Positions 1-64,000 of a stretch of DNA of 64,000 bases are shown here, in pieces. A program made the position numbers and the translations under genes. Location: IMG/VR virus record IMGVR_UViG_3300037116_000299, positions 150,301-214,300 of that record. One strand, written 5' to 3'. The notes beneath the pieces are model-generated. The model searched no databases, was not told the origin of the DNA, and was given only the letters and a program-made list of their open reading frames with translations. Each line of letters begins with the position of its first letter. Positions within the stretch are counted from its first letter, which is position 1.

Positions 1-948
1 ACCGAGTCCGAGACTCCGGCAACGGAAGTCAAGGACAAGGTCGAATGCTTTGCCTGCAAGGCGAAGTTCACCAAGGACAAGATGGGCGTCACTTCCGACG
101 GTGAGAATGTCTGCGAAGAGTGCAGCGAGAACATCAAGGACGCCAAGAAGGCAACCGACGGTGTTGTCAAGATCAGCGATGAGCTGAAGGCCCTCGCAGT
201 CGGCGTCAAGTTGCTCGATGCCGAAGAGAAGGCCGAGCCCACCGAAGAAGCCAAGTCGATTCTCGGTTGCTACGAGACGCTGGACAAGTTGCACGGCAAT
301 GCGAGCCAGGAACTGCGCTGGAAGATGGAAGACCTTCACGGCTCCATCGGCGAGCGTTGGGGCAAGGATCGCTGGGTCGAGTACGCGAAGTCCACGCTGG
401 CCAACCACGTCAAGGACTCCAAGCTCGTCTCCAACGACGAGCTGGCGCTCAAGGATGAGGCTGTCGTCACCCAGGAAGCCGAGATCACCAAGCTCCAGGG
501 CACGATCACGATCAAGGATCAGTCGATCGCCAAGTTCTTCAACGACTCGAAGCTGAGCATGGCCACCACCATCGTCATGGCCAGTGTCCTGCGCCAGAAG
601 GACGGTTTCACCGGCCTGGATGGAGCCAAGATCCAGGACAAGATCAGCGAGTACGCGAAGCGGCATATCACCAGCCTGCGCGACTCCGTCGCCGACATCC
701 TGAATGAGCTGCAGTGGGCCAAGCCCGTTGTAGCCGCACCGGAGGCAGCGGGCAAGGACCCGGCCACCACGGTAACCGACAACGCGCATGTAAGCGAGTC
801 CGAAGGGTTCCACCCTGAAGCGCAAATTCCGGAACTGAAGGCGCAAGACGCCCAGAAGCTGAACCGGATGCTCTCTTACATCACCGACGAACCTGCACGT
901 ACCCGGCTGATTGCGGATGTGCGGTGGGGTCGGACGAAGCTCAGCTAA
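1..948 (+). CDS. 5'-truncated prohead scaffold/protease-like protein with CxxC pairs
   Basis: Frame is open from position 1 (TESETPATEVKDKVECFACKAKF...CEECS); charged, helical C-terminal part; lies directly upstream of the capsid genes. Function inferred from position only. Confidence 0.45.
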   Translation, partial: TESETPATEVKDKVECFACKAKFTKDKMGVTSDGENVCEECSENIKDAKKATDGVVKISDELKALAVGVKLLDAEEKAEPTEEAKSILGCYETLDKLHGNASQELRWKMEDLHGSIGERWGKDRWVEYAKSTLANHVKDSKLVSNDELALKDEAVVTQEAEITKLQGTITIKDQSIAKFFNDSKLSMATTIVMASVLRQKDGFTGLDGAKIQDKISEYAKRHITSLRDSVADILNELQWAKPVVAAPEAAGKDPATTVTDNAHVSESEGFHPEAQIPELKAQDAQKLNRMLSYITDEPARTRLIADVRWGRTKLS

Positions 949-975
949 CTCAGCGTTAGCACAAGGAGATTCACC

Positions 976-2178
976 ATGGCTTTTGACGTCAATAACCAGT
1001 ACACCGGCAAGATGTTCGGCAACGACCGGTGGCCCGGTCACACCACCCCCGATCTCGAGGCTTCCGAGCCCATTCGGCCGTGGCTGCCCGTTCCCTACCC
1101 GGCGCCCTACCTCCCGGCTCTGCGCCAGGATGCGGGTCATCCCAAGTTGGCTTCCGTTGTCCTCAGCTCGCAGCATCTCGTGGGCCAGGACAAGAGCGGC
1201 GCATTGGTTCCCGCGGGCCTGTTCTGCGGCGTCACCCCCGGCGCGTCGAACAAGTATTGCATCCTGCAGTACAGCTCCGGCCTGGCCGATGAGTTCACCG
1301 TTGACCCGCGCACCGGCGGACCGGTAACTCCTGGCGACCACGTGTTGCTCGCAGCGCCGTCCGATGCAGCTCCAGGGAACATCACGCTGCCCAACGGCAC
1401 CGTGGTTGTGATCTCGCAGCCCGACATCGACTTCGCCCATGCCTGTAACCTCTTCCCGGCTGTGCAGTCCGGCACGACCCCCACGGGCGTGGCTGGCGCG
1501 CCGGTTGCCTACTCCTTCGGAGTAGCCCGTCCCATCGGCGTCGCAGTGCGCAACGTGCTCCAGTACATCGGCGGCGTGAAGGTGCTCGACACGACTCTGG
1601 TCGGCGGCATCCTGTATCGCCTCGAAGGCATGGTTCCCACCGGCTTCCAGGTCAACAACTACATGCACGAGATGGGCACGGCCATCCAGACCCAGTACGT
1701 GCTGCGCGTGCCATGGATCGGCGCAACCCCCGGCACTCTGCAGGGCTTTGCGACGACCGACAACATCCGCGGCTATGTCCAGGGTTACGGACGCAGCTTC
1801 GCCCACTACACCGGCGCACCCCAGGTCGGCAACGGCGTCACCTTCTCCCAGCAGACCGGCGATTGCGGCAACTACTCCGACTTCGACGCGACCAAGAACA
1901 CCCCGGTCGATCTCATCGGACGCATCATCGGCGTGCTGAACATGATCCAGAAGGTCGGGTACTCGAACCGCATCAAGACCCTGTGGGATCCGTCCCGCAT
2001 GGTTGGTCCGACCAACAACCCGAACCCCGCGTCGATCATGATGGGCGGTTCCGCCACCGGCGGTATCCCGTACGACCTGTCTCTGACCACGGACGGCATC
2101 TACAAGGCCTCCCTGATCCAGAAGACGGCCGCTCGCCCGGAGTACGGCACCTACGTCCTCGTTCGCGTCAACCTGTAA
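976..2178 (+). CDS. putative head decoration / capsid-associated protein (400 aa)
   Basis: AAGGAG SD before ATG; Gly/Pro-rich, beta-type composition; lies between scaffold-like gene and major capsid gene. Confidence 0.45.
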   Translation: MAFDVNNQYTGKMFGNDRWPGHTTPDLEASEPIRPWLPVPYPAPYLPALRQDAGHPKLASVVLSSQHLVGQDKSGALVPAGLFCGVTPGASNKYCILQYSSGLADEFTVDPRTGGPVTPGDHVLLAAPSDAAPGNITLPNGTVVVISQPDIDFAHACNLFPAVQSGTTPTGVAGAPVAYSFGVARPIGVAVRNVLQYIGGVKVLDTTLVGGILYRLEGMVPTGFQVNNYMHEMGTAIQTQYVLRVPWIGATPGTLQGFATTDNIRGYVQGYGRSFAHYTGAPQVGNGVTFSQQTGDCGNYSDFDATKNTPVDLIGRIIGVLNMIQKVGYSNRIKTLWDPSRMVGPTNNPNPASIMMGGSATGGIPYDLSLTTDGIYKASLIQKTAARPEYGTYVLVRVNL

Positions 2179-2217
2179 GCCGACCGAACCAACAGTTTGT
2201 TCGTGTGGAGATTGCCC

Positions 2218-2418
2218 GTGCCGCAGATCGTGATTACCCAGGGTCAGGCGTACCTGAAGGGAAACGGTCTGCGGTGCATGGCTCCCCGCTATGACGACGC
2301 CACCTGCAAGTGCAACACGCTGGTGGTGAAGAAGAACTCGGCCGGTGAACTATCCGGGGCCTTCCAATGCCCCGAACGCCGCTGCCGCCAACACATCGAG
2401 GTTGAGGTTCGGCCCTAA
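2218..2418 (+). CDS. small Com-like zinc-finger protein
   Basis: GGAG precedes GTG at 2218; RC...CKCNTLVV...FQCPERRC resembles the Mu Com pattern (RC..CNKLL...IKCPRC). Confidence 0.45.
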   Translation: MPQIVITQGQAYLKGNGLRCMAPRYDDATCKCNTLVVKKNSAGELSGAFQCPERRCRQHIEVEVRP

Positions 2419-2503
2419 ACCGAACCCCTTCGTGAATCCAGCTCCACAAGAACACCCGCACGGTCCCGCGCGGACCAGCTCGCCCCAGGAGGGTATTTTC
2501 ACC

Positions 2504-3832
2504 ATGGCAAAGAATAAGCAGACACCGGAAGAGTTCCAGGCCGAGCTGAAGCTTCAGGACCGGTTCGCGACCATTTTCCGCAGCAATGGGTACGATCCCG
2601 AGACCGGCGACCCGATGGATATCAAGGACGCTCTGGATGTTCAGAACGCGGCCTTCATGATCCCCCGCGCGCTGACTCAGATCGTGCAGGAAGGCATCGA
2701 GCCGATGCTCATCGGCACGAACCTGCTCCAGAAGGTCCAGTACAAGCCTGGAATGACGACCGTATTCCCCGCCATCGAGCCGCTTCGCGCGGACGAAGCC
2801 GGCGACGGAATGGATCTGCCGATCTACAACATCAACATCGGTGGAGCACAGTCGTTCGGTGTGACGGTCAAGCGGCACGGTCTGCGTCTCAAGATCGCCA
2901 AGCGCTTCGTCGACGAGTCCAGCTACCCCTGGATCAACTTCTGGCTGCGCCTGGCCGGCAACGCTCTCGCCCGCCACAAGGAAGAGTACATCTTCGACTT
3001 CATCACGCGCCTCGGCACGGTTGTCTTCGACAACGACGTCAACGCACGTATGACGTCCAACACCGTCGGCCAGCCCATCAAGGGCGTCACCACGGGTCGC
3101 GACTACAAGGGCAAGCTGAACGGCTCCATGACGGTCGACGACATCTTCGATATGTACGCGGCTGTTCTCTTGAACGGTTTCGTGCCCGACACGATGCTGG
3201 TCCATCCAATGGCGTGGCTCATGTGGGTAAAGGATCCCGTGATCCGCGAGTTCGCGATCCAGGCGGGCGGCGGAAGCTTCTTCGCTCAGTGGACCGGAAA
3301 CCCGGCTGTCCAGGGCAACAAGTTCTACAACAACGGCGGCCTCGGCCTCGGTACCGGCCAGACCGGCCAGTACACCAACGGTCAGCTGACCGGTGGGGAA
3401 GTCTCCAACGCCACGTCCGGCAACTACCAGAACATGAGTTCGGCACCGCAGCTCCCCGGTTACCTCGGCCTGCCCTTCCGCATCCTGGTCTCGCCGTTCG
3501 TCAAGTTCGACCCCGAGGATCGCACGACCGACATCCTGATGTTCAACAGCCGCAACCTCGGCGCCTTGATCGTGGCTGAAGAGCCCCATGTCAAGAGCTG
3601 GGAAGATGGCCAGTTCAACATCCAGAACATGTCGATCGAAGAGACCTACGGCTTCGGCATCCTCAACGAAGGCCAGGCGATCGCGGTTGCCCGCAACATC
3701 AAGGTCCGCCCGAACGAGTTCACCATGCCGGCGCGCACCGTGTTCAACCTGTCGGAGGCGAACAACACCTTCACCGATCTGGCAACGGCAGCGATCTTCG
3801 ATGCGGCGAACCCGCTCAACGTCAACGCCTAA
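2504..3832 (+). CDS. major capsid protein (442 aa)
   Basis: GGAGG upstream of ATG 2504 (ORF-track start 2345 is probably too early); size, strongly biased codon usage, position in head module and a downstream terminator-like hairpin fit an abundant capsid protein. Confidence 0.7.
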   Translation: MAKNKQTPEEFQAELKLQDRFATIFRSNGYDPETGDPMDIKDALDVQNAAFMIPRALTQIVQEGIEPMLIGTNLLQKVQYKPGMTTVFPAIEPLRADEAGDGMDLPIYNINIGGAQSFGVTVKRHGLRLKIAKRFVDESSYPWINFWLRLAGNALARHKEEYIFDFITRLGTVVFDNDVNARMTSNTVGQPIKGVTTGRDYKGKLNGSMTVDDIFDMYAAVLLNGFVPDTMLVHPMAWLMWVKDPVIREFAIQAGGGSFFAQWTGNPAVQGNKFYNNGGLGLGTGQTGQYTNGQLTGGEVSNATSGNYQNMSSAPQLPGYLGLPFRILVSPFVKFDPEDRTTDILMFNSRNLGALIVAEEPHVKSWEDGQFNIQNMSIEETYGFGILNEGQAIAVARNIKVRPNEFTMPARTVFNLSEANNTFTDLATAAIFDAANPLNVNA

Positions 3833-3853
3833 CCTCAACGCAACATCTTCCCG

Positions 3854-3885
3854 GAGGCGGACGGTCAACACTGATCGTCCGCCTC
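3854..3885 (+). terminator. hairpin after major capsid gene
   Basis: GAGGCGGACGGTCA-acac-TGATCGTCCGCCTC, 14-bp stem with one G-U pair; weak U-tract, so may be a terminator or an mRNA-stabilising stem. Confidence 0.55.
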
Positions 3886-3967
3886 GTGTGGTTTCGAGGC
3901 CCTCCATGTTATCCAGCCTTTGGTAGTCCGCTCCGCCCTTCCACAATCAGGGGTGGAGGCATACTTC

Positions 3968-4621
3968 ATGTCCAATTTGATCGTGATGCCTGGTTCGAAA
4001 GAGTTCAACGAGACTCTCGCCACCAAGACATCTCCCGCCAAACGCCGCACCGCCCCGAAGATGCCCGAGGACCTGACTGGCAAGACGCTGATGTTGAACA
4101 CAGCGGTGATCCAGCAGTTCCAATGCGGTGGCTTCCACCTGGGCTCCCGCCATCCCTTTGCCATCGTGGGCCCGCAGGCCCAGCAGGCGCCGCTGCACAT
4201 CGCCCTGGCTGCCGGCAACCTCATCGACATGACCGGCAAGGACATGACCAAGGGCTACAAGGGCAAGGGCGGCGAGACTTCCGCGATCGCCGAGGAAGAT
4301 ACCGGCAAGCAGGTCTTCATCGCCACCGACGGCCGCGGCAACCTTTACATCGCCGCGCCCAAGTCGAAGGCGGAAGGCAAGCGCTTTGAGAAGGAGATCC
4401 GCAGGACCGGGACCCTCAAGAGCGTGAACTTCGACGAGCATGTCACTGGCTTCGCTGGTGGCATCACCGAGGAAGTCGTCGAGAGCAGCCTGCCCGCCAA
4501 GAAGCCCACCAGGAAGCCCACCAAGAAACCGGCGCAGAAGAAGCCAGCCACCAAGCCGAGCAAGACGAAGGCAAAGAAGAATGTCAGCTCCAGTAGTCGT
4601 AAGCGTAGACCCGGGAAATAG
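3968..4621 (+). CDS. hypothetical protein with Lys/Pro-rich basic C-terminal tail
   Basis: GGAGG SD then ATG 3968; C-terminus PAKKPTRKPTKKPAQKKPATKPSKTKAKK resembles histone-like basic tails. Confidence 0.6.
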   Translation: MSNLIVMPGSKEFNETLATKTSPAKRRTAPKMPEDLTGKTLMLNTAVIQQFQCGGFHLGSRHPFAIVGPQAQQAPLHIALAAGNLIDMTGKDMTKGYKGKGGETSAIAEEDTGKQVFIATDGRGNLYIAAPKSKAEGKRFEKEIRRTGTLKSVNFDEHVTGFAGGITEEVVESSLPAKKPTRKPTKKPAQKKPATKPSKTKAKKNVSSSSRKRRPGK

Positions 4622-5282
4622 CGAGACCGACGTCGTTCTGGGTCAGGCCCTCATCGTCACCTTTGACCAGGTGATCGATCCGACCACTCTGAACGACAGC
4701 ACCTTTTCGCTGACCTACCCCGCATCGATCCAGGTGGTCAATGCGTCGCAGCTCATCTCAGGCAAGCCGGAGTCCTCGACGGTTGCCGTCGACGGCACCT
4801 GGTCCCTCGCCACGGTGGCGGGCGCTACCGTCGCCACCTTCCAGCCCACCCGCGGGTTCCAGCAGAACACCCCGTATACCGCGATGCTGTTGGGCGCCGA
4901 CGCTTCCCTCTCCACTGAGGATCTCAAGAACCTCGCGGGCGAGTCGATGGCGGTCAGCTACCAGTGGACCTTCACGACGGGCGTGCTCGATCTGCTGATC
5001 CCACCGTCCACTTCTCCCCTGGTCGACGACAACCGCGCGATCCAGTTGGACCAGATCCGCATCGTTCCCCGCATTCGCCTGAACCAGGATCTCACCCAGG
5101 AGTTCGATGTCATCTTCCCAGGTGATATCGATCCGACATCCTTCGACGTCAGCGATATCTATCTGAGCGTCGAGGCCATCCTGGGCAATCCCCTCATCCC
5201 CGGGCCGCCGCCGAATCTCGAGTACAGCGCGACGGTCGACGGCAACAAGCTGCGCATCCGGGTCACCGGCTGGCCAGCCTAA
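4581..5282 (+). CDS. Ig-like (SbsA/Big_5-type) domain virion protein
   Basis: ATG 4581; VVSVDP...IVTFDQVIDPTTL...ATFQP......NTPYT...LKNLAG...YQWTFTTG is the typical Big_5/SbsA Ig pattern. Confidence 0.65.
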   Translation: MSAPVVVSVDPGNSETDVVLGQALIVTFDQVIDPTTLNDSTFSLTYPASIQVVNASQLISGKPESSTVAVDGTWSLATVAGATVATFQPTRGFQQNTPYTAMLLGADASLSTEDLKNLAGESMAVSYQWTFTTGVLDLLIPPSTSPLVDDNRAIQLDQIRIVPRIRLNQDLTQEFDVIFPGDIDPTSFDVSDIYLSVEAILGNPLIPGPPPNLEYSATVDGNKLRIRVTGWPA

Positions 5283-5290
5283 GGAGCTTC

Positions 5291-5734
5291 ATGCAACTGA
5301 CAGAACACTTCGCCGATCGTGAACTTGGAGTTGCCGGCGAGATCGATCCTCGGATCTATGCCAATGCGGTCTTCCTGTGCAAGGAAGTCCTCGAACCCAT
5401 CCACGCCAAGTTCGGCGCCGTCCGGATCCATGACGGTTACCGCGATCCAGGCCACAACGCCCGGGTAGGCGGCAAGACAGCATCCTTCCATCTCTTCGTC
5501 GGCGGCGACGCCGCAGCCGACGTGGATGCGCAGGGCACCACGATCCAGATCCTCTTCGATTGGCTGCGCCTGGAGTCAGACCTGCCCTTCGACAAGGTCA
5601 TCCTCGAGAAGAACGCAGCCGAAGTCCCCGCCTGCGTTCACATCCAGATCGACCGCCTCAACAAACCCCGCCGCCAGGCCTTCATCGGCCACACCGGCAA
5701 CTCTCTCCGCTATGACCAGGTAGAGGTTCGCTAA
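5291..5734 (+). CDS. peptidase M15A-family endolysin (Zn D-Ala-D-Ala peptidase fold)
   Basis: DGYR...HNARVGG..ASFH...AAD...VHI motifs match M15A; AAGGAG SD. Confidence 0.8.
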   Translation: MQLTEHFADRELGVAGEIDPRIYANAVFLCKEVLEPIHAKFGAVRIHDGYRDPGHNARVGGKTASFHLFVGGDAAADVDAQGTTIQILFDWLRLESDLPFDKVILEKNAAEVPACVHIQIDRLNKPRRQAFIGHTGNSLRYDQVEVR

Positions 5735-5743
5735 GGAGCTGCC

Positions 5744-5989
5744 ATGTCCTTTCTTCCCAGCATCAAGATCACGTTTCCCGACCTGACCAGTAAGACCGCG
5801 ACCATCGTGATCCTGCTCGGCCTCGACCTGTTGTTCTTTCACTCGGCCATCTCCGGAGCACACGACACCATCACCACCAACCGGCTCTGGGAGTTGTTCG
5901 TCGGATCCAACGCAGGTCTGTTGCTGGCGCTCAATGCAGGCAGCAGCCACATGCCTCCTCCGCCCGCGGTCCCCACAGGAATTCTGTAA
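5744..5989 (+). CDS. small two-TM membrane protein, holin candidate
   Basis: Two hydrophobic stretches; immediately follows the endolysin; AAGGAG SD. Confidence 0.45.
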   Translation: MSFLPSIKITFPDLTSKTATIVILLGLDLLFFHSAISGAHDTITTNRLWELFVGSNAGLLLALNAGSSHMPPPPAVPTGIL

Positions 5990-6765
5990 TGTCGGTTCTT
6001 CAAACAGCTTGCTTCCTCCGCAACCGGCGCCGCCGGGCGCGCGTCGCTTCAGTATTCACCTTCAGAAACGCTGTCCTCACTGCGGCCGCTTTCGCGCTGG
6101 TGTGTCTTGGACTTGCATTCCTATCGGTGCGCAAGGCCGCGACTGGGATGGTCGTAACGGAGCAAGCGCTGAACACGTTTGCCGCGACGGCGACGCGGGA
6201 AGTCACCAACAACGGCGATGAAGCCCACCGGGTTCTGCTCGAGGCTGGTCTGACAGCAACTGAGGCGCGCAAGGCCGCGGTGACCCAGCGCAAGTATTGG
6301 GAAACCGAAGTCCCCGTCCTCACCGCCAAGTCGGAGTTGACCCTCGATCGGACCAATGAACTTCTGGCGTCGCTCAAGAAGACGTCGGACGGCTTCAACG
6401 GTGATGGCACGGACATCACCAAGGAAGTGCTCAACGTCCTCGGCGATCTGCGGCCCGCGCTGCAGAAGAGCACCGAGACTCTCCAGGCGACCGCCGATAC
6501 GGCCCGCGCCGCCACCAAGGTGATCGGGGATCCTGCGATTCCCTCAGCTTTGAAGCACGTCGACACTGCGACGGGCCACATTGCTGAAGCGTCCGATCAC
6601 TTTGCCAAGGCTACTGACCACGTTGAGAAAACTATGGTCGATATCCAGGGCGGCGTGCACACCATCGTCCACCCCACCAAGGTCCAGCAGGTTAAGAACT
6701 GGATCACATTCAGCCTCGACGTGGCTCAGAAGTTCACCGAGACCCACTTCTACTGGCCCTTCTAG
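5989..6765 (+). CDS. membrane-anchored coiled-coil protein (spanin-like candidate)
   Basis: Basic N-terminus, one TM segment (VLTAAAFALVCLGLAFLSV), long Ala/Thr/Lys-rich helical region; overlaps previous stop. Confidence 0.4.
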   Translation: MSVLQTACFLRNRRRRARVASVFTFRNAVLTAAAFALVCLGLAFLSVRKAATGMVVTEQALNTFAATATREVTNNGDEAHRVLLEAGLTATEARKAAVTQRKYWETEVPVLTAKSELTLDRTNELLASLKKTSDGFNGDGTDITKEVLNVLGDLRPALQKSTETLQATADTARAATKVIGDPAIPSALKHVDTATGHIAEASDHFAKATDHVEKTMVDIQGGVHTIVHPTKVQQVKNWITFSLDVAQKFTETHFYWPF

Positions 6766-6814
6766 CTTTGGTACTTCGTTTCTCCCATCCACACTCACAT
6801 CAAGGAGCACACTC

Positions 6815-7177
6815 ATGACTTTCTCTCTGAAACCGTTCAAGTCCATTGGCCATTTCTTCGCAACCGCGATCAAGGCCCTCGCCCAAAAGGGTCCTGCCGA
6901 AATCGACAAGCTCGAAGCGACCAAGACCGTTGTCGAAAAGGTCACAACCGCCGCCTCCGCAGTCCTCGGGATCGGCACTGTTGCTACGAGCATCGAAGAT
7001 CTGGGCTATGCCCTGCTCGGCGAGTTCGCCAAGGTCCTCACCCTGGGTGATGCGGCTGCTCAGGCCAAGTTGGCTGATGCAGGCGTCGACATCGCTGTGA
7101 TCAACGAAGTGAAGACCTTCGTGAACCAGTCCCAGGCGCTCAGCTCCGCGCTGCCGGCCCTCATCGCAGGCAAGTAA
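6815..7177 (+). CDS. hypothetical amphipathic helical protein (120 aa)
   Basis: AAGGAG SD, ATG 6815, phage-like codon usage. Confidence 0.6.
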   Translation: MTFSLKPFKSIGHFFATAIKALAQKGPAEIDKLEATKTVVEKVTTAASAVLGIGTVATSIEDLGYALLGEFAKVLTLGDAAAQAKLADAGVDIAVINEVKTFVNQSQALSSALPALIAGK

Positions 7178-7194
7178 GCACACGTTCCAACCGG

Positions 7195-7225
7195 AGGGGC
7201 GGCCGCACTGGCCGCCCTTTCTTCC
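7195..7225 (+). terminator. rho-independent terminator
   Basis: AGGGGCGGCC-gcact-GGCCGCCCTT followed by TCTTCC. Confidence 0.65.
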
Positions 7226-7243
7226 GTGACACTCGGAGACCTC

Positions 7244-7888
7244 ATGCTTTATCCCGGCGACATCCGCACCTTCCTGCTTTCCCTTTCGCATACCGACGGA
7301 TCCGCCCCTACCGTCACCACTGCCCCGCTGATCACGGTGATTCGTCTCATCGACGGCGTGTCGGTGACGACTGCTCAGGCAATGGTGCTGGTGACCGGAA
7401 CCTCGCTCGTCTATGCCTATCCCTGGAACACCGCCGGGTTGGCAAATGGTGATTACCTGGCCGTGGTCTCCTACGCCGCTGACGGCGCGACCATCAATGG
7501 CAGGTTCCTCGAGAACGTGCGCCTAGGCGATACCCGCGTCACCGGACTGGTTGCGCTGGACTCAACCGTCGCTCACGACGCCACGGTGGCTAAGGACGCA
7601 ACCGTTGCGCACCTGGCGGACCTGGCGACGATCAATCCCAGCACTTCGGCAGCGGTCCTCGCCATCAAGGCCAAGACCGACACATTGCCCACCAACCCCG
7701 CCAGTCAGGACTCTCTCCTGGCTCTGACGCAGCTGATCACCGACGTTCACGACGTCTCGCTGGGCACATGGGTGGTGGATAAAACGCAGAACCCGAAGGT
7801 CCTGACCTTCCGCCGCCTGGATGGTTCCGTCCTGGCCAACTTCCAGATTACTGAAGACACCAACTCAGCCACCCGCACTGTCCGCTAA
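7244..7888 (+). CDS. virion structural protein, fibre/whisker attachment candidate
   Basis: GGAG then ATG 7244; Thr/Val-rich beta-type composition; translationally coupled to collagen-like gene. Confidence 0.5.
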
Positions 7889-8490
7889 TGAGTCAGAGCA
7901 CAGACCTTACGCGTTACTACACCCGCCCTCAGGTCGACGCAAAGCTTGCTGGCCTAATCGGTGGAACCGGCCCTACCGGACCTACCGGTACGGCCGGCGT
8001 TACTGGTGCTGCCAGCACAGTTCCTGGACCAACTGGTCCCACCGGATCTGCCAGCACAGTTCCTGGACCCACCGGAGCAACTGGGGCCAACAGCACGGTA
8101 GCAGGTCCTACTGGGCCGACGGGTTTGACCGGATCTACTGGAGCAGCCGGCGCCGCGGCGCCGCTCTCCATCGGATTCATCATCAATATCGGCACTGCTG
8201 GAACGAATGTGGGGCCAATGCTGCCCGCCACTCGCGTGGCAGGTTTTACTAAATGTGTCGTCACTGTGAAGTTCTCGGATACGGTTACTGCTCTTTCCTT
8301 CCGAATCAAGCAGAACGGAACGAGTGTCTTCACAACTAACCCGACCATAGCAGCTGGCACCTCTTCAGGCACTGTGTCCACATTTACAGCGCTCACCTCG
8401 AGTCCACTGACCGTTGCTGCGAACGATCTGTTCACCATCGACATCCTGACTGGCACCGCCAACTGGCAATTCACCGCAGTGATGGAGTAA
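7888..8490 (+). CDS. collagen-like (GPT-repeat) fibre protein
   Basis: [26 protein letters not shown]... G-x-T repeats followed by a globular C-terminal domain; 22-bp DNA repeat at 8009-8030 and 8048-8069. Confidence 0.8.
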
Positions 8491-8497
8491 TCCGCAA

Positions 8498-9661
8498 ATG
8501 GCAGCATCCCTCAGCTATCTCCTCAATGACAGCTCTACCTTCGCTAACTACTTCGCGTGGGCGAGTTCTTTCGCCACAGCATTTATCGCGGCAGGTTCTT
8601 GGGTGCAATCACCCGATACTGGCCAGGTGATGTGGTCCGGGTTGAGCATCACAGCCGTGAGCATGTCCGGCACAACGATGACCTGCACCTATTCTTCTCA
8701 GACAGGTCTCGCCCTGGCTGTTGGCCGTGCTTTGACCGTCACCGGATGGACGTCCGGCAACGTCGGCAACAACGGCACCTTCGTCATCACCGGCGGAACT
8801 CTTACCGCGGGCAGCGGAACCTTCACTGCGACCAATGCTGCAGGAGTCACCGTGGCTTCGGGAGGTACTGGGGTAGTCACCGCCCAGGCGACCGCTCCTG
8901 GCACGAACGTGTACTTCTATGAAATCTGGCAGCCAAACGATGGTCTGACGAACTTCTACCTGAAGATGGAGTACGGGAGCTATTCCTCCGGTACCAATGC
9001 ACCTACCATAGCGGCCACCATCGGGGGAGCCACAAATGGAGCTGGAATCATTGTTGGTCTTGCCACAGGTCGATTCGTTGGTTCAGTGGTCACGAACACC
9101 GCTGCTTCTTCCACCATCCCCTATGAGTGCCGATTCTCAGGCGGAGCTGGGTACTTCGGAGCCATGCTATGGAGAGGCATCAACAATGGTCAGTTGGTGT
9201 ATGTGGAGCGTTCGGTCAACTCTTCGGGTGCCTACACTAGCTCCCATGTGACTCTGGTAGTCATTGGTGCAGCCGCAGGGACTCAAGCATGTTCGGCCAA
9301 TCAGCAGACGTACACGCTTGGCGGTCTTGGCCCTGCTCCACAGGTGTGTTCATCTTCGAACACGAACAACATCAACTATATTGGCCTGTCCATCCGCAAT
9401 GCTAACCCCCGAACCTCTCTTGTGTTCAACAACAGCGTGCCATTCGATACATTGGCCCCCGTTGTTGGCTACTACGACTATCCGCTACTTGGACTCGGGG
9501 GTACTAACTACCTCAACGTCACTGAAGGCCAAATCCTAGTGACCCCTGTGTATGGAACGAACCACACCTACATCTGCACTCAGGCGTACCCCTTTTCTTT
9601 TGCGTTTGTAGGCGCGGGTTCAAGCAGTGCCGGTCAGTCTCTTGCTATGAGGTACGAATAA
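8498..9661 (+). CDS. Ser/Thr/Gly-rich virion fibre/adhesin-like protein, paralog A
   Basis: 387 aa; aligns end to end with 9662-10810 (YLLND.STFAN, TGQVMW.GL, YEIWQPND.LTNF.LK, YFGA.LWRG.N.GQLVY.ERSVNSSG, ending MRYE). Confidence 0.65.
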   Translation: MAASLSYLLNDSSTFANYFAWASSFATAFIAAGSWVQSPDTGQVMWSGLSITAVSMSGTTMTCTYSSQTGLALAVGRALTVTGWTSGNVGNNGTFVITGGTLTAGSGTFTATNAAGVTVASGGTGVVTAQATAPGTNVYFYEIWQPNDGLTNFYLKMEYGSYSSGTNAPTIAATIGGATNGAGIIVGLATGRFVGSVVTNTAASSTIPYECRFSGGAGYFGAMLWRGINNGQLVYVERSVNSSGAYTSSHVTLVVIGAAAGTQACSANQQTYTLGGLGPAPQVCSSSNTNNINYIGLSIRNANPRTSLVFNNSVPFDTLAPVVGYYDYPLLGLGGTNYLNVTEGQILVTPVYGTNHTYICTQAYPFSFAFVGAGSSSAGQSLAMRYE

Positions 9662-10810
9662 ATGACCGCTAACCTTGTGTACCTCTTGAACGACGCTTCC
9701 ACGTTCGCCAACTTCTCCCAGTGGGCATCGCAGATTAGCGTCCAGCTTCAGCTCGCCGGATGGATTCAAAGCAACGACACAGGACAAGTCATGTGGACGG
9801 GCTTGACCATCAGTGCTGTGACCTGCACCGGAACCACATCAGTCTATACATACGCCTCGCTCACAGGTCTGCCGCTTGCGAATGGTCGTGCCTTGAACAT
9901 CACAGGCATGGGCAATTCGGTCAACAACGGAACGTTTGTCATCACGTCGTTCACCGGCACGACCTCGGGCACCTTCACCGTGACCAACTCAGCCAGTGGC
10001 ACTACGGCTTCCGGTCAGTCGGGTGTGGTCACAGCGAACACCGTTGTTCCTGCCACCAACGCCACGGTTTATGAAATCTGGCAACCCAATGACTCGTTGA
10101 CCAACTTCTTCCTCAAGATACAGTATGGGAACAGTCAGGCCGCGAATGCCCCGGTTCTAGTTGCTCAACTCAGCACCACCACCAATGGGGCTGGGGTACC
10201 CACAGGCTACGTTACCTCCCAATTTGTAGCGTGTGTGGGCGCACCCACCGCCCAGAGTGCCACGGTGCCCTGGGAGTGCCGCTTCTCTGGAGGACCCAGC
10301 TACTTCGGGGCTCTGATGTGGAGAGGAGTAAACACCGGTCAGTTGGTGTACATCGAACGCAGCGTGAACTCCAGCGGTGTCTACACCAACACGCACGTCA
10401 CCTTGGTGGTCATCGGGGACACTAACGGAGGCGGAGTCGTCACGGTTGCTAACCAGCAGACTCTGTACCTACAGAGCGGACTCGGGGCTTGCCCTGTAGT
10501 GTGCTCATCCACGAACTCAAACGCTTACGGCGGTTTGACTATCTCTGTGCCTAACCCTACCTCCAGAGGCAACCAAGCCTTCAACGGCACCGTGCCTGTG
10601 GACTTCATCTCTCCAGTGGTTGGGCTCCTCGATTACCCCCTTTATGGATTGGCGGGGACGAACTATCTGGCGGTGTCAGAAGGTCAGATTCTAACGGTAT
10701 CGGTGTACGGCTCTAACCACACCTACTTCGCCACTCAGGCTACACCTTTCTCTCAAGCGTTTCAGGGTTCAAGTGCCGCAGGTAACGCCCTCCTCATGAG
10801 GTACGAATAA
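9662..10810 (+). CDS. Ser/Thr/Gly-rich virion fibre/adhesin-like protein, paralog B
   Basis: 382-aa tandem paralog of 8498-9661; both genes end ATGAGGTACGAATAA. Confidence 0.65.
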   Translation: MTANLVYLLNDASTFANFSQWASQISVQLQLAGWIQSNDTGQVMWTGLTISAVTCTGTTSVYTYASLTGLPLANGRALNITGMGNSVNNGTFVITSFTGTTSGTFTVTNSASGTTASGQSGVVTANTVVPATNATVYEIWQPNDSLTNFFLKIQYGNSQAANAPVLVAQLSTTTNGAGVPTGYVTSQFVACVGAPTAQSATVPWECRFSGGPSYFGALMWRGVNTGQLVYIERSVNSSGVYTNTHVTLVVIGDTNGGGVVTVANQQTLYLQSGLGACPVVCSSTNSNAYGGLTISVPNPTSRGNQAFNGTVPVDFISPVVGLLDYPLYGLAGTNYLAVSEGQILTVSVYGSNHTYFATQATPFSQAFQGSSAAGNALLMRYE

Positions 10811-12570
10811 TGCCCCTGATGGCGCCCACGCCCATTGCGATGGCGAATCGTGGTAACACGGTCACCAACAGCAACACCGTTGCGGCTACGACACTCACCA
10901 TGTCTATCGCCAACAACAGTGTGGGTGTGAACGGGGGCAACTCCGTGGGCGGAAATGTATTGATGGTAGCGGCTATCGCTATCTACACGGCCAGTGTGAC
11001 GGTCTCCTCCATCACCCCCGGAGCGAACCTCTTCACCGGATGGACATTTCAAGGAGCAAGCACCGAACCCGGCTCAGGCGTCCGCATTGAACTGTGGACG
11101 ACGCCTTGTGTCCTCGGGGCTGGAACAGCCAACTCGACCATCAACTTCAGTTCAGCCGCTCTGGCCTCTGTGTCCGTGACCAGCTACACGGAACCTTACG
11201 ACTACCCCTCGTCGCCTCTGGTGAACAGCGGTTTGTACAACAACACCAACGGCATCACCACCGGTGTTCACGTTGAGACCATCTCTCCCGCAGCCTTCAC
11301 AGCGGGAAACCTGATTATCATGAGTATGCAAGCGACTCCGACCCCCACCAGCGTCACGGACAGTGTAGGTACCACATACACTTTGGTCAACACCGGTTCC
11401 TACAATGCCTATGGTGCTAACCTCTACGTCGCCGTGTTCGCCGGTATCGCCGCAGGTTCCTCCGCGTCTCCCACGGTGACGATGCACTTCGGGGCCAGCA
11501 GTGGTGTCTATCGCTACTACGTGAGCCAGTGGGCCGGGGTCACCGCAACGGTGGACACAACGAACGCTGTAGGAGTCCCGTCTCTTGGCGGGGCTGCGAT
11601 GAACACTATCAACGTCACCACGACCAATGCCAATGACCTCATTCACACCGTGCTTGCCATGTATGGTGGGAACCCGACCGTGTTGAGTCAATATCCGGGC
11701 AACGGCGTCATTGGTAGTTTTGAAGGCGCCAGAATTGTAAACAGTACGGGAACCTACCCGACCTACTGGACAAACAACAACTCAAGTATGGCGGTCACCA
11801 CCGCGTTCAAGGTATCTCCGACGTACACTCCGACCGCCGCGCCAACACCGCGTGTCGTAACGGCTCACAGTGCTGCAAGCACTGGTTTTTATGCTGAACT
11901 GGACAACACCCCCCAGTACGGGGGAAACATGATGGTCACCGCGTATGCGGTGGCTACCAACTCAGGAGATACATTCGCGGGTGCGGTTGGTACGCTTCGA
12001 ACTTCGGTGACACCTACGGTGACATCCGCTGCTGCTGTCCTCATGGAGAATGGGCCAACTAGCACCATCGCCAGTATGCGTACTCAGTTGAGGATGTCGT
12101 CCCAACGGGCATGGGCTGCTATCAGCTTTGAACTGGTGGCCGCTAACGGCACCTACACGCTGAATGCCAACCCGCTCGTTCAGTCCAACCACATAGGTCA
12201 ATCTGAAACGGCCAAGTACCAAGTGAAGTCCACCGACATAATCGAGAAGTACATGGTTCCGTCTCAGAATGGAAGTAGCTCCGGACTCTATCTGTTTGCT
12301 CAGGCTCTCGCCAGCGCTACCCTTGGCATTGCGTACTCAGAAACGATCTTTGCTACCGGAGGTTCCAGCCCCTATGCACTCACGGTTCTGTCCGGGACTC
12401 TGCCTCCTGGTCTGTCCTTGAACTCAGGCACTGGTGTGATTTCCGGTACACCTACAACGGCAGGTACGTACGGTTTCACGCTCAAGGCAATTGACTCGCT
12501 GCGCAACACTACGACTTGCACGTTCCAGATCCTGACGATTGCATCGACCAACAGCGGATTCGTGAACTAA
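10810..12570 (+). CDS. Ser/Thr-rich protein with C-terminal putative Ig (He_PIG-like) domain
   Basis: C-terminus ATLGIAYSETIFATGGSSPY...GTLPPGLSLNSGTGVISGTPTTAGTYGFTLKAIDS is the He_PIG/cadherin-like pattern. Confidence 0.7.
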   Translation: MPLMAPTPIAMANRGNTVTNSNTVAATTLTMSIANNSVGVNGGNSVGGNVLMVAAIAIYTASVTVSSITPGANLFTGWTFQGASTEPGSGVRIELWTTPCVLGAGTANSTINFSSAALASVSVTSYTEPYDYPSSPLVNSGLYNNTNGITTGVHVETISPAAFTAGNLIIMSMQATPTPTSVTDSVGTTYTLVNTGSYNAYGANLYVAVFAGIAAGSSASPTVTMHFGASSGVYRYYVSQWAGVTATVDTTNAVGVPSLGGAAMNTINVTTTNANDLIHTVLAMYGGNPTVLSQYPGNGVIGSFEGARIVNSTGTYPTYWTNNNSSMAVTTAFKVSPTYTPTAAPTPRVVTAHSAASTGFYAELDNTPQYGGNMMVTAYAVATNSGDTFAGAVGTLRTSVTPTVTSAAAVLMENGPTSTIASMRTQLRMSSQRAWAAISFELVAANGTYTLNANPLVQSNHIGQSETAKYQVKSTDIIEKYMVPSQNGSSSGLYLFAQALASATLGIAYSETIFATGGSSPYALTVLSGTLPPGLSLNSGTGVISGTPTTAGTYGFTLKAIDSLRNTTTCTFQILTIASTNSGFVN

Positions 12571-13640
12571 GCCACTTGGATCTTGGTCTTGAGGACCGCG
12601 ATCCAAGGCTGCATCCATCCCGTATCGCGCGAGTTCCGTTCGATCGCGGCCAGCGTCCTGTCCGCGAGTCCGATCCTTCCGGTTTGAATCGCAGCAAAGG
12701 CAAACTCGTACGGCATTAGGTGCTGGTAGATGGTGGCATCGATGAACAACCGATCTTCCTTCGGATAGGGGAAGTCGTGGCCCCAGACCGAAGCATAGAA
12801 GAATGCCATCCGCGGCTCATCGATCGCCCGGTAATGCTGGACGATTTCATAGATCGGCTCAATGCGCGTCGGCCGATATTGGTAAGCCTTGAGGAATAGG
12901 GGCAGCACGGTCGCCTCCCAATCCTCTCCCAGGCGCATGGCCATCCGGCCCTTCTGATACATGGCGTACCAGCGTTCCTCGTCGAAGCCTTCAAGCAGCA
13001 CGCGTCGCCCATACCAGTATTCGGCGGGCCCATAGTGGCCGAAGTCCTTGTAGGACTGGGCCAGATAGAAGAGGCTCCGCGGATTGGTCGGATCTTCGAT
13101 CACAGCCTTGGTCAACAGGCAGATGTCGCGTTCGAACTTGTCCGTACGCATTGCTCCATCCGCCAGGTGAGTCAGGCTGATGTCGTGGATCTGCTCAAAG
13201 CGCAGCGCCGTCGGCGACGTGATGTATTCGTGGGTGACCCCGACATAGTTCCACTCGTGGCGCGACGACACCAGCATGGTCTGGGTGTAGTCGAGCGACC
13301 CTTCGTAGCGCAACTCATACGCATCCGCGGTCAGCTTTTCCTTGAATGGAGCCCGAACATTCAACACCATGTCCGCATCCATGATCAGCATGTAATCAGT
13401 CTTCGCCCGAGCGAGCCGTACGAGTTGCGTGCGATTGGCCCCGAAATTCACCCATGGGACTTCAATCAGATCCCCCGGCAGGCTCCCCAGTACGTCGAGC
13501 ACGATCGCCTGGGTGCCATCTGTCGACCCTGTGTCGCAAACGATCCAGGAATCGATCCATGGCTTCGCGGACTCTAGGGCGCGCCGAACGACTGCGCTCT
13601 CATTCTTCACCATCATGGCCAGGCAAACAGTTGGTTTCAT
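12567..13640 (-). CDS. GT2 glycosyltransferase with TPR repeats
   Basis: N-terminal CLAMMVKNE, DTGSTDGT, NFGANR, DAD motif, GVTHEY; then TPR-like repeats (RSLFYLAQSYKD, WYAMYQKG). Only antisense gene in the structural block. Confidence 0.85.
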   Translation of the reverse strand: MKPTVCLAMMVKNESAVVRRALESAKPWIDSWIVCDTGSTDGTQAIVLDVLGSLPGDLIEVPWVNFGANRTQLVRLARAKTDYMLIMDADMVLNVRAPFKEKLTADAYELRYEGSLDYTQTMLVSSRHEWNYVGVTHEYITSPTALRFEQIHDISLTHLADGAMRTDKFERDICLLTKAVIEDPTNPRSLFYLAQSYKDFGHYGPAEYWYGRRVLLEGFDEERWYAMYQKGRMAMRLGEDWEATVLPLFLKAYQYRPTRIEPIYEIVQHYRAIDEPRMAFFYASVWGHDFPYPKEDRLFIDATIYQHLMPYEFAFAAIQTGRIGLADRTLAAIERNSRDTGWMQPWIAVLKTKIQVA

Positions 13641-13689
13641 ATCGCCATCATTCCATTGGCGAAAGTAGGTACCAAAGACTAGACCCGCC

Positions 13690-13710
13690 GTCTTCCTATA
13701 CTAGATAGCT
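13690..13710 (+). promoter_or_regulatory. conserved motif copy 1 (GTCTTCCTATACTAGATAGCT), putative late promoter
   Basis: Intergenic, about 50 bp before ATG 13759; core TTCCTATACTAGAYAG recurs at 15956 and 39981. Confidence 0.6.
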
Positions 13711-13758
13711 CCAGGAGCCTTTTATTGCGGCTCTACTCCGACAACAGGATGTCCAACC

Positions 13759-14043
13759 ATGAGTCTTTCGTCCTCAGATGAGAAGGAAATGCTTCTCAAA
13801 GTACGAGACATCCATGCCGTATTCATCGGCATCGAGGGTCAACCAGGGCGCTTTGCCACCCTTTCCAACACCGTAGAAGGACACGGCCGCCAGCTCGGCA
13901 GGCTTCAGAAGTTCCAGTGGGCGTTGACCGGTATGGGCGTCGTCATTGGCTATCTCTTCTATCATCTGGCCGGAGTTCTCGGCGCGGTTGACGCGCTGAA
14001 GAAGATCTCCTTCGTTCACACCGTCTTCCTTTCCAGGACCTAA
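13759..14043 (+). CDS. small membrane protein (XhlA/holin-like architecture)
   Basis: Short coiled coil followed by a hydrophobic segment (WALTGMGVVIGYLFYHLAGVLGAV). Confidence 0.5.
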   Translation: MSLSSSDEKEMLLKVRDIHAVFIGIEGQPGRFATLSNTVEGHGRQLGRLQKFQWALTGMGVVIGYLFYHLAGVLGAVDALKKISFVHTVFLSRT

Positions 14044-14589
14044 ATGGCGACTGTTGGCCAATCCCGGTTGATTCAGTTCTGGATCGCCGATGTTGCCAGT
14101 GTTCCGATCACCACCTGCACGCTGTCCAGTTTCGCCATCTCCTTTACGCGGGATGGCGCAGCCTGTGCTGATGGTCTGAGCCTTGTAAACAATGGTGCCG
14201 GCAGTTACTGCCTGCAGTACACCCCAACGGCCGCCGGTCGCGATGCGGTGACGATCGATGATACTGTCAACGATCTCTACTACTGCGACATCGAGCCCAT
14301 TGTGTTGGTTGGGTCAGATGGTCTGGACCTCGTGACCGTGACCCAGGACTACGGCGGAGTGGGCGCGCTCCTGCCAAGCGCTCCGCAGCTTGCGACGTTT
14401 ACCCTCTACGCCTACTTCTATTCCGACTGGTCGGTGGGCAACAACGACCCGTCCTACGCCCTGGCTTCTTATCAACTCGATAGTTCCGGTGCCTGGAGCC
14501 TGACGCTTGTTCCCGGCACCTACACTCTGGTGCTCACGAACAACATCGGAACCACGATCGTCTTTCAGCCAAGTCTGGTGGTCGCCTAA
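14044..14589 (+). CDS. hypothetical virion protein
   Basis: 181 aa, beta-rich composition, coupled to neighbours. Confidence 0.55.
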   Translation: MATVGQSRLIQFWIADVASVPITTCTLSSFAISFTRDGAACADGLSLVNNGAGSYCLQYTPTAAGRDAVTIDDTVNDLYYCDIEPIVLVGSDGLDLVTVTQDYGGVGALLPSAPQLATFTLYAYFYSDWSVGNNDPSYALASYQLDSSGAWSLTLVPGTYTLVLTNNIGTTIVFQPSLVVA

Positions 14590-14592
14590 GTC

Positions 14593-15330
14593 ATGCAGAG
14601 CAATCTCGTATTCCACATCGCGATCCCGCGCGGGCTCAAACTGAAGAACGGCGCGACACTGATGAAGGACGTCACCTTCGACCTCATCAGTCAGCTCACT
14701 CCGTTTTACTCGAGTGTGGACCTGGTGCGCCTGGGCGGCGGACCTGCGATCGCCAAGCTCTCCGACATCACCCTGGCTTGCCAGATCTTCCAGGCCAGTC
14801 TGAAAGCAGACCTGATCTCACCCAACCATCATCCCTGGTTCGGGCCGCAGTTCAAACGTTTCCTTGGCGCCCGGATGCAGTGGACCACAGCAGTCGCCAC
14901 CCGCGACCTGATGCTGAACATCGTTTCCCTGCTGGGCCCGAGCGCGCACGTGTTGGCCAACTTCTCCGCCGATCGCAAGACCGACCTCAAACAGCCCCTG
15001 TCCCAGATCGCCGGCGACATCAAGAGCTACGAGGTTGCGGTCCGCAGCGGCGGCCGTACAGTTCCGGGCGGCCGGCCCACCTTCCACTTTGCTGCCAAGG
15101 GAGTCATGGACTGGGGCGAACGCACCCCCGGGCGATCCTGGAGCGGGAACGGTATGGGTGCAAACGCCACCTCGATTGATCCCGGGTCCGCCACCGGCGG
15201 CCGCGGCAAGCCGGTCAAGTTCTTCGCATCCCCCATCTGCTCGCCGCCCTTCTCCGCGATGCGGTCTGGCATCTACCAGCCGGGCTATCCTCTGGCTCCA
15301 ACGTCGATGTCCTCGTCGGGGTACTACTAA
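14593..15330 (+). CDS. putative head-tail adaptor / neck protein
   Basis: 245 aa; called from position upstream of head-closure, terminator and sheath genes. Confidence 0.4.
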   Translation: MQSNLVFHIAIPRGLKLKNGATLMKDVTFDLISQLTPFYSSVDLVRLGGGPAIAKLSDITLACQIFQASLKADLISPNHHPWFGPQFKRFLGARMQWTTAVATRDLMLNIVSLLGPSAHVLANFSADRKTDLKQPLSQIAGDIKSYEVAVRSGGRTVPGGRPTFHFAAKGVMDWGERTPGRSWSGNGMGANATSIDPGSATGGRGKPVKFFASPICSPPFSAMRSGIYQPGYPLAPTSMSSSGYY

Positions 15331-15332
15331 GC

Positions 15333-15914
15333 ATGGATTTCTACGGCAACATGAGCATGGTCCCGGACATCCGGGAAGAGCTGCACGCAGTCATTCACGG
15401 CCGGGCGGATGTTACACCCCAGGGCCGCGGAGTTGTCCTGCGCCGGCTCAGCAATACACCGTGCGCCTGCTGGGACCCGGTCACAGGCGGCAGCAAGCGC
15501 CCCAACTGCCCGTACTGCAAGGGTGAGGGTTGGCAGTTCATCGAGACCCAGGAAACGATGGCGATCTACCGCGGCGTCGCCCCGGTCTATAAGCCGGGTG
15601 TGCTGGCCACCGGCCAGTATCCCCAGGCGGGTATGGGCTATACCGATACCAACCGCGCAACCGCCTACGTCGAGTTCTTCCGCACAGACGGCAGCGAGGT
15701 CTATCCGAACTACGAACGCTACACGCTGCAGGAGGCCAAGGCCTACGACAAGCTCTACGAGCTGAAGGTCGACCACGAAGGCGAGCTGGTCATCGATCTC
15801 ACCGGACACTTCGTCCGGACGGTCAAATGGAAGGTCCTGTCGGTGGTTCCCACGCACGGAGATCACGGTCGAATCGAGTTCTTCGAGCTTGGCCTCGAGA
15901 AGGAGAACGCCTAA
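15333..15914 (+). CDS. putative head closure/completion protein with Zn-ribbon insert
   Basis: PCACWD...CPYCKGEGW motif; position in neck module. Confidence 0.5.
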   Translation: MDFYGNMSMVPDIREELHAVIHGRADVTPQGRGVVLRRLSNTPCACWDPVTGGSKRPNCPYCKGEGWQFIETQETMAIYRGVAPVYKPGVLATGQYPQAGMGYTDTNRATAYVEFFRTDGSEVYPNYERYTLQEAKAYDKLYELKVDHEGELVIDLTGHFVRTVKWKVLSVVPTHGDHGRIEFFELGLEKENA

Positions 15915-15952
15915 ATGCGCGTGATCAAGTGGTGAATCACCGGTAGAGGTGT

Positions 15953-15971
15953 GTCTTCCTATACTAGACAG
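15953..15971 (+). promoter_or_regulatory. conserved motif copy 2 (GTCTTCCTATACTAGACAG), putative late promoter
   Basis: Intergenic, 36 bp before ATG 16008 at the start of the tail operon. Confidence 0.6.
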
Positions 15972-16007
15972 AGGTGGCCGGGTAAACCTCCCGCGAGAGG
16001 ACCGCAC

Positions 16008-16673
16008 ATGTCTGCAATCGTGCACCCCTCGATGATCCCTCCGCCACTGCGTTCCAGCAAGCCTGCTGTGGACATCAATGGTTTCTTCCAGATCGTCGGG
16101 CAGGCGCTGACCAATTACGTCACCACCGAGGGACTTCCCCAGGGAGTCACTCCCTTCTACGTTGAGGATTTCCCTAAGGAGCGCCTCTCCCAGCCGGATA
16201 CCCCGTTCGACGGATTCACCTTCCACGTCGTGGATGGTGAGATGGCAACCACTTCGAACCTGGGCAACGCCCCACGCCAACCCGCTCTGCGCGAGACGCG
16301 CGTGATGAACGAGCTGACCGGTTACAACGAGGTCACGCTGGGCTGGTGGGAGAACTACACGGTCATCTTTGAGACCTGGTCGAAGTCCAATGGGACCGCC
16401 AACGATTTGTGCATGTGGTTTCACCGTTTCCTGATTCGGTATGCCTATTTCTACAAGGTCTTCGAAGCCTACGGGGTCAAGCAACTCCGATTCCTGAAGC
16501 GGCTCGAAGACACCGTGGAACTCAAGGAAAACCAGGAGTTGTACAAGCGTCAGTACGCCTACACCTTCCGGCTTGAATATCTCGACACCTTTGTCGAACG
16601 CCAACTCACCGACCTGACGGTCAATGTAAGCATCGGGCGGAACATTCAGACGATCGAAGTTCCTGCCACCTAA
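16008..16673 (+). CDS. putative tail terminator/completion protein
   Basis: GAGGA SD, ATG 16008; directly precedes the sheath gene; YTVIFETWSKSN...A..L pattern typical of tail terminators. Confidence 0.5.
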   Translation: MSAIVHPSMIPPPLRSSKPAVDINGFFQIVGQALTNYVTTEGLPQGVTPFYVEDFPKERLSQPDTPFDGFTFHVVDGEMATTSNLGNAPRQPALRETRVMNELTGYNEVTLGWWENYTVIFETWSKSNGTANDLCMWFHRFLIRYAYFYKVFEAYGVKQLRFLKRLEDTVELKENQELYKRQYAYTFRLEYLDTFVERQLTDLTVNVSIGRNIQTIEVPAT

Positions 16674-16730
16674 GCCCCGCACCTGTAGCGAACAGACTGT
16701 CAGTTCGCCCGATCCACGAGGAGAAATCGA

Positions 16731-18578
16731 ATGTACAACAATCTGCCTGGGATTCTGGTCAACACCGTTGATGGCGGCCTCGCCGTTCAGCGGCAGCCGG
16801 TGGCCGACTCCACTCTTGTCATCAGCACGTCCGGCCAGGGCGTCGCCAACCAGCCTTACCAGGTTGTCGATCGCACCAAAGCGGCTCTCGAATTCGGACT
16901 GCAGGGCAACCTGATCCGGGGCATGGAAGAGGCTGCATCGAATTCCGACAACCTGATCCTGTTCCGCATGGGTACCGCTCCGATGACCCTCACTGGCATC
17001 GGCGCAGATTCCACCCCGGGCGCTTTGACTGCAGGCTTCGGTTTGGAGTTCGGCCAGGTTCAGGCCACCGCCGCGACCGACTACAAGGTCTGGTACAAGG
17101 CCGGTGTGCTCGCCGTTTACTTCGGCGAGGCTCTGATCTATTCCAACGACCCGCTGCAGACGACCGACAACGGCGACCTCACCATCGACGGCTTGATCGC
17201 CGGCAATGCAGGTCTGCAGATCGGTACCGGAGCCAGCGCGACCCTCGCCAATGCCATCACGGTTCAGGCCGCAGCGGCTCTGGCAGGCGTAGCCCATCAG
17301 GCGGCTCCGACGCTGACCGCGTGCGTAACCGGCCTCGGCCTCACCGGCCGCCAGCAGTTCGTCGCCTTGCTCAAGGCGCTCGACTTGCTCCAGGGCTTCC
17401 AGGTCAAACAGATTGTGGTTCCGGAGGCGCTCTTCAATGCGCCGAACGTGGCCTTCTATGTCGCAGGCGACGCTACCACGTCCCTCAACAACCCGGTCAC
17501 CAACCCGAGTGCGCTCGACTGGCTCAAAACCTCAGCCGATGCGTATGGCAACCTCACGTTCCAGTGGGCGTCCGAGACAACGGACTCGAACGGAACAGCG
17601 GTTGCTGCCTTCGCCGGTGTGACCCTTGCGTCGCGCAAGGCCGCGGGCTTCTCCGAAGTCAACTGGGGCTACACCCTCGCCAACTTCTGCGCGTCGGTGA
17701 GCATGCTCGGCAACGAGTGCATTGGCTTCATCGGCACGACTGGCCCTGCTTCCTACAAGCTGGTCGATGTGCGCAAGTGGGTGGGTTACCTGCCCAAGTA
17801 CGACGCCAACGGAGTTGTGACCACGGCCGGTGCAGGCCTGCTCGGCATCGCCTACACGGCGGGCACGGACACCGCGCATCTGAATCCCCTGTGTGTCGAC
17901 TTTGCTTCCGGTTCGCGCAAGCCTGGCTTCTTCCAGACGGCGAGCGGACAGTACGATGATGCCGCGGAACAGGACATCAACCAGAATCCGATCGACATCG
18001 GCGCCTACCTGCATGTGGTTGCAGACCAGGCCATTCTTTCGAATGGCTTTGCCACCAACTATGTCAGCAACATCGCGACGTTCGTTGCCGGTATCTGCGG
18101 CATGCTCGACGAGAAGCGCGCACTGACCAACCTGTCGGTCTCCGGCATTCAGCAGCTGCCGGGCCTGACCTACACACCCGGCCAGCTCGATGCGCTCACC
18201 CAGGTCAACATCAACGTGCTCAAGACCAAGACCACCGGTCCGGCGCTGTTGCATGACAAGACCTGCGCCACCGATGCCAGCGACTACACCCAGGTGCTGC
18301 GCGTCCGCATCAAGGGCCTGGTGGTTGCCACCATGCTTGCGATCGGCGACCCCTTCGTGGGAGCCAGCTCGCTCGACGGTCTCCAGCTCACCTCGCTGAA
18401 GACGGCGTTGGACACCGGACTCTCCGAACTGTCCAAGCGTGGCTACATCAACAGCCCCAGCGTGGTCATCAAGACCACAGCGGCTGAACAGCGCATCGGT
18501 CACGCCGACCTGTTCCTGAAGTTCCACCCGGCCGACCAGATGGTGCAGCTCAACGCCTATGTGGGCCTGACCCGCTAA
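16731..18578 (+). CDS. contractile tail sheath protein (615 aa)
   Basis: N-terminal LPGILVN, C-terminal sheath-like region (LTQVNINVL...QVLRVRI...IGDPFVG...ADLFLKFHPA..MVQLNAYV); followed by a tube gene. Confidence 0.8.
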   Translation: MYNNLPGILVNTVDGGLAVQRQPVADSTLVISTSGQGVANQPYQVVDRTKAALEFGLQGNLIRGMEEAASNSDNLILFRMGTAPMTLTGIGADSTPGALTAGFGLEFGQVQATAATDYKVWYKAGVLAVYFGEALIYSNDPLQTTDNGDLTIDGLIAGNAGLQIGTGASATLANAITVQAAAALAGVAHQAAPTLTACVTGLGLTGRQQFVALLKALDLLQGFQVKQIVVPEALFNAPNVAFYVAGDATTSLNNPVTNPSALDWLKTSADAYGNLTFQWASETTDSNGTAVAAFAGVTLASRKAAGFSEVNWGYTLANFCASVSMLGNECIGFIGTTGPASYKLVDVRKWVGYLPKYDANGVVTTAGAGLLGIAYTAGTDTAHLNPLCVDFASGSRKPGFFQTASGQYDDAAEQDINQNPIDIGAYLHVVADQAILSNGFATNYVSNIATFVAGICGMLDEKRALTNLSVSGIQQLPGLTYTPGQLDALTQVNINVLKTKTTGPALLHDKTCATDASDYTQVLRVRIKGLVVATMLAIGDPFVGASSLDGLQLTSLKTALDTGLSELSKRGYINSPSVVIKTTAAEQRIGHADLFLKFHPADQMVQLNAYVGLTR

Positions 18579-18687
18579 GTAGTCCCTCCCTCCGCCGGCA
18601 AACCTGCCGCGGCTCAGCTCCCGTGAGGTCGCCCGATCTCCGGGAGCTGCGAATCCCTTCTGACTTCATCCTTCCAAGGAGTTCTCC

Positions 18688-19386
18688 ATGTCCAGTGCTC
18701 TCGGCGGTGTACTCGCCAGCGAAATCAGCCGTTCCTACAATTCGTTCGCAGGTTCGGACATCAAGGCGGTAATTGGCCAGTTCCAGTTCGCCGAGCTGCA
18801 GGCGATCAGCTACTCCATCACCCGCGAGAAGGCCCCGGTCTACACCCTGGGCAGCGCCGATGTGCGCGCCTACTCGCGCAACAAGCGCGGCATTGCCGGC
18901 TCCCTCATCTGGATCAACTTCGATCGCCACGCTCTGTTGAATCTCATTCAGCAGGCCGCCGGCACCTTCGTCGCCGATGCAGACGAGATTCGCCCGCAGT
19001 ACACCGACGTGTCCAACGGCTCCGCGGTCTTCCAGTCCTCGGTCATTCGTGACATGGGCCCCTCGATCAGTTCCACGATCAATGCTCTCGATCAGCAGAC
19101 CATCAACACGGTCGGCGCGACCAATGAGCTGGCGACCCCGTGGTATTCGGATCAGATTCTGCCGTTCGATGTAACGCTCGCTGGCGCAAATGAGTACGGC
19201 GCCATGTGTGCGGCCAAGATCTTCGGCCTCGAAATCCTCAACGAGGGTTCCGGGATCTCGATCGACGATGCGGTTACCGAGATGCAGGCGACCTTCGTTG
19301 CCCGTGTGGTCGAACCGATGGCCGCCGTGTCCAGTCCGTTCCAGCCGTCCACCGGCATTGGCGGTTCGGCTCTGACGCGCGCGTAA
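18688..19386 (+). CDS. tail tube protein
   Basis: SFAGSDIKAV...LQAISYSITREKAPVYTLG...RGIAGSLI tube-fold pattern directly after sheath; AAGGAG SD. Confidence 0.75.
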   Translation: MSSALGGVLASEISRSYNSFAGSDIKAVIGQFQFAELQAISYSITREKAPVYTLGSADVRAYSRNKRGIAGSLIWINFDRHALLNLIQQAAGTFVADADEIRPQYTDVSNGSAVFQSSVIRDMGPSISSTINALDQQTINTVGATNELATPWYSDQILPFDVTLAGANEYGAMCAAKIFGLEILNEGSGISIDDAVTEMQATFVARVVEPMAAVSSPFQPSTGIGGSALTRA

Positions 19387-19407
19387 TCGTTTCTCCTCAA
19401 TCTCCAT

Positions 19408-19470
19408 ACGGGCAGTTTCAGCCTTTGGCTCTTTGTTCCTTTCTGCCATGCTGAAGCTGCCCGTTTCTTT
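19408..19470 (+). terminator. long hairpin / terminator after tail tube gene
   Basis: ACGGGCAGTTTCAGC ... GCTGAAGCTGCCCGT stem followed by TTCTTT. Confidence 0.6.
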
Positions 19471-19475
19471 ATTCC

Positions 19476-20402
19476 ATGTCCATCTCCTTCCCTACCGTAT
19501 CTCCCGACCAATGCCTGCTTACCTGTGGACTTGAGACGACTTCGTCTCAGGTCACTTCGTTCGTGGCGATGGGTCTGCCTGCGGACGCCGGTCCTACTCC
19601 GGCAGCCAGTGCGCCGGTGCTCGCCCCGCCAACAGCGCAGGACGCCGCGGCGCTCGCGGCTTACACCCCGTCGAAGACCAATACCCTCGACGGAAAGGGA
19701 ACGGTTGTAACGCCGCAGTGGAACCCCGGCGCCGCCGGCGCCTTCGACTATCCCACCGATGCGATCAATCACACTCCGAACCCAGGGCTGACCACGTCAG
19801 GGTCGAACTACGATGACATGACCTACACCGGGTCCGACCTGAAGGTCATGCTCGAGGTTGCAGGCAGCGGAAGCACTCCGGGATCGGTACGGCTGTCCAA
19901 GCGCCTGGCGGAGTTGACCACAATCACCGTCTCGGTCCATCGGGTCAAGTCCCCGGTACCTGCCTGCGGGTACATCAACACCAAGGGCTGGGCGCGCGGG
20001 CGGCGCACGATCGCCGGCACCATGGTCTTCACCAAGTTCCTGCAGGATGTGCTGGCCGAGTTTCTCACCTCCGCCGCCTTCACCTCCGATCTCTCCAAGG
20101 ATTCCCAGTACGTCAAGGTCGATCAGCTCCCGCCCTTCAATCTGACCTTCCTGTTCTCGAACGAGTACGGTCACCAGAGTTACCAGCGCCTGATCGGTGT
20201 TGAGTTCGTCACTTCGGGTGACGTCTACTCCATCCAGGACATGCTGAGCGAACAGACGGTCTCCTACGTCTGTGCCGACTTCACTCCTCTCCTCCCCATC
20301 TCCCAAAACAGTCAGCATGTAGCGGCAGCGTCCAACCCGATCACCGCTGCTCAGCGGACCGTGGCGGACGTGCTCAACGCCGCCGCAACACGGCAGGTCT
20401 AG
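19476..20402 (+). CDS. tail tube-fold paralog (tube initiator/baseplate-proximal candidate)
   Basis: YTGSDLKV...LTTITVSVHRVKSPV...RGRRTIAGTMVF aligns with tube motif of 18688-19386. Confidence 0.6.
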   Translation: MSISFPTVSPDQCLLTCGLETTSSQVTSFVAMGLPADAGPTPAASAPVLAPPTAQDAAALAAYTPSKTNTLDGKGTVVTPQWNPGAAGAFDYPTDAINHTPNPGLTTSGSNYDDMTYTGSDLKVMLEVAGSGSTPGSVRLSKRLAELTTITVSVHRVKSPVPACGYINTKGWARGRRTIAGTMVFTKFLQDVLAEFLTSAAFTSDLSKDSQYVKVDQLPPFNLTFLFSNEYGHQSYQRLIGVEFVTSGDVYSIQDMLSEQTVSYVCADFTPLLPISQNSQHVAAASNPITAAQRTVADVLNAAATRQV

Positions 20403-20404
20403 CC

Positions 20405-21922
20405 ATGGCCATTGCAACGATCCGATTCAAAGTCGTCAATCACGGCAACTTCCTTCCCGTTCAGGGAGCAACCGTGTCCAGTGGCGGCGCGTCCGCATCC
20501 ACGGCGAGCGACGGCACGACAACCCTGAAGGTGACCATCGGCTTGACCAACCAGTTCACGGTGGCGGCCCCTACCTATCTGACCAAGTCCGACTGGATCA
20601 CCTTTTCCGAGACCGACGTCAACACCCTCTATCTGGACCGCGATCCGAAGTATTTCGCCAACTGGACCAAGCTGGTTGACTCGAAGACCAACCAGCCGAT
20701 CGCCGGGGCGACGATCTACATCAACTCCAGCCGGGCCGGCACCTCGGATTCGACCGGCGCCGTGTGGGTCACCGGGCCTGTCGGCGCGGTATCCGTGCGC
20801 GTAACCGGCACCGGCTACGATTCCACCTTTCCTCAGACTGCGACCGGCCCCCAGGGATTCCCCGCACAACTCAGTGTGACGGCGACGCCGCCGTCGCCTC
20901 AGCACCTGACTCTGACGGCGGGCGCGGCTACTGCCGCAACCGCAGGCTGTACCCTGTTCTTCGCCACGGCAGCTGCCGGCGGCCCCGCTGCAGAACAGTT
21001 GACCTGCGCCAACGGGCAGGCCACGACAGCCAACACGTATCTCCCAGGTCAATACCTCGTCACTGCTTCCCAGACGGGTTATACCAGTTCGGACACGCCT
21101 CTCACCGTCACCGCGGGCGTCACCCAGTACGCGGTCCAGCCTCCAATCCTGGATGCGGCAGCTTCGAATGTAAAGGCAGGCGACGCTCAGAAGGTCCCCG
21201 CGAACGGAGGATCCGTCTCCGCCGGGCCGACAACCGCGTCAAGCGGGATTGCGACTCTGACCTCGACCCCTCCGGACTACGAGTGGATCTACCCGAACTC
21301 CCAGGATGGGAAGTATTTCACCGCCACCCAGGCGCGCATCTACGTGGGCAACCTCTTTATGGACGAGCTGGTGCAGATCCAGTTCACCTACCAGGGCAAC
21401 CGGATCCCCATCTACGGCTACAGTTCTGAACTGGCCGACGGCTTTGGAACCGGCAGGCGTTTGGTACAAGGCCAGCTCGCGCTTAACTTTGTCACTGAAG
21501 GCTACCTGTACACCGTCTTGAAAGAGTTCGCCAAGATGGCAAGCAACCGACCCGCGTCGGTGCAGGATGCCAACATCGCCGATCTGACAACCACCGTCCA
21601 GCAGTACCAGACCCTGGCTGCACAGAAGGACGATCAGACCGACCAGCTGCAGGCACTTTCCATCAAGATCCAGTCGCTGGCCGATTCACTTGGGCCCAGC
21701 GGACTCGATCTTTACACTGCGGGCCGGACCGTCTCGACGCAGAGTAAGTCGCCCCTCGCACTGTCCATCCCGTTCGACATCCGGTTTGAATTGACCGGCG
21801 CTGGTCGTACGGTAACGAAGATCATCCGGAATTGTCTGCTGACCGCGAACGATCAGGTCTATGACCAATCCGGCTCAACCTTGCTTGACGCCTATGGCTT
21901 CGTTGCACGAAGCCTGGACTAA
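20405..21922 (+). CDS. tube-fold domain fused to N-terminal beta-sandwich repeats
   Basis: N-terminal PVQGATV...TASDG and PIAGATI...TSDSTG carboxypeptidase-regulatory-like repeats; C-terminal YFTATQARIY...IQFTYQGNRIPIYGY...GRRLVQGQLAL tube-like motif. Confidence 0.55.
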   Translation: MAIATIRFKVVNHGNFLPVQGATVSSGGASASTASDGTTTLKVTIGLTNQFTVAAPTYLTKSDWITFSETDVNTLYLDRDPKYFANWTKLVDSKTNQPIAGATIYINSSRAGTSDSTGAVWVTGPVGAVSVRVTGTGYDSTFPQTATGPQGFPAQLSVTATPPSPQHLTLTAGAATAATAGCTLFFATAAAGGPAAEQLTCANGQATTANTYLPGQYLVTASQTGYTSSDTPLTVTAGVTQYAVQPPILDAAASNVKAGDAQKVPANGGSVSAGPTTASSGIATLTSTPPDYEWIYPNSQDGKYFTATQARIYVGNLFMDELVQIQFTYQGNRIPIYGYSSELADGFGTGRRLVQGQLALNFVTEGYLYTVLKEFAKMASNRPASVQDANIADLTTTVQQYQTLAAQKDDQTDQLQALSIKIQSLADSLGPSGLDLYTAGRTVSTQSKSPLALSIPFDIRFELTGAGRTVTKIIRNCLLTANDQVYDQSGSTLLDAYGFVARSLD

Positions 21923-21933
21923 CAGGAGTTTCT

Positions 21934-22377
21934 ATGGCAGAACAGACCGCAGACCAGACCGCAGACCAGGGAGCCCCGATCACCCCTTTCGAGTTCCTCC
22001 AGGGTTTCGCCGGCGCGCCCAACCAAGCCGACATTGACAGTCTGAAGGCGCAAGCCCCAGGGGGACGCATCCGCCTCTTCCATTCCACCGACGCCAAGCG
22101 CGTGTACCTGATGCGCGGGATCTCCGCGATCGAACTGGTGCAGGTGCAGAACCTCATCCCCGCAGGCATCCACCCGGACAAACTGTCCGGAGTGATGCAG
22201 ACCACGGTTGCCATCAAATGTTGCGCGTGGACCAGCGAAACCGCCGACCACAAGCTCAGCGATCTGGCATTGCAGGCCGCCGGCGCGGGTCTCACCGGGA
22301 CGCTTCACGAGATCGTCTGCCAGCTCTCCGACTACATGGATCCGGCGACCATCGACCGCTGCAGCGCGGACCTGTAA
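21934..22377 (+). CDS. putative tail assembly chaperone 1
   Basis: AGGAG SD; 147 aa; lies between tube genes and tape-measure-position gene. Confidence 0.5.
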   Translation: MAEQTADQTADQGAPITPFEFLQGFAGAPNQADIDSLKAQAPGGRIRLFHSTDAKRVYLMRGISAIELVQVQNLIPAGIHPDKLSGVMQTTVAIKCCAWTSETADHKLSDLALQAAGAGLTGTLHEIVCQLSDYMDPATIDRCSADL

Positions 22378-22389
22378 GAGGAGGTCCTT

Positions 22390-23067
22390 GTGCAGGTATT
22401 TAGCGCTCAGTGGGCAAGCGGCCGCTACGCCAAGTGGCGGTCGCTGACCTGGGCAGAGTTCCGGCGGTTCGAAGATCGACTCCGTTACGAAAGCCCGATG
22501 CAGGTGTACGTCGACCTGTACCGGGCTGTCGTGATTCAGGGTCCTCCCTTGGAAGGCGATCCCATCTTCCAGGCCCCCGCGGGTCTGGTCGAGTTCGTCG
22601 CCCATTCGATGCTGGACTCCAATCCGTTCGGCGGCGAGTACACCTCCGTCAAGAACGCGATGGAGCAGAAGCGCACCGAGCTGAAGCAGAACTTCCTCTC
22701 CGCCAGCAAAGCCATCATCGCCGGGATCTTCCGCTACACCTTCGAGGAGATCGAGCAGTGGGATGCCGAGATGTTCTTTGAGCGCCTGGCTGCCGCCGAG
22801 TTTGTCTCCGGCCGCAAGGTAGAACCCGGCAATCCCAATCGCAAGGGCCGCCGCGGCCCCCAGAAGAAAGACTTGACCGCAGCACAGGAGCAAGTTGTCC
22901 AGCGTGTCGCGCAACGCGATCCGCGCATGCCGATGCCGGCCGAGGAATCCAGCTACGACCCCACCGCAAACTCAGAGGACGATCAGCCTCGTATGACCAA
23001 GCGACCCCTGACCCCTGCACAGGAGCAAGTCGCCGATCGGGTCCGCAAACAACGCATGGGAAGGTAG
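22390..23067 (+). CDS. putative tail assembly chaperone 2
   Basis: Own GAGGAGG SD and GTG start; position typical of the second chaperone. Confidence 0.45.
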   Translation: MQVFSAQWASGRYAKWRSLTWAEFRRFEDRLRYESPMQVYVDLYRAVVIQGPPLEGDPIFQAPAGLVEFVAHSMLDSNPFGGEYTSVKNAMEQKRTELKQNFLSASKAIIAGIFRYTFEEIEQWDAEMFFERLAAAEFVSGRKVEPGNPNRKGRRGPQKKDLTAAQEQVVQRVAQRDPRMPMPAEESSYDPTANSEDDQPRMTKRPLTPAQEQVADRVRKQRMGR

Positions 23068-23070
23068 TCC

Positions 23071-26000
23071 GTGCCCAATCCATTCATCGTATTCGATCTC
23101 GAGGCCAGCTCCTTCAACACGGGGCTGGCCAATTCGTTTCTGAATGGAGACGGCCGCGGCGCTGACTTGATTCAGGAGTTCGTCCGCACTAGTTCCGACC
23201 CTTCCCGTCTGCAACAGCATCCCCTCTTCCAAGCTCACCAGCGTTCCCAGATTCTGCAGGTCTACGCAACCGGCGGCGCCTTTCAAGGCGGCGACGAAGG
23301 ATGGGTACGTCCGTTCGACGAGATGCGCCGGTTCAACCGGCCGATCGGGAATTCACTCTACGATGAGAGCGACTTTGCCCTCCGTCATTCCCTGCTCTCG
23401 AAGGCACAGGGAGGCCGCAACTATGAAGCCCAGCGCGTCGAGCAACTGTACCAGGGAATCTCGGACTCGATCCGGTCCCATGGCAAGGCAGTCCTCGGTG
23501 GGCACAACATCGGGTCTTATGACTTGTGGAGGCTCGAGTACGCCACCTATCAGCACGACTCCCTGCGGAATCGCCGCGGGTGGCTGGCGGACCAGGTGCG
23601 CACGGGCCGTCTCATGTTGCGGGACAGCGACGCCGAACTGCTCGGAGCTGCCTCGGCGTTTGCCCGCCAGGATGCAGACTTTGCCGCCCATCACTTGAAG
23701 GGTGCGACCGACGTGGCTTCGGCCAAGTGGGTCTCCGGTCACAACCTGACCAACATCACCGAGGCAATGGGCTATCGCAACACCAATGCCCACAATGCCC
23801 TGGATGACACCCTCGGGAATGTGGCGTTCTTCGGGGACATCGATTCGGGGAAGGCCTTCACGCCGGAATCACTGCGTTCGATCTTCCCCCGCCAGGCTGC
23901 CGCTGCCACGCGCGAAGCCGCGCCGCTCCGGGCTACCGTGGCTGAAGCTGCAACGGAAGCGCGTTCTCTCTTCACCGGCGGAGAGAAGAAGTTCCTCATC
24001 GGCGCCGCCGTCGCCGCCGCCGCCGCCGCCGTAGGCTCTCTGATTGCGCACTCTACCCGCCGCGATCGCCAGACCCAAATCACAGGTCTTGGCGAGACCG
24101 GCATGGGCGCGCAGGGCCGCCACAGACTCACGGACTTCGGCTCTGGCTACCAGGGCCTCTCCACCTCCCCCAATCCCTTCCAGCTCGAGTCTGAGGCCGC
24201 CTACAACCCCCTGGTGCGCGCACTGGGTGTAGGCGTCACCGGCTCTGCGCTCTACGGCGCCCATCGCTACATGCTGGCGACGAGCCCGAACTATGCCAAG
24301 CGCCTCCACGGTGCTGCGCTCAAGTTCGAGCAGTATTCCCCCATGCACCTGGGGCGCACCTTCGCTGCCAGCGAACGGTTCTCGTCCTACCTGCCCAGCA
24401 AGCTGGTATTCACCCGCGGGATGCTGACCAATGACGACGGCACCCTCAATGAGGTGGGCCAGACCTTCGATCGTCAGTTCTCAGCAGCCGGACACAAGTT
24501 TGATTTCCTGAATGAGGTCACCGAAGACAATCCCCTGGTCTTCGAAGGCCGCCGCCGGGCGGGCTCCGGATCCCTGCAACTCCAGGGGCGCGGCATCGAC
24601 ATCGAGACCCGGTTCGTCCCCTCCGAGGGACGTCTGGCGGGAACCGCCGCGCGGCTTGACCAGGCGTTGGTCAACCATCCGATTCGCAGGTCGCAGGCTC
24701 AGAGTTCAGTCAAGCAGGCCTGGGGTGATTTCCAGGCAGTCCGCCGATCCCAGCGAATCTCGAATGCATCTCCCTGGTCTGAAGTCGCTAGTGCTGAAAA
24801 GCTGTATCGGCCTTTCTATACCCAGGGGCATGTCGCCGATCCTGCCGACGAGCTGTTCTCCCAGGCCCGCAATGCATGGACCCGTCTTCGGGTAGAGGGG
24901 CTCGAGGCGACCGAGCGTACCCAGAGACTCTTCGCGGAAGCAGGGTTCGGACTGAAGGCAGGTACCTGGAACAAAGCAGCTCATCTCCCCTTTGTCGGGG
25001 AAGGCGGCATGCTCAACCAGATGCTCACCAAGCGCGTCGCGCCTCTGGTGCTTGCAGCCACTGCGCTGGGCTGGCTGGACTATAAGCTGGGGCATCCAAG
25101 CAACAAGATCGTCGATCTTGGCCTGAAGGCCAATGTCCTGCGCGCCGACCTGACCGATATGGTCCCCGGCGCCCGCGGCGTCACTGACTTCTACGACAAG
25201 GTCACCCCGGGATCGCAGTACGGCCCGTTGGCGTTGCCCCTGGCCGGCGCTTTCTTTGGAGGTGTCTACCACTACGGCAAACTCCTCGGCGGCAAGTACG
25301 CCGATGAGGCAGCCAGGACCCTCGGGGCTCGTATCCTCCCTGAGATGAAGGGCCTGCGCAACTTCACCGCTAAGGGTGGCAAGTTGGTTTCCGTCGAAGG
25401 AGCTTCCGCTATCTGGAAGTCTCTCGGCGCGCCGGGCAAGGGCGCTGCCATCGGCCTGGCTGCCATGGCTCTGTTCGTGCCCGGCATGCTTGGGTCCCGT
25501 AAGAGCGGCGCCGATCTGCGCGACATCTACTCCGGCAGCGAACCGATTCCAATCAGGTCCGGCCGCTGGTGGGAAGTCGGCTCAACACCCTACGAAGGCG
25601 GACGCATCAAGGAGTGGCGTCCCCACTGGAGCGTGCTGCGCAAGAGTCATGCAGAAGACATCTCGCTCTACGGATCCGAGAAGGATAAGTGGAAGCACAA
25701 TCCCATCCTGCATCCGCTGAAGTATGCCCGCGATCCCTACTGGCTTGAGAAGCAGCATTACTACGATCGACCGTACCCGGTTGCGTCCCCGGCGTTCTCC
25801 AATGTTCCCTTGATCGGCCCGCTGCTCGCCGCGACCGTCGGCAAGTTGGTCAAACCGCCTGTGCGCATGCATGAAGAGAACTGGAATGGAGAGGATTACA
25901 CCCTCTACTCAACCCGTCTGGAACCGAAGGGCCCAGGCGCGGTCGCGCCGCCCCGTCCGGAAGACGAGTTCACCCTCAGACATGCCCTCAAGCAGGAAGT

Positions 26001-28101
26001 AGGTATCCTGGCCGAGTACACCGGACTCTACGGATTCATCGCCAGCAGCGCCTACCAGGCCATCTTCCCAGGTGTGAACCAGGGCAAGGACGTCTACTTC
26101 CAGGGCTCCCGTCAGATGGACAATTTCTCCCGCCGCTACTACGAGCGGGAGCTGGGCGCCGGCATCGCGCCGTCTCCCTCGATGAAGGAACACTTCGGAT
26201 ACACCGAGCCCTTCCGCCGATTTGTCCAGCGGGAAGACTTCTCTCCCCAGGCCAACCCACTGCGCAACCAGATGCCTGGCTGGCTGCCCGGAGCCGACTA
26301 CCTCACCAACTTCCAAATCGGCGATCCCTTCACCAAGGTCGACGAGGGCTATGCCCGCCTGCCTGGCGCCGGCTACGAGGCCCTGCATCCAGAGTTGAAG
26401 GGACTCAAGCCCGAAGACTACCCCGACATCAACAAGCTGGCCATCCTGGGTGACGTAGCCCCGTACTCGCGCGAGTACAACATCTTCCGTTCGAAGGTAG
26501 GCGCCGACTCCGCCGACAACACCGAGCTGCGCATCGAGTACGAGAAGATCCTCGACCGCGTCCGGCAGACCAGGGAGTCCGTCATCCGGATGGACGCTCG
26601 TCGCTTCACCGAGCCTGTCGCTGAGCTTGAAGGCACCGTCGAAACGGCGACGCCCGGCGGAGTCACCCTCAAGGAACACCCCGGACAACTCTTCCAGTTC
26701 TCGTCCGTGAGCATGAGTGCCGCCAGCATGTCGGCGAGCATTCTCGGCGAGCACAACAATCTGACCCGCGCGGAAGTTGCCGGACAGGTTGACGAGCGCC
26801 ATCAGAAACTGCAGGACTACCTGGCTGGGATGGTTGGATCCAAAGCCCACCTGACAGTCCCCGATGGAACACTCGGCCGGGCGGAGCGCGCACGAGCCGT
26901 CATCGAAGTCGATGGCAAGAACCTCAACCGGGAACTGATCGACCAGGGTTACGGCCAGTATCAAGAACGCCTGGGCGGAGCTGAAGCGCAGGAGATGTTC
27001 GGCGCCGCCGGCAAGACCATGGGCTCGATCGCTGAGGCCCTCGCCTTCCAGGGCGACTCCGGCCGGCTCAACCCGATGCGCTACATCCCCACACCAGGCC
27101 ACACCAAGGCCTGGCAGGAGCGCACGCCACTCGCCCAGTACATGACCAACGAGGTTGTTGGCACCCGCATGCGGCGGTGGGAACGGCCCATCCATGACTT
27201 CCTCATGCCTTACGCACGAGGCGCCTGGCAGCGGATGAGCGGTAAAGCTCTCATTCCTGAGGATGTACAGGTTCGGCGGGATCTGAACACCCTGGGCGAC
27301 ACCATGCAATATCTCCGCGGACTCAATGCGGAGACCTCGGGGACCTATACTAATAAGAAGCAGAGGACTTCTGTCGGGGCCAACCTGTTTGCCGCGTCGA
27401 CGTTTGTAGCTTCTACCCTTCCCGCCCGCGAATCCCATTACTTCCGCCAGTTCCTCAACGAGACGGATCCCGAGAAGCGGGCCTCGATTCTCGAAGTGGC
27501 TTCGACCGAGATGCAGCGCGCCCTTTCCGCGCAGTGGGTCGCTCAGGAAGCTCGCATTCAGGTAGCCAACGGCGAAGACCCTGGCCCGATCGGCGAAGGC
27601 GGCCGGCTCTACACCCAGGCCAACGTCGAGGACTACAAGAAAACCGACACCAGTCTGGACTACGGCAATTGGTTGCGATCCAAGGAGATCGCCGACTTCT
27701 TCTCCCGCACCGGGTTTGCTCTTCCCGAACAAGGATCAGCTGCATACGACGAAGCTTTGGATTATGAGGACGTCAAGCTGAAACTGATTCAACAGGAAGG
27801 GTACGACTCCCATGACTTCAACATCTTCGATGACCGGGCAGCCATGCTGTGGCGCAAGCCGTATGTGGATGGCGCTGTCCGCGAACTCACCAGTGGTGAC
27901 GATCGTTCCCCAGAACAGTTGCGGCGGGCGGTCGAACAGCTGATGACAGCCTCACACGACGCAAGATCGGATGTTCGAACTGCGGTACACGCAAGCCACA
28001 CGAATCGCGCGAGCATTCGAGTGGATGTATCTGTCGACGAGAGCGACGCACTGGTGAGAGACATTCGCCGCAACCCCGACAAGTATGCGCAGGAGACGTA
28101 A
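23071..28101 (+). CDS. tape-measure-position giant protein (1676 aa) with N-terminal DEDDh 3'-5' exonuclease domain
   Basis: ExoI FDLE (D9,E11), ExoII GHNIGSYD (D151), ExoIII HNALDD (H241,D246); several hydrophobic helices; degenerate SNase-like segment near 26620-26970. Confidence 0.7.
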   Translation: MPNPFIVFDLEASSFNTGLANSFLNGDGRGADLIQEFVRTSSDPSRLQQHPLFQAHQRSQILQVYATGGAFQGGDEGWVRPFDEMRRFNRPIGNSLYDESDFALRHSLLSKAQGGRNYEAQRVEQLYQGISDSIRSHGKAVLGGHNIGSYDLWRLEYATYQHDSLRNRRGWLADQVRTGRLMLRDSDAELLGAASAFARQDADFAAHHLKGATDVASAKWVSGHNLTNITEAMGYRNTNAHNALDDTLGNVAFFGDIDSGKAFTPESLRSIFPRQAAAATREAAPLRATVAEAATEARSLFTGGEKKFLIGAAVAAAAAAVGSLIAHSTRRDRQTQITGLGETGMGAQGRHRLTDFGSGYQGLSTSPNPFQLESEAAYNPLVRALGVGVTGSALYGAHRYMLATSPNYAKRLHGAALKFEQYSPMHLGRTFAASERFSSYLPSKLVFTRGMLTNDDGTLNEVGQTFDRQFSAAGHKFDFLNEVTEDNPLVFEGRRRAGSGSLQLQGRGIDIETRFVPSEGRLAGTAARLDQALVNHPIRRSQAQSSVKQAWGDFQAVRRSQRISNASPWSEVASAEKLYRPFYTQGHVADPADELFSQARNAWTRLRVEGLEATERTQRLFAEAGFGLKAGTWNKAAHLPFVGEGGMLNQMLTKRVAPLVLAATALGWLDYKLGHPSNKIVDLGLKANVLRADLTDMVPGARGVTDFYDKVTPGSQYGPLALPLAGAFFGGVYHYGKLLGGKYADEAARTLGARILPEMKGLRNFTAKGGKLVSVEGASAIWKSLGAPGKGAAIGLAAMALFVPGMLGSRKSGADLRDIYSGSEPIPIRSGRWWEVGSTPYEGGRIKEWRPHWSVLRKSHAEDISLYGSEKDKWKHNPILHPLKYARDPYWLEKQHYYDRPYPVASPAFSNVPLIGPLLAATVGKLVKPPVRMHEENWNGEDYTLYSTRLEPKGPGAVAPPRPEDEFTLRHALKQEVGILAEYTGLYGFIASSAYQAIFPGVNQGKDVYFQGSRQMDNFSRRYYERELGAGIAPSPSMKEHFGYTEPFRRFVQREDFSPQANPLRNQMPGWLPGADYLTNFQIGDPFTKVDEGYARLPGAGYEALHPELKGLKPEDYPDINKLAILGDVAPYSREYNIFRSKVGADSADNTELRIEYEKILDRVRQTRESVIRMDARRFTEPVAELEGTVETATPGGVTLKEHPGQLFQFSSVSMSAASMSASILGEHNNLTRAEVAGQVDERHQKLQDYLAGMVGSKAHLTVPDGTLGRAERARAVIEVDGKNLNRELIDQGYGQYQERLGGAEAQEMFGAAGKTMGSIAEALAFQGDSGRLNPMRYIPTPGHTKAWQERTPLAQYMTNEVVGTRMRRWERPIHDFLMPYARGAWQRMSGKALIPEDVQVRRDLNTLGDTMQYLRGLNAETSGTYTNKKQRTSVGANLFAASTFVASTLPARESHYFRQFLNETDPEKRASILEVASTEMQRALSAQWVAQEARIQVANGEDPGPIGEGGRLYTQANVEDYKKTDTSLDYGNWLRSKEIADFFSRTGFALPEQGSAAYDEALDYEDVKLKLIQQEGYDSHDFNIFDDRAAMLWRKPYVDGAVRELTSGDDRSPEQLRRAVEQLMTASHDARSDVRTAVHASHTNRASIRVDVSVDESDALVRDIRRNPDKYAQET

Positions 28102-29171
28102 TGCAACCGCACAGCATCACCCTTGACCCCGAGCTGCACAGCGTTGATATCCGCGAGATTGAACGTCGCCTGAAAGAAAGGGTGGCTGGTCAAGATCCGG
28201 CCATTTCACAGTTGGTGGGCTTGCTCGAAACCTACTTTGCCGGCTACAACGACCCTAATGCTCCTGTGGGCGTGGTGCTTGCCCTGGGCCCGTCCGGGAC
28301 CGGCAAGACCAGTCTGATCGAAGCTCTGTGCGAGATACTCTACGACAACCCCAAGGCGCATGTTCGGATGAACTGCGCGGACTTCAAGGAGTCCCAACAG
28401 ACCCAGCGGATTGTCGGAGCGCCTCCGGGCTACATCGGTTTCAAGGACAAGTCGATCGAGACGTATTTGACCCAGGAGAATCTGGACCGCCATCACACGG
28501 CGAAGATGAAGCTCAGCGTCGTCCTGCTGGACGAGATCGAGGAAGCTCATAGCGCCCTCTATGACTACCTGCTGGCCGTATTCAATGACGGCGAAGGCAT
28601 GGTCAGCGGCAAGCTGGTCAACTTCCGCAACACCCTGTTTGTCATGACCTCGAACCTGGGGACCTCCACGAAGTCCAGCCTGCTTGGCTTTACGGCCGAC
28701 CAGGTCGCCGCCCATAACCACCAGAACGAAGCATCGATCCGCAAGGCAGTGCAGGAGCATTTCAAGTTCAAGTTCCTGAACCGCATCGACGAAACCATGA
28801 TCTTCGAGGCGCTGTCCAAAGAGACCATCGACCTGATCTTCGACATGCAGGTGTGCCAGATCCGCCGCAGGCTTCTGATCTCGAAGCAACCCGGTCCGCA
28901 GTACGTGTTCAAGATCCAGGACGATGCCCGCCAGGAGCTGGTCCGCCGCGGCTTTGACATCAAGTTTGGAGCCCGTCCCCTGAAGCGTGTCCTCCGCCGG
29001 GTCATTACCGACAAGCTGGCGGCTCTGATGCGCAGCGGCCAGGTGGAACACGGCGACCTGGTGGTGATCGATTACACCGGCATTCGCTTCATCTACGAGA
29101 AATACAACGGTGACGAAATCGGCCAGCTCTCGGACCCGCAATGGGCCGAGTTCAGCAGGATCATCGACTAG
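28101..29171 (+). CDS. stand-alone ClpA/B/C D2-type AAA+ ATPase
   Basis: VAGQD, Walker A GPSGTGKT, pore loop GAPPGYIG, Walker B LLDEIE, sensor-1 TSN, Arg finger NRID, sensor-2 GARPL; no D1 or N-domain. Confidence 0.9.
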   Translation: MQPHSITLDPELHSVDIREIERRLKERVAGQDPAISQLVGLLETYFAGYNDPNAPVGVVLALGPSGTGKTSLIEALCEILYDNPKAHVRMNCADFKESQQTQRIVGAPPGYIGFKDKSIETYLTQENLDRHHTAKMKLSVVLLDEIEEAHSALYDYLLAVFNDGEGMVSGKLVNFRNTLFVMTSNLGTSTKSSLLGFTADQVAAHNHQNEASIRKAVQEHFKFKFLNRIDETMIFEALSKETIDLIFDMQVCQIRRRLLISKQPGPQYVFKIQDDARQELVRRGFDIKFGARPLKRVLRRVITDKLAALMRSGQVEHGDLVVIDYTGIRFIYEKYNGDEIGQLSDPQWAEFSRIID

Positions 29172-29329
29172 ACCTTTGATAGATGCGGCGGAACAGCGAT
29201 GCTGTTCTAGCCACCAAGGCTCCCACCGGGCGGACGAGTAACTCACCTGGACTTCCGCGATAGCACCCTGCCGTCCTCACCTGTGCTCCCCACCTCGCTC
29301 GGAAGCGTCCGCCCACCCCTCTCCCTCCC

Positions 29330-32300
29330 ATGCCAAATCCCCTCCCATCGATGACCCGAACCGCCCTCAACTCCCTCAATGAGGGTGTTGACGGCGTGCG
29401 TGCATGGGCGAATCTCAGCCTGCTGCACTCCAGGGTGGGTATGGGAGCGGGCATTGCCATGCTGGCAGCTCCGTTGTTCCTGAAGAATGACGAGCGCGGT
29501 TACTTCCAGACGGCTGCGATGACCACTCCCTTGATCGCCGCCGGCGCCATGGTAGCGCCGCGGCTGTTCCCGACGCTGCAGCGCGAAGGTAAACGCCTCA
29601 TCGACGTGGTCAAGCAGGTTCCTACCGACTACGGCTTTCAGAGCGGGGTCTACAACGCCGAGAGCGGCGCAATGAACCTATCCGAACTGCGCCAGGCCTT
29701 CGAAGGCGGACGCATCTCCTCCGCGGATTACAACCGAGGTTTGCTGCGCTATCACGGTGACATTGCCGCCAGCGTGATCAGTCCCGACGAGATCGACCGG
29801 CAGTTCCTGTCGGCATCCCGCACCTTCTCCGAACTGTACAAAGATCCCACCAAGCACCGCATGCTCGAGAACGCGCTGTACCGCGCGACGCTGAGCCAGG
29901 AAAGCGCCGGCGAGAAAGCTGCCTGGAACGACCTGACGGCGGTTGCACCAAAGATGTCGCTCAATGAGATCGACGACCTGTTCGACGCCTACTCCAAGAA
30001 CCCGGACTGGCTGAAACAGGTCAACTACCGAATGCAGGAAGCCCGCAAGGCAACTACATCCGGCGCCACCATTCCCTCAATCGACACCCTGGTCGATGCG
30101 AATGCCGAGTACGTGCACTCTTACAGCCTGGATACAGATCAGGGCATGGCGATGCTCAAGAACTCGCCGTTCCAGGATGAGATGAGCGAGATCGAGACCC
30201 TGCTCGGCACTCAGGGTGCGGGCTGGAAACGATCTGACTTCGAACTGCAGGTTCTGCCTGATCGCAACCAGGCAGTCAACCGCATCCAGGGCCTGATGGT
30301 TCGGGGCGAGCTGTCGATTCCTTTTGCTGATGCGGACGGCGGCGTGCGCCTGGGCAGCCGGTTCGACCGGCACGGGGCCTCCCGCTTCTTCATCACCCAC
30401 AACGACCGGCTCTCCTCCCAGGTCTATGCCCTGCGCGGGCTGCAGAGCGGCCCCGCCGCCATGCCGAGTGTGGCCGAGGAGCTGGCGCGCGCTCAGTTCA
30501 ACATTCAGGGCGATGCAGGTGCATTGCGCAACCAGAAGTTCTTCTTTGGCAAGCAGGGTGTCATGGGCAATCTGCCGAACTCATTTCCCACCGAACGAGG
30601 CGCAAAGGGATTTGCCGATCTTCGTCCGGAAGAGATGATGGCCGCGATCAAACATCAGACCGAGGGGCCGGATGGCCTGGTCCGGATGTCAGGCGGTACG
30701 GGTCTGGACATCTATGAAGATCGCTCACTGCGGTTGATCGAGCCCCAGGGCGTGCACTCGCGTGAGGCGGAGAGTCTGCGCGGCAAGGCCGTCAACAAGG
30801 GCGTCTCCGCCTGGGTAGCTCCCGGCCATGAAGGCTTCTCCGCCACCAACGCCGTGGATCTTCCTGAGTTTGCGATGCGGACCTACCAGGTGTCGGGCAG
30901 CCAGCATGCCTTCTTCAGCGAGATGCCGGAATGGAAGGCGATCGAGAACGACGTCAACCAGCAGTTCGGTTATATGGAAGCTGCCGGTTTCGGAGGCAGC
31001 TCCGCCCTGGAAGAAGAGGCACGACAACTGTCTGTCGATGTCGCCTTGAGCAAGATTGGCGCTCGGGAACGCATGATCACCTTCATGGCAGGAGATGCGG
31101 GTGTTGGTATGGAAGCAGCCGAGGCCATGTACACCAAGTTCCTGCCATTCCTGGCCAATCCCAAGAACTACGAGGCCATGCGATCGCTCTCCTATCTGGG
31201 AGATGGATCCAGAATCATGGGCAACAGCATCGGCGCTGGCTTCACCCAGACCCGCTCGGTGCGCCTGCACGAGAGCCTGCTCACCGAAGGCATGCTGAAC
31301 GGGGAGACCATTCCCGAAGGCACGCCACTGGGCTTCGAGTACGGCAACGCCGTGTTCCCCAACGGGGAGCGCAACAAGATCGTCTCGCACTCGAGCACCT
31401 TCAACGAAGACGGGTCAATGACCTTCCAGATCGAAGAGAACCTGGGCAGCCAAGGCCTGAAGACGCACGGCTACACCAAGCAGACGACTGTGCTCGGGCT
31501 CAACGACCTGACCCTGGACCGCGTGCGCCGCGGTACGAATGCGTGGCATCAGGCGACCGGCAGCGGTGGTGTGGTCGATGAGCGAGTAGCCGCCTTCACC
31601 CTGGAGGGTTCCAACTCGGCCAAGGCCAAGAACCCCCTCTCCATCATGGAGAACATGCTGGGCGCCACGCTGGGCGATGTCCAGCAGGCAAACGGTGAGC
31701 TGCCCGACTTTCTCAATGCCGGCCTCAAGCAGCTGTCGCCCTACGGCTATTCGTTTGAGAACGGCGGACTGCTCAGCGACTCGTCGAAGTTCCTGAGCAT
31801 GGAGCATGCTCCTGCGAACTACACCGCTGTGGCCGAGATTATGCACGGCTTGATGGAACAGACCGGCGCGGCCATCAAGGCCGAGCAAATCAAGCTGGAC
31901 GCATCCATGCGCGGCTACATTGACTGGTCCATGAAGAACTCCAACGGGTCTTATACCGACTACAAGACCCGCTTCGGCATGCCCGAATCTCTCAGCGTAT
32001 CCGATCACATGGCCCTGAACCACGCCGGTGAGGTTCGGATCACGCGCGACGCACTGCAGCAGTTGAACATTATGGGCTACCACGAGGTTGCCAAAGAGAT
32101 CAACGACCGCCTGCAGACCGACGGACTCCCGAGTATGACCCAGGACTTCCTCAAGCACATCGAGAAGGACGGCCAGGACTTCTCCGGTCAGTTTGGTGAT
32201 ACCACCGTTTCGCTCGCTGATGCAATGGGAGGTTCCGACCTGCGCCTGGGCACCGCCGCTGGGCGCTCGGGTACGATCTTCGACCCAAAGAATCCGCTTG

Positions 32301-34279
32301 CCCAGAAGAACTACTCCGTCCTGGCCAATGTGGAAGGCAAGGACTATTACATCCCTGCCCTGGGGCGAGAAGCCTTTGGAGGCGGAGCAAACGCATACGG
32401 CACCGACGGTTACTCGGCCAACACGTGGGAGGGCCAGTTCAAAGATGTGCTGCAGGCTGCCGGCGGCGACAAGGAACCCTTCGAAGCGAAACTCAAGACT
32501 TACACCGACACCGTGAAACAGAAGGTGGGGATGGGCAAGGAGAGTGTGTGGCGCCCGTCGTCCGTTGACCCTCTGGGCATGGAAGGGCGCGCCGCCTCGC
32601 GCGCTTCGTCTCTGCGCTACGCGGATGGTTCCGTAAACCCCTACGAGATCGGAGTGGGCAACCGTTATCTGGATCTGATGGCCGCCGACGATGCAGCCGC
32701 TCTGCGCCGCGGTGGTAGCCGAGCATCTCTGCTCTTGCGTCACCCGATCAACGCTCCGGCCATCACCGTGATGAAGTACGACCCGCGGCTGGACAACACC
32801 TGGGACATTGGAGTGGATCCTCTGCTGCAGTTGATCGATAAGGGCGACACCGACGGCGATCGTATGTCAGCCCATCTGATCAACGGGGACCACTTCACCA
32901 AAGAAGGTTTCGCCAACTTCATGAAGAATGAAGTTCACGGATCTCAGAGCCTGCAAAGCAGTCAGGTCAAGTTCAACCGAATCTTCAATGGTGATGAGGG
33001 GCCCGTTCCCTTCAAGGACTGGTTCGCCGAAGCAGGTGAAGGCGCCCGGCGGCGCAACGGGTTTGCCACCTTCGCAGGAGTTGATGTCCGCCGCGCCCTG
33101 ATGGCTCGCACCGCCGGCGCCGACGTCGGCATGCTGTCGAACACCTTTGAGCTGATGGAGACCACGATCGCGCACAGCAATTCGATCCGCATGCCTGCCG
33201 AGCGTCTACTTGCCCACCAGACCCTGTTCGATATCGTCAAGCAATCCTCGATTGCCGCCCAGAAGTTGAAGAAGGGGGACGCGGTCGGGGACTACACCCA
33301 GCTTATGGCCTGGAACAACAAGCTGCGTGGTTCCCTTGCAGATCGGTCTGCCAATGGCCAACAGGGCTTTATGAAGGCCCTCATGGAAGGCGCTGAGAAG
33401 TTCGGCAAGGATGTCGACATCAACGATGAACACGTTGGAATGGGCATTGCCACCCAGGCAGAGCTGGAAGCTGGCAGTCAAATCAATCCCTACGCGCGCT
33501 TGCTCGAGCACAAGGCTGATCTCTTCGGACGGGTCCACTCTAGCTTCGACCCGCGACAGGCAGATGCCCATAAGCTATGGACCATGTCCGCCGCTGATGC
33601 CGAGAAGTTCTACGGCAACGTCACCGGCCGGATGACCGACGATATGCTTCCCCTGATCCAGGCGGCAGCCAACCGAGGCAGCGCAAGCAATTTGAGTGCT
33701 GCGGTTCTGGGAGCTGAGAACGAAGCCAACAAGGTGGCGCAGTTTGCCGGGAAGGCACGGCGGGCGGCCGCCGGGTTGGTCGATGCGGCCGGGCAGTCTG
33801 CGGAAGAAGTCATGCGGACCGCTCGGGGAGCTGGCGTCAGTAAGGTCCTGGGCATCGGCATGGCAGCCGCGGCTGCAGGAGGCCTGCTGTTGGGGTCTCT
33901 GCACAGCCCGCGCGAGGGACAGGCTTTGGCTCCTCCATCGGGTAATGCCCAGCGTCCGGAAGAACGGATCGGAGTCGAAGATCGCATTCCAGGAGAACCT
34001 GAGCCTGGGGCGATGGCACCTGCCAACCCACCGCGTATGGTGAGGTCAGCTCGGCAGGGTGTACGCACTTCCGTCGTTGCCCCCATGGGTCGTGCGACCC
34101 AGCTCGAAGTCCACATGAAGGCCGACGACCGTAGTCGAGCGGCCGAAGCTGCCCGTCTTGCCGCAAGACTTGCCTCCGGCGATGGGAACTCCAGCACCAC
34201 GATCAATTACCGCGACACCACTCGACTGGACAGTCTCCGCACCCGGGACAAGGTCCGCGAGGCGATGAACGAAAGCTAA
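29330..34279 (+). CDS. putative single-chain two-barrel (DPBB) RNA polymerase, probably virion-packaged (1649 aa)
   Basis: Beta-like half: GDGSRIM (D625), GLKTHGYTK (K711,K717). Beta-prime-like half: LLRHP (R1137) ... DPLLQLIDKGDTDGDRMSAH (D1173/D1175/D1177). Hydrophobic segments near both termini. Confidence 0.7.
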   Translation: MPNPLPSMTRTALNSLNEGVDGVRAWANLSLLHSRVGMGAGIAMLAAPLFLKNDERGYFQTAAMTTPLIAAGAMVAPRLFPTLQREGKRLIDVVKQVPTDYGFQSGVYNAESGAMNLSELRQAFEGGRISSADYNRGLLRYHGDIAASVISPDEIDRQFLSASRTFSELYKDPTKHRMLENALYRATLSQESAGEKAAWNDLTAVAPKMSLNEIDDLFDAYSKNPDWLKQVNYRMQEARKATTSGATIPSIDTLVDANAEYVHSYSLDTDQGMAMLKNSPFQDEMSEIETLLGTQGAGWKRSDFELQVLPDRNQAVNRIQGLMVRGELSIPFADADGGVRLGSRFDRHGASRFFITHNDRLSSQVYALRGLQSGPAAMPSVAEELARAQFNIQGDAGALRNQKFFFGKQGVMGNLPNSFPTERGAKGFADLRPEEMMAAIKHQTEGPDGLVRMSGGTGLDIYEDRSLRLIEPQGVHSREAESLRGKAVNKGVSAWVAPGHEGFSATNAVDLPEFAMRTYQVSGSQHAFFSEMPEWKAIENDVNQQFGYMEAAGFGGSSALEEEARQLSVDVALSKIGARERMITFMAGDAGVGMEAAEAMYTKFLPFLANPKNYEAMRSLSYLGDGSRIMGNSIGAGFTQTRSVRLHESLLTEGMLNGETIPEGTPLGFEYGNAVFPNGERNKIVSHSSTFNEDGSMTFQIEENLGSQGLKTHGYTKQTTVLGLNDLTLDRVRRGTNAWHQATGSGGVVDERVAAFTLEGSNSAKAKNPLSIMENMLGATLGDVQQANGELPDFLNAGLKQLSPYGYSFENGGLLSDSSKFLSMEHAPANYTAVAEIMHGLMEQTGAAIKAEQIKLDASMRGYIDWSMKNSNGSYTDYKTRFGMPESLSVSDHMALNHAGEVRITRDALQQLNIMGYHEVAKEINDRLQTDGLPSMTQDFLKHIEKDGQDFSGQFGDTTVSLADAMGGSDLRLGTAAGRSGTIFDPKNPLAQKNYSVLANVEGKDYYIPALGREAFGGGANAYGTDGYSANTWEGQFKDVLQAAGGDKEPFEAKLKTYTDTVKQKVGMGKESVWRPSSVDPLGMEGRAASRASSLRYADGSVNPYEIGVGNRYLDLMAADDAAALRRGGSRASLLLRHPINAPAITVMKYDPRLDNTWDIGVDPLLQLIDKGDTDGDRMSAHLINGDHFTKEGFANFMKNEVHGSQSLQSSQVKFNRIFNGDEGPVPFKDWFAEAGEGARRRNGFATFAGVDVRRALMARTAGADVGMLSNTFELMETTIAHSNSIRMPAERLLAHQTLFDIVKQSSIAAQKLKKGDAVGDYTQLMAWNNKLRGSLADRSANGQQGFMKALMEGAEKFGKDVDINDEHVGMGIATQAELEAGSQINPYARLLEHKADLFGRVHSSFDPRQADAHKLWTMSAADAEKFYGNVTGRMTDDMLPLIQAAANRGSASNLSAAVLGAENEANKVAQFAGKARRAAAGLVDAAGQSAEEVMRTARGAGVSKVLGIGMAAAAAGGLLLGSLHSPREGQALAPPSGNAQRPEERIGVEDRIPGEPEPGAMAPANPPRMVRSARQGVRTSVVAPMGRATQLEVHMKADDRSRAAEAARLAARLASGDGNSSTTINYRDTTRLDSLRTRDKVREAMNES

Positions 34280-34282
34280 ACC

Positions 34283-37200
34283 ATGAGTGTTACCTTCTCC
34301 ACCAGCAACTCGGGCCCTTCGTCTGCCGGCTACTTCCGGATCGGCTTTGTCACGCTGCAGATCCCGCCTCAGAACATCGTGACCTCGCGCGTCGTCAACA
34401 ACGACAAGCTGGCCACTCTGCGCGGCATGAACGAGATGTTCCGCAAGACCGGTCAGGCTCGCTGGGACGTAACCGTGAGCTGGGCCGCCATGATGGGCGG
34501 CGCCACACCCGAAGCCAAGTACCAGCAGTGGAATGATCTGCAGAACGTCGCCGCCATGTTCAAGGCAGCTCCCTTTGTCGAAGTCGAGTCACCTCACCTG
34601 CGCCAGGTCCTGGCCCCTCACGATCCGCTGATGGCTTATCCCCACCGGCTGGGGATGGCGTTGCGGCAGCTACGCGTTGATTCCCATCCCGATATCGTGG
34701 ACACCCTTCTGGTCACGTTGACGATGACCTACTTCAACTTCGGTCCCTACTCTGTGGCCTTCGACTATGTGGGCGACGAAGGACAGCCAGTCAGCGCCGA
34801 TCAATGCACCAAGTTCAAGAACTACATCGCCATGTGGCGCGCGAACAATATGGACCACGTCTCCGCGCGGGACGGCGACCCGATCGCACCGCTGTGGATG
34901 GCACAGGATCCAGGCGAGATGGCCCTGAAGTACCGGATCTACAACCCGGTTCCAACCGGTCAACTGCCGGACTTTGGAACCATGGTCATGCCTGGCGGCG
35001 CCCAGGTGGGCACGACAGTGCTGCCCAGCACCTACACTCCAGCGTCAGCGACATCTGCCGCGGCCGGCAAAGCGAGCAAGGGAACTCTGCCTCCGGATAT
35101 CGAAGCTCTGATTCGGAAGACGGCACTTACGGTCAAAGGGTACTGTGATCCGGCTATTGCCTGTGCAGTCTGTCTCACCGAAAGCGCTGGAAACCCAACT
35201 GCTCACAATGCAGGATCGACAGCACAGGGTCTCTTTCAGTTGCTGGCAGGCACGCGCCAGTCCCTCAACGTGGCGGACGGCTTCAATGCACAGCAGAGCG
35301 CCCAAGGTGGCTGCCAGTACCTGGCCGATCTGTTCAAGAAACTGGGCACCTGGGAGCTTGCCGTTGCTGGTTTCAACCAGGGATCCGGCACCATCGTTGC
35401 TTATCGGGACGGCAAGGCCTTGACCGACAAGAGCAACGGGCACGTGATCAATCCGAACAAGCTGGTGACCGGTGGAATTCCTCCGGATCCTGCTGTGCAG
35501 CGGTACGTTTCAACCATCCTGCGCAATGCACAGATGAAGTTCGGATTCACCGGGCAGACAGCACCTCAGCCAGGCTCCCAGCGGCCACAGACCGCACAAG
35601 TGGCACCGGCCGCTGCGACCAACAGCGCCACATCGCCCGCCACTTCCACCAGCAATCCAATGACAGCGACGGACTCCGCGACCGAACAGGCGTTCCAGGC
35701 CCAGGCTACCGAGATGGCGGCCGACGGTTGGAGTCTTGATCATCGGTCGGACACCGCGGGCGTCGGGATCTGCTTCTTCTACAAGGAAGCCGAAGTGAGG
35801 ATGGCTCCGCTCGATTCGTCTACGGCGGATGTCACCGGCGGCATCTGGCCCACCCAGTTCTCGGTTCTGCTGGTGAACAATCTGGCGCAGATCCCTCTGT
35901 CCGGTTATCAGTATCCGACCTATCAGCATCTTGGCCCCTGCAGTTCGCTGGTGCAGATCTCGTTCATGTCCAAGGGCGAGCGCGCCGACGAAACCCAGGA
36001 ACCTGTGCACGAAGGCCTCAGGTCGCTATCCTCCATGGCTCACTTCATGGAACAACAGCACCTGCGTCTGCGCACGCAACTGCGCACGCCCAATTCCCTG
36101 CATCGGATGCAGGCAGTCTACGTTGAGAACCAGGTCCTGAACATGCTCGGCATCTACGGCCTCATGCTTGACCAGGTCACTACCGAGACATTGCCCGAGT
36201 CCTCGGACCTGGTCACGGCGCAGCTGACGGCCAGCCAGTACGAGAACCGCTTCGAAGAGATCGAGCCCTACAAGTTGAACGGCATCTCCCAGGCCTACAA
36301 CCAGGGGTTGAAGGACCTGGTGCTGACCGACAATACCATTCAGCAGGCACCTTCCGATGTCCAGGGACCGTTGAAGCCCATCTTGAACTACCGCACCCAG
36401 GCAGATAACGCAGATGAAAATGCGATGATCGCGCGCCTGATGGAAGTCGCGGCTCAGCCGTCGTCGACTCTGTTCACGTACATGGCAGGTGCACCCACTT
36501 TCACCATCAGCCAGGTCGACGCCGCCCAGATCACCTACCAGACGGGAGTGGACTGGTCGAAGTATCCGGTCGCACTCGCCCGGGTGAAGCAACTCCAGCA
36601 GACTGGCGATGCTCAGACCTGGACGATGGCCGACTACCTGATGATCAAGAGCGTGGCCTGGAAGGTCTACAAGCCGGTTAATCTGGGCGGCAGTATTCAA
36701 CACGTCGACTCAACCTTCCAGGGCAACACCCGCCGGACGATGGTCCAGGATGCGTATCAGCGGCTGTTCGCGTACTTTGCCGCGAGCGACACCGGACTGC
36801 GCACCGCTCTCAACCAGGTGATGAACAGCCCAGCCCTGGCCGCCAAGGTCAAGGGCGCAGTGCCCTCCGGGGACCCGTCGCTGGCGTCACCAGGATCCAA
36901 CGACCACGGCGCCTACCGGGATATGGGTTTGAACACCATCCTGTTGAACGGCGAAGACTTCAACCCCGGCATGTACTTTGTCAACAACAACGAACAGTAC
37001 AAGACACTTGCGAAAGGCGCCCTGCTGGATGTGATGAGGTCGACGGCATCGGCGGCGGCGCAGACCAACAGCAATGACAACAGCCAGCAGCTGCCGAATT
37101 CAGTGGCCCCAATCTCCTCGACGACATCTCTGACTCCGACAAACCTCCCCGTAGATCAGGCAGGACAGATCAACCTGCCGGCAGGCCTCAAGTCGATCCC

Positions 37201-39973
37201 CGGCAATGCGGATACGGTCATGCGGATGTGCAACATCCCCGGCTACAACATGGCCGAGGCGTTCCCGACCTTCAAGCTGATGTTCCTGGAGGACGAGAAC
37301 AACAACGTCTATTACGCATTCGACGACTTCTTCAGCTATGCCTCGGTGCTCGACTTCGAGATGCAGCGGCCGTGGAATCGCCCGGCTACACTGCAGATCA
37401 AGATCACCAACCTGGCCTACCTGCTCAACCACAAGATCTACGATGCTTCGACCGCTGGCAAGTGGGCGTCCTACCGCGACCGCTTTGCCACCGAGGTCTC
37501 CGGATCCGCAGCAGTCGCTGTTCCTAGCGACACCAACACCAAGATCACTGCCGGAAAGGAAGGCATCGGAGGCACGCCCTATCAGCTGATGGGCCCGGAC
37601 ATGACCGAAGGCCCGCGCGGCGGCAACATGAAGAACCGTCGCATTCCGCTGCAGTATTTCCCACTGCAGACCGGCACCAAGATCCAACTGCGGGTTGGCT
37701 ATTCGAACAACCCCGACAAGCTGTTCCCCATCTTCTGCGGGACTGTGACGGAGATGGAAGGCAACGAGATCATCACCATCACAGCGCAGAGTTTCATGCT
37801 GGAGTTGACGGAACCGCTGAGCGACAAGGCTCAGACGGACTCCTGGATTCACATCGGCTCGCTGCTGGAGAGTGGCCTCAGCTGCCTAACCCTTGGCCGG
37901 ATTGGAACGATCGGCCGCGGCGCCGCCTATGGAGGCCTGACTCTCTTCGGCGACTCCGGCGATACCGGCACCGTGATCTCGAAGATGCTCAAGTCTTCGG
38001 GCGCGAAACACTTCGGGCACTGGCAGATCGATGCCACCGGCAACCACATGTTGAAGGGGTTTGGCTGGAAGGAACTGTCCGGCGAAGTGGCCGGCACCGC
38101 GGCGGGTTGGGTTGGTCATGGAGACGTGGGCATCGCATTGCAGTCGAACTACGATCGGACGGATGAGAACGTCATGATCAACTCGGCCGGCAACTTCGAT
38201 GGCACCTCGACGGACGCCGCCAACTCCCACCAGTATCTGGATCAGGGCAGCCCGTTGCGGCCGTTCTCCTACTACGTGGACTCAGCGACGCAGCTGACCC
38301 TCATGGAACTGATTCAGGACGTGGCCCGGCGTTATCCGGAGTACCTGCTGCTCGAGAAGTGGTACGGCTATCCGTACAGCTGCGATGCGACCCTGGTCTT
38401 CGGTCATCCCTTCGATTGGTACTTCGCTCGGCCGTCCCTGCTGGGCGACCAGGAGAAACAGCGCGCGGCCGATCAGAACATCGACGCTTACAAGCTGTGG
38501 TGGGACGCGCAGGGCAAGAAGATGTTCACAGATCTGTTGGGCGGTGCCGGTCACCTCAGTCTTCTTGGCATTCCGCTGGGCAGTTCTGTTGGCTGGCTGG
38601 AATCTCACGTGATGACTGGACTGGTAAACCAGGCGGCGCAGAGCCCCGCCGGTCTGCAGGCAGCTCTGCAGTCAGATGCCATCGTTGGAATGACACCGGG
38701 CGTTGTAGGAAAGATTCCAGGACTGAGGGACTTCCAGCGCGCCCTGCAGCAGGACGCAGCCGCTATCCTGAAGTCCTATTACGCCAGCCAGATGTCTGGT
38801 TCGGATCTGGCTTCTTCAGATCGCATGAAGCCCGTGCGCCGCTACCACTTCATCGACGACCAGTCGATCGTCCACAACGGCATGTCGCTCAACGACAAGA
38901 TCTACAACTGCGTGAAGATTGGGGATGGTGAGAAGGGCGGCAAGAAGTATGCCGTGAGCGCCAATCCCAACATCATGCCCAGCTACCTGCGGGCGCTCGA
39001 TGTGACGGACCGCATCAACGATCCGAAGCAGAACGTCATCGACCAGGCCCTGATCGGCACCAACCAGCAGATGATCCAGGTCTACGGCCAGAGCTTCCTG
39101 CGTGAAGAGGTCGGCAAGATGTACAAGGGCGAGATCATCCTGCGCGGGATCCCCGAGATCGAGCCGATGGACATCCTGATGATCATGGACCCGGCGACAG
39201 GCATGCAGGGACCTGTAGAAGTCGACACCGTGACCCAGATCATGAACCTTGAGATGGGTTTCATCACCATCATCAAGCCGCGGGCTGTCGTCTGCATCAA
39301 CGAAGCATCAAGCGCCGGTTTCCTGCGCATGTTGGGCATGATGGCCGGAGCCGCACTGCCGGAACTCCGCCGTCTGACCAGCCTGTCCAGGTATGCAGTG
39401 ACCGGTGCTGGCACCAAGGCAGTAACTGCTGCAGTTGTCGGCCGCGTTGGCTGGGCAGGTCTGAAGTGGGCGGGTGAAAAGGCGGCATCGGGAGTAGTCT
39501 CGAATGCCCTCAAAGCTACCAGTGAAGGACTGCTGGACGTCGCTACCGCTCCGGGCGCCATAACGGGCTTTACGACGGCAGTTGGGACCGCCTCTGAGGC
39601 CGCCGGCACCGCCGCCACCGGCGCGCTCGCAGCTGAAGGTGCAATGGCTGGAACGGTTGCCTTCCTGGCGAGCCCTCCCGGCTGGGCGGTACTCGCACTG
39701 TGCGCTGTGGCTGCGATCGGTGGATCCATCTGGATGGTCAACAAGGGCACTGAGAACAGCAATGCCCTGGTGATCTCTCCCTGCCTGAAGCTCGGCCGGC
39801 CCTGGGTCGGCGGCGTCCAAGGCTGGGCCATCGAGGACATGGTGGGCATCATGAACAACGAGGCTATGCAGTTCATGGCAGACGAGATCTTCCCCCTTTA
39901 CGACCTGTGGCTCGAAGCAGGCGGGTATTCCAACCCGATTCCGGCGGCATTTCAACCGGCTTTGGCCCAGTAG
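34283..39973 (+). CDS. baseplate hub / tail-associated protein with lytic transglycosylase domain (1896 aa)
   Basis: SLT motifs CLTESAGN (E300), AQGLFQL, GGCQYL, AVAGFNQG at about 35090-35520; C-terminal hub-like region (IQLRVGYSNNP...IFCGTVTE..., YKGEIILRG.P...P.D); hydrophobic C-terminal segment. Confidence 0.7.
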   Translation: MSVTFSTSNSGPSSAGYFRIGFVTLQIPPQNIVTSRVVNNDKLATLRGMNEMFRKTGQARWDVTVSWAAMMGGATPEAKYQQWNDLQNVAAMFKAAPFVEVESPHLRQVLAPHDPLMAYPHRLGMALRQLRVDSHPDIVDTLLVTLTMTYFNFGPYSVAFDYVGDEGQPVSADQCTKFKNYIAMWRANNMDHVSARDGDPIAPLWMAQDPGEMALKYRIYNPVPTGQLPDFGTMVMPGGAQVGTTVLPSTYTPASATSAAAGKASKGTLPPDIEALIRKTALTVKGYCDPAIACAVCLTESAGNPTAHNAGSTAQGLFQLLAGTRQSLNVADGFNAQQSAQGGCQYLADLFKKLGTWELAVAGFNQGSGTIVAYRDGKALTDKSNGHVINPNKLVTGGIPPDPAVQRYVSTILRNAQMKFGFTGQTAPQPGSQRPQTAQVAPAAATNSATSPATSTSNPMTATDSATEQAFQAQATEMAADGWSLDHRSDTAGVGICFFYKEAEVRMAPLDSSTADVTGGIWPTQFSVLLVNNLAQIPLSGYQYPTYQHLGPCSSLVQISFMSKGERADETQEPVHEGLRSLSSMAHFMEQQHLRLRTQLRTPNSLHRMQAVYVENQVLNMLGIYGLMLDQVTTETLPESSDLVTAQLTASQYENRFEEIEPYKLNGISQAYNQGLKDLVLTDNTIQQAPSDVQGPLKPILNYRTQADNADENAMIARLMEVAAQPSSTLFTYMAGAPTFTISQVDAAQITYQTGVDWSKYPVALARVKQLQQTGDAQTWTMADYLMIKSVAWKVYKPVNLGGSIQHVDSTFQGNTRRTMVQDAYQRLFAYFAASDTGLRTALNQVMNSPALAAKVKGAVPSGDPSLASPGSNDHGAYRDMGLNTILLNGEDFNPGMYFVNNNEQYKTLAKGALLDVMRSTASAAAQTNSNDNSQQLPNSVAPISSTTSLTPTNLPVDQAGQINLPAGLKSIPGNADTVMRMCNIPGYNMAEAFPTFKLMFLEDENNNVYYAFDDFFSYASVLDFEMQRPWNRPATLQIKITNLAYLLNHKIYDASTAGKWASYRDRFATEVSGSAAVAVPSDTNTKITAGKEGIGGTPYQLMGPDMTEGPRGGNMKNRRIPLQYFPLQTGTKIQLRVGYSNNPDKLFPIFCGTVTEMEGNEIITITAQSFMLELTEPLSDKAQTDSWIHIGSLLESGLSCLTLGRIGTIGRGAAYGGLTLFGDSGDTGTVISKMLKSSGAKHFGHWQIDATGNHMLKGFGWKELSGEVAGTAAGWVGHGDVGIALQSNYDRTDENVMINSAGNFDGTSTDAANSHQYLDQGSPLRPFSYYVDSATQLTLMELIQDVARRYPEYLLLEKWYGYPYSCDATLVFGHPFDWYFARPSLLGDQEKQRAADQNIDAYKLWWDAQGKKMFTDLLGGAGHLSLLGIPLGSSVGWLESHVMTGLVNQAAQSPAGLQAALQSDAIVGMTPGVVGKIPGLRDFQRALQQDAAAILKSYYASQMSGSDLASSDRMKPVRRYHFIDDQSIVHNGMSLNDKIYNCVKIGDGEKGGKKYAVSANPNIMPSYLRALDVTDRINDPKQNVIDQALIGTNQQMIQVYGQSFLREEVGKMYKGEIILRGIPEIEPMDILMIMDPATGMQGPVEVDTVTQIMNLEMGFITIIKPRAVVCINEASSAGFLRMLGMMAGAALPELRRLTSLSRYAVTGAGTKAVTAAVVGRVGWAGLKWAGEKAASGVVSNALKATSEGLLDVATAPGAITGFTTAVGTASEAAGTAATGALAAEGAMAGTVAFLASPPGWAVLALCAVAAIGGSIWMVNKGTENSNALVISPCLKLGRPWVGGVQGWAIEDMVGIMNNEAMQFMADEIFPLYDLWLEAGGYSNPIPAAFQPALAQ

Positions 39974-39980
39974 CCACGCA

Positions 39981-39998
39981 TTCCTATACTAGATAGCT
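39981..39998 (+). promoter_or_regulatory. conserved motif copy 3 (TTCCTATACTAGATAGCT), putative late promoter
   Basis: 18/18 identical to 13693-13710; ends 1 bp before ATG 40000 at the start of the baseplate operon. Confidence 0.6.
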
Positions 39999-39999
39999 T

Positions 40000-40581
40000 A
40001 TGAATCCTTCCTCCGGTACCGCCAATCCGCTCCGCCTTGCTCTTGTCAGCCCCTGCTCGACCTGTAAGAACCAGCTGACGGCCGCTGGGCCCAATGGGCA
40101 ACCCACGTGTCCGCGGCGCGTCCTGCAGGCTGGCGGCGCTACAACCACCGCAACCGATCACCTGGTCCTCTATGGGACCGAGGGGACGGCCAATGAGGGA
40201 GACGGCTCCTATCGCAATCCGGTGTACTGGACCGATGGGCACGCCATCCTGGTTTGGATCGCTCTGCTGGGGGACAATGGCGGCGTCTACGACGGCGCTG
40301 GCAATCCGGTTACCCCAGGCATCCTTGATCCCGGCTTCGACACCAGCCACATTCAGTGCAGGCCGCTGCCGATCGTACCGCGGGATTCCGAAGCCGCCTA
40401 CTTTCAGCATGGCGCGCTGGCGGAGAACGACCAGCTGGAGGTCTCGTTGACGAGCAGCCAGCAACAGGCCATGGACACCGGAGCCCCGGTTTTGATCGAT
40501 GGCTTTGGTAAGAAGGTCAGCTTCGTATTCAATCATCCTCGTACACCGGTGAATAAGGACCTCTGTCCCGCCGGCACCTAA
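40000..40581 (+). CDS. hypothetical Cys-containing baseplate-region protein
   Basis: 193 aa ORF (CSTC, TCP, QCR, LCP); position only. Confidence 0.5.
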   Translation: MNPSSGTANPLRLALVSPCSTCKNQLTAAGPNGQPTCPRRVLQAGGATTTATDHLVLYGTEGTANEGDGSYRNPVYWTDGHAILVWIALLGDNGGVYDGAGNPVTPGILDPGFDTSHIQCRPLPIVPRDSEAAYFQHGALAENDQLEVSLTSSQQQAMDTGAPVLIDGFGKKVSFVFNHPRTPVNKDLCPAGT

Positions 40582-40613
40582 TCGTCAGGGTATCGTCAGG
40601 AATCGTCCGATTC

Positions 40614-41012
40614 ATGTCCAGCCAACCTCTCGTCTTCGATCTCGAAAACCAGTCCGGAACCTATCAGAAGCAGCCAAAGACCTTGTATGCCGGCGACTCC
40701 TACGATGGGCAGCCGACGGTCGCAGTTACGGAAGACGAGATCATTCTCGCTGCCGATGCCAACAATGTCGTGCGTGTGGATCCCGACTTCGGGGTTCTGC
40801 TATCCGGCAAGTTGAGTCTCTCCGCTACTCCGGATCAGATCTCCTTTGGCGGCGGCTATTGGCGGTTCAATCCCCTGCTGCTGACCTGCCTGCCCTCCAC
40901 CACCCCCACTCCGATTCCCACGCTGATCCGGTCCACGCCCAACTTGCTGGAAGGAAAAAGTGCACTTTCTTCTTGCATGGACTTTCTGACAGCTAACTCC
41001 GATGCCGCTTAG
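40614..41012 (+). CDS. putative short baseplate spike/puncturing component
   Basis: 132 aa with short alternating beta-strand stretch; lies before the gp25-like gene. Confidence 0.35.
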   Translation: MSSQPLVFDLENQSGTYQKQPKTLYAGDSYDGQPTVAVTEDEIILAADANNVVRVDPDFGVLLSGKLSLSATPDQISFGGGYWRFNPLLLTCLPSTTPTPIPTLIRSTPNLLEGKSALSSCMDFLTANSDAA

Positions 41013-41021
41013 AAGGCCCCA

Positions 41022-41381
41022 ATGTCTGTAGATCTCGGATGGATGAGTAAGGGCGGCCTGCTGCAAGACGGCTCCGGCGACATCGCCTTCACGGTGTCCC
41101 CGCTGCAGTGTCTCAAGGACATGGCCTACACGCGGCTCAAGGCCGCGTTGAACGCCTGGAAGCTCTATCCCATGATCGGTGCGGATCTCGACTCCTGTCC
41201 AGGTCAGACGGTCGCCGCGGAGCTGGAGACAACCATCCAGCGCCAGGTCACCGCCGCTTTCACCCAGGACTTTCTACCCTACGGTTCTTTCACAGTGAAG
41301 ACCGTCCCCATGGGTTCGACCATCCAGGTCTTCGTCTTCCTTGATAAGACCCTGATCGCTACCACTACGGTGACCAAGTAA
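41022..41381 (+). CDS. gp25/GPW-like baseplate wedge protein
   Basis: 119 aa; GDIAF...RLK....W...P.IGADL pattern; directly precedes baseplate J-like gene. Confidence 0.65.
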   Translation: MSVDLGWMSKGGLLQDGSGDIAFTVSPLQCLKDMAYTRLKAALNAWKLYPMIGADLDSCPGQTVAAELETTIQRQVTAAFTQDFLPYGSFTVKTVPMGSTIQVFVFLDKTLIATTTVTK

Positions 41382-42593
41382 ATGTCCGTCCAGACTCCCA
41401 CCTCTCCCACCACCTACCAGGCCAACATCCTTGCGGCCCTGCAGCAGACTGGTATCCAGAACACGTCCGCCGGCGGCAAAGCGCGGGCCTTCTGCGACGC
41501 GGTCGGCAACCAGCAGGGATTGTCGGAAGCCAAGAGCTTCGTCGCCATTGCCCAGAAGCTGCTGCCCTACGCCACCAAGACCAGCCTCGACGACTTCGGC
41601 CAGATGTTCAACATGCCGCGGTTGCAGCGCCTCGATGTGAACAGCTCGGCGCTCGACGACAACTTCGAGTTCTATGTTGCCCGTGGGACCTTCGGTTCGA
41701 TCAACAGCGGCCAGGACATCATCATCCCCGCCGGCACGCAGATCTACACCACAGCTGGGGTCTCTGGCCAGATCGTGGTCACTGCCACTCAGGTCACCTG
41801 CCAGGCCTCGCAGACCACCGTATCCTTTGCCGTTCAGAGCCAGCAGGTCGGGGCCTCCGGCAATGCCGCGGAAGGCGTCTTCCAAGCCCACAACTTCACC
41901 AACTACGCGGACTCGCGTTACAGTTCGCTGCTGGTCACCAACAACTATGGACTGATCGGGGGCCGCGATGTCGAGACCGACGATGACTACCGGTACCGTA
42001 TCAGCCTACGGCTCCAATCGCACGGCGGAGCAGCAGAGGCTGATTTGCGCCTCGCTGTACTTGCTGTACCTGGAATCCAGGACTGCGTATTCGACCGTCT
42101 GGCCGGGACCTTCCTCTGCTACGTCTACGGCATCTCGCCCGTCGTTCCTCCGTCGCTTCTGGCGCTGGTGCAAGGACAGATGGACGACATCACGGCGTAC
42201 CCTCTCTCGGGTTCCGCCATCCAGCCGGACCTGATCGGCATCTCGTTCTCGACTACGGTGACCTTTGCCAGCACGGCGACCGCGGGAGATCAACAGAACG
42301 CCATCTCGACGGCGACGACGGCCGCACAGAACTACATCAACAATCTCAACTCGGCCCAAGGCCAGGCATTGGTCATCAATGCCCTGGCGGACGCGATTCA
42401 GTCGTCAAGCACTAACATCCTCGACATCGGGCAGCCGGATGCGCCGATCAATCAGATCTTCATCTGGCGCAGCCGGGCCGACGGTACACGTTACTCGCGC
42501 TATCTGGTCGGGAATTACACCCCTAAGAACGGTGAGCGCATCGTTGTCGAGACCTCGATCTCGAACCCAGTCAACCTGGCACAGGCTTCCTAA
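41382..42593 (+). CDS. baseplate J-like protein
   Basis: IIIPAGTQI...VGASGNAA...VTNNYGLIGGRDVETDDDYRYRI...LAVPGIQD pattern typical of BpJ/gp47. Confidence 0.85.
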   Translation: MSVQTPTSPTTYQANILAALQQTGIQNTSAGGKARAFCDAVGNQQGLSEAKSFVAIAQKLLPYATKTSLDDFGQMFNMPRLQRLDVNSSALDDNFEFYVARGTFGSINSGQDIIIPAGTQIYTTAGVSGQIVVTATQVTCQASQTTVSFAVQSQQVGASGNAAEGVFQAHNFTNYADSRYSSLLVTNNYGLIGGRDVETDDDYRYRISLRLQSHGGAAEADLRLAVLAVPGIQDCVFDRLAGTFLCYVYGISPVVPPSLLALVQGQMDDITAYPLSGSAIQPDLIGISFSTTVTFASTATAGDQQNAISTATTAAQNYINNLNSAQGQALVINALADAIQSSSTNILDIGQPDAPINQIFIWRSRADGTRYSRYLVGNYTPKNGERIVVETSISNPVNLAQAS

Positions 42594-42595
42594 CC

Positions 42596-44140
42596 ATGTC
42601 CACGGCTCCTTACAGATCGCACCGCACCCAGGTGTTGCTCAACTACTTTGATGCGGCAGATCAGCGTGTCCGAGAAGAGCCTTACACGATCGATGCGCAG
42701 CTGCTGAACACGGCGGCCATGGCGTTCGATGACTCCCAGCAGAGGATTGAACGGGAGCTGGCGGCTCTCCTTCTGGCGACTTGTCCGTCCGGACTGGACA
42801 ACGGCGGGTCTTACTATGCCATCGCGATTCCGAACGAGTTCGTGCTGGGATCCGACCAGGCCAAGCTTGACCTGGTGACCGGAATTACCGGAACCAGTTC
42901 GACCATCCTGAAGCCCTACGACGACCGTCTGCCGGTACCAAGTGCGATGCTCGAAGATACGGCACGGTCCCGCGTTGCATTCACCAGTCCGATCCTATTC
43001 GATATCACCGGGACAGGCGACGCCACCAACCTGGTGTGGGATATGCACGACGTCGGACCCTTTGCCCTGGCGGTCCCCAATCGCCTGACCTTCTGGGCCG
43101 AAGGCATTGAGGGCAACCACATGGCACTGGACATCTTCGTCCAGGGCGACCAGTTTCCGAAACCTGTTTGGGCGTCGCAACAGACCGGCGCCAGCGAGAC
43201 GATTAGCCAGGCGGACGAAGGTATCTTCACCGGTGCCAAGATCTGGCAGAACGTCACGTCCATGGTGATCCGTGGTCTCCCCGCGGGAGTCCGCCTGCGT
43301 TGCTGGCAACTGCCGGTCAATGTGCCGGCAGTGCTGGATGCAGACCGGCCCTACACCCATCCCGTCTTCCGGGACGTGCTGTTCGATCGCTATTGGGCGA
43401 TCTCCGCGCGCGAGAACCTGCTGAAGGAACTGTTCATGATGGACAACTTCAGCACCCTCGAGTATGCGCAATCCTACGCGATGAGCGTACCTTTCAACGC
43501 ACTTTGCGTAGAACCCCACACCTGGGGCATGTTTGCTGCTTCCGGCGCGAACGTGACTTACTTCGATCGCCGCGAGCCCCTGCCGCTCAAGTTGAATGTG
43601 ACGGCGATGACCCTGGAACCTCTCTATGGCCTGGACGTCTGTTACGACGTCGTTCACAACGGAGCGGTTCGGTATGTGGCTCTGCGACCGGTGGACTACG
43701 GCGGCGCCTCCAATCTTTCCCACTGGCGGTACCTGATCGAGGATCCCCAGGGCAATGACTTCGTGCTGATGCCCGATGGATCGCTTGCGGCCTATACCGG
43801 AGCGGCTGGATGGCAAGGTGGAAAGCCCATCCCGCTGTCCATTCCTTTGGTACAGACCGGCACCTATGTAATCACTATTGAGTGCATGGGAATGGACGGC
43901 GTCTTGACGGCCGACAACTTCCCGTACCCGAACTTCGCCGCGCCAACAGGAGCTTCCTTCGATCTCTCCGGCATTCTTCCCGGGATTCAAGGCCTGGCCT
44001 TCGACGCCCTTGAACAACTCTGGGCATGGACAGGCGATTACCTGGTGCCGCTGAAGGTTCGCTACGATGCGTATCTTCTCGACGCCGCCAACCGGATGCT
44101 TTACCTGACAGACACGTACGACACGGTTCAGTACCAGTAA
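42596..44140 (+). CDS. baseplate/tail structural protein
   Basis: 514 aa coupled ORF following baseplate J. Confidence 0.55.
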   Translation: MSTAPYRSHRTQVLLNYFDAADQRVREEPYTIDAQLLNTAAMAFDDSQQRIERELAALLLATCPSGLDNGGSYYAIAIPNEFVLGSDQAKLDLVTGITGTSSTILKPYDDRLPVPSAMLEDTARSRVAFTSPILFDITGTGDATNLVWDMHDVGPFALAVPNRLTFWAEGIEGNHMALDIFVQGDQFPKPVWASQQTGASETISQADEGIFTGAKIWQNVTSMVIRGLPAGVRLRCWQLPVNVPAVLDADRPYTHPVFRDVLFDRYWAISARENLLKELFMMDNFSTLEYAQSYAMSVPFNALCVEPHTWGMFAASGANVTYFDRREPLPLKLNVTAMTLEPLYGLDVCYDVVHNGAVRYVALRPVDYGGASNLSHWRYLIEDPQGNDFVLMPDGSLAAYTGAAGWQGGKPIPLSIPLVQTGTYVITIECMGMDGVLTADNFPYPNFAAPTGASFDLSGILPGIQGLAFDALEQLWAWTGDYLVPLKVRYDAYLLDAANRMLYLTDTYDTVQYQ

Positions 44141-44928
44141 TGAACTCGACCAGCCAACTCCAACTCGTCAACAGCCTGACCTATGCGGACCTCGCCGCTC
44201 TGAACCTGGGACTGTCCCGGTTCCCCGGCGAGAAGGCAGCCACGTTTCTCGCGCGCTGCTATCAGGCCACCACTCGCCGCCGGGATCACAGCTATGAAGG
44301 CACACAGGATGAGTTGTGCCTGCAGCTGGGCCTGGCACAGTCTGAGGGGATCTCGATCGCCTCGACGGACCCAACCCTGGCCATCGCCTCATCGATCGGC
44401 CTGGTGACCGTCCTGACGCTTGGAGTGACCCACCAGATCCCCACTGTCACTATGGCCGTGGACAATTACTGGGAGTGGCGCCTGTTGAGCGATGTGGTCC
44501 GGGATCTGAACAGCATTCCCGGAGTCACTGCCCTGCTGCTGACCGAGGACGGTCCAGCTCTCCAGTTGGCACGACAGAGCAACATTCACACGGTGGTCGG
44601 CGAACCGATCATCTCGAATGACCAGATTCTGGAGCATGCCGGCATTCTCGAAGCATCCGCGGCGTTCAACAACGCACCCGGCGACTACGTGCTTTACGGC
44701 GAGACCGGTGAACTGATCCTGCATGCGACCCCTGCACTCGGTCTGGCAATTTCCTATCAGTATCTCGTACTGCCATTCAACCTGGTTTGTACCCAGGTTG
44801 GTCTCTTCGGATTGACCGAACCCGCCCTGGCCACGGTCGGCGTCGGTTCGAACAACGTGCTGGCTTACCAACTTCGGGAAGCAATCCAGGTGGTCATGAC
44901 AGCAGACCCCTCGTATTGGGCGGAATAA
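44140..44928 (+). CDS. baseplate structural protein (gpI-like position)
   Basis: ATG overlaps previous stop (TAATG); 262 aa. Confidence 0.5.
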   Translation: MNSTSQLQLVNSLTYADLAALNLGLSRFPGEKAATFLARCYQATTRRRDHSYEGTQDELCLQLGLAQSEGISIASTDPTLAIASSIGLVTVLTLGVTHQIPTVTMAVDNYWEWRLLSDVVRDLNSIPGVTALLLTEDGPALQLARQSNIHTVVGEPIISNDQILEHAGILEASAAFNNAPGDYVLYGETGELILHATPALGLAISYQYLVLPFNLVCTQVGLFGLTEPALATVGVGSNNVLAYQLREAIQVVMTADPSYWAE

Positions 44929-47384
44929 TGATTGGCTTTTATCTCGACTCCCAGCTTCGCAACGCAGTGACGGTGAACACGCCCAAGCGATTCCTCTGTG
45001 CGCTTGTAGGCGGGACCCAGACGGGTTCGCTGTACCTGGGAGACCCTTACACCGCCACCGTGCGCACCGCGGCCGCCAGCGGCGCCGCCACCATCGTCAC
45101 CAATCAGACCTTTGAGTTCCCGGAAGCGGGCTCGGCGATCGTGACCCGGGGTGGTCATGACACGATGACCATCACCTATACCGGCCTGACCAGCCAGAGC
45201 CTGACCGGGGTCACCGGCTTGACCGCTCCTTTGGCCGTGGATGATGTCATCAGGCCGAACATCGCATGGCGGAGCCGCGGGAACATCGTCTTCTTCGGCG
45301 CAGGTAACGACCTGACCAACGGTTTGTTGGTCTCGTTCGGAACTCCGGTCCTCAGTTCCAATCCCAGCTGGCAGACTTCCTTTGGTGTCATGGGAGCAGC
45401 CTTCATCGTTCCGCAGGCTGCGATCAGCTCCGGAGTCGCGCACGCACTGCGGATGGACGTGCAATTGACGATCCCCGCGGGCGACCTGGCGGAGTTGACC
45501 GACTGGCAGATCCACACGAGCAACTTCTTTGCCTATCAGGCAGGGGACAGCTCGGCCATTCCTTCGACAGCCGCCGGCATTCTGCCGAGCGCGTCGGCCT
45601 ACTTGTTGCGGCAGGATCAGATGCTGAAGCAGAGCGCGCGTTTGTTGTCGGCAAACCGCAGGGTCTCTAGAACCATTCCCGGTTTCATCGTCGGCGAGTA
45701 TCGCTGGCGGGATGAAACAGAGATCAATGCCGGCACAATCGTACCGACCCGCTGGGACACCGATGTCAATGCCGTCGGCTTCGACAAGTTCATCGACGGG
45801 ATCGGGGACAATGACGATCTCAAGCCGCTGGGTCTGACCGAGATCGAGGAGTCCGTTTTCCTCAACATCGAGGATGGTACCTATTTCGACGGACCGGTGC
45901 GCTACTTCCTGCCGGGTTCTTCCATGCTGGAGTTCCTGTCCGGCTATGCGACCCAGCACACTCTGCAGCAGACCCCCGCGTGGCCGGCTCCGGTCTTCGT
46001 AGGCACATGGCAGCGCGACTCGAACGGCTTTTACTCGATCGCCACCAACTACCGCTACCAGGCGGGCAGTCAGTTCGATGCGAATGGCTTGCAGTTCCAG
46101 CTGAACCGCCGCACCCGCACCATCACCCTGAGCCAGCCTCAGGCTCAGCTGCCGGTGTTGTTGGGCGTGTTGAGCGGGTCGGGAACGGATTACTTCAGTC
46201 TGCCGATCTACCCTGTGTTCTCGATCCAGAACGTGTACGTCGACCACGGCCCGTCCATCGCCCACGGCGGCTGCACAGACTTCACCTACAACTTCGACGA
46301 AGGCACGATGGTCGTTCGCGGAGCACCCGGCGTTACGGGCGAGCCTGTCTATGCGATCTGCGACCCAGCGGTGGCTGTTCTCTACGAGACCGTAAGTCAG
46401 ACCCGCCAACTTCCTCCGGATCTCAACCCGGCGTTCTCCGGGCTTGCCGAAGGCTTTGTGTATCTGCAGCACCGGCGGCTCGCACCGATCTCCGTCGCGC
46501 TTTCCTGCGACAAGCCATTGATTGACATCCCCGCAACGTACTCCTCGGTGATCGACATGGTCGCGTACGGCCCGGTCTACTTCAACGGGGACTATGCCCT
46601 GCTGAGCGCGACCGCGTACGGTCCGCTGAACGGCGAGACCGTTCCGAACGTGAGGATGAAGGTGGTGGTTGATCCCGAGACTTGGTCCGGGTCGATCAAC
46701 TACCAGGATCCAAACACCGAAGATGTGATCGTGACGACAGGCGCCGACGGCGCAGTCAGCATGGTCTTCACGCCCTCACCGGATTGGGGCATGTACATTC
46801 CGCCCATTGCTGCCAGCGGCGGCCTGGCGGGGCTCAGGCTCACGACCATTGCCAACGACACAATCGTTCTGCCTGAGGGAATTCCCATCTCGCAGGTCTT
46901 CGACGGCACCGACTGGTTGAGCACGGTGTACTTGGATTTCAACAACAATGCCCTGTTCGGGAAAGTGGGCGCGGACACTGCCGCTGGCGAGATCGCCTGG
47001 ACGACTTCCGGAACTCCCGGCCACCCGAACTACAAGACCAACGGTCTGCGCACGTCCTGGGGTCTGAACCCGATCCAGGCCCTGGATCAGCACGGGAACA
47101 ATTACACCTCTTCGAGCTTCGATGGCGTCGTCGTGGCGTTGGTCTTTGCCCAGCCGCTGCCGACAATCTCGACCATCGGTTCCTACTTCCTGACCTTTCT
47201 GCAGCGGGTCACTCTTCAGCTGCAGGTTCTCGACAGCAATGTCGAATCCAACACGATCCTGCTGCAGATGGCCACACCTCCGGCGATTCAGGACAACCCC
47301 TGGTTGATCCTCAACAGCGCCACGAATGGCCAACTCAACGTTTACCGCCTCGGCTACCAGCCAGGCAATACTCCCATCTTCTAA
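44928..47384 (+). CDS. large virion structural protein
   Basis: ATG 44928 overlaps previous stop (ORF-track start 44787 likely too early); about 818 aa, beta-rich. Confidence 0.55.
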   Translation: MIGFYLDSQLRNAVTVNTPKRFLCALVGGTQTGSLYLGDPYTATVRTAAASGAATIVTNQTFEFPEAGSAIVTRGGHDTMTITYTGLTSQSLTGVTGLTAPLAVDDVIRPNIAWRSRGNIVFFGAGNDLTNGLLVSFGTPVLSSNPSWQTSFGVMGAAFIVPQAAISSGVAHALRMDVQLTIPAGDLAELTDWQIHTSNFFAYQAGDSSAIPSTAAGILPSASAYLLRQDQMLKQSARLLSANRRVSRTIPGFIVGEYRWRDETEINAGTIVPTRWDTDVNAVGFDKFIDGIGDNDDLKPLGLTEIEESVFLNIEDGTYFDGPVRYFLPGSSMLEFLSGYATQHTLQQTPAWPAPVFVGTWQRDSNGFYSIATNYRYQAGSQFDANGLQFQLNRRTRTITLSQPQAQLPVLLGVLSGSGTDYFSLPIYPVFSIQNVYVDHGPSIAHGGCTDFTYNFDEGTMVVRGAPGVTGEPVYAICDPAVAVLYETVSQTRQLPPDLNPAFSGLAEGFVYLQHRRLAPISVALSCDKPLIDIPATYSSVIDMVAYGPVYFNGDYALLSATAYGPLNGETVPNVRMKVVVDPETWSGSINYQDPNTEDVIVTTGADGAVSMVFTPSPDWGMYIPPIAASGGLAGLRLTTIANDTIVLPEGIPISQVFDGTDWLSTVYLDFNNNALFGKVGADTAAGEIAWTTSGTPGHPNYKTNGLRTSWGLNPIQALDQHGNNYTSSSFDGVVVALVFAQPLPTISTIGSYFLTFLQRVTLQLQVLDSNVESNTILLQMATPPAIQDNPWLILNSATNGQLNVYRLGYQPGNTPIF

Positions 47385-47393
47385 GGACTCCCC

Positions 47394-49046
47394 ATGAATC
47401 CGGCCCGGTACCGCTATATCTACTGGATTGGCGATCGTATTCTCCAAGGTCGCGAGCTGAACAAGCTCCAGGCGATTACTCACGGCGTTGACGCCAGTGA
47501 CAATCTCGTCACGTTCGACCTGGATGCAATCTACCAGGAAGGCGCGACATTCAATGTCACGCCGACGATTGTATCCAGCACCGTCAGCTTTGTGCCGACC
47601 AACTCCCTGCTGCCCATGCTGGTGTTTGTCCGCGGCCGCTGGGAAGTGCTTGCCTCCGGGGAAGCCGCGCCGGTCACCCTCACGACCGGTCAGACTCAGG
47701 TCTTTCTGAACTGGCAGTTGGTGATCCGGACCAATGCTGACGACTCTTCCCTGGTCGACGCCGGCACGGGCGAACCTACGGCGCAGATGGGCGAGCTGGT
47801 GTTGCAGCTGTCGAACGTCGACACCTCGGCGACTCCGCTCAACCCCACCACGCAGTTCGAGGTCAATACGGCTCCGGTCGTTCTGTTCACCTTCACCTCT
47901 TCGGGCGGCGTTCTGACCCTCGCCAGTACGACGAGCGTCAAGCCCCAGGCACTTGCCACCGCGAAGCAGGCCGGTCATGTGCTCCTGACCACCGGTACCT
48001 CTTCCGGGCAAGCCGTAGCCTCCGACGATCCTCGCCTGGGCGATGCGCGCACACCCTTGGCCGTCTCAGTGGTCGATGCCAGTGTCCGCGCTCCAGTGCC
48101 GGATGGAAGCGGCAACTACTCCATTGGGGCGGATCCAGGCGGGATTTCAAACGCCAAGATCGTGCATACCCCAACTCATCAGACCGGTGAGGCCGCACTG
48201 GAAGGTGTACGCGCGACAGCGAACGATGCCGATCTCCGGATCGCCTCACATATCAATCGTCCACTGGGAGGGGGAGTCCACCCCATGCCCACGGCCGCGG
48301 ACGTAGGAGCTGCTCCTGCCAGCCACGTTGGCCAGGCGCTGGGGCTCTCGACATCCCATCCTCCCCAGGTCAATGCGGACTCTGGCGGTTTCTCCGTCAA
48401 CCAGAGCGCGGGCACCTTCGTCGCCAGCGCCAATGACCCTGCCTATGCGGTGAATGAGAACGGCGTCTACAAGGCCGGTCTCGAACACGGTGGCGACGTT
48501 TTCAGCGCCCTGTTGGCCAGCCTGGTCGCTGCGCCTGGTGGAACTCCCCTCACCTTCACCGGCCCTCTCCACGGGATGATGAGCATGGCTCAGGTCCTGA
48601 TCGATCACGTCAACCAGAAGGATGGCACGACAAATCCTCACGGCACCACGAGCCTTTCGCTTTCAAGTGTGACGGTCGCAGGCGGTTCAGGCAGCTCGAT
48701 GAAGTGGCTCATCCTTCGGTTTGCGCCGAACGGGACCAATGCAATTGAGGTTGCGGTCGGAGCGGGCACAACCCGCAGCGGGCAGTTCGTTCCGCTGCCC
48801 AATGTCAACTTCGGTTACACCAACTTCCTCGGATCCCCGTCGATCGGGTTGGGCATGGGCCACGGCACCACCTACAACAACATTCATGTTGCGATGAACA
48901 TTGGGCCAGATGGCGTCACCGTTGTACCGGGTCAGGTGTACTGCGGGGCCTGGAACAACGTCGGCGCAGGAATCCCAGGCGAAGTCGACACCGGCAATCC
49001 GATGATTGCGAACATCTTCGCGCTTACATGGAGGGTCGGCGCCTAA
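47394..49046 (+). CDS. tail fibre / baseplate-attached fibre protein
   Basis: N-terminal RILQGRELNKLQ (DUF4815-like), DDPRLGDARTP and PTAADVGAAPASH fibre-type motifs. Confidence 0.6.
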   Translation: MNPARYRYIYWIGDRILQGRELNKLQAITHGVDASDNLVTFDLDAIYQEGATFNVTPTIVSSTVSFVPTNSLLPMLVFVRGRWEVLASGEAAPVTLTTGQTQVFLNWQLVIRTNADDSSLVDAGTGEPTAQMGELVLQLSNVDTSATPLNPTTQFEVNTAPVVLFTFTSSGGVLTLASTTSVKPQALATAKQAGHVLLTTGTSSGQAVASDDPRLGDARTPLAVSVVDASVRAPVPDGSGNYSIGADPGGISNAKIVHTPTHQTGEAALEGVRATANDADLRIASHINRPLGGGVHPMPTAADVGAAPASHVGQALGLSTSHPPQVNADSGGFSVNQSAGTFVASANDPAYAVNENGVYKAGLEHGGDVFSALLASLVAAPGGTPLTFTGPLHGMMSMAQVLIDHVNQKDGTTNPHGTTSLSLSSVTVAGGSGSSMKWLILRFAPNGTNAIEVAVGAGTTRSGQFVPLPNVNFGYTNFLGSPSIGLGMGHGTTYNNIHVAMNIGPDGVTVVPGQVYCGAWNNVGAGIPGEVDTGNPMIANIFALTWRVGA

Positions 49047-49063
49047 GGCGCTGAGGAATAATC

Positions 49064-50629
49064 ATGGCCCCCAGAGGAATTCAAGAGTTCTATTACGCAC
49101 GCCAGATCCCGTCGCGGGCGGTGGCGATCGCACAGGTCGCTGCCAGCCAGGCCACGCCGAATGACCTGGTGGATGTGGTCAATACGCCCCATCTGCAAGG
49201 TTCGCTCGGCATCTGGAAGGCATCCGGAACTCTGGCAACCGATCCGGATTTTACCGCGCCGGATGTGAACCAGTCCGTGCTGATCTCAGGGGACATCAAT
49301 TACCTGGTCCAGAACCAGTTCTTCCAGATCACCAACCGTTTCGCCGTCGACGGCACACCCCTCTACTGTGCCCACTCTTTCGGCCAGAATGTGGCCGGCG
49401 CGACCATCCTGGACGCGCAGAACAATGTGGTCACGGCACCGGTGCTGGTCCTGGGCAGTCAGATGTTCCATGACATGCCTGCAAGCGATCCGTCCGGCGG
49501 CGCCTACCAGGTCCGTTACGTCGACGCAGCCAACACGGTGCAGGTAGTCCTTTTGCAGTATGCCCCGGTGCTGTTGACGAACCTCTATTCGACCTCGCCG
49601 ACGACTTACCTGTTCACCAGTCAGTTGCTGCAGGTAGCCAACCGGCTGGCGTACGCCGTGCGCTTCACTGCGCAGAACGGGTTCCAGGCACTGGTGCCCT
49701 ATATCGCCCCCTCGTACCTGCCCTGGTATCCCCGCGTGCGCTTCGCGCTCACCGCGCCCGCGCCGGAGTATATGACTCAGATCTTCACGCCGATGCGGCC
49801 GTACCAGATGGGATCCTGGGTGCCCGGCAAGATCCTCAGCTCCCACCTGGTTGAGTTTGATCGCAAGCACATCTACACCGATGCGCGAAAGCCGTATCCC
49901 GACATTGTCGTCTTCGATTCCACGAACGCCATCAAGTATGCGCTCGATGGTTCGGCGCCGGACACTCCGCAGGGAGTTGCCCAGCCGACCTACCGAGGCA
50001 CTCTCTATCCCTGGAAGCGGCAGCAGATCCAGGACTTCGATTCGGTCAATGCGAGGGTCAAGGTACTACCGGCACTCGATCCGACCGACATCGTGTATGC
50101 GTTCTATTCCTACGAGGAGCCGGACGTTCTCTACACTGCGCTCGACGTCAATCCAGTCACCAACCCGGCCGTGAAGAACTGCAGCATCAAGTTCTACTAC
50201 CGCACCGACAGCGATCCGTTCCGGGTGATTTATCACCAGATCTTCGACAGCGCCGGCAATGCGGTCGCCGGGCAGACTAATGACCCTGCACCGCCCAACT
50301 GGGTGACAACTTCGCCCCTGGTCTTTGGCCAGATGGTGGCAGGTGCCGCGTTTGGCACATCTTCTTTCACGGTCACCGACGCGCGCGTCCGCGGCGGAGG
50401 ACTGGCGCCGCGGTACCAAAGCATTCCGGAGGCGGACAACTTCTGGGACCTCGGCTACCTCGACGGTCGACCCTATCCAATCGGCGCAGCTTTGGTAGTG
50501 TACCTGCCCACGAGCATCCTGGATTCAATGACCCGCAGCGTCGTCGCAGCCAAAGTGAACTCCGTGCTTCCCATGGGCACTATCGCCGTCGTCCGTTACT
50601 ACGCTCCGGATGGGACTGAATCAATCTAA
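49064..50629 (+). CDS. virion structural protein
   Basis: 521 aa, GAGGA SD; C-terminal RVRGGGL...FWDLGYLDG.PYP motif. Confidence 0.55.
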   Translation: MAPRGIQEFYYARQIPSRAVAIAQVAASQATPNDLVDVVNTPHLQGSLGIWKASGTLATDPDFTAPDVNQSVLISGDINYLVQNQFFQITNRFAVDGTPLYCAHSFGQNVAGATILDAQNNVVTAPVLVLGSQMFHDMPASDPSGGAYQVRYVDAANTVQVVLLQYAPVLLTNLYSTSPTTYLFTSQLLQVANRLAYAVRFTAQNGFQALVPYIAPSYLPWYPRVRFALTAPAPEYMTQIFTPMRPYQMGSWVPGKILSSHLVEFDRKHIYTDARKPYPDIVVFDSTNAIKYALDGSAPDTPQGVAQPTYRGTLYPWKRQQIQDFDSVNARVKVLPALDPTDIVYAFYSYEEPDVLYTALDVNPVTNPAVKNCSIKFYYRTDSDPFRVIYHQIFDSAGNAVAGQTNDPAPPNWVTTSPLVFGQMVAGAAFGTSSFTVTDARVRGGGLAPRYQSIPEADNFWDLGYLDGRPYPIGAALVVYLPTSILDSMTRSVVAAKVNSVLPMGTIAVVRYYAPDGTESI

Positions 50630-51156
50630 TGACGAATCCTTTCTATCTCATCTGGCGGCAGAACGGCACCCTGATCCAGGGATATGACGGCACGGCGTGG
50701 GTCAGCACAGGCCTGACCTTCCCCATCATCTTCCCCGGCACTACGACCGACGGCCAGGCAATCAGCCTGCAAACCTCCGCCGCCATCAACGGGACCTTCG
50801 AAACCCTGATCAGTGTGGGCTTCTACCTCGTGGGCTCCGATGTTCCGGCCGTACAGAACGAGTGGCCTTATCTCGGGGACGTCTACACCCCGACCCGGCC
50901 AGAGATGAGCGGTGGGTTCGAGATCAGCTGCGATGGAGGCAGTACCTGGACCCGGTTTTCGAAGACGGTAGGGGTCGAGTCCAATCGCTCGACCTGGATC
51001 CCGCTGTCGGAGTTGGCCATCGGTTCCACCGGCATTGCCGGGCAGCTGGGTGCTTTTGACGCAGCCAACCTGCTGGTCCGCTACGTGGTTCCACCCCAGG
51101 TCACCCTGACCAAGGTTCTCGACATTCAACTCGCGGCCGGTTTTGAGGTCGCCTAA
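50629..51156 (+). CDS. hypothetical virion protein
   Basis: 175 aa, coupled (TAATG). Confidence 0.55.
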   Translation: MTNPFYLIWRQNGTLIQGYDGTAWVSTGLTFPIIFPGTTTDGQAISLQTSAAINGTFETLISVGFYLVGSDVPAVQNEWPYLGDVYTPTRPEMSGGFEISCDGGSTWTRFSKTVGVESNRSTWIPLSELAIGSTGIAGQLGAFDAANLLVRYVVPPQVTLTKVLDIQLAAGFEVA

Positions 51157-51164
51157 GAGTTTCC

Positions 51165-53123
51165 ATGCAAATCCTCGGTAATTACGCATCGCAGTTGAGC
51201 ACGTTCGGCTACCAGCAACTGGTGGCCCTGCTGCAACAGGCCATCCAGTTGGGCGAGTATTCCGGAGGCCAGGCCTTCGACCAGACCGCTCTGGATTCTC
51301 TCCAGCAACAGGCGCAGAGCTTTGCCAACCAACCCCAGCCGGAGGCCGGCCAGCGCACCACGGATGACACCTTCAACAACCCTTTGAGTCTGCTCGCCGC
51401 GCGCTTTGCTGCGCTCCTCAGCGAATCAACTGCATTCGCGTCCGAATTGAGTGCGTTGCTGGCGGTCCTGGAGAAGGACACCAAGCTGATCGACCAGTTG
51501 ATCTTTGCTGCGGCGCTCGAGGCCTGGGCAGCGAGCAAGCCAGCCTTGGGCGGCACGGCTATCAAGTGGGACTTCGGCACTGGCTACGGGCCGGTGGCGG
51601 GTCTGGAGACCCCTTCTCTCTGGACAGATCCAGTGAACGGTGTGGTGTATAACAGCCGCCCAGCGTCGATCAGCCTGCTGACGGATCAACTCCACACTGG
51701 GCTGGCGTGCGCTTCGACGGTCAAACCTGTCGCTACCAAGAACATGGTGTGGCAGTACACCGCCGGACAGGCGCAGATCGAAGAGTTGTATGCCAACACC
51801 TGGACCAAGTTGACGCTGCTCGATCCGTCCGTACTGATCAACTACGTGCCGTCGCCCGTTGTGGTTCCTGCAACCAATCCCTTTGTCATCACCGGACTCT
51901 CGAATCTGGGCAACCTGCCTGTCTACGTCCAGACATCCTTCACCGGCCGCCGCCGGCACATTCAGGCAATGGTCACCAATGGCACGAGCTTCTCGCTGTC
52001 GAGGTACACCCTCGAAACGGATGCGGTTGCGGTCTTTGCAGGCATCAAGGCCTACAACAATGTCACCGACTACACGGTCGATGAGAACGGCACCTTCACC
52101 CCGATCCATCTCGATGAGACCCCACTGATCGACATCTACTACGTCGAGAACTTTCCTTCGTATCAATGCTCGATCAATCAGAAGGATTGGTCGCCCCTGC
52201 AGATGCTGGATCCGGACCGGCCGTACGCGGACACCGAAACTCGGTTCCTGCCGATCGCGTTCGGCAACGATGGAGTCGGCGGCAAACTGCTGCCGATTAC
52301 GGATGAGCTGGGTGTAGGAACGGGCATGTACATCAGCCTGACGACTCCGCCCACACAGCAGTACCTGCTGCAGGTGTCGTGCCAGGCTTCCCCAGCCACC
52401 GTGGGCGCCACCGCCGTGCTCGAGGTGGACCTGGCTGCCTTCGGTTTCCTGAATGCCATCCGGCTGTCCCCTTTCACGACTTTCCCGCTGATTTTGAAAC
52501 GAGTAGAGACTCAGAGCCTGACGAGCAATACTAGAGAGACAGTGTGGGAAGGTTCGGTCACCGTGGACCGCGCGACGACGGTCCGCTTCCCGACCGCTGC
52601 CGTTTCCAGCCTCTTCCTGACCTTCTACCAGCCGAACTACTCGCTGAAGCAGCAGTCAGTGACTCCGCCGGATGCTCTGCGGCGCGATGTCATGAACCAG
52701 TTGCAGGCCATTCTTCCTTTCGACGCCCGCCGGATCCCTCCAACCCCGACGGTGGTCTACACCGGAGCGCAGTATGAGTTTGGCCTGGAGAACATCGAAG
52801 GCGAACTCTGGACGTCCCAACCCAGCGTATTCGCGGCCGGCCCGAACCGTCTGGCTGGGCGTCCGGATGTGGTTCGGTTCGATGTCGACTTCATTGGCAC
52901 GATCGACTTCTATCTGGCCTACCAGGCCTATAACGCTTCCGGGGACCTGGTCGATCAGAACCTCTCTGGCATTCCCGTGACCGACGCGCAGTGCTTCGTC
53001 TTCCCCTTTTCATCCGGCATCGACCGGACCCAGATCGACCACGTGGACTTCTACGTACGCGTGGTTCATCGGGATCCCACCTCCCTGGTAGAACGCTTCA
53101 TGCTGCAGGCCCTCAATGTTTAG
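51165..53123 (+). CDS. virion structural protein
   Basis: 652 aa; helical N-terminus then beta-rich domains. Confidence 0.55.
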   Translation: MQILGNYASQLSTFGYQQLVALLQQAIQLGEYSGGQAFDQTALDSLQQQAQSFANQPQPEAGQRTTDDTFNNPLSLLAARFAALLSESTAFASELSALLAVLEKDTKLIDQLIFAAALEAWAASKPALGGTAIKWDFGTGYGPVAGLETPSLWTDPVNGVVYNSRPASISLLTDQLHTGLACASTVKPVATKNMVWQYTAGQAQIEELYANTWTKLTLLDPSVLINYVPSPVVVPATNPFVITGLSNLGNLPVYVQTSFTGRRRHIQAMVTNGTSFSLSRYTLETDAVAVFAGIKAYNNVTDYTVDENGTFTPIHLDETPLIDIYYVENFPSYQCSINQKDWSPLQMLDPDRPYADTETRFLPIAFGNDGVGGKLLPITDELGVGTGMYISLTTPPTQQYLLQVSCQASPATVGATAVLEVDLAAFGFLNAIRLSPFTTFPLILKRVETQSLTSNTRETVWEGSVTVDRATTVRFPTAAVSSLFLTFYQPNYSLKQQSVTPPDALRRDVMNQLQAILPFDARRIPPTPTVVYTGAQYEFGLENIEGELWTSQPSVFAAGPNRLAGRPDVVRFDVDFIGTIDFYLAYQAYNASGDLVDQNLSGIPVTDAQCFVFPFSSGIDRTQIDHVDFYVRVVHRDPTSLVERFMLQALNV

Positions 53124-54594
53124 TTCCCTTCTGCTCAGTTCCGATGACAGCGTCATTGCCGACCGGATGACCCGGCTGCAGGACAGCCTCCGTGCATTGA
53201 GTCTCTCGACGCGCGAGGAGTATCAGGCCGCCGTCTACTCCCTGGTCAACCGGGTGCTGAACCTCGGAGACAACATGCAGTCCCTGGTGCAGGTAGCGCC
53301 GCGGCCTGCAATCGTCGGGGATCTCACGCAGAACCTGACTTTGCTGAACCAGGACGCTGGCGACATTGCAGCGGAGATGCTGCGGGTGGAAGATAACGCG
53401 GCCGCGCTCTACAATCTGGCGGCGACTTCGCAGAACTCCCTGCGCCAGCTTATCCGGACCGCGATCTATGCCTCGAATCCGAAGTTGTTCGTCGAAGCCT
53501 TCATCGATGACAGCGCCCTGGCTGCGAGCTACACCACCACCCTGGACTACAACGCCGGGTTGGCTACGCTTCCGCTGGGAGTTGAGACTCAGGTAACCCC
53601 CACCATCGCGATTGGCCTGGGCAGTGTGGGCACAGCGGGAACTCCGGTAAGTAACCTCTCTGCCGGCACCGTGGGGTCCTCCCTGCAGTGGAACGGCACG
53701 GTTCTGGAACTGGTGCTGAGTTTCTCCGGGCCCACCATCATCAATCGCCTGGCGCTTGCACTCGACGAGTACGAGGGTCTGGAGATCACCGAACTGACCA
53801 GTTCGCCAGACGGTCTCTCGACGGACGATGTGCTCAAGGACCTCGGGGTTTCCTCCATCATCATGGATGCCACCTCGGGCAAGTATTCCGGAGACGTGAT
53901 CCTCGACTTCCCGCCGCGCTACGTGACGCAGATGAAGATCGTCATCGAAAGCCGCGCAGGTCAAGCGACCTTCGGTATTCGTTCGTTGTCTCTGTTCAAC
54001 CGGACCTACCAGATCTCAGGCACCTTCACCACGCAGCCTATCACTCTGTCGACGGGCAATGCCCTGTTCTCCATCGATGCCAATACCTTCGATCCCTACA
54101 CCTCCATCGCACACCAGATCTCAACCGATGGGGTCAACTTCAATGCGATCGAACCTGGACAGGTTTCGATCTCGACTCCCTTCTGGTACAAGGCGCTGTT
54201 GACGCGCAATGAGAAAGCGTTCACGCAACAGCAGTCCGCATTGCTGCTGCAGACATCGAATGGCGCAGTCAATGCGTTCTACACGGTCAAGAGCCAGACC
54301 ACAAACACGTTGAACAGCGGACTCATCGAACAGACCGTGACACTCTCCGGGATCACCGGTCCGGTTCCCTTCCGATCCACTCCATTGCCCAAGACCTTTC
54401 GCGTCCAGGTAGGTTCCACCTACCTCAACCCGGGGACGGACTACACCCTGGCCAACAACGTGTTGTCCTTTGCGGCACCGCAGGCATTGGCCACCATCAC
54501 CTTCCAGACCTCTTCGCTCGGGGCGGCCGCCCTGGCCTCGCTGAAGAATTACTACACACCGTTGCTGTACGGAGTGAGGTTCCAAGCCATCTAA
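53116..54594 (+). CDS. virion structural protein
   Basis: 492 aa; coiled N-terminus plus beta-rich domains; overlaps upstream gene. Confidence 0.55.
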   Translation: MFSSLLLSSDDSVIADRMTRLQDSLRALSLSTREEYQAAVYSLVNRVLNLGDNMQSLVQVAPRPAIVGDLTQNLTLLNQDAGDIAAEMLRVEDNAAALYNLAATSQNSLRQLIRTAIYASNPKLFVEAFIDDSALAASYTTTLDYNAGLATLPLGVETQVTPTIAIGLGSVGTAGTPVSNLSAGTVGSSLQWNGTVLELVLSFSGPTIINRLALALDEYEGLEITELTSSPDGLSTDDVLKDLGVSSIIMDATSGKYSGDVILDFPPRYVTQMKIVIESRAGQATFGIRSLSLFNRTYQISGTFTTQPITLSTGNALFSIDANTFDPYTSIAHQISTDGVNFNAIEPGQVSISTPFWYKALLTRNEKAFTQQQSALLLQTSNGAVNAFYTVKSQTTNTLNSGLIEQTVTLSGITGPVPFRSTPLPKTFRVQVGSTYLNPGTDYTLANNVLSFAAPQALATITFQTSSLGAAALASLKNYYTPLLYGVRFQAI

Positions 54595-55844
54595 TGAGCA
54601 CCTCCAATGTTACCTTTCAACTCGGTGAAGCTGCCTCGGCTTCCAAACTGATGGGCGCATTCAATGTGCTCCGGAATCAGGGCCAGCAGCTGCTGACCAC
54701 TCTCGGCACCTACCGAACTGACAGTCTGGTCTCCTTCGAACAGCGCGTGGAGGCTCTCAACAGCCGCCGCGAGCGCGCCAACCGAGTGAAATCCTCGTAC
54801 GTGGCTGTGCGTTTCGTTGCCACAGACCTGCTGGATATGGACCAGACCCAGACATCGGCCACCGTTCGCGCCGATACCCAGGCGGTCACCTTGCAGGAGC
54901 GGCAAACCGCGACTAATGCAATCGTGCAACAGCAGACGTTCTCGACGTCCGATGGCACGGCGGAGTCGATCTCGGTCGATAACTCGATGTACATGGTCTC
55001 GACCAGCGACGGGCTGATCCCCACCGGAACCTTCACATTGAAGTTGCTCCAGGCATTGAACCTTACCGTTCTGACCTTCGACCTGTCTGCAGTACCGGCA
55101 AAGTCGACGGTCGTGGTCTCTGCGTCACCGGATGGCATCAACTACACGGCCGCGGTCCAGACCAGCATGAACGGCTACAGACTCACCGCCTGGTTTTCGC
55201 CGATGAACATGCGGTACATCACGCTGGCTGTCACACCCTCCGCGCCCGATGTGCTGGGAGGCTCTTCATACACCTTTGGGCTCACCGACTTTGTTGGAGC
55301 TGAGACGGAGTTCCAGCTGCTCTCCGACCTGGTGACTCTGCCGATCGCCTTCCGCCCGGTCGGCACTCGACTTCAACTGGTGGCCCAGCACGATCCCAAC
55401 CTGACGTTCTTCCTGAACTTCAACAATGTGGGATGGTTGGAATACGCAGCCGGGGCCACCATCACGATTCCCGGGACGATCGAGACCAAGACACCTGCGG
55501 TGGCCCTCCACACCGGCGGAGCGCTGGAGATCGTCCTCCCGGTCGACGCCTATCCGAATTCCGTCCAGGTCTTCGACGAGACAACCAGCAAGAACCTGAC
55601 CGTCGTCCCCAACCTCTCGGCAACGGATCCCAATCTTGCACATCTGGTTCACGACTACATCGCACTCAACGGAACCACCCTCACGTATATCGGGCCCGAC
55701 CTGGCGGCCGCCGCAGGGCACACCTTCACGGTGACCTTTGTCGAAGGCCCAGCTTTGGTAGAGGTCCAACTCAAGGTTCAACTGATCACACCAGACCGCA
55801 CGGTGACTCCCACATTCACCGGTGCTTCGCTTCAGGAGTTGTAA
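54594..55844 (+). CDS. virion structural protein
   Basis: 416 aa; similar coiled plus beta architecture; coupled (TAATG). Confidence 0.55.
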   Translation: MSTSNVTFQLGEAASASKLMGAFNVLRNQGQQLLTTLGTYRTDSLVSFEQRVEALNSRRERANRVKSSYVAVRFVATDLLDMDQTQTSATVRADTQAVTLQERQTATNAIVQQQTFSTSDGTAESISVDNSMYMVSTSDGLIPTGTFTLKLLQALNLTVLTFDLSAVPAKSTVVVSASPDGINYTAAVQTSMNGYRLTAWFSPMNMRYITLAVTPSAPDVLGGSSYTFGLTDFVGAETEFQLLSDLVTLPIAFRPVGTRLQLVAQHDPNLTFFLNFNNVGWLEYAAGATITIPGTIETKTPAVALHTGGALEIVLPVDAYPNSVQVFDETTSKNLTVVPNLSATDPNLAHLVHDYIALNGTTLTYIGPDLAAAAGHTFTVTFVEGPALVEVQLKVQLITPDRTVTPTFTGASLQEL

Positions 55845-56588
55845 ATGGCTAACGCTACCCTTTCTATCGATACCCTGGAACTCGTGTCCACCGAACGAGT
55901 CGTTCCCAAGAACGGCTCGCCGGCAACGCAGGACTACAACGACACCCAGAACGAGAACCTGCTCGATCATGCAACGCTGGCGGAGTTCATCAATAACTTC
56001 CTGCGTCCGATCCTGCTGGCGTTGCCGCCTGGCGCAGCCAACGGCCTGTTGGCTTCAACTCTGTTCACGGATCCTACGGATGAGAGCGCTCTTTGCTTTG
56101 ACCCTCTGTCGGACACACCGCTGACCGTCAAGCAGTCCCTGCAGTACCTGCTCAATCTCACCACGAGCGCGCAGGGGAAACTGACTGACGTCAGTACCCA
56201 GGTTGGGATTCTGGCTTCGAAGCTCTCGTCAACCAACCAGAACGACATCGCCCTGGTCCTGCAGAACTTCCAGGCGGCCCTGGCCGCGCAGGCAAATGCC
56301 ATCGCGGCTTTGGAGACCAGTTCGGGGACAGGCGTTTCCGCGTTGCAGCAGGCCACGCCGTTGATCGACCCCCGGGGCCAGGAGACTGTGCGCTGCGAAT
56401 GGTCGACTGCCCAGCTCAACGATACCTATACCGTGACCGCTTCGATCGAGGACACTGCTGGATTCCTCGATATCGCGAGCTGGTCGTACATCACAGGAGG
56501 TCTGGGTGTGAATGTCGTCATTCGCAACTCCGACCCGGCAGCCGGCCACCAGGGCATTGTCCACGTCTGCGCCTTCCCCCTCAGCTAA
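55845..56588 (+). CDS. fibre-like protein with coiled-coil and short C-terminal beta domain
   Basis: 247 aa; heptad region LQNFQAALAAQANAIAALE. Confidence 0.5.
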   Translation: MANATLSIDTLELVSTERVVPKNGSPATQDYNDTQNENLLDHATLAEFINNFLRPILLALPPGAANGLLASTLFTDPTDESALCFDPLSDTPLTVKQSLQYLLNLTTSAQGKLTDVSTQVGILASKLSSTNQNDIALVLQNFQAALAAQANAIAALETSSGTGVSALQQATPLIDPRGQETVRCEWSTAQLNDTYTVTASIEDTAGFLDIASWSYITGGLGVNVVIRNSDPAAGHQGIVHVCAFPLS

Positions 56589-56614
56589 CCAATCTCTTCA
56601 AAGGACCTGAAATC

Positions 56615-58153
56615 ATGCGTCGTCTTCTTGCTTCGATCGTTCTTGCGCTGAGCGCACTCGTATCTTCCGGACAGACCACCACGGTGGCCACGACCGCCAC
56701 GACTGGTGCTGGGGTTGTGGTGCCCCGCGCCACTCTGAGCTTCCAGCTGCAGAACTGCGGCGTTACCGTCACTCCGAATCCGACAGCGACCCTGACGGCC
56801 AATGCGTTCGGTGTGGTGAATGCCACGGTGCCGAACAGCAACAGCTTTGTCTGCCCCAGCAACCAGGCCTACTACCTGGTCACCATGAAGAACTTCACAG
56901 GCAACATCGTCTGGACGCGGCCTTATCAGCTGACTGGCGGAACCAACACCCTCGCGACACCCCTTGCAGCCCTGCCCTCGACAGCGACGGATATCCGCAC
57001 GCTCCTGGGACCGGATGGCAAGATCCTTTCCGGATTTCTGCCAGCAGGGGCTCCCACAGTTCAAAGCGTAAATGGGCATGTAGGCACAGTGGTTCTGGCA
57101 GCTACCGATGTAGGAGCGATCCCCTCCACCGGCGGATCCGTTACAGGGCCGATCGCCCTGCCTGCCGATCCAACTCTAGCGCTACAGGCCGCCACCAAGC
57201 AGTATGTCGATAACAGCATCTGCAAGCTGCCCGCCCTTGTACAGTACGCCCCATCGGCCTGGCAAGTTGCCGGCAGTGTGACCTCGACATTCAGTGCATC
57301 GCTCGTCGCCGGTAATACGATCTACGTAGTCGGAGCCTCAGAGGGTACAACCGGGAGCAGCGTCACGTCCATCACCGGGATTAGCGATACCCAGGGGAAT
57401 GTCTTCCACCCTATCTTCGTGCAATCCGGAAGTGTCTTCGATGTCGGCGAGGAGATCTGGTATGCCACCAACATCGTTGGAGGGCCTGAGTCGATCACGG
57501 TCTCGGCGACCGGAGCTACTCCGGAGATCCGAGTCGAGGCAGCGGAGTACAGAGGGGTCGCCACATCCAGCGCACTTGACAATTCGGTTCTCGGCTGGAG
57601 CGCTTCCTCACCCATCTACCCAGGACCATTGACTACAGCTGGTCCAAACGAGCTGCTCCTCGTGACCCTGGTGAATGTGGCGTCTGCTTCATCGCCTGGG
57701 TTTACGCAGAGTTCTCCAAGCACAACGTTTTCCAACAGCGGTACTGACAACCTTACATTCAGCATGATGGTCGCGGGCGGCGGACTCCAGAACCCGGGTT
57801 TCACCGTCGTCTCCGGCGGAGCAGGTAACGTCCACACCGTAAGCACCGCCTTCTTTCCAACCCCAGGCTGCATCAGCGGAGGCAGCTCGCCACAGCCCGT
57901 GCCGCTTTACAACTCGACTGGAACACTGCAAGCCAGCGCCCATACAGTCACCGGCATCGGCACCCTCGTGGGAGGAGCACTGACGGTTACCTTTACTGGC
58001 TCATCTGTGTTCACAAGCTCGACTTCCTATGCTTGCAGTCAGTCCGACACGACCGCTGTGCATGGATTTGAAGTCACCTACACCTCGGGTTCGGTTGTGA
58101 CTTTTACCGGAACGGGTACGGATACGTTCCGCTATTCGTGTGTAGGAAACTAA
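56615..58153 (+). CDS. fibre/adhesin-like protein with apparent Sec signal peptide
   Basis: AAGGA SD, ATG 56615: MRRLLASIVLALSALVSSG-QTTT; internal VQSVNGHVGTVVLAATDVGA and AATKQYVD fibre motifs; domain resembling part of 10810-12570. Confidence 0.6.
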   Translation: MRRLLASIVLALSALVSSGQTTTVATTATTGAGVVVPRATLSFQLQNCGVTVTPNPTATLTANAFGVVNATVPNSNSFVCPSNQAYYLVTMKNFTGNIVWTRPYQLTGGTNTLATPLAALPSTATDIRTLLGPDGKILSGFLPAGAPTVQSVNGHVGTVVLAATDVGAIPSTGGSVTGPIALPADPTLALQAATKQYVDNSICKLPALVQYAPSAWQVAGSVTSTFSASLVAGNTIYVVGASEGTTGSSVTSITGISDTQGNVFHPIFVQSGSVFDVGEEIWYATNIVGGPESITVSATGATPEIRVEAAEYRGVATSSALDNSVLGWSASSPIYPGPLTTAGPNELLLVTLVNVASASSPGFTQSSPSTTFSNSGTDNLTFSMMVAGGGLQNPGFTVVSGGAGNVHTVSTAFFPTPGCISGGSSPQPVPLYNSTGTLQASAHTVTGIGTLVGGALTVTFTGSSVFTSSTSYACSQSDTTAVHGFEVTYTSGSVVTFTGTGTDTFRYSCVGN

Positions 58154-58167
58154 GATCGGTTGCGTCA

Positions 58168-58575
58168 GTGCCTAGAATCATTGCCAAGAAACGTGCAACC
58201 AAACTGGTGCCCTACTCCGCCCGTCGGCGACACAATCGCCGGCGGGTGGCGACGGAGCCGGAAAAGCATGTCCACACCATCCTCAAGGAGGAAGGCATTC
58301 CCTACACCCGCGAGAAGCAGATCAGTCACTGCCATGTCGATGTCTTCATCGCGCCGCATACGGTGATCGAGATCCAGGGTTGCTTCTGGCACAAGCATGA
58401 CTGCCAGGAGCCGGAAGGCGGATGGCCCGTGGCGGACGTGGCTGTACAGACCCGGGATGAAGCCAGGTTTGCCTTCCTGCGCGCCCAAGGATACGACGTG
58501 ATTCCGATCTGGGAGTGCGACCTCCGCGATCACCCGCGGATGATCCGCAACCAGCTCCGCAAACTCAAGGTCTAG
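58168..58575 (+). CDS. Vsr/DUF559-like PD-(D/E)xK endonuclease
   Basis: PEKHV...HVDVFI...VIEIQGCFWHKH...RD...L...GY.VI.IWEC matches the Vsr family pattern. Confidence 0.8.
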   Translation: MPRIIAKKRATKLVPYSARRRHNRRRVATEPEKHVHTILKEEGIPYTREKQISHCHVDVFIAPHTVIEIQGCFWHKHDCQEPEGGWPVADVAVQTRDEARFAFLRAQGYDVIPIWECDLRDHPRMIRNQLRKLKV

Positions 58576-58584
58576 GGGAACTAC

Positions 58585-59325
58585 ATGCGCGGCGGCACAT
58601 TTGCATTCATTGGCGATATCTTCGAGACGGCCGGACGTATGGCCGGACGTGCATCGGGCAATGCCGGCCCGGGGTATGCCGGTCAGTTCGGATCACCGGA
58701 GTTCTTCGCGTCCGCCCGCGCTGGTGACGAGCGCGCGTTGCGCACGATGGAGAAGCAGGGTTACGGCCTGGCCTGGAAGAAGCAGAGACGCTGGGCAAGC
58801 GTCGAACGCGAGGTTGGGAAAGACTCGGCTCGGTATGCGCCAGGCTGGTCTGCCGCAAGTTTGAAGCCTCGAGGTTTGCTGACAGGCCGACGGGTGTACG
58901 GGATGAACCGTGCCATGTCCAACTTCCACGGCGCCACCCTCAAGATGGGTCTCGGTATCGGTGCGGCGATGACCCTGCTGCAAGGCGCTACAGCCCCTCG
59001 CGGCCACATGGTCTCGCAACTTGCGGCCGGCACCGGAGCGACCGCCGGCGGCATGCTGGGGGCTGCGGTCGGAGGCCTCATGTTGGGGCTGCCTGGCGAA
59101 CTCATCGGAGGTTGGGTAGGCGGCACCGCTGGCGAGAAGGTCGGCGCGGCTGTACATGCCTTCACCGACATCGCTCACTCGGCGCAACACCTGAACTTCG
59201 GCGGGCACTATCAGGACACGCAAGAGGCATTCACCATGCGGCAACGCGCGGTCCAGGAGATGAGCACTTCCCTCTTGAACGCACGACAGTACCTCGGCAA
59301 GGAAGCAGCTTTGCTGCATCAGTAA
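58585..59325 (+). CDS. glycine-zipper membrane-interacting protein, possible ejected virion protein
   Basis: GATAGGMLGAAVGGLMLGLPGELIGGWVGGTAG glycine zipper plus upstream hydrophobic helix. Confidence 0.55.
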   Translation: MRGGTFAFIGDIFETAGRMAGRASGNAGPGYAGQFGSPEFFASARAGDERALRTMEKQGYGLAWKKQRRWASVEREVGKDSARYAPGWSAASLKPRGLLTGRRVYGMNRAMSNFHGATLKMGLGIGAAMTLLQGATAPRGHMVSQLAAGTGATAGGMLGAAVGGLMLGLPGELIGGWVGGTAGEKVGAAVHAFTDIAHSAQHLNFGGHYQDTQEAFTMRQRAVQEMSTSLLNARQYLGKEAALLHQ

Positions 59326-59334
59326 AGGAGAATC

Positions 59335-59589
59335 ATGAGCTACACACTCGATCAACTCGGCGCTATGTTGGATTCACTCACCACCAGGATGGCCGCTATT
59401 GATGGCCAAGGGCTCCCAGAGGGCACGCAGAGCGTCCAGGGCAGCCTGACAGCCAACGTCGCTGGCCTGCGGCGGGATTTCAAGCAGCTGGTGGGCACGC
59501 TGCAGCAGCAACTGGATGGCGTGAAGACCCAGGTAACCGGTTACGTCGCGGCGGTCAAGGATGTCACCACGGCGAATTCCACACCATAA
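59335..59589 (+). CDS. small coiled-coil hypothetical protein
   Basis: AAGGAG SD; 84 aa. Confidence 0.6.
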   Translation: MSYTLDQLGAMLDSLTTRMAAIDGQGLPEGTQSVQGSLTANVAGLRRDFKQLVGTLQQQLDGVKTQVTGYVAAVKDVTTANSTP

Positions 59590-59690
59590 GGTGTTTTGTT
59601 CACCAAACTAAGGTGTTTCACTGACGACAAGTGGTAGTTACTTCCGTACTCTGGGAAAGTTCTTTTCATGTGGTGAGCAATATAGATCAC

Positions 59691-59906
59691 ATGCAGGCCA
59701 TCTCCAAGGAGCTATCCGTGTCTCAGAGCATTGTTGCGCACTTGAATCGTGAACTGTCCGAAGTGGACTCTCAACTCACCGCACTCCGTGAAAAGCGGGA
59801 GGGCATCCAGGCGGTCCTTGCCTCCGCATCCAGGTCCTTGGGAGTGCGACAACCGTATCGTCACATCTACGTCGTCAACTCGCAGCCCGACCGAAGATCT
59901 GCCTGA
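59691..59906 (+). CDS. small coiled-coil hypothetical protein
   Basis: ATG 59691; heptad repeat LNRELSEVDSQLTALREKREGIQAVL. Confidence 0.5.
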   Translation: MQAISKELSVSQSIVAHLNRELSEVDSQLTALREKREGIQAVLASASRSLGVRQPYRHIYVVNSQPDRRSA

Positions 59907-59934
59907 GTATTCCTCCTCGTTTCCTCGGCACTAG

Positions 59935-59970
59935 AATGCCCCGGCGCTTATGCCCGGGGCATTTCTGGTT
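59935..59970 (+). terminator. hairpin terminator
   Basis: AATGCCCCGG-9 nt-CCGGGGCATT followed by TCTGGTT. Confidence 0.6.
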
Positions 59971-60040
59971 GTGTAGGCGATCTGAGGTGTTCGCCTGAGT
60001 GTTTCGGCTTCTACTTCTCGATAAAAAAGAGGAGGAGGGT

Positions 60041-60229
60041 GTGAAAGTGAAAGAGATCGAAACCGAGCAGAACGACATCATGGATGCGAGTGAACTGGCG
60101 GCTCTTCTGCGTGTCAATGTAGTAACTGTCCGCCTCAAGGCTTCAGCGGGTGTGATTCCAGGCCGGCAAATCGGAAACCGCTGGCGCTTCAGCCGCACAC
60201 GGATCATTCAGTGGATGGAGTCCGCTTGA
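60041..60229 (+). CDS. excisionase-like helix-turn-helix protein (HTH_17/MerR-like)
   Basis: MDASELAALLRVNVVTVR......IPGRQIGNRWRFSR..I..WM; strong GAGGAGGAGG SD; adjacent to integrase. Confidence 0.8.
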   Translation: MKVKEIETEQNDIMDASELAALLRVNVVTVRLKASAGVIPGRQIGNRWRFSRTRIIQWMESA

Positions 60230-61334
60230 GCTTGATCCCTTTGGCGACGTTGGCAAGGAGAGGACGCAGCTCCTCCACAGGCGTGTTGCCGTAGATATTC
60301 GCTGTCGTGCTGATGTCCCCGTGCCGCATGGCGCCCTTCTGCTGTGTCAGGGTGGCCTTCCCGCTGCCCAGCCAGGCTCGATAGCTGTGGCGGAAGGTGT
60401 GCCATCCGAAGTGGGGCAGCTTCAGCTTCTTCCCAACCGGGTTGAAGTGCCGCTTCAGGATCGCATCTCCCGATCGTGGCTGGCTCTTGTCCTTCCTGGG
60501 AGAAGGAAAGACCCAGGGACTATTGCCCTTCTTGTGGGCTTTCAGTTGTGCCAGCAGGTCAGGAGTAAGCGGAAGTTCAGCCTCCGATGAGGGTGTCTTC
60601 GCTTCCTTCAACGCGGCATGTGTCCAGGCCCGTCGGATGTTCACAGTCTTTCGTTTGAGGTCGATATCCTCCCATCGAACAGCCACCACCTCTGACACAC
60701 GGAGACCCAGGGCGGCCGCCATAATCACCATCAAGCGGAACGGTGGTTCCAGGGCATCTAGCAGGCTGTTCAGTTGCTTAAAGGTGAAGAGGGTGGTTTT
60801 CTGGAACTTCTTCTTCGAGCCGCGCACTTTGATCAGAGTGATCGGGTTGAAGCCGAACGGGATGTACTCCCAGAACATCGCCTTGTCGATGAGTTGCTTC
60901 ATCATGCGTCTCGCACGTCCGCGAGAAGCATCTCCTGTCTTCAGAGTTCCGAGCCAAGCCTCTACCACCATTGGTTTGATCTCTTGGATCCGTGTCTTAC
61001 CCCATTTCGGCCGGACGTGAACCCGAAGCATTGAGCCGTCGGTGTTCTGGGTGCTCTTGGCCAACTTTGGCAGGTACTCCTCTTCGTAGCGATCGATGAC
61101 AGTCTCGAGTAGGATGGCGATTGGGATCCGAGCGGATCCGTTGTTCAGGACGGCGAGAGGCGTAGCAAGATGCCGGCGGAGAGCCTTCTCAGTCGGGAAT
61201 TCGACCGTTGAGAACGTCTTCTGCTTCATCTTCTGGTCTGGGCCTCGGCCCTGCCGGTAGCGCCACTCCCAAGCCTCTGATCCGTTGCTTCTCTTGACCC
61301 TGCGAATCGATCCCATCTGATATGTTGAAGGCAT
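60204..61334 (-). CDS. int: tyrosine recombinase / phage integrase
   Basis: LGLRVSE (R), AKT (K), HTFRHSY (HxxR), RHGD (H), NIYG (Y) all present; N-terminal arm-binding-like strand motif; likely start ATG 61334. Confidence 0.92.
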   Translation of the reverse strand: MPSTYQMGSIRRVKRSNGSEAWEWRYRQGRGPDQKMKQKTFSTVEFPTEKALRRHLATPLAVLNNGSARIPIAILLETVIDRYEEEYLPKLAKSTQNTDGSMLRVHVRPKWGKTRIQEIKPMVVEAWLGTLKTGDASRGRARRMMKQLIDKAMFWEYIPFGFNPITLIKVRGSKKKFQKTTLFTFKQLNSLLDALEPPFRLMVIMAAALGLRVSEVVAVRWEDIDLKRKTVNIRRAWTHAALKEAKTPSSEAELPLTPDLLAQLKAHKKGNSPWVFPSPRKDKSQPRSGDAILKRHFNPVGKKLKLPHFGWHTFRHSYRAWLGSGKATLTQQKGAMRHGDISTTANIYGNTPVEELRPLLANVAKGIKLKRTPSTE

Positions 61335-61378
61335 GACTTCTTTCCGAACCCCCGTATGCAATATCAGGAAGTATACCT

Positions 61379-61430
61379 TTTGTGGGGTTTGTGGGGTTGG
61401 TCATTTTACTAAACTGTTGATAACAAAGAT
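61379..61430. promoter_or_regulatory. att arm region: direct repeats and IHF-consensus site
   Basis: TGTGGGGTT twice (61381-61389, 61390-61398); TAAACTGTTGATA (61410-61422) is the reverse complement of WATCAANNNNTTR. Confidence 0.5.
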
Positions 61431-61507
61431 GCGCCCGTAGCTCAGCTGGATAGAGCGGCAGCCTCCGAAGCTGTAGGTCAGAAGTTCGAATCTTCTCGGG
61501 CGCACCA
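61431..61507 (+). tRNA. tRNA-Arg (anticodon CCG), 77 nt with encoded CCA
   Basis: GCGCCCG acceptor pairs with CGGGCGC; D-loop AGCTGGATAG; anticodon arm GCAGC-CTCCGAA-GCTGT; T-loop GTTCGAAT; ends ACCA. Confidence 0.95.
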
Positions 61508-61560
61508 TTCTTATCGTTGTTTCAGGAACGCTTCCGACGGGTTTGGGTGGGAGCCAGTGG

Positions 61561-61971
61561 TCAAGCGCCTTCGGCAGCGAGGTCGTCCAGGGCTTTCGCG
61601 GCTTTGGAGAGGTTGTCTACGCCGAAGACCACCAGCGCCTGCGCGGACCCAGGCTCCAGCCCGCAGTACGAATAGTCAACGTTGATCTTGTTTTCGCCCA
61701 ACCGAGCGGCAGCGCGGCCCAGCTCCCCGGGACGATTCGGCAATCGGATGACAGCGGCTTCCGTCTCCTCAAAGATCATGCCCAGACCGCCCAGAACCGC
61801 CTTTGCACTGGCGGGATTGTCCACCACCAATCGGGCCAGGCTTTCGCCTTCCTCAACGTAGGATTGAAAAGCCAGGACGTTTACTCCACGCTCCGCCAGA
61901 GCGAGGAAGCATTTCCCCAGCGCCCCTGGTTTGTCTTCGATCGTTACCGTAAACTCTTTCACCTTCGGCAT
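61561..61971 (-). CDS. ACT-domain protein (two ACT repeats), probably host chromosomal
   Basis: FTVTIEDKPGALGK..LAERGVNV and LPNRPGELGRAAARLGENKINVDYSY ACT motifs; GGGAG SD before ATG 61971. Confidence 0.85.
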   Translation of the reverse strand: MPKVKEFTVTIEDKPGALGKCFLALAERGVNVLAFQSYVEEGESLARLVVDNPASAKAVLGGLGMIFEETEAAVIRLPNRPGELGRAAARLGENKINVDYSYCGLEPGSAQALVVFGVDNLSKAAKALDDLAAEGA

Positions 61972-62302
61972 GCGACTTTGACTCCCTTCGAGTTTGAGGC
62001 CCCGAAAACCAGCGAGCAATTTCGATCATACCGTTCGCAGGATGCAGCCCTCAACCGAAGCTCGCCGTCGGCCTCGAGAGTTTACGGAAAGCGCCGAAGG
62101 CTACTCCCCACGCGCGTCCATGGCCCTGTCGGGGCCGGGGGCGCAGAGGAAGGCTCTATCTCTCCCCTCTACCCCCATACGAGCCCCCTCAAGGGAAGCA
62201 GCATCCAGAGAGCAGTCCCATCTAGCACTCACCTGATACCGCCTCCATCCTCAAAACCTGGCCGGGGCGAGGGTAAGACCGGCGTCCGGCAGACCGGTAT
62301 CC

Positions 62303-62631
62303 CAGAACCCCCGTAACCCCCAACCCCCCCCCTAAAACAGCCTGGTCCACAGCACCATCTATCTCAAGTCGGCAGCATACGAGCCAGGCAGACTGAATCT
62401 GGACACGCCAACGACATCTGACCCCAGAAAGCCTACTCAGGACCAGGGCATAACCAGCACAGAACCCCCGTTATCACTGGGTCAGGCGCACTCTCTACCA
62501 CCCAGCTCCGGCAGCAGATCGGACTACTCGGCTCCGATCTGGGGGCATCTTCCGGGTCTGGAGCGCTCTCGGACTCCTGAACTTAAGCCAGGACCAGGCC
62601 GGAACCAGCCGAAAGCCCCGTGAACACTGGG
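62303..62631. repeat. degenerate repeats at about 150-bp spacing in non-coding DNA
   Basis: CAGGACCAGG..AACCAGC..A.CCCCGT..CACTGGG at 62438-62481 and 62589-62631; CAGAACCCCCGT at 62303 and 62460. Confidence 0.5.
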
Positions 62632-62702
62632 CGGAACCAGCGTCCTGACGGCTATTTCCGGCGGTAGTTCTGAACTCGGCTCATGCGCGCGAGAGAATTC
62701 AC

Positions 62703-63285
62703 CTAGTTAAATGGGGGGATATGGATGCCAAACTGGGTTTTGCCGAGTTGGTTGCTGAGGTGCTCCAGGACCACGATGATGATCTGGTGCAGGTCATTGT
62801 TGATCGACGAGCGCGGCGAGGTCCGGAGGTCTTCCTTGCGGATCCGGCCGACCTGGCCGGGGCCGGGCTGCTGAGGCGGCGGAGTGGTCAGGTTCAGGAC
62901 GCCGGTGACGAACGACCAGGTGTAGTTGGCGGACAGGGGGACTGGCGTTGGACCTGGGGTCTGGACCGCTGTTGAGATCAGAACGGTGTACTTGACGTTC
63001 GGCCGCATGGGGCGAGCCGGCACGAAGGTGGCGACGGTGGCGCCGGCGGTGTTGACGGCGAAGGTGAAGGTCCCCTGGACGTAGTCAGTGCCGGTGACGG
63101 GGGCCACCGGGCCGACCAGGCCGCCGGGTGGGACTCTGGGTGTCTCCGGGGGCGCCGACAGCAGGAAGGAGCTTTCATCGAAGGTCGTGACATCGATCTC
63201 CTGATCGAAGGTCACGATCACGGCACCCTGGAGGATGACGCCGGTGCTGTTCACGTCAGGCAGCACTGAGAGGATGTTGGCACAT
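62703..63285 (-). pseudogene. diverged, probably damaged homolog of the phage Ig-like gene at 4581-5282
   Basis: VIVTFDQEIDVTTF, GATVATF.P, YTWSFVTGVL.L and NNDL.Q align with 4581-5282; nearest ATG is one base out of frame (ATG-T-GCC-AAC-ATC); C-terminus diverges and is shorter. Confidence 0.5.
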
Positions 63286-63333
63286 AATATAGCTGTGTTT
63301 TGGCAGATTAGAAGAGTAGTCTAGGCTCATAGT

Positions 63334-63358
63334 TATATCGACGATATATCGACGATAT
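63334..63358. repeat. tandem 11-bp repeat TATATCGACGA x2 plus TAT
   Basis: Seen directly; lies between the divergent relic gene and the small ORF/serine recombinase pair. Confidence 0.6.
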
Positions 63359-63371
63359 GACTGGAGCATCA

Positions 63372-63602
63372 ATGAAAACTCGCCGTGGTAGCCGTCTTTT
63401 CCGTCGTTCTTGCCGTCCCGCCCCGCTTCCTGTCACCCGGCACCAGATCCGTCAGAAGGTCGACCGGATGCGGGATATCTATGAGTTGGAGGTTGTTCTC
63501 GAACTCGGCCGGGCTAAACCGGACATCAACTATCTGCTCCAGCTGGATCTGGAGTCGACCTACTTGCATGACGTCCTGGCTTCGATCGAGGGGAAGATAT
63601 GA
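63372..63602 (+). CDS. small hypothetical protein coupled to serine recombinase
   Basis: GGAG SD, ATG 63372; stop overlaps recombinase start (ATGA). Confidence 0.5.
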   Translation: MKTRRGSRLFRRSCRPAPLPVTRHQIRQKVDRMRDIYELEVVLELGRAKPDINYLLQLDLESTYLHDVLASIEGKI

Positions 63603-64000
63603 AAACTGTAGCTCTTTATTTGCGCGTATCTACTGTGGACCAGCACCCGGAGACCCAGCTCCACGACCTGCGCGCGATGGCGCAACAGCGAGGTTTTCAG
63701 ATCGTGGCCGAGTACACCGACCGAATCTCGGGAACGAAAGCTCGCCGGCCGGGGCTCGATGATCTGCTCCGCGATGCCCGCCGAGGCCGTTTCCAGGCGG
63801 TGCTGGTGTGGGCCTCGGACCGGATAGCCCGGTCCGTGCGGCACTTCCTCGAGGTCCTGGACGAGTTCAACCGTCTCAGCATCGAGTTCGTCAGCTTCCG
63901 CGAGAGCATCGATACCGGCGGCCCGCTGGGGCGGGCCGTCGTCATCATCATCGGGGCGATCGCAGAACTGGAACGCAACCTCATCATCGAGCGGGTGCGG
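63599..64000 (+). CDS. serine recombinase (resolvase/invertase family), 3'-truncated by window
   Basis: Not in the ORF track. Translates MKTVALYLRVSTVDQHPETQLHDL...SGTKARRPGLDDLL...DRIARS...ESIDTGGPLGR...IAELERNLIIERVR, with catalytic YxRVS. Confidence 0.92.
   Translation, partial: MKTVALYLRVSTVDQHPETQLHDLRAMAQQRGFQIVAEYTDRISGTKARRPGLDDLLRDARRGRFQAVLVWASDRIARSVRHFLEVLDEFNRLSIEFVSFRESIDTGGPLGRAVVIIIGAIAELERNLIIERVR

Follow-up and report, generated by a model that had tools for sequence, protein, structure and literature searches.

Genes of the tail module

The window, the whole stretch of 64,000 nucleotides that was analysed, contains a 1649-residue ORF that runs in the same direction as the structural genes around it, with little space between them. 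Its place is between the sheath/tube and baseplate genes of an element that has a contractile tail and an integrase beside a tRNA-Arg gene. The frame (29330..34279, + strand) is open across 1649 codons and is a stand-alone ORF with stops at both ends, and no promoter-like or terminator-like excess parts it from the tail operon. The sole genome match of the element is an Acidobacteriaceae MAG. The genes considered here are as follows.

16731..18578, + strand: tail sheath
23071..28101, + strand: giant protein 1, 1676 residues, an orphan, highly conserved, syntenic partner
28101..29171, + strand: stand-alone AAA+ ATPase of the ClpB/ClpA/ClpV D2 type
29330..34279, + strand: 1649-residue ORF, single-chain two-barrel RNA polymerase-like protein (ORF call, model, Foldseek)
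34283..39973, + strand: giant protein 3, 1896 residues, with an SLT lytic transglycosylase at residues ~285-374 and a C-terminal transmembrane segment
41382..42593, + strand: baseplate J-like wedge protein
60204..61361, - strand: tyrosine integrase, prophage end
61431..61507, + strand: tRNA-Arg(CCG), adjoining the integrase

Relatives at 18-46% identity keep the order sheath, tube, giant protein 1, (AAA+ ATPase), polymerase ORF, giant protein 3, baseplate J; the ClpB-D2-type ATPase is missing from some of them, and the cassette in giant protein 3 varies (SLT, glucosaminidase or VanY-like). Giant protein 3 is probably an ejected tail protein that digests the cell wall. Giant protein 1, which the preliminary description had called tape-measure-like, matched no protein family, tape measure families included; since its sequence is highly conserved, we judged it to be unlike a tape measure. 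No terminal modules common to the three giant proteins were found by blastp. In one relative (L020), a Peptidase_C1 gene lies near the polymerase gene.

Catalytic residues and predicted fold

A profile search recovered ~100 metagenomic relatives of the 1649-residue ORF (clusters at 50% identity), ~55 of them full length, and every family member looked up was a metagenomic protein without annotation ("hypothetical"). Conservation was counted over 56 aligned homologs, with identity down to ~18%. The parts of the gene and its protein are listed below; the polymerase core is central, at residues ~600-1340.

29417..29569, + strand: conserved, moderately hydrophobic N-terminal motif, residues ~30-80
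31187..31504, + strand: beta-type barrel region, residues ~620-725 (conservation and model)
31202, + strand: codon of D625, in the G-[DE]-[GT] motif of the beta-type barrel region
31460 and 31478, + strand: codons of K711 and K717, in the basic hairpin G-x-K-x-D-x-G-x-K-G
31505..32509, + strand: inter-barrel connector, ~335 residues (model)
32510..32884, + strand: beta-prime-type barrel region, residues ~1061-1185 (conservation and model)
32534-32539, + strand: GK codons of G1069-K1070...R1075, beta-prime-type barrel region
32738-32746, + strand: R1137-H-P1139, beta-prime-type barrel region
32846-32860, + strand: D1173-T-D1175-G-D1177, beta-prime-type barrel region
33086..33172, + strand: bridge-helix candidate, a 29-residue helix, 1253-1281 (position and pattern)
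33194..33340, + strand: trigger-loop candidate, helix-loop-helix 1289-1337 (position and pattern)
33836..33901, + strand: predicted transmembrane helix, residues 1503-1524 (Kyte-Doolittle)
33947..34276, + strand: conserved C-terminal domain, residues ~1540-1649

The position of the ORF, the sequence of residues 1134-1182 and the identities of D625, K711, K717, R1137 and P1139 were as the preliminary description gave them, and the codons at 32846, 32852 and 32858 do encode D1173, D1175 and D1177. The check that it had proposed, conservation of these Asp, of R1137 and of the Lys pair, came out in its favor. All three Asp are kept in 56/56 homologs, R1137 in 54/56 and K711 and K717 in 53/56 each. 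The DxDGD motif it emphasized was borne out for its Asp residues, but the Gly is not a family feature, as 20 of the 56 homologs have K at position 1176, against 19 with G and 8 with L. The invariant P1139 (56/56) and R1137 occupy the Rpb1 R446/P448 positions. The spacing from P1139 to the first Asp, said to be the same as in the bacterial subunit (9), is instead 34 here, 33-40 across the family and 33 in E. coli beta-prime; 9 matched nothing that we found.

The remaining motifs follow the same pattern. K711 and K717 (Rpb2 K979/K987 positions) are spaced by 6 residues in this ORF, by 7 in most relatives and by 6-8 across the family, versus 8 in cellular enzymes. An acidic residue, D or E, occupies position 625 in 55/55 homologs, beside an invariant G624, and this position is a sequence-based candidate for the counterpart of Rpb2 D837, which contributes to binding of the second Mg. 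G1069 (56/56) and K1070 (55/56), followed by R1075, resemble the beta-prime GKRVDYSGRS by motif, which makes K1070 a candidate switch-2 lysine (Rpb1 K332). Eight residues universal to two-barrel RNAPs have been listed together with a switch-2 lysine, the latter reported for DNA-dependent members (PMC2919709), and the conserved residues of our family match this set by motif. Because the Asp triad is invariant and the other catalytic residues nearly so at ~20% identity, we conclude that the active site has been under selection.

Outside the core, P48, R56, T65, T66, P67 and P77 of the N-terminal motif are kept in at least 90% of the family, and R1542, P1543, E1544, G1560, R1637 and others are conserved in the C-terminal domain. 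Of the hydrophobic segments proposed for both ends, the C-terminal one stands, with residues 1503-1524 passing a Kyte-Doolittle threshold of 1.5, whereas the N-terminal region (~35-80) is only moderately hydrophobic and strongly conserved.

Sequence and profile comparisons with known RNAPs were all non-significant. The ORF had no meaningful match in Pfam, PHROGs, NCBIfam or PDB sequences, and neither blastn nor tblastn against 50,697 GenBank phage records (SPbeta-like included) gave a match; this was also true for tblastn with two distant family members against the phage records. No cultured member was found in the phage-record searches and member look-ups. The family profile returned only noise against PDB sequences, and Pfam searches with 30 members gave one weak RNA_pol_Rpb1_2 match (E 0.032) amid noise. 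The profile comparison that had been suggested with P23-45 gp96, RpoB and RpoC was likewise non-significant. Against gp96 residues 1-1200 and 300-1150, hhalign gave a probability of at most 1% and did not align at DFDGD; sub-profiles against E. coli RpoB and RpoC were not significant, although their best local alignments fell on catalytic motifs in both cases (RpoC at NADFDGD, RpoB at GDKMAGRHGNKG). Comparison with MaMV-DC ORF65 and ORF82 gave nothing significant by hhalign, and no other domains of cellular RNAP subunits were detectable by sequence. The suggestion of a new clade is thus supported, as a new unannotated family that, by sequence, has no link to the libraries searched or to gp96.

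The fold was modeled with AlphaFold2 for residues 440-1420 (981 residues), using the family alignment (mean pLDDT 90.8, pTM 0.89); an earlier run with a 5-sequence alignment (pLDDT 51.6) was discarded. In the model, strands flank each catalytic motif. D1173, D1175 and D1177 sit in a loop with a short helix on one side and a strand on the other, and both K711 and K717 are on a beta hairpin. The connector is mainly helical, with two small sheets. After the second barrel, helix 1253-1281 bears the conserved R1260, G1267, S1270 and N1271, and the helix-loop-helix 1289-1337 bears Q1305, I1308 and an invariant K1312.

In Foldseek searches of the PDB, the best 50 matches were all RNAP large subunits, both beta-prime-type (including AR9 7s01_d, E. 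coli 8txo_J and Pol III 6tut_A) and beta-type (including vaccinia 6rie_B and Pol II 1i50_B). Most had a probability of 0.9-1.0, with E 1e-3 to 1e-2 and none at E <= 1e-3, and TM-scores were low (0.1-0.17), as the alignments span only 250-400 of the 981 modeled residues. The anticipated likeness to RNAP large subunits was therefore found for both types, but gp66 (6VR4) and gp96, which had been named for comparison, were not among these best 50, nor was QDE-1. In BFVD the best matches (E 1.6e-9 to 1.4e-7, TM up to 0.44, up to ~1000 aligned columns) were A0A8S5SD80 ('minor tail protein', Siphoviridae sp. ctnpt50), A0A075BUT7 (Microcystis phage MaMV-DC ORF65) and two proteins of Acinetobacter phage ME3 (A0A172Q021, A0A172Q0S6); nudivirus, giant-virus, crAss-like and P23-45 RNAPs were also matched.

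Taken with the catalytic conservation, the confident model and the RNAP-only best matches uphold the central proposal of the preliminary description, a beta-like then beta-prime-like RNAP in one chain, encoded in a tail module. As judged from sequence conservation and modeling, the 1649-residue ORF very probably has a single-chain two-barrel RNAP fold with an intact polymerase active site. A tape measure identity was rejected on the confident globular model over 981 residues and the lack of family matches (PHROGs, Pfam, NCBIfam), and a PolD-like DNA polymerase or a QDE-1-type enzyme was rejected as closest relative, neither being among the best 50 PDB matches.

Proposed virion delivery and its alternatives

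In the enzyme that we propose, the beta-type double-psi barrel would hold the acidic D/E625 and the K711/K717 lysine hairpin. The ~335-residue connector would lead to the beta-prime-type barrel with GK1070, R1137-x-P1139 and a putative Mg-binding D1173-x-D1175-x-D1177 loop, followed by the bridge-helix-like helix and the trigger-loop-like hairpin. The place of the gene in a late tail operon and the adjoining giant with its swappable cell-wall hydrolase cassettes led us to a proposal in which virions incorporate the enzyme along with the giant proteins beside it. In genomes that encode it, the neighboring ClpB-D2-type unfoldase may assist with loading. When the tail contracts, the enzyme would be expelled into the host cell and stay tethered to the inner membrane, close to where the DNA comes in, by its N-terminal motif and by helix 1503-1524. 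From this site it would carry out transcription of the first phage genes with no need for host RNA polymerase, in the manner of crAss-like gp66 and P23-45 gp96. Gene position tips the balance modestly toward packaging and injection, and the account as a whole, a catalytically competent RNAP that is packaged, ejected and transcribes the first phage genes, is the one that we favor with some reserve.

A folded core of ~1000 residues with a long connector would not easily fit through a tail tube. For gp96, a flat and clamp-less form has been argued to reflect this passage (PMC10770324).

The main alternative is an active two-barrel RNAP that is never packaged. Like SPbeta YonO or P23-45 gp64, it would be synthesised during infection or induction and serve one class of phage genes inside the cell, and the location of its gene in the tail operon would be incidental. 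The fold and active site are consistent with this, non-virion single-chain RNAPs are described in PMC5467207 and PMC10770324, the structural neighbor MaMV-DC ORF65 is encoded outside the tail module of its phage, and the tail-tube problem would not arise. However, the place between tube and baseplate genes is kept family-wide, down to ~18% identity, in tight co-directional packing with structural genes, and a polymerase that appears only when the late structural genes are expressed would contribute little to the ongoing cycle if it were not packaged. A hydrophobic N-terminal motif, a transmembrane helix and a C-terminal domain are also unexpected in a soluble cytoplasmic polymerase, and on these grounds we consider an unpackaged enzyme unlikely.

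Less probable still is a two-barrel enzyme that is injected but serves mainly for something other than mRNA synthesis: pulling in the genome by transcription-like translocation, making primers or copying RNA as QDE-1 does. Dual template use is described for QDE-1-type two-barrel enzymes in PMC9508822 and transcription coupled to DNA entry is proposed for gp96 in PMC10770324; intact catalytic residues and membrane-anchoring segments would suit such a role. The near-invariant GK, with the switch-2-type lysine reported for DNA-dependent members, and the position of QDE-1 outside the best 50 PDB matches argue against it.

We regard as very improbable a structural, tape-measure-like tail or ejection protein that retains a relic polymerase fold without catalysis. 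Such a protein would account for the usual tape measure place of the gene, a size like that of the neighboring giants, the 'minor tail protein' annotation of one BFVD neighbor and the few members that lost R1137 (2/56), K711 or K717 (3/56 each), but not for an invariant Asp triad and nearly invariant catalytic residues at ~20% identity, for a model that is a globular alpha/beta enzyme with no extended helical ruler, or for the lack of any family match, tape measure families included. Finally, short motifs such as DxDGD and K...K can arise by chance in a long orphan protein of 1649 residues, and no sequence search links this one to RNAPs, but we rejected this reading on the invariance of the Asp triad, the conservation of the motifs in 56 divergent homologs with identity down to ~18%, and a confident fold whose best 50 PDB matches are all RNAP subunits.

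To our knowledge, the few lineages with virion-delivered two-barrel RNAPs are crAss-like phages, P23-45-like Thermus phages and jumbo phages, and every such case altered the view of the infection programme in the phage group concerned. The present family adds a large unannotated group (~100 clusters at 50% identity) in a new setting, that of contractile-tailed, integrase-bearing prophages of soil Acidobacteria, with a free-standing polymerase gene among giant tail proteins and an unfoldase. It also widens the sampling of single-chain two-barrel enzymes, which is relevant to the origin of RNAPs and of eukaryotic RNAi polymerases. If the polymerase is packaged, as we favor, temperate myophages would join the phages whose first transcription does not depend on the host, such genes would have a tractable sequence signature for annotation, and the passage of a ~1000-residue core with a long connector through a tail tube would become a new question.

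More tentatively, and on balance doubtfully, giant protein 1, the ClpB-D2-type unfoldase, the polymerase and the hydrolase giant may form an unrecognised, injected machine for entry and first transcription in temperate phages with contractile tails. In this scheme the giants would be threaded into the tail by the unfoldase and ejected by contraction, the hydrolase giant would open the wall, and the polymerase, membrane-anchored at the DNA exit, would transcribe and perhaps pull in the genome. If so, the relatives in the cultured phages MaMV-DC and ME3 and the 'minor tail protein' would imply that hidden tail-associated two-barrel polymerases are widespread.

Comparison with known polymerases

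Tail-associated virion RNAPs are known (PMC10770324; crAss gp66, bioRxiv 10.1101/2020.03.07.982082). For P23-45 gp96, the N-terminal part of a 5,002-residue tape measure protein of a Thermus phage, injection and transcription of the first genes have been proposed (PMC10770324). Like gp96, our protein is a single-chain two-barrel enzyme with DxDGD, encoded at the tape measure place in a tail module and accompanied by membrane segments and by an activity that degrades the cell wall, here predicted from the genes. In contrast to gp96, it is a separate ORF with no tape measure fusion, its core is central rather than N-terminal, and it belongs to an integrase-bearing element with a contractile tail. 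Its connector (~335 residues) is far longer than the ~140 residues of gp66 and QDE-1 or the 67 residues of gp96 (PMC10770324, bioRxiv 10.1101/2020.03.07.982082), which are disordered in that clamp-less enzyme.

The crAss-like phi14:2 gp66 (PDB 6VR4), which is virion-associated, is also a large single-chain two-barrel RNAP with a non-canonical DxDxD, and most of our family, like crAss, is without Gly at the fourth position of this motif. Both are flanked by large proteins (co-packaged for gp66), and in some genomes a protease gene lies close by, as for the Zincin-like gp65 near gp66 in phi14:2 (bioRxiv 10.1101/2020.03.07.982082). The gp66 phages differ in being podovirus-like, mostly lytic and of Bacteroidota, and crAss-like proteins were only weak structural matches (E ~2e-3, TM 0.21 in BFVD).

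The beta-then-beta-prime order of two barrels in one chain, in a temperate phage, is shared with YonO of Bacillus phage SPbeta. YonO is a soluble, non-virion enzyme that transcribes phage genes in the cell. Its mass is given as ~100 kDa in PMC5467207.

The structural neighbors from ctnpt50, MaMV-DC and ME3 have no detectable sequence or profile similarity to our family, and no experimental characterisation of them was found in the literature searched. MaMV-DC ORF65 (1677 residues) carries R-T-P, with GDADGD 34 residues further along, and a hairpin of the form G-x-K...K-G. With the beta/beta-prime (Rpb2/Rpb1) subunits, including those of the AR9 and PhiKZ non-virion RNAPs, our family has GK...R, R-x-P, DxDxD and G-x-K...K-G in common; in contrast to the multisubunit RNAPs, it has both barrels in one chain and a basic loop that is two residues shorter.

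Polymerase fold and conserved polymerase active site

The ORF at 29330..34279 (+) holds 1649 open codons. In a scripted check, the residues 1134-1182 quoted in the preliminary description matched the translation exactly, D625, K711, K717, R1137 and P1139 were correctly placed, and the Asp codons of DxDGD lay at 32846, 32852 and 32858. No counterpart was identified for the Pro-to-first-Asp spacing of 9 that it gave; P1139 and D1173 are 34 residues apart, versus 33 in E. coli beta-prime. Hydrophobic segments had been proposed at both ends of the protein, and the C-terminal one was recovered (1503-1524), while the N-terminal one fell below the Kyte-Doolittle threshold of 1.5; it is a motif of moderate hydrophobicity and strong conservation. 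The JGI gene call for an identical database protein (P0001) has 1642 residues, 7 fewer than the ORF, as expected if translation began at M8 (window 29330-29350); the ATG at 29330 has nothing resembling a Shine-Dalgarno sequence ahead of it.

In an alignment of 56 sequences, 47% down to 17% identical to the window protein, D1173, D1175, D1177, P1139, G1012, G1069 and K1312 were invariant, and R1137 (54/56), K711 and K717 (53/56 each), K1070 (55/56) and R1075 (54/56) were nearly so. Position 625 was E in 50 of 55 sequences and D in the other 5, preceded by the invariant G624. The DxDGD motif of the preliminary description thus held for its three Asp (56/56) but not for its Gly (G1176, codon 32855-32857), which is no family feature: the fourth position of DxDxD was K in 20, G in 19 and L in 8 of the 56. 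Gly occupied this position in all RNA polymerases (RNAPs) studied earlier (bioRxiv 10.1101/2020.03.07.982082), and the K or L of the window family recalls the non-Gly residue of crAss-like enzymes. The family consensus reads, in order, G-E-[GT]; G-x-K-x-D-x-G-x-K-G; P-v-l-G..a-Y-G-G; G-K...l-R....D-P....G...t-R-x-S; N-P-F-E; R-x-P; a-D-x-D-x-D; R-x-a-g..i-G..S-N; and r-Q-x-p-I-s-a-x-K. Eight residues are invariant in all two-barrel RNAPs, namely three Asp, a beta-type Asp, the beta-prime-type barrel Arg and Pro, and two basic-loop Lys, with a switch-2 Lys as an additional residue of DNA-dependent members (Ruprich-Robert and Thuriaux, PMC2919709). Judged from the alignment, the window family has a conserved candidate for each of the nine.

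AlphaFold2 performed poorly on five sequences (pLDDT 51.6), but on the 56-sequence alignment it gave residues 440-1420 a mean pLDDT of 90.8 and a pTM of 0.89. In this model a strand follows D625, a beta hairpin inside an eight-strand run bears K711 and K717, a strand precedes R-H-P (R1137-P1139), and the Asp loop is flanked by a short helix and a strand, with a 29-residue helix (1253-1281) and a helix-loop-helix (1289-1337) after it. We infer that the three catalytic Asp and the two Lys would meet at a single site. A Foldseek search of the PDB with the model gave no match with E <= 1e-3, and the best 50 matches were all RNAP large subunits, most with probability 0.9-1.0. These included beta-prime-type subunits (phage AR9 7s01_d, E. 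coli 8txo_J and 6alf_J, Pol III 6tut_A) and beta-type subunits (vaccinia 6rie_B, Pol II 5ip7_B and 1i50_B); TM-scores were low because only 250-400 of 981 residues align. Barrel sub-profiles scored non-significantly against E. coli RpoC and RpoB, with the best local alignments exactly on NADFDGD and GDKMAGRHGNKG.

Among predicted viral structures the top matches were uncharacterised phage proteins, led by a 'minor tail protein' of Siphoviridae sp. ctnpt50 (E 1.6e-9, TM 0.44, ~1000 columns) and including A0A7R7G2L5, two Acinetobacter phage ME3 proteins and one Microcystis phage MaMV-DC protein. Annotated RNAPs of nudiviruses, giant viruses, crAss-like phages and P23-45 ranked next. The fold search and the conservation check, both proposed in the preliminary description, came out in favour of a polymerase, and they show a polymerase fold with a conserved polymerase active site. 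The window protein has the testable sequence and fold features of the two-barrel RNAP superfamily, and we are highly confident that it is such an enzyme.

Extent of the family

The window protein had no match in Pfam, PHROG, NCBIfam or PDB sequences, and none by blastn or tblastn in 50,697 GenBank phage records. Among 5.8 billion proteins, a word-indexed search turned up no more than six relatives. Searching 1.84 billion cluster representatives with a profile of core residues 585-1340 retrieved 102 proteins, 64 of them with E < 1e-30, of which ~55 were full-length (roughly 1500-1830 residues). All members looked up were 'hypothetical protein' or unnamed, came from JGI and Logan metagenomes, and had no NCBI or UniRef accession. 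The only match in 185,579 species genomes was an Acidobacteriaceae MAG; in IMG/VR, some contigs match the window at ~100% identity and others at 45%. One ENA protein (P0003, 1451 residues) is near-identical to the protein P0002 except for unrelated stretches and an early end, which look like assembly frameshifts.

Tail module and giant neighbours

The window corresponds to the structural half of a prophage and contains these features:

2345-3832, major capsid protein
16731-18578, tail sheath
18688-19386, 19476-20402 and 20405-21922, three tube-like paralogs behind the sheath, all matching phrog_9206
between these and giant protein 1, two small genes
23071-28101, giant protein 1
28101-29171, stand-alone ClpB/ClpA/ClpV D2-type AAA+ ATPase
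29330..34279 (+), polymerase-like gene, between the ATPase and giant protein 3
34283-39973, giant protein 3, with SLT domain and C-terminal transmembrane segment
small baseplate genes, then 41382-42593, baseplate J
56399-58153, tail fibre
60204-61361 (-), integrase
61431-61507 (+), tRNA-Arg(CCG)

This content, with terminase and portal just upstream of the window, confirms the earlier assignment to a temperate myophage. Integrase and tRNA are divergent, so the putative prophage end borders the tRNA on its 5' side, not at its 3' end. The phrog_9206 label is 'major head protein', and by position the three paralogs read as tail-tube proteins; the third bears a CarboxypepD_reg-like insert. A glycosyltransferase-like gene running the other way (12567-13640, -) breaks the otherwise co-directional structural module. 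Promoter-like and terminator-like sites showed no excess within the operon, with the proviso that the host may not use promoters of the sigma-70 consensus. The order giant protein 1, (ATPase), polymerase, giant protein 3, three small genes, baseplate J is conserved and holds at ~18-24% identity.

The neighbours had been called 'tape-measure-like' and 'hub', which we could not confirm: the first is an orphan and the other carries a swapped hydrolase cassette. Giant protein 1 (1676 residues) has no match to any protein family and, at a mean column identity of 61%, varies less among relatives than the polymerase does. It is W/Y/P/H-rich with two hydrophobic segments, and in the window it has an extra N-terminal extension of ~380 residues. 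In a distant homolog (L020 3397-7779), residues 616-722 form a REase_MTES_1575/DUF559 endonuclease domain; giant protein 1 may be another injected enzyme. The D2-type ATPase, present at three related loci (L004, L005, L020) and absent from two (L001, L002), may be an unfoldase loading the giant proteins. Giant protein 3 (window 34283-39973; L002 14839-20265; L019 5589-11345; L020 14730-19823) keeps its size and position, while its hydrolase cassette (residues ~270-375) differs, being SLT, glucosaminidase or weakly VanY-like. Such swapping of a cell-wall hydrolase cassette is typical of ejected tail lysins.

Proposed packaging and comparison with known systems

We are moderately confident that the polymerase-like protein is packaged and injected. 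It would be made alongside the tail and built into the particle with the neighbouring giants, possibly helped by the ATPase/unfoldase; upon tail contraction it would be ejected, anchor in the inner membrane through its hydrophobic segments and transcribe the phage's first genes without relying on the host enzyme. The chief competing reading, a polymerase that is not packaged, like YonO or gp64, is made less probable by the gene's invariant place in the tail module and by the membrane-type segments. The main difficulty for injection is physical, passage through the tail channel with a connector between the barrels that is ~335 residues long in the AlphaFold2 model; P23-45 gp96 is argued to be flat and clamp-less to pass the channel (PMC10770324).

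The family is annotated in no library searched and, outside the alignments of 23 catalogued RNAP families, the literature searched describes neither the family nor a tail-module polymerase of a temperate contractile-tailed phage. In MaMV-DC (L022), unannotated ORF65 (1225-6258, -; 1677 residues) has R-T-P, GDADGD 34 residues on and a G-x-K...K-G hairpin, and unannotated ORF82 (18653-29335, -; 3560 residues) has GDFDGD at 2537; by their motifs, both carry putative two-barrel signatures. A transcriptome study of Ma-LMM01 assumed host RNA polymerase only.

A gp96-type fusion was rejected, since the window protein has an ORF of its own and showed no profile similarity to gp96, as was closeness to crAss gp66 or QDE-1, both missing from the best 50 PDB matches. 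At L020, one of the distant loci at ~18-24% identity, a papain-like Peptidase_C1 gene (9125-9997) lies directly upstream of the polymerase-like gene, recalling the protease packaged beside crAss gp66. gp96, fused to the tape measure, transcribes the pre-early genes of P23-45 (PMC10770324), and crAss-like gp66 goes into the virion along with two neighbouring proteins, of which one is a protease (bioRxiv 10.1101/2020.03.07.982082); these virion two-barrel RNAPs provide a precedent for the proposed packaging.
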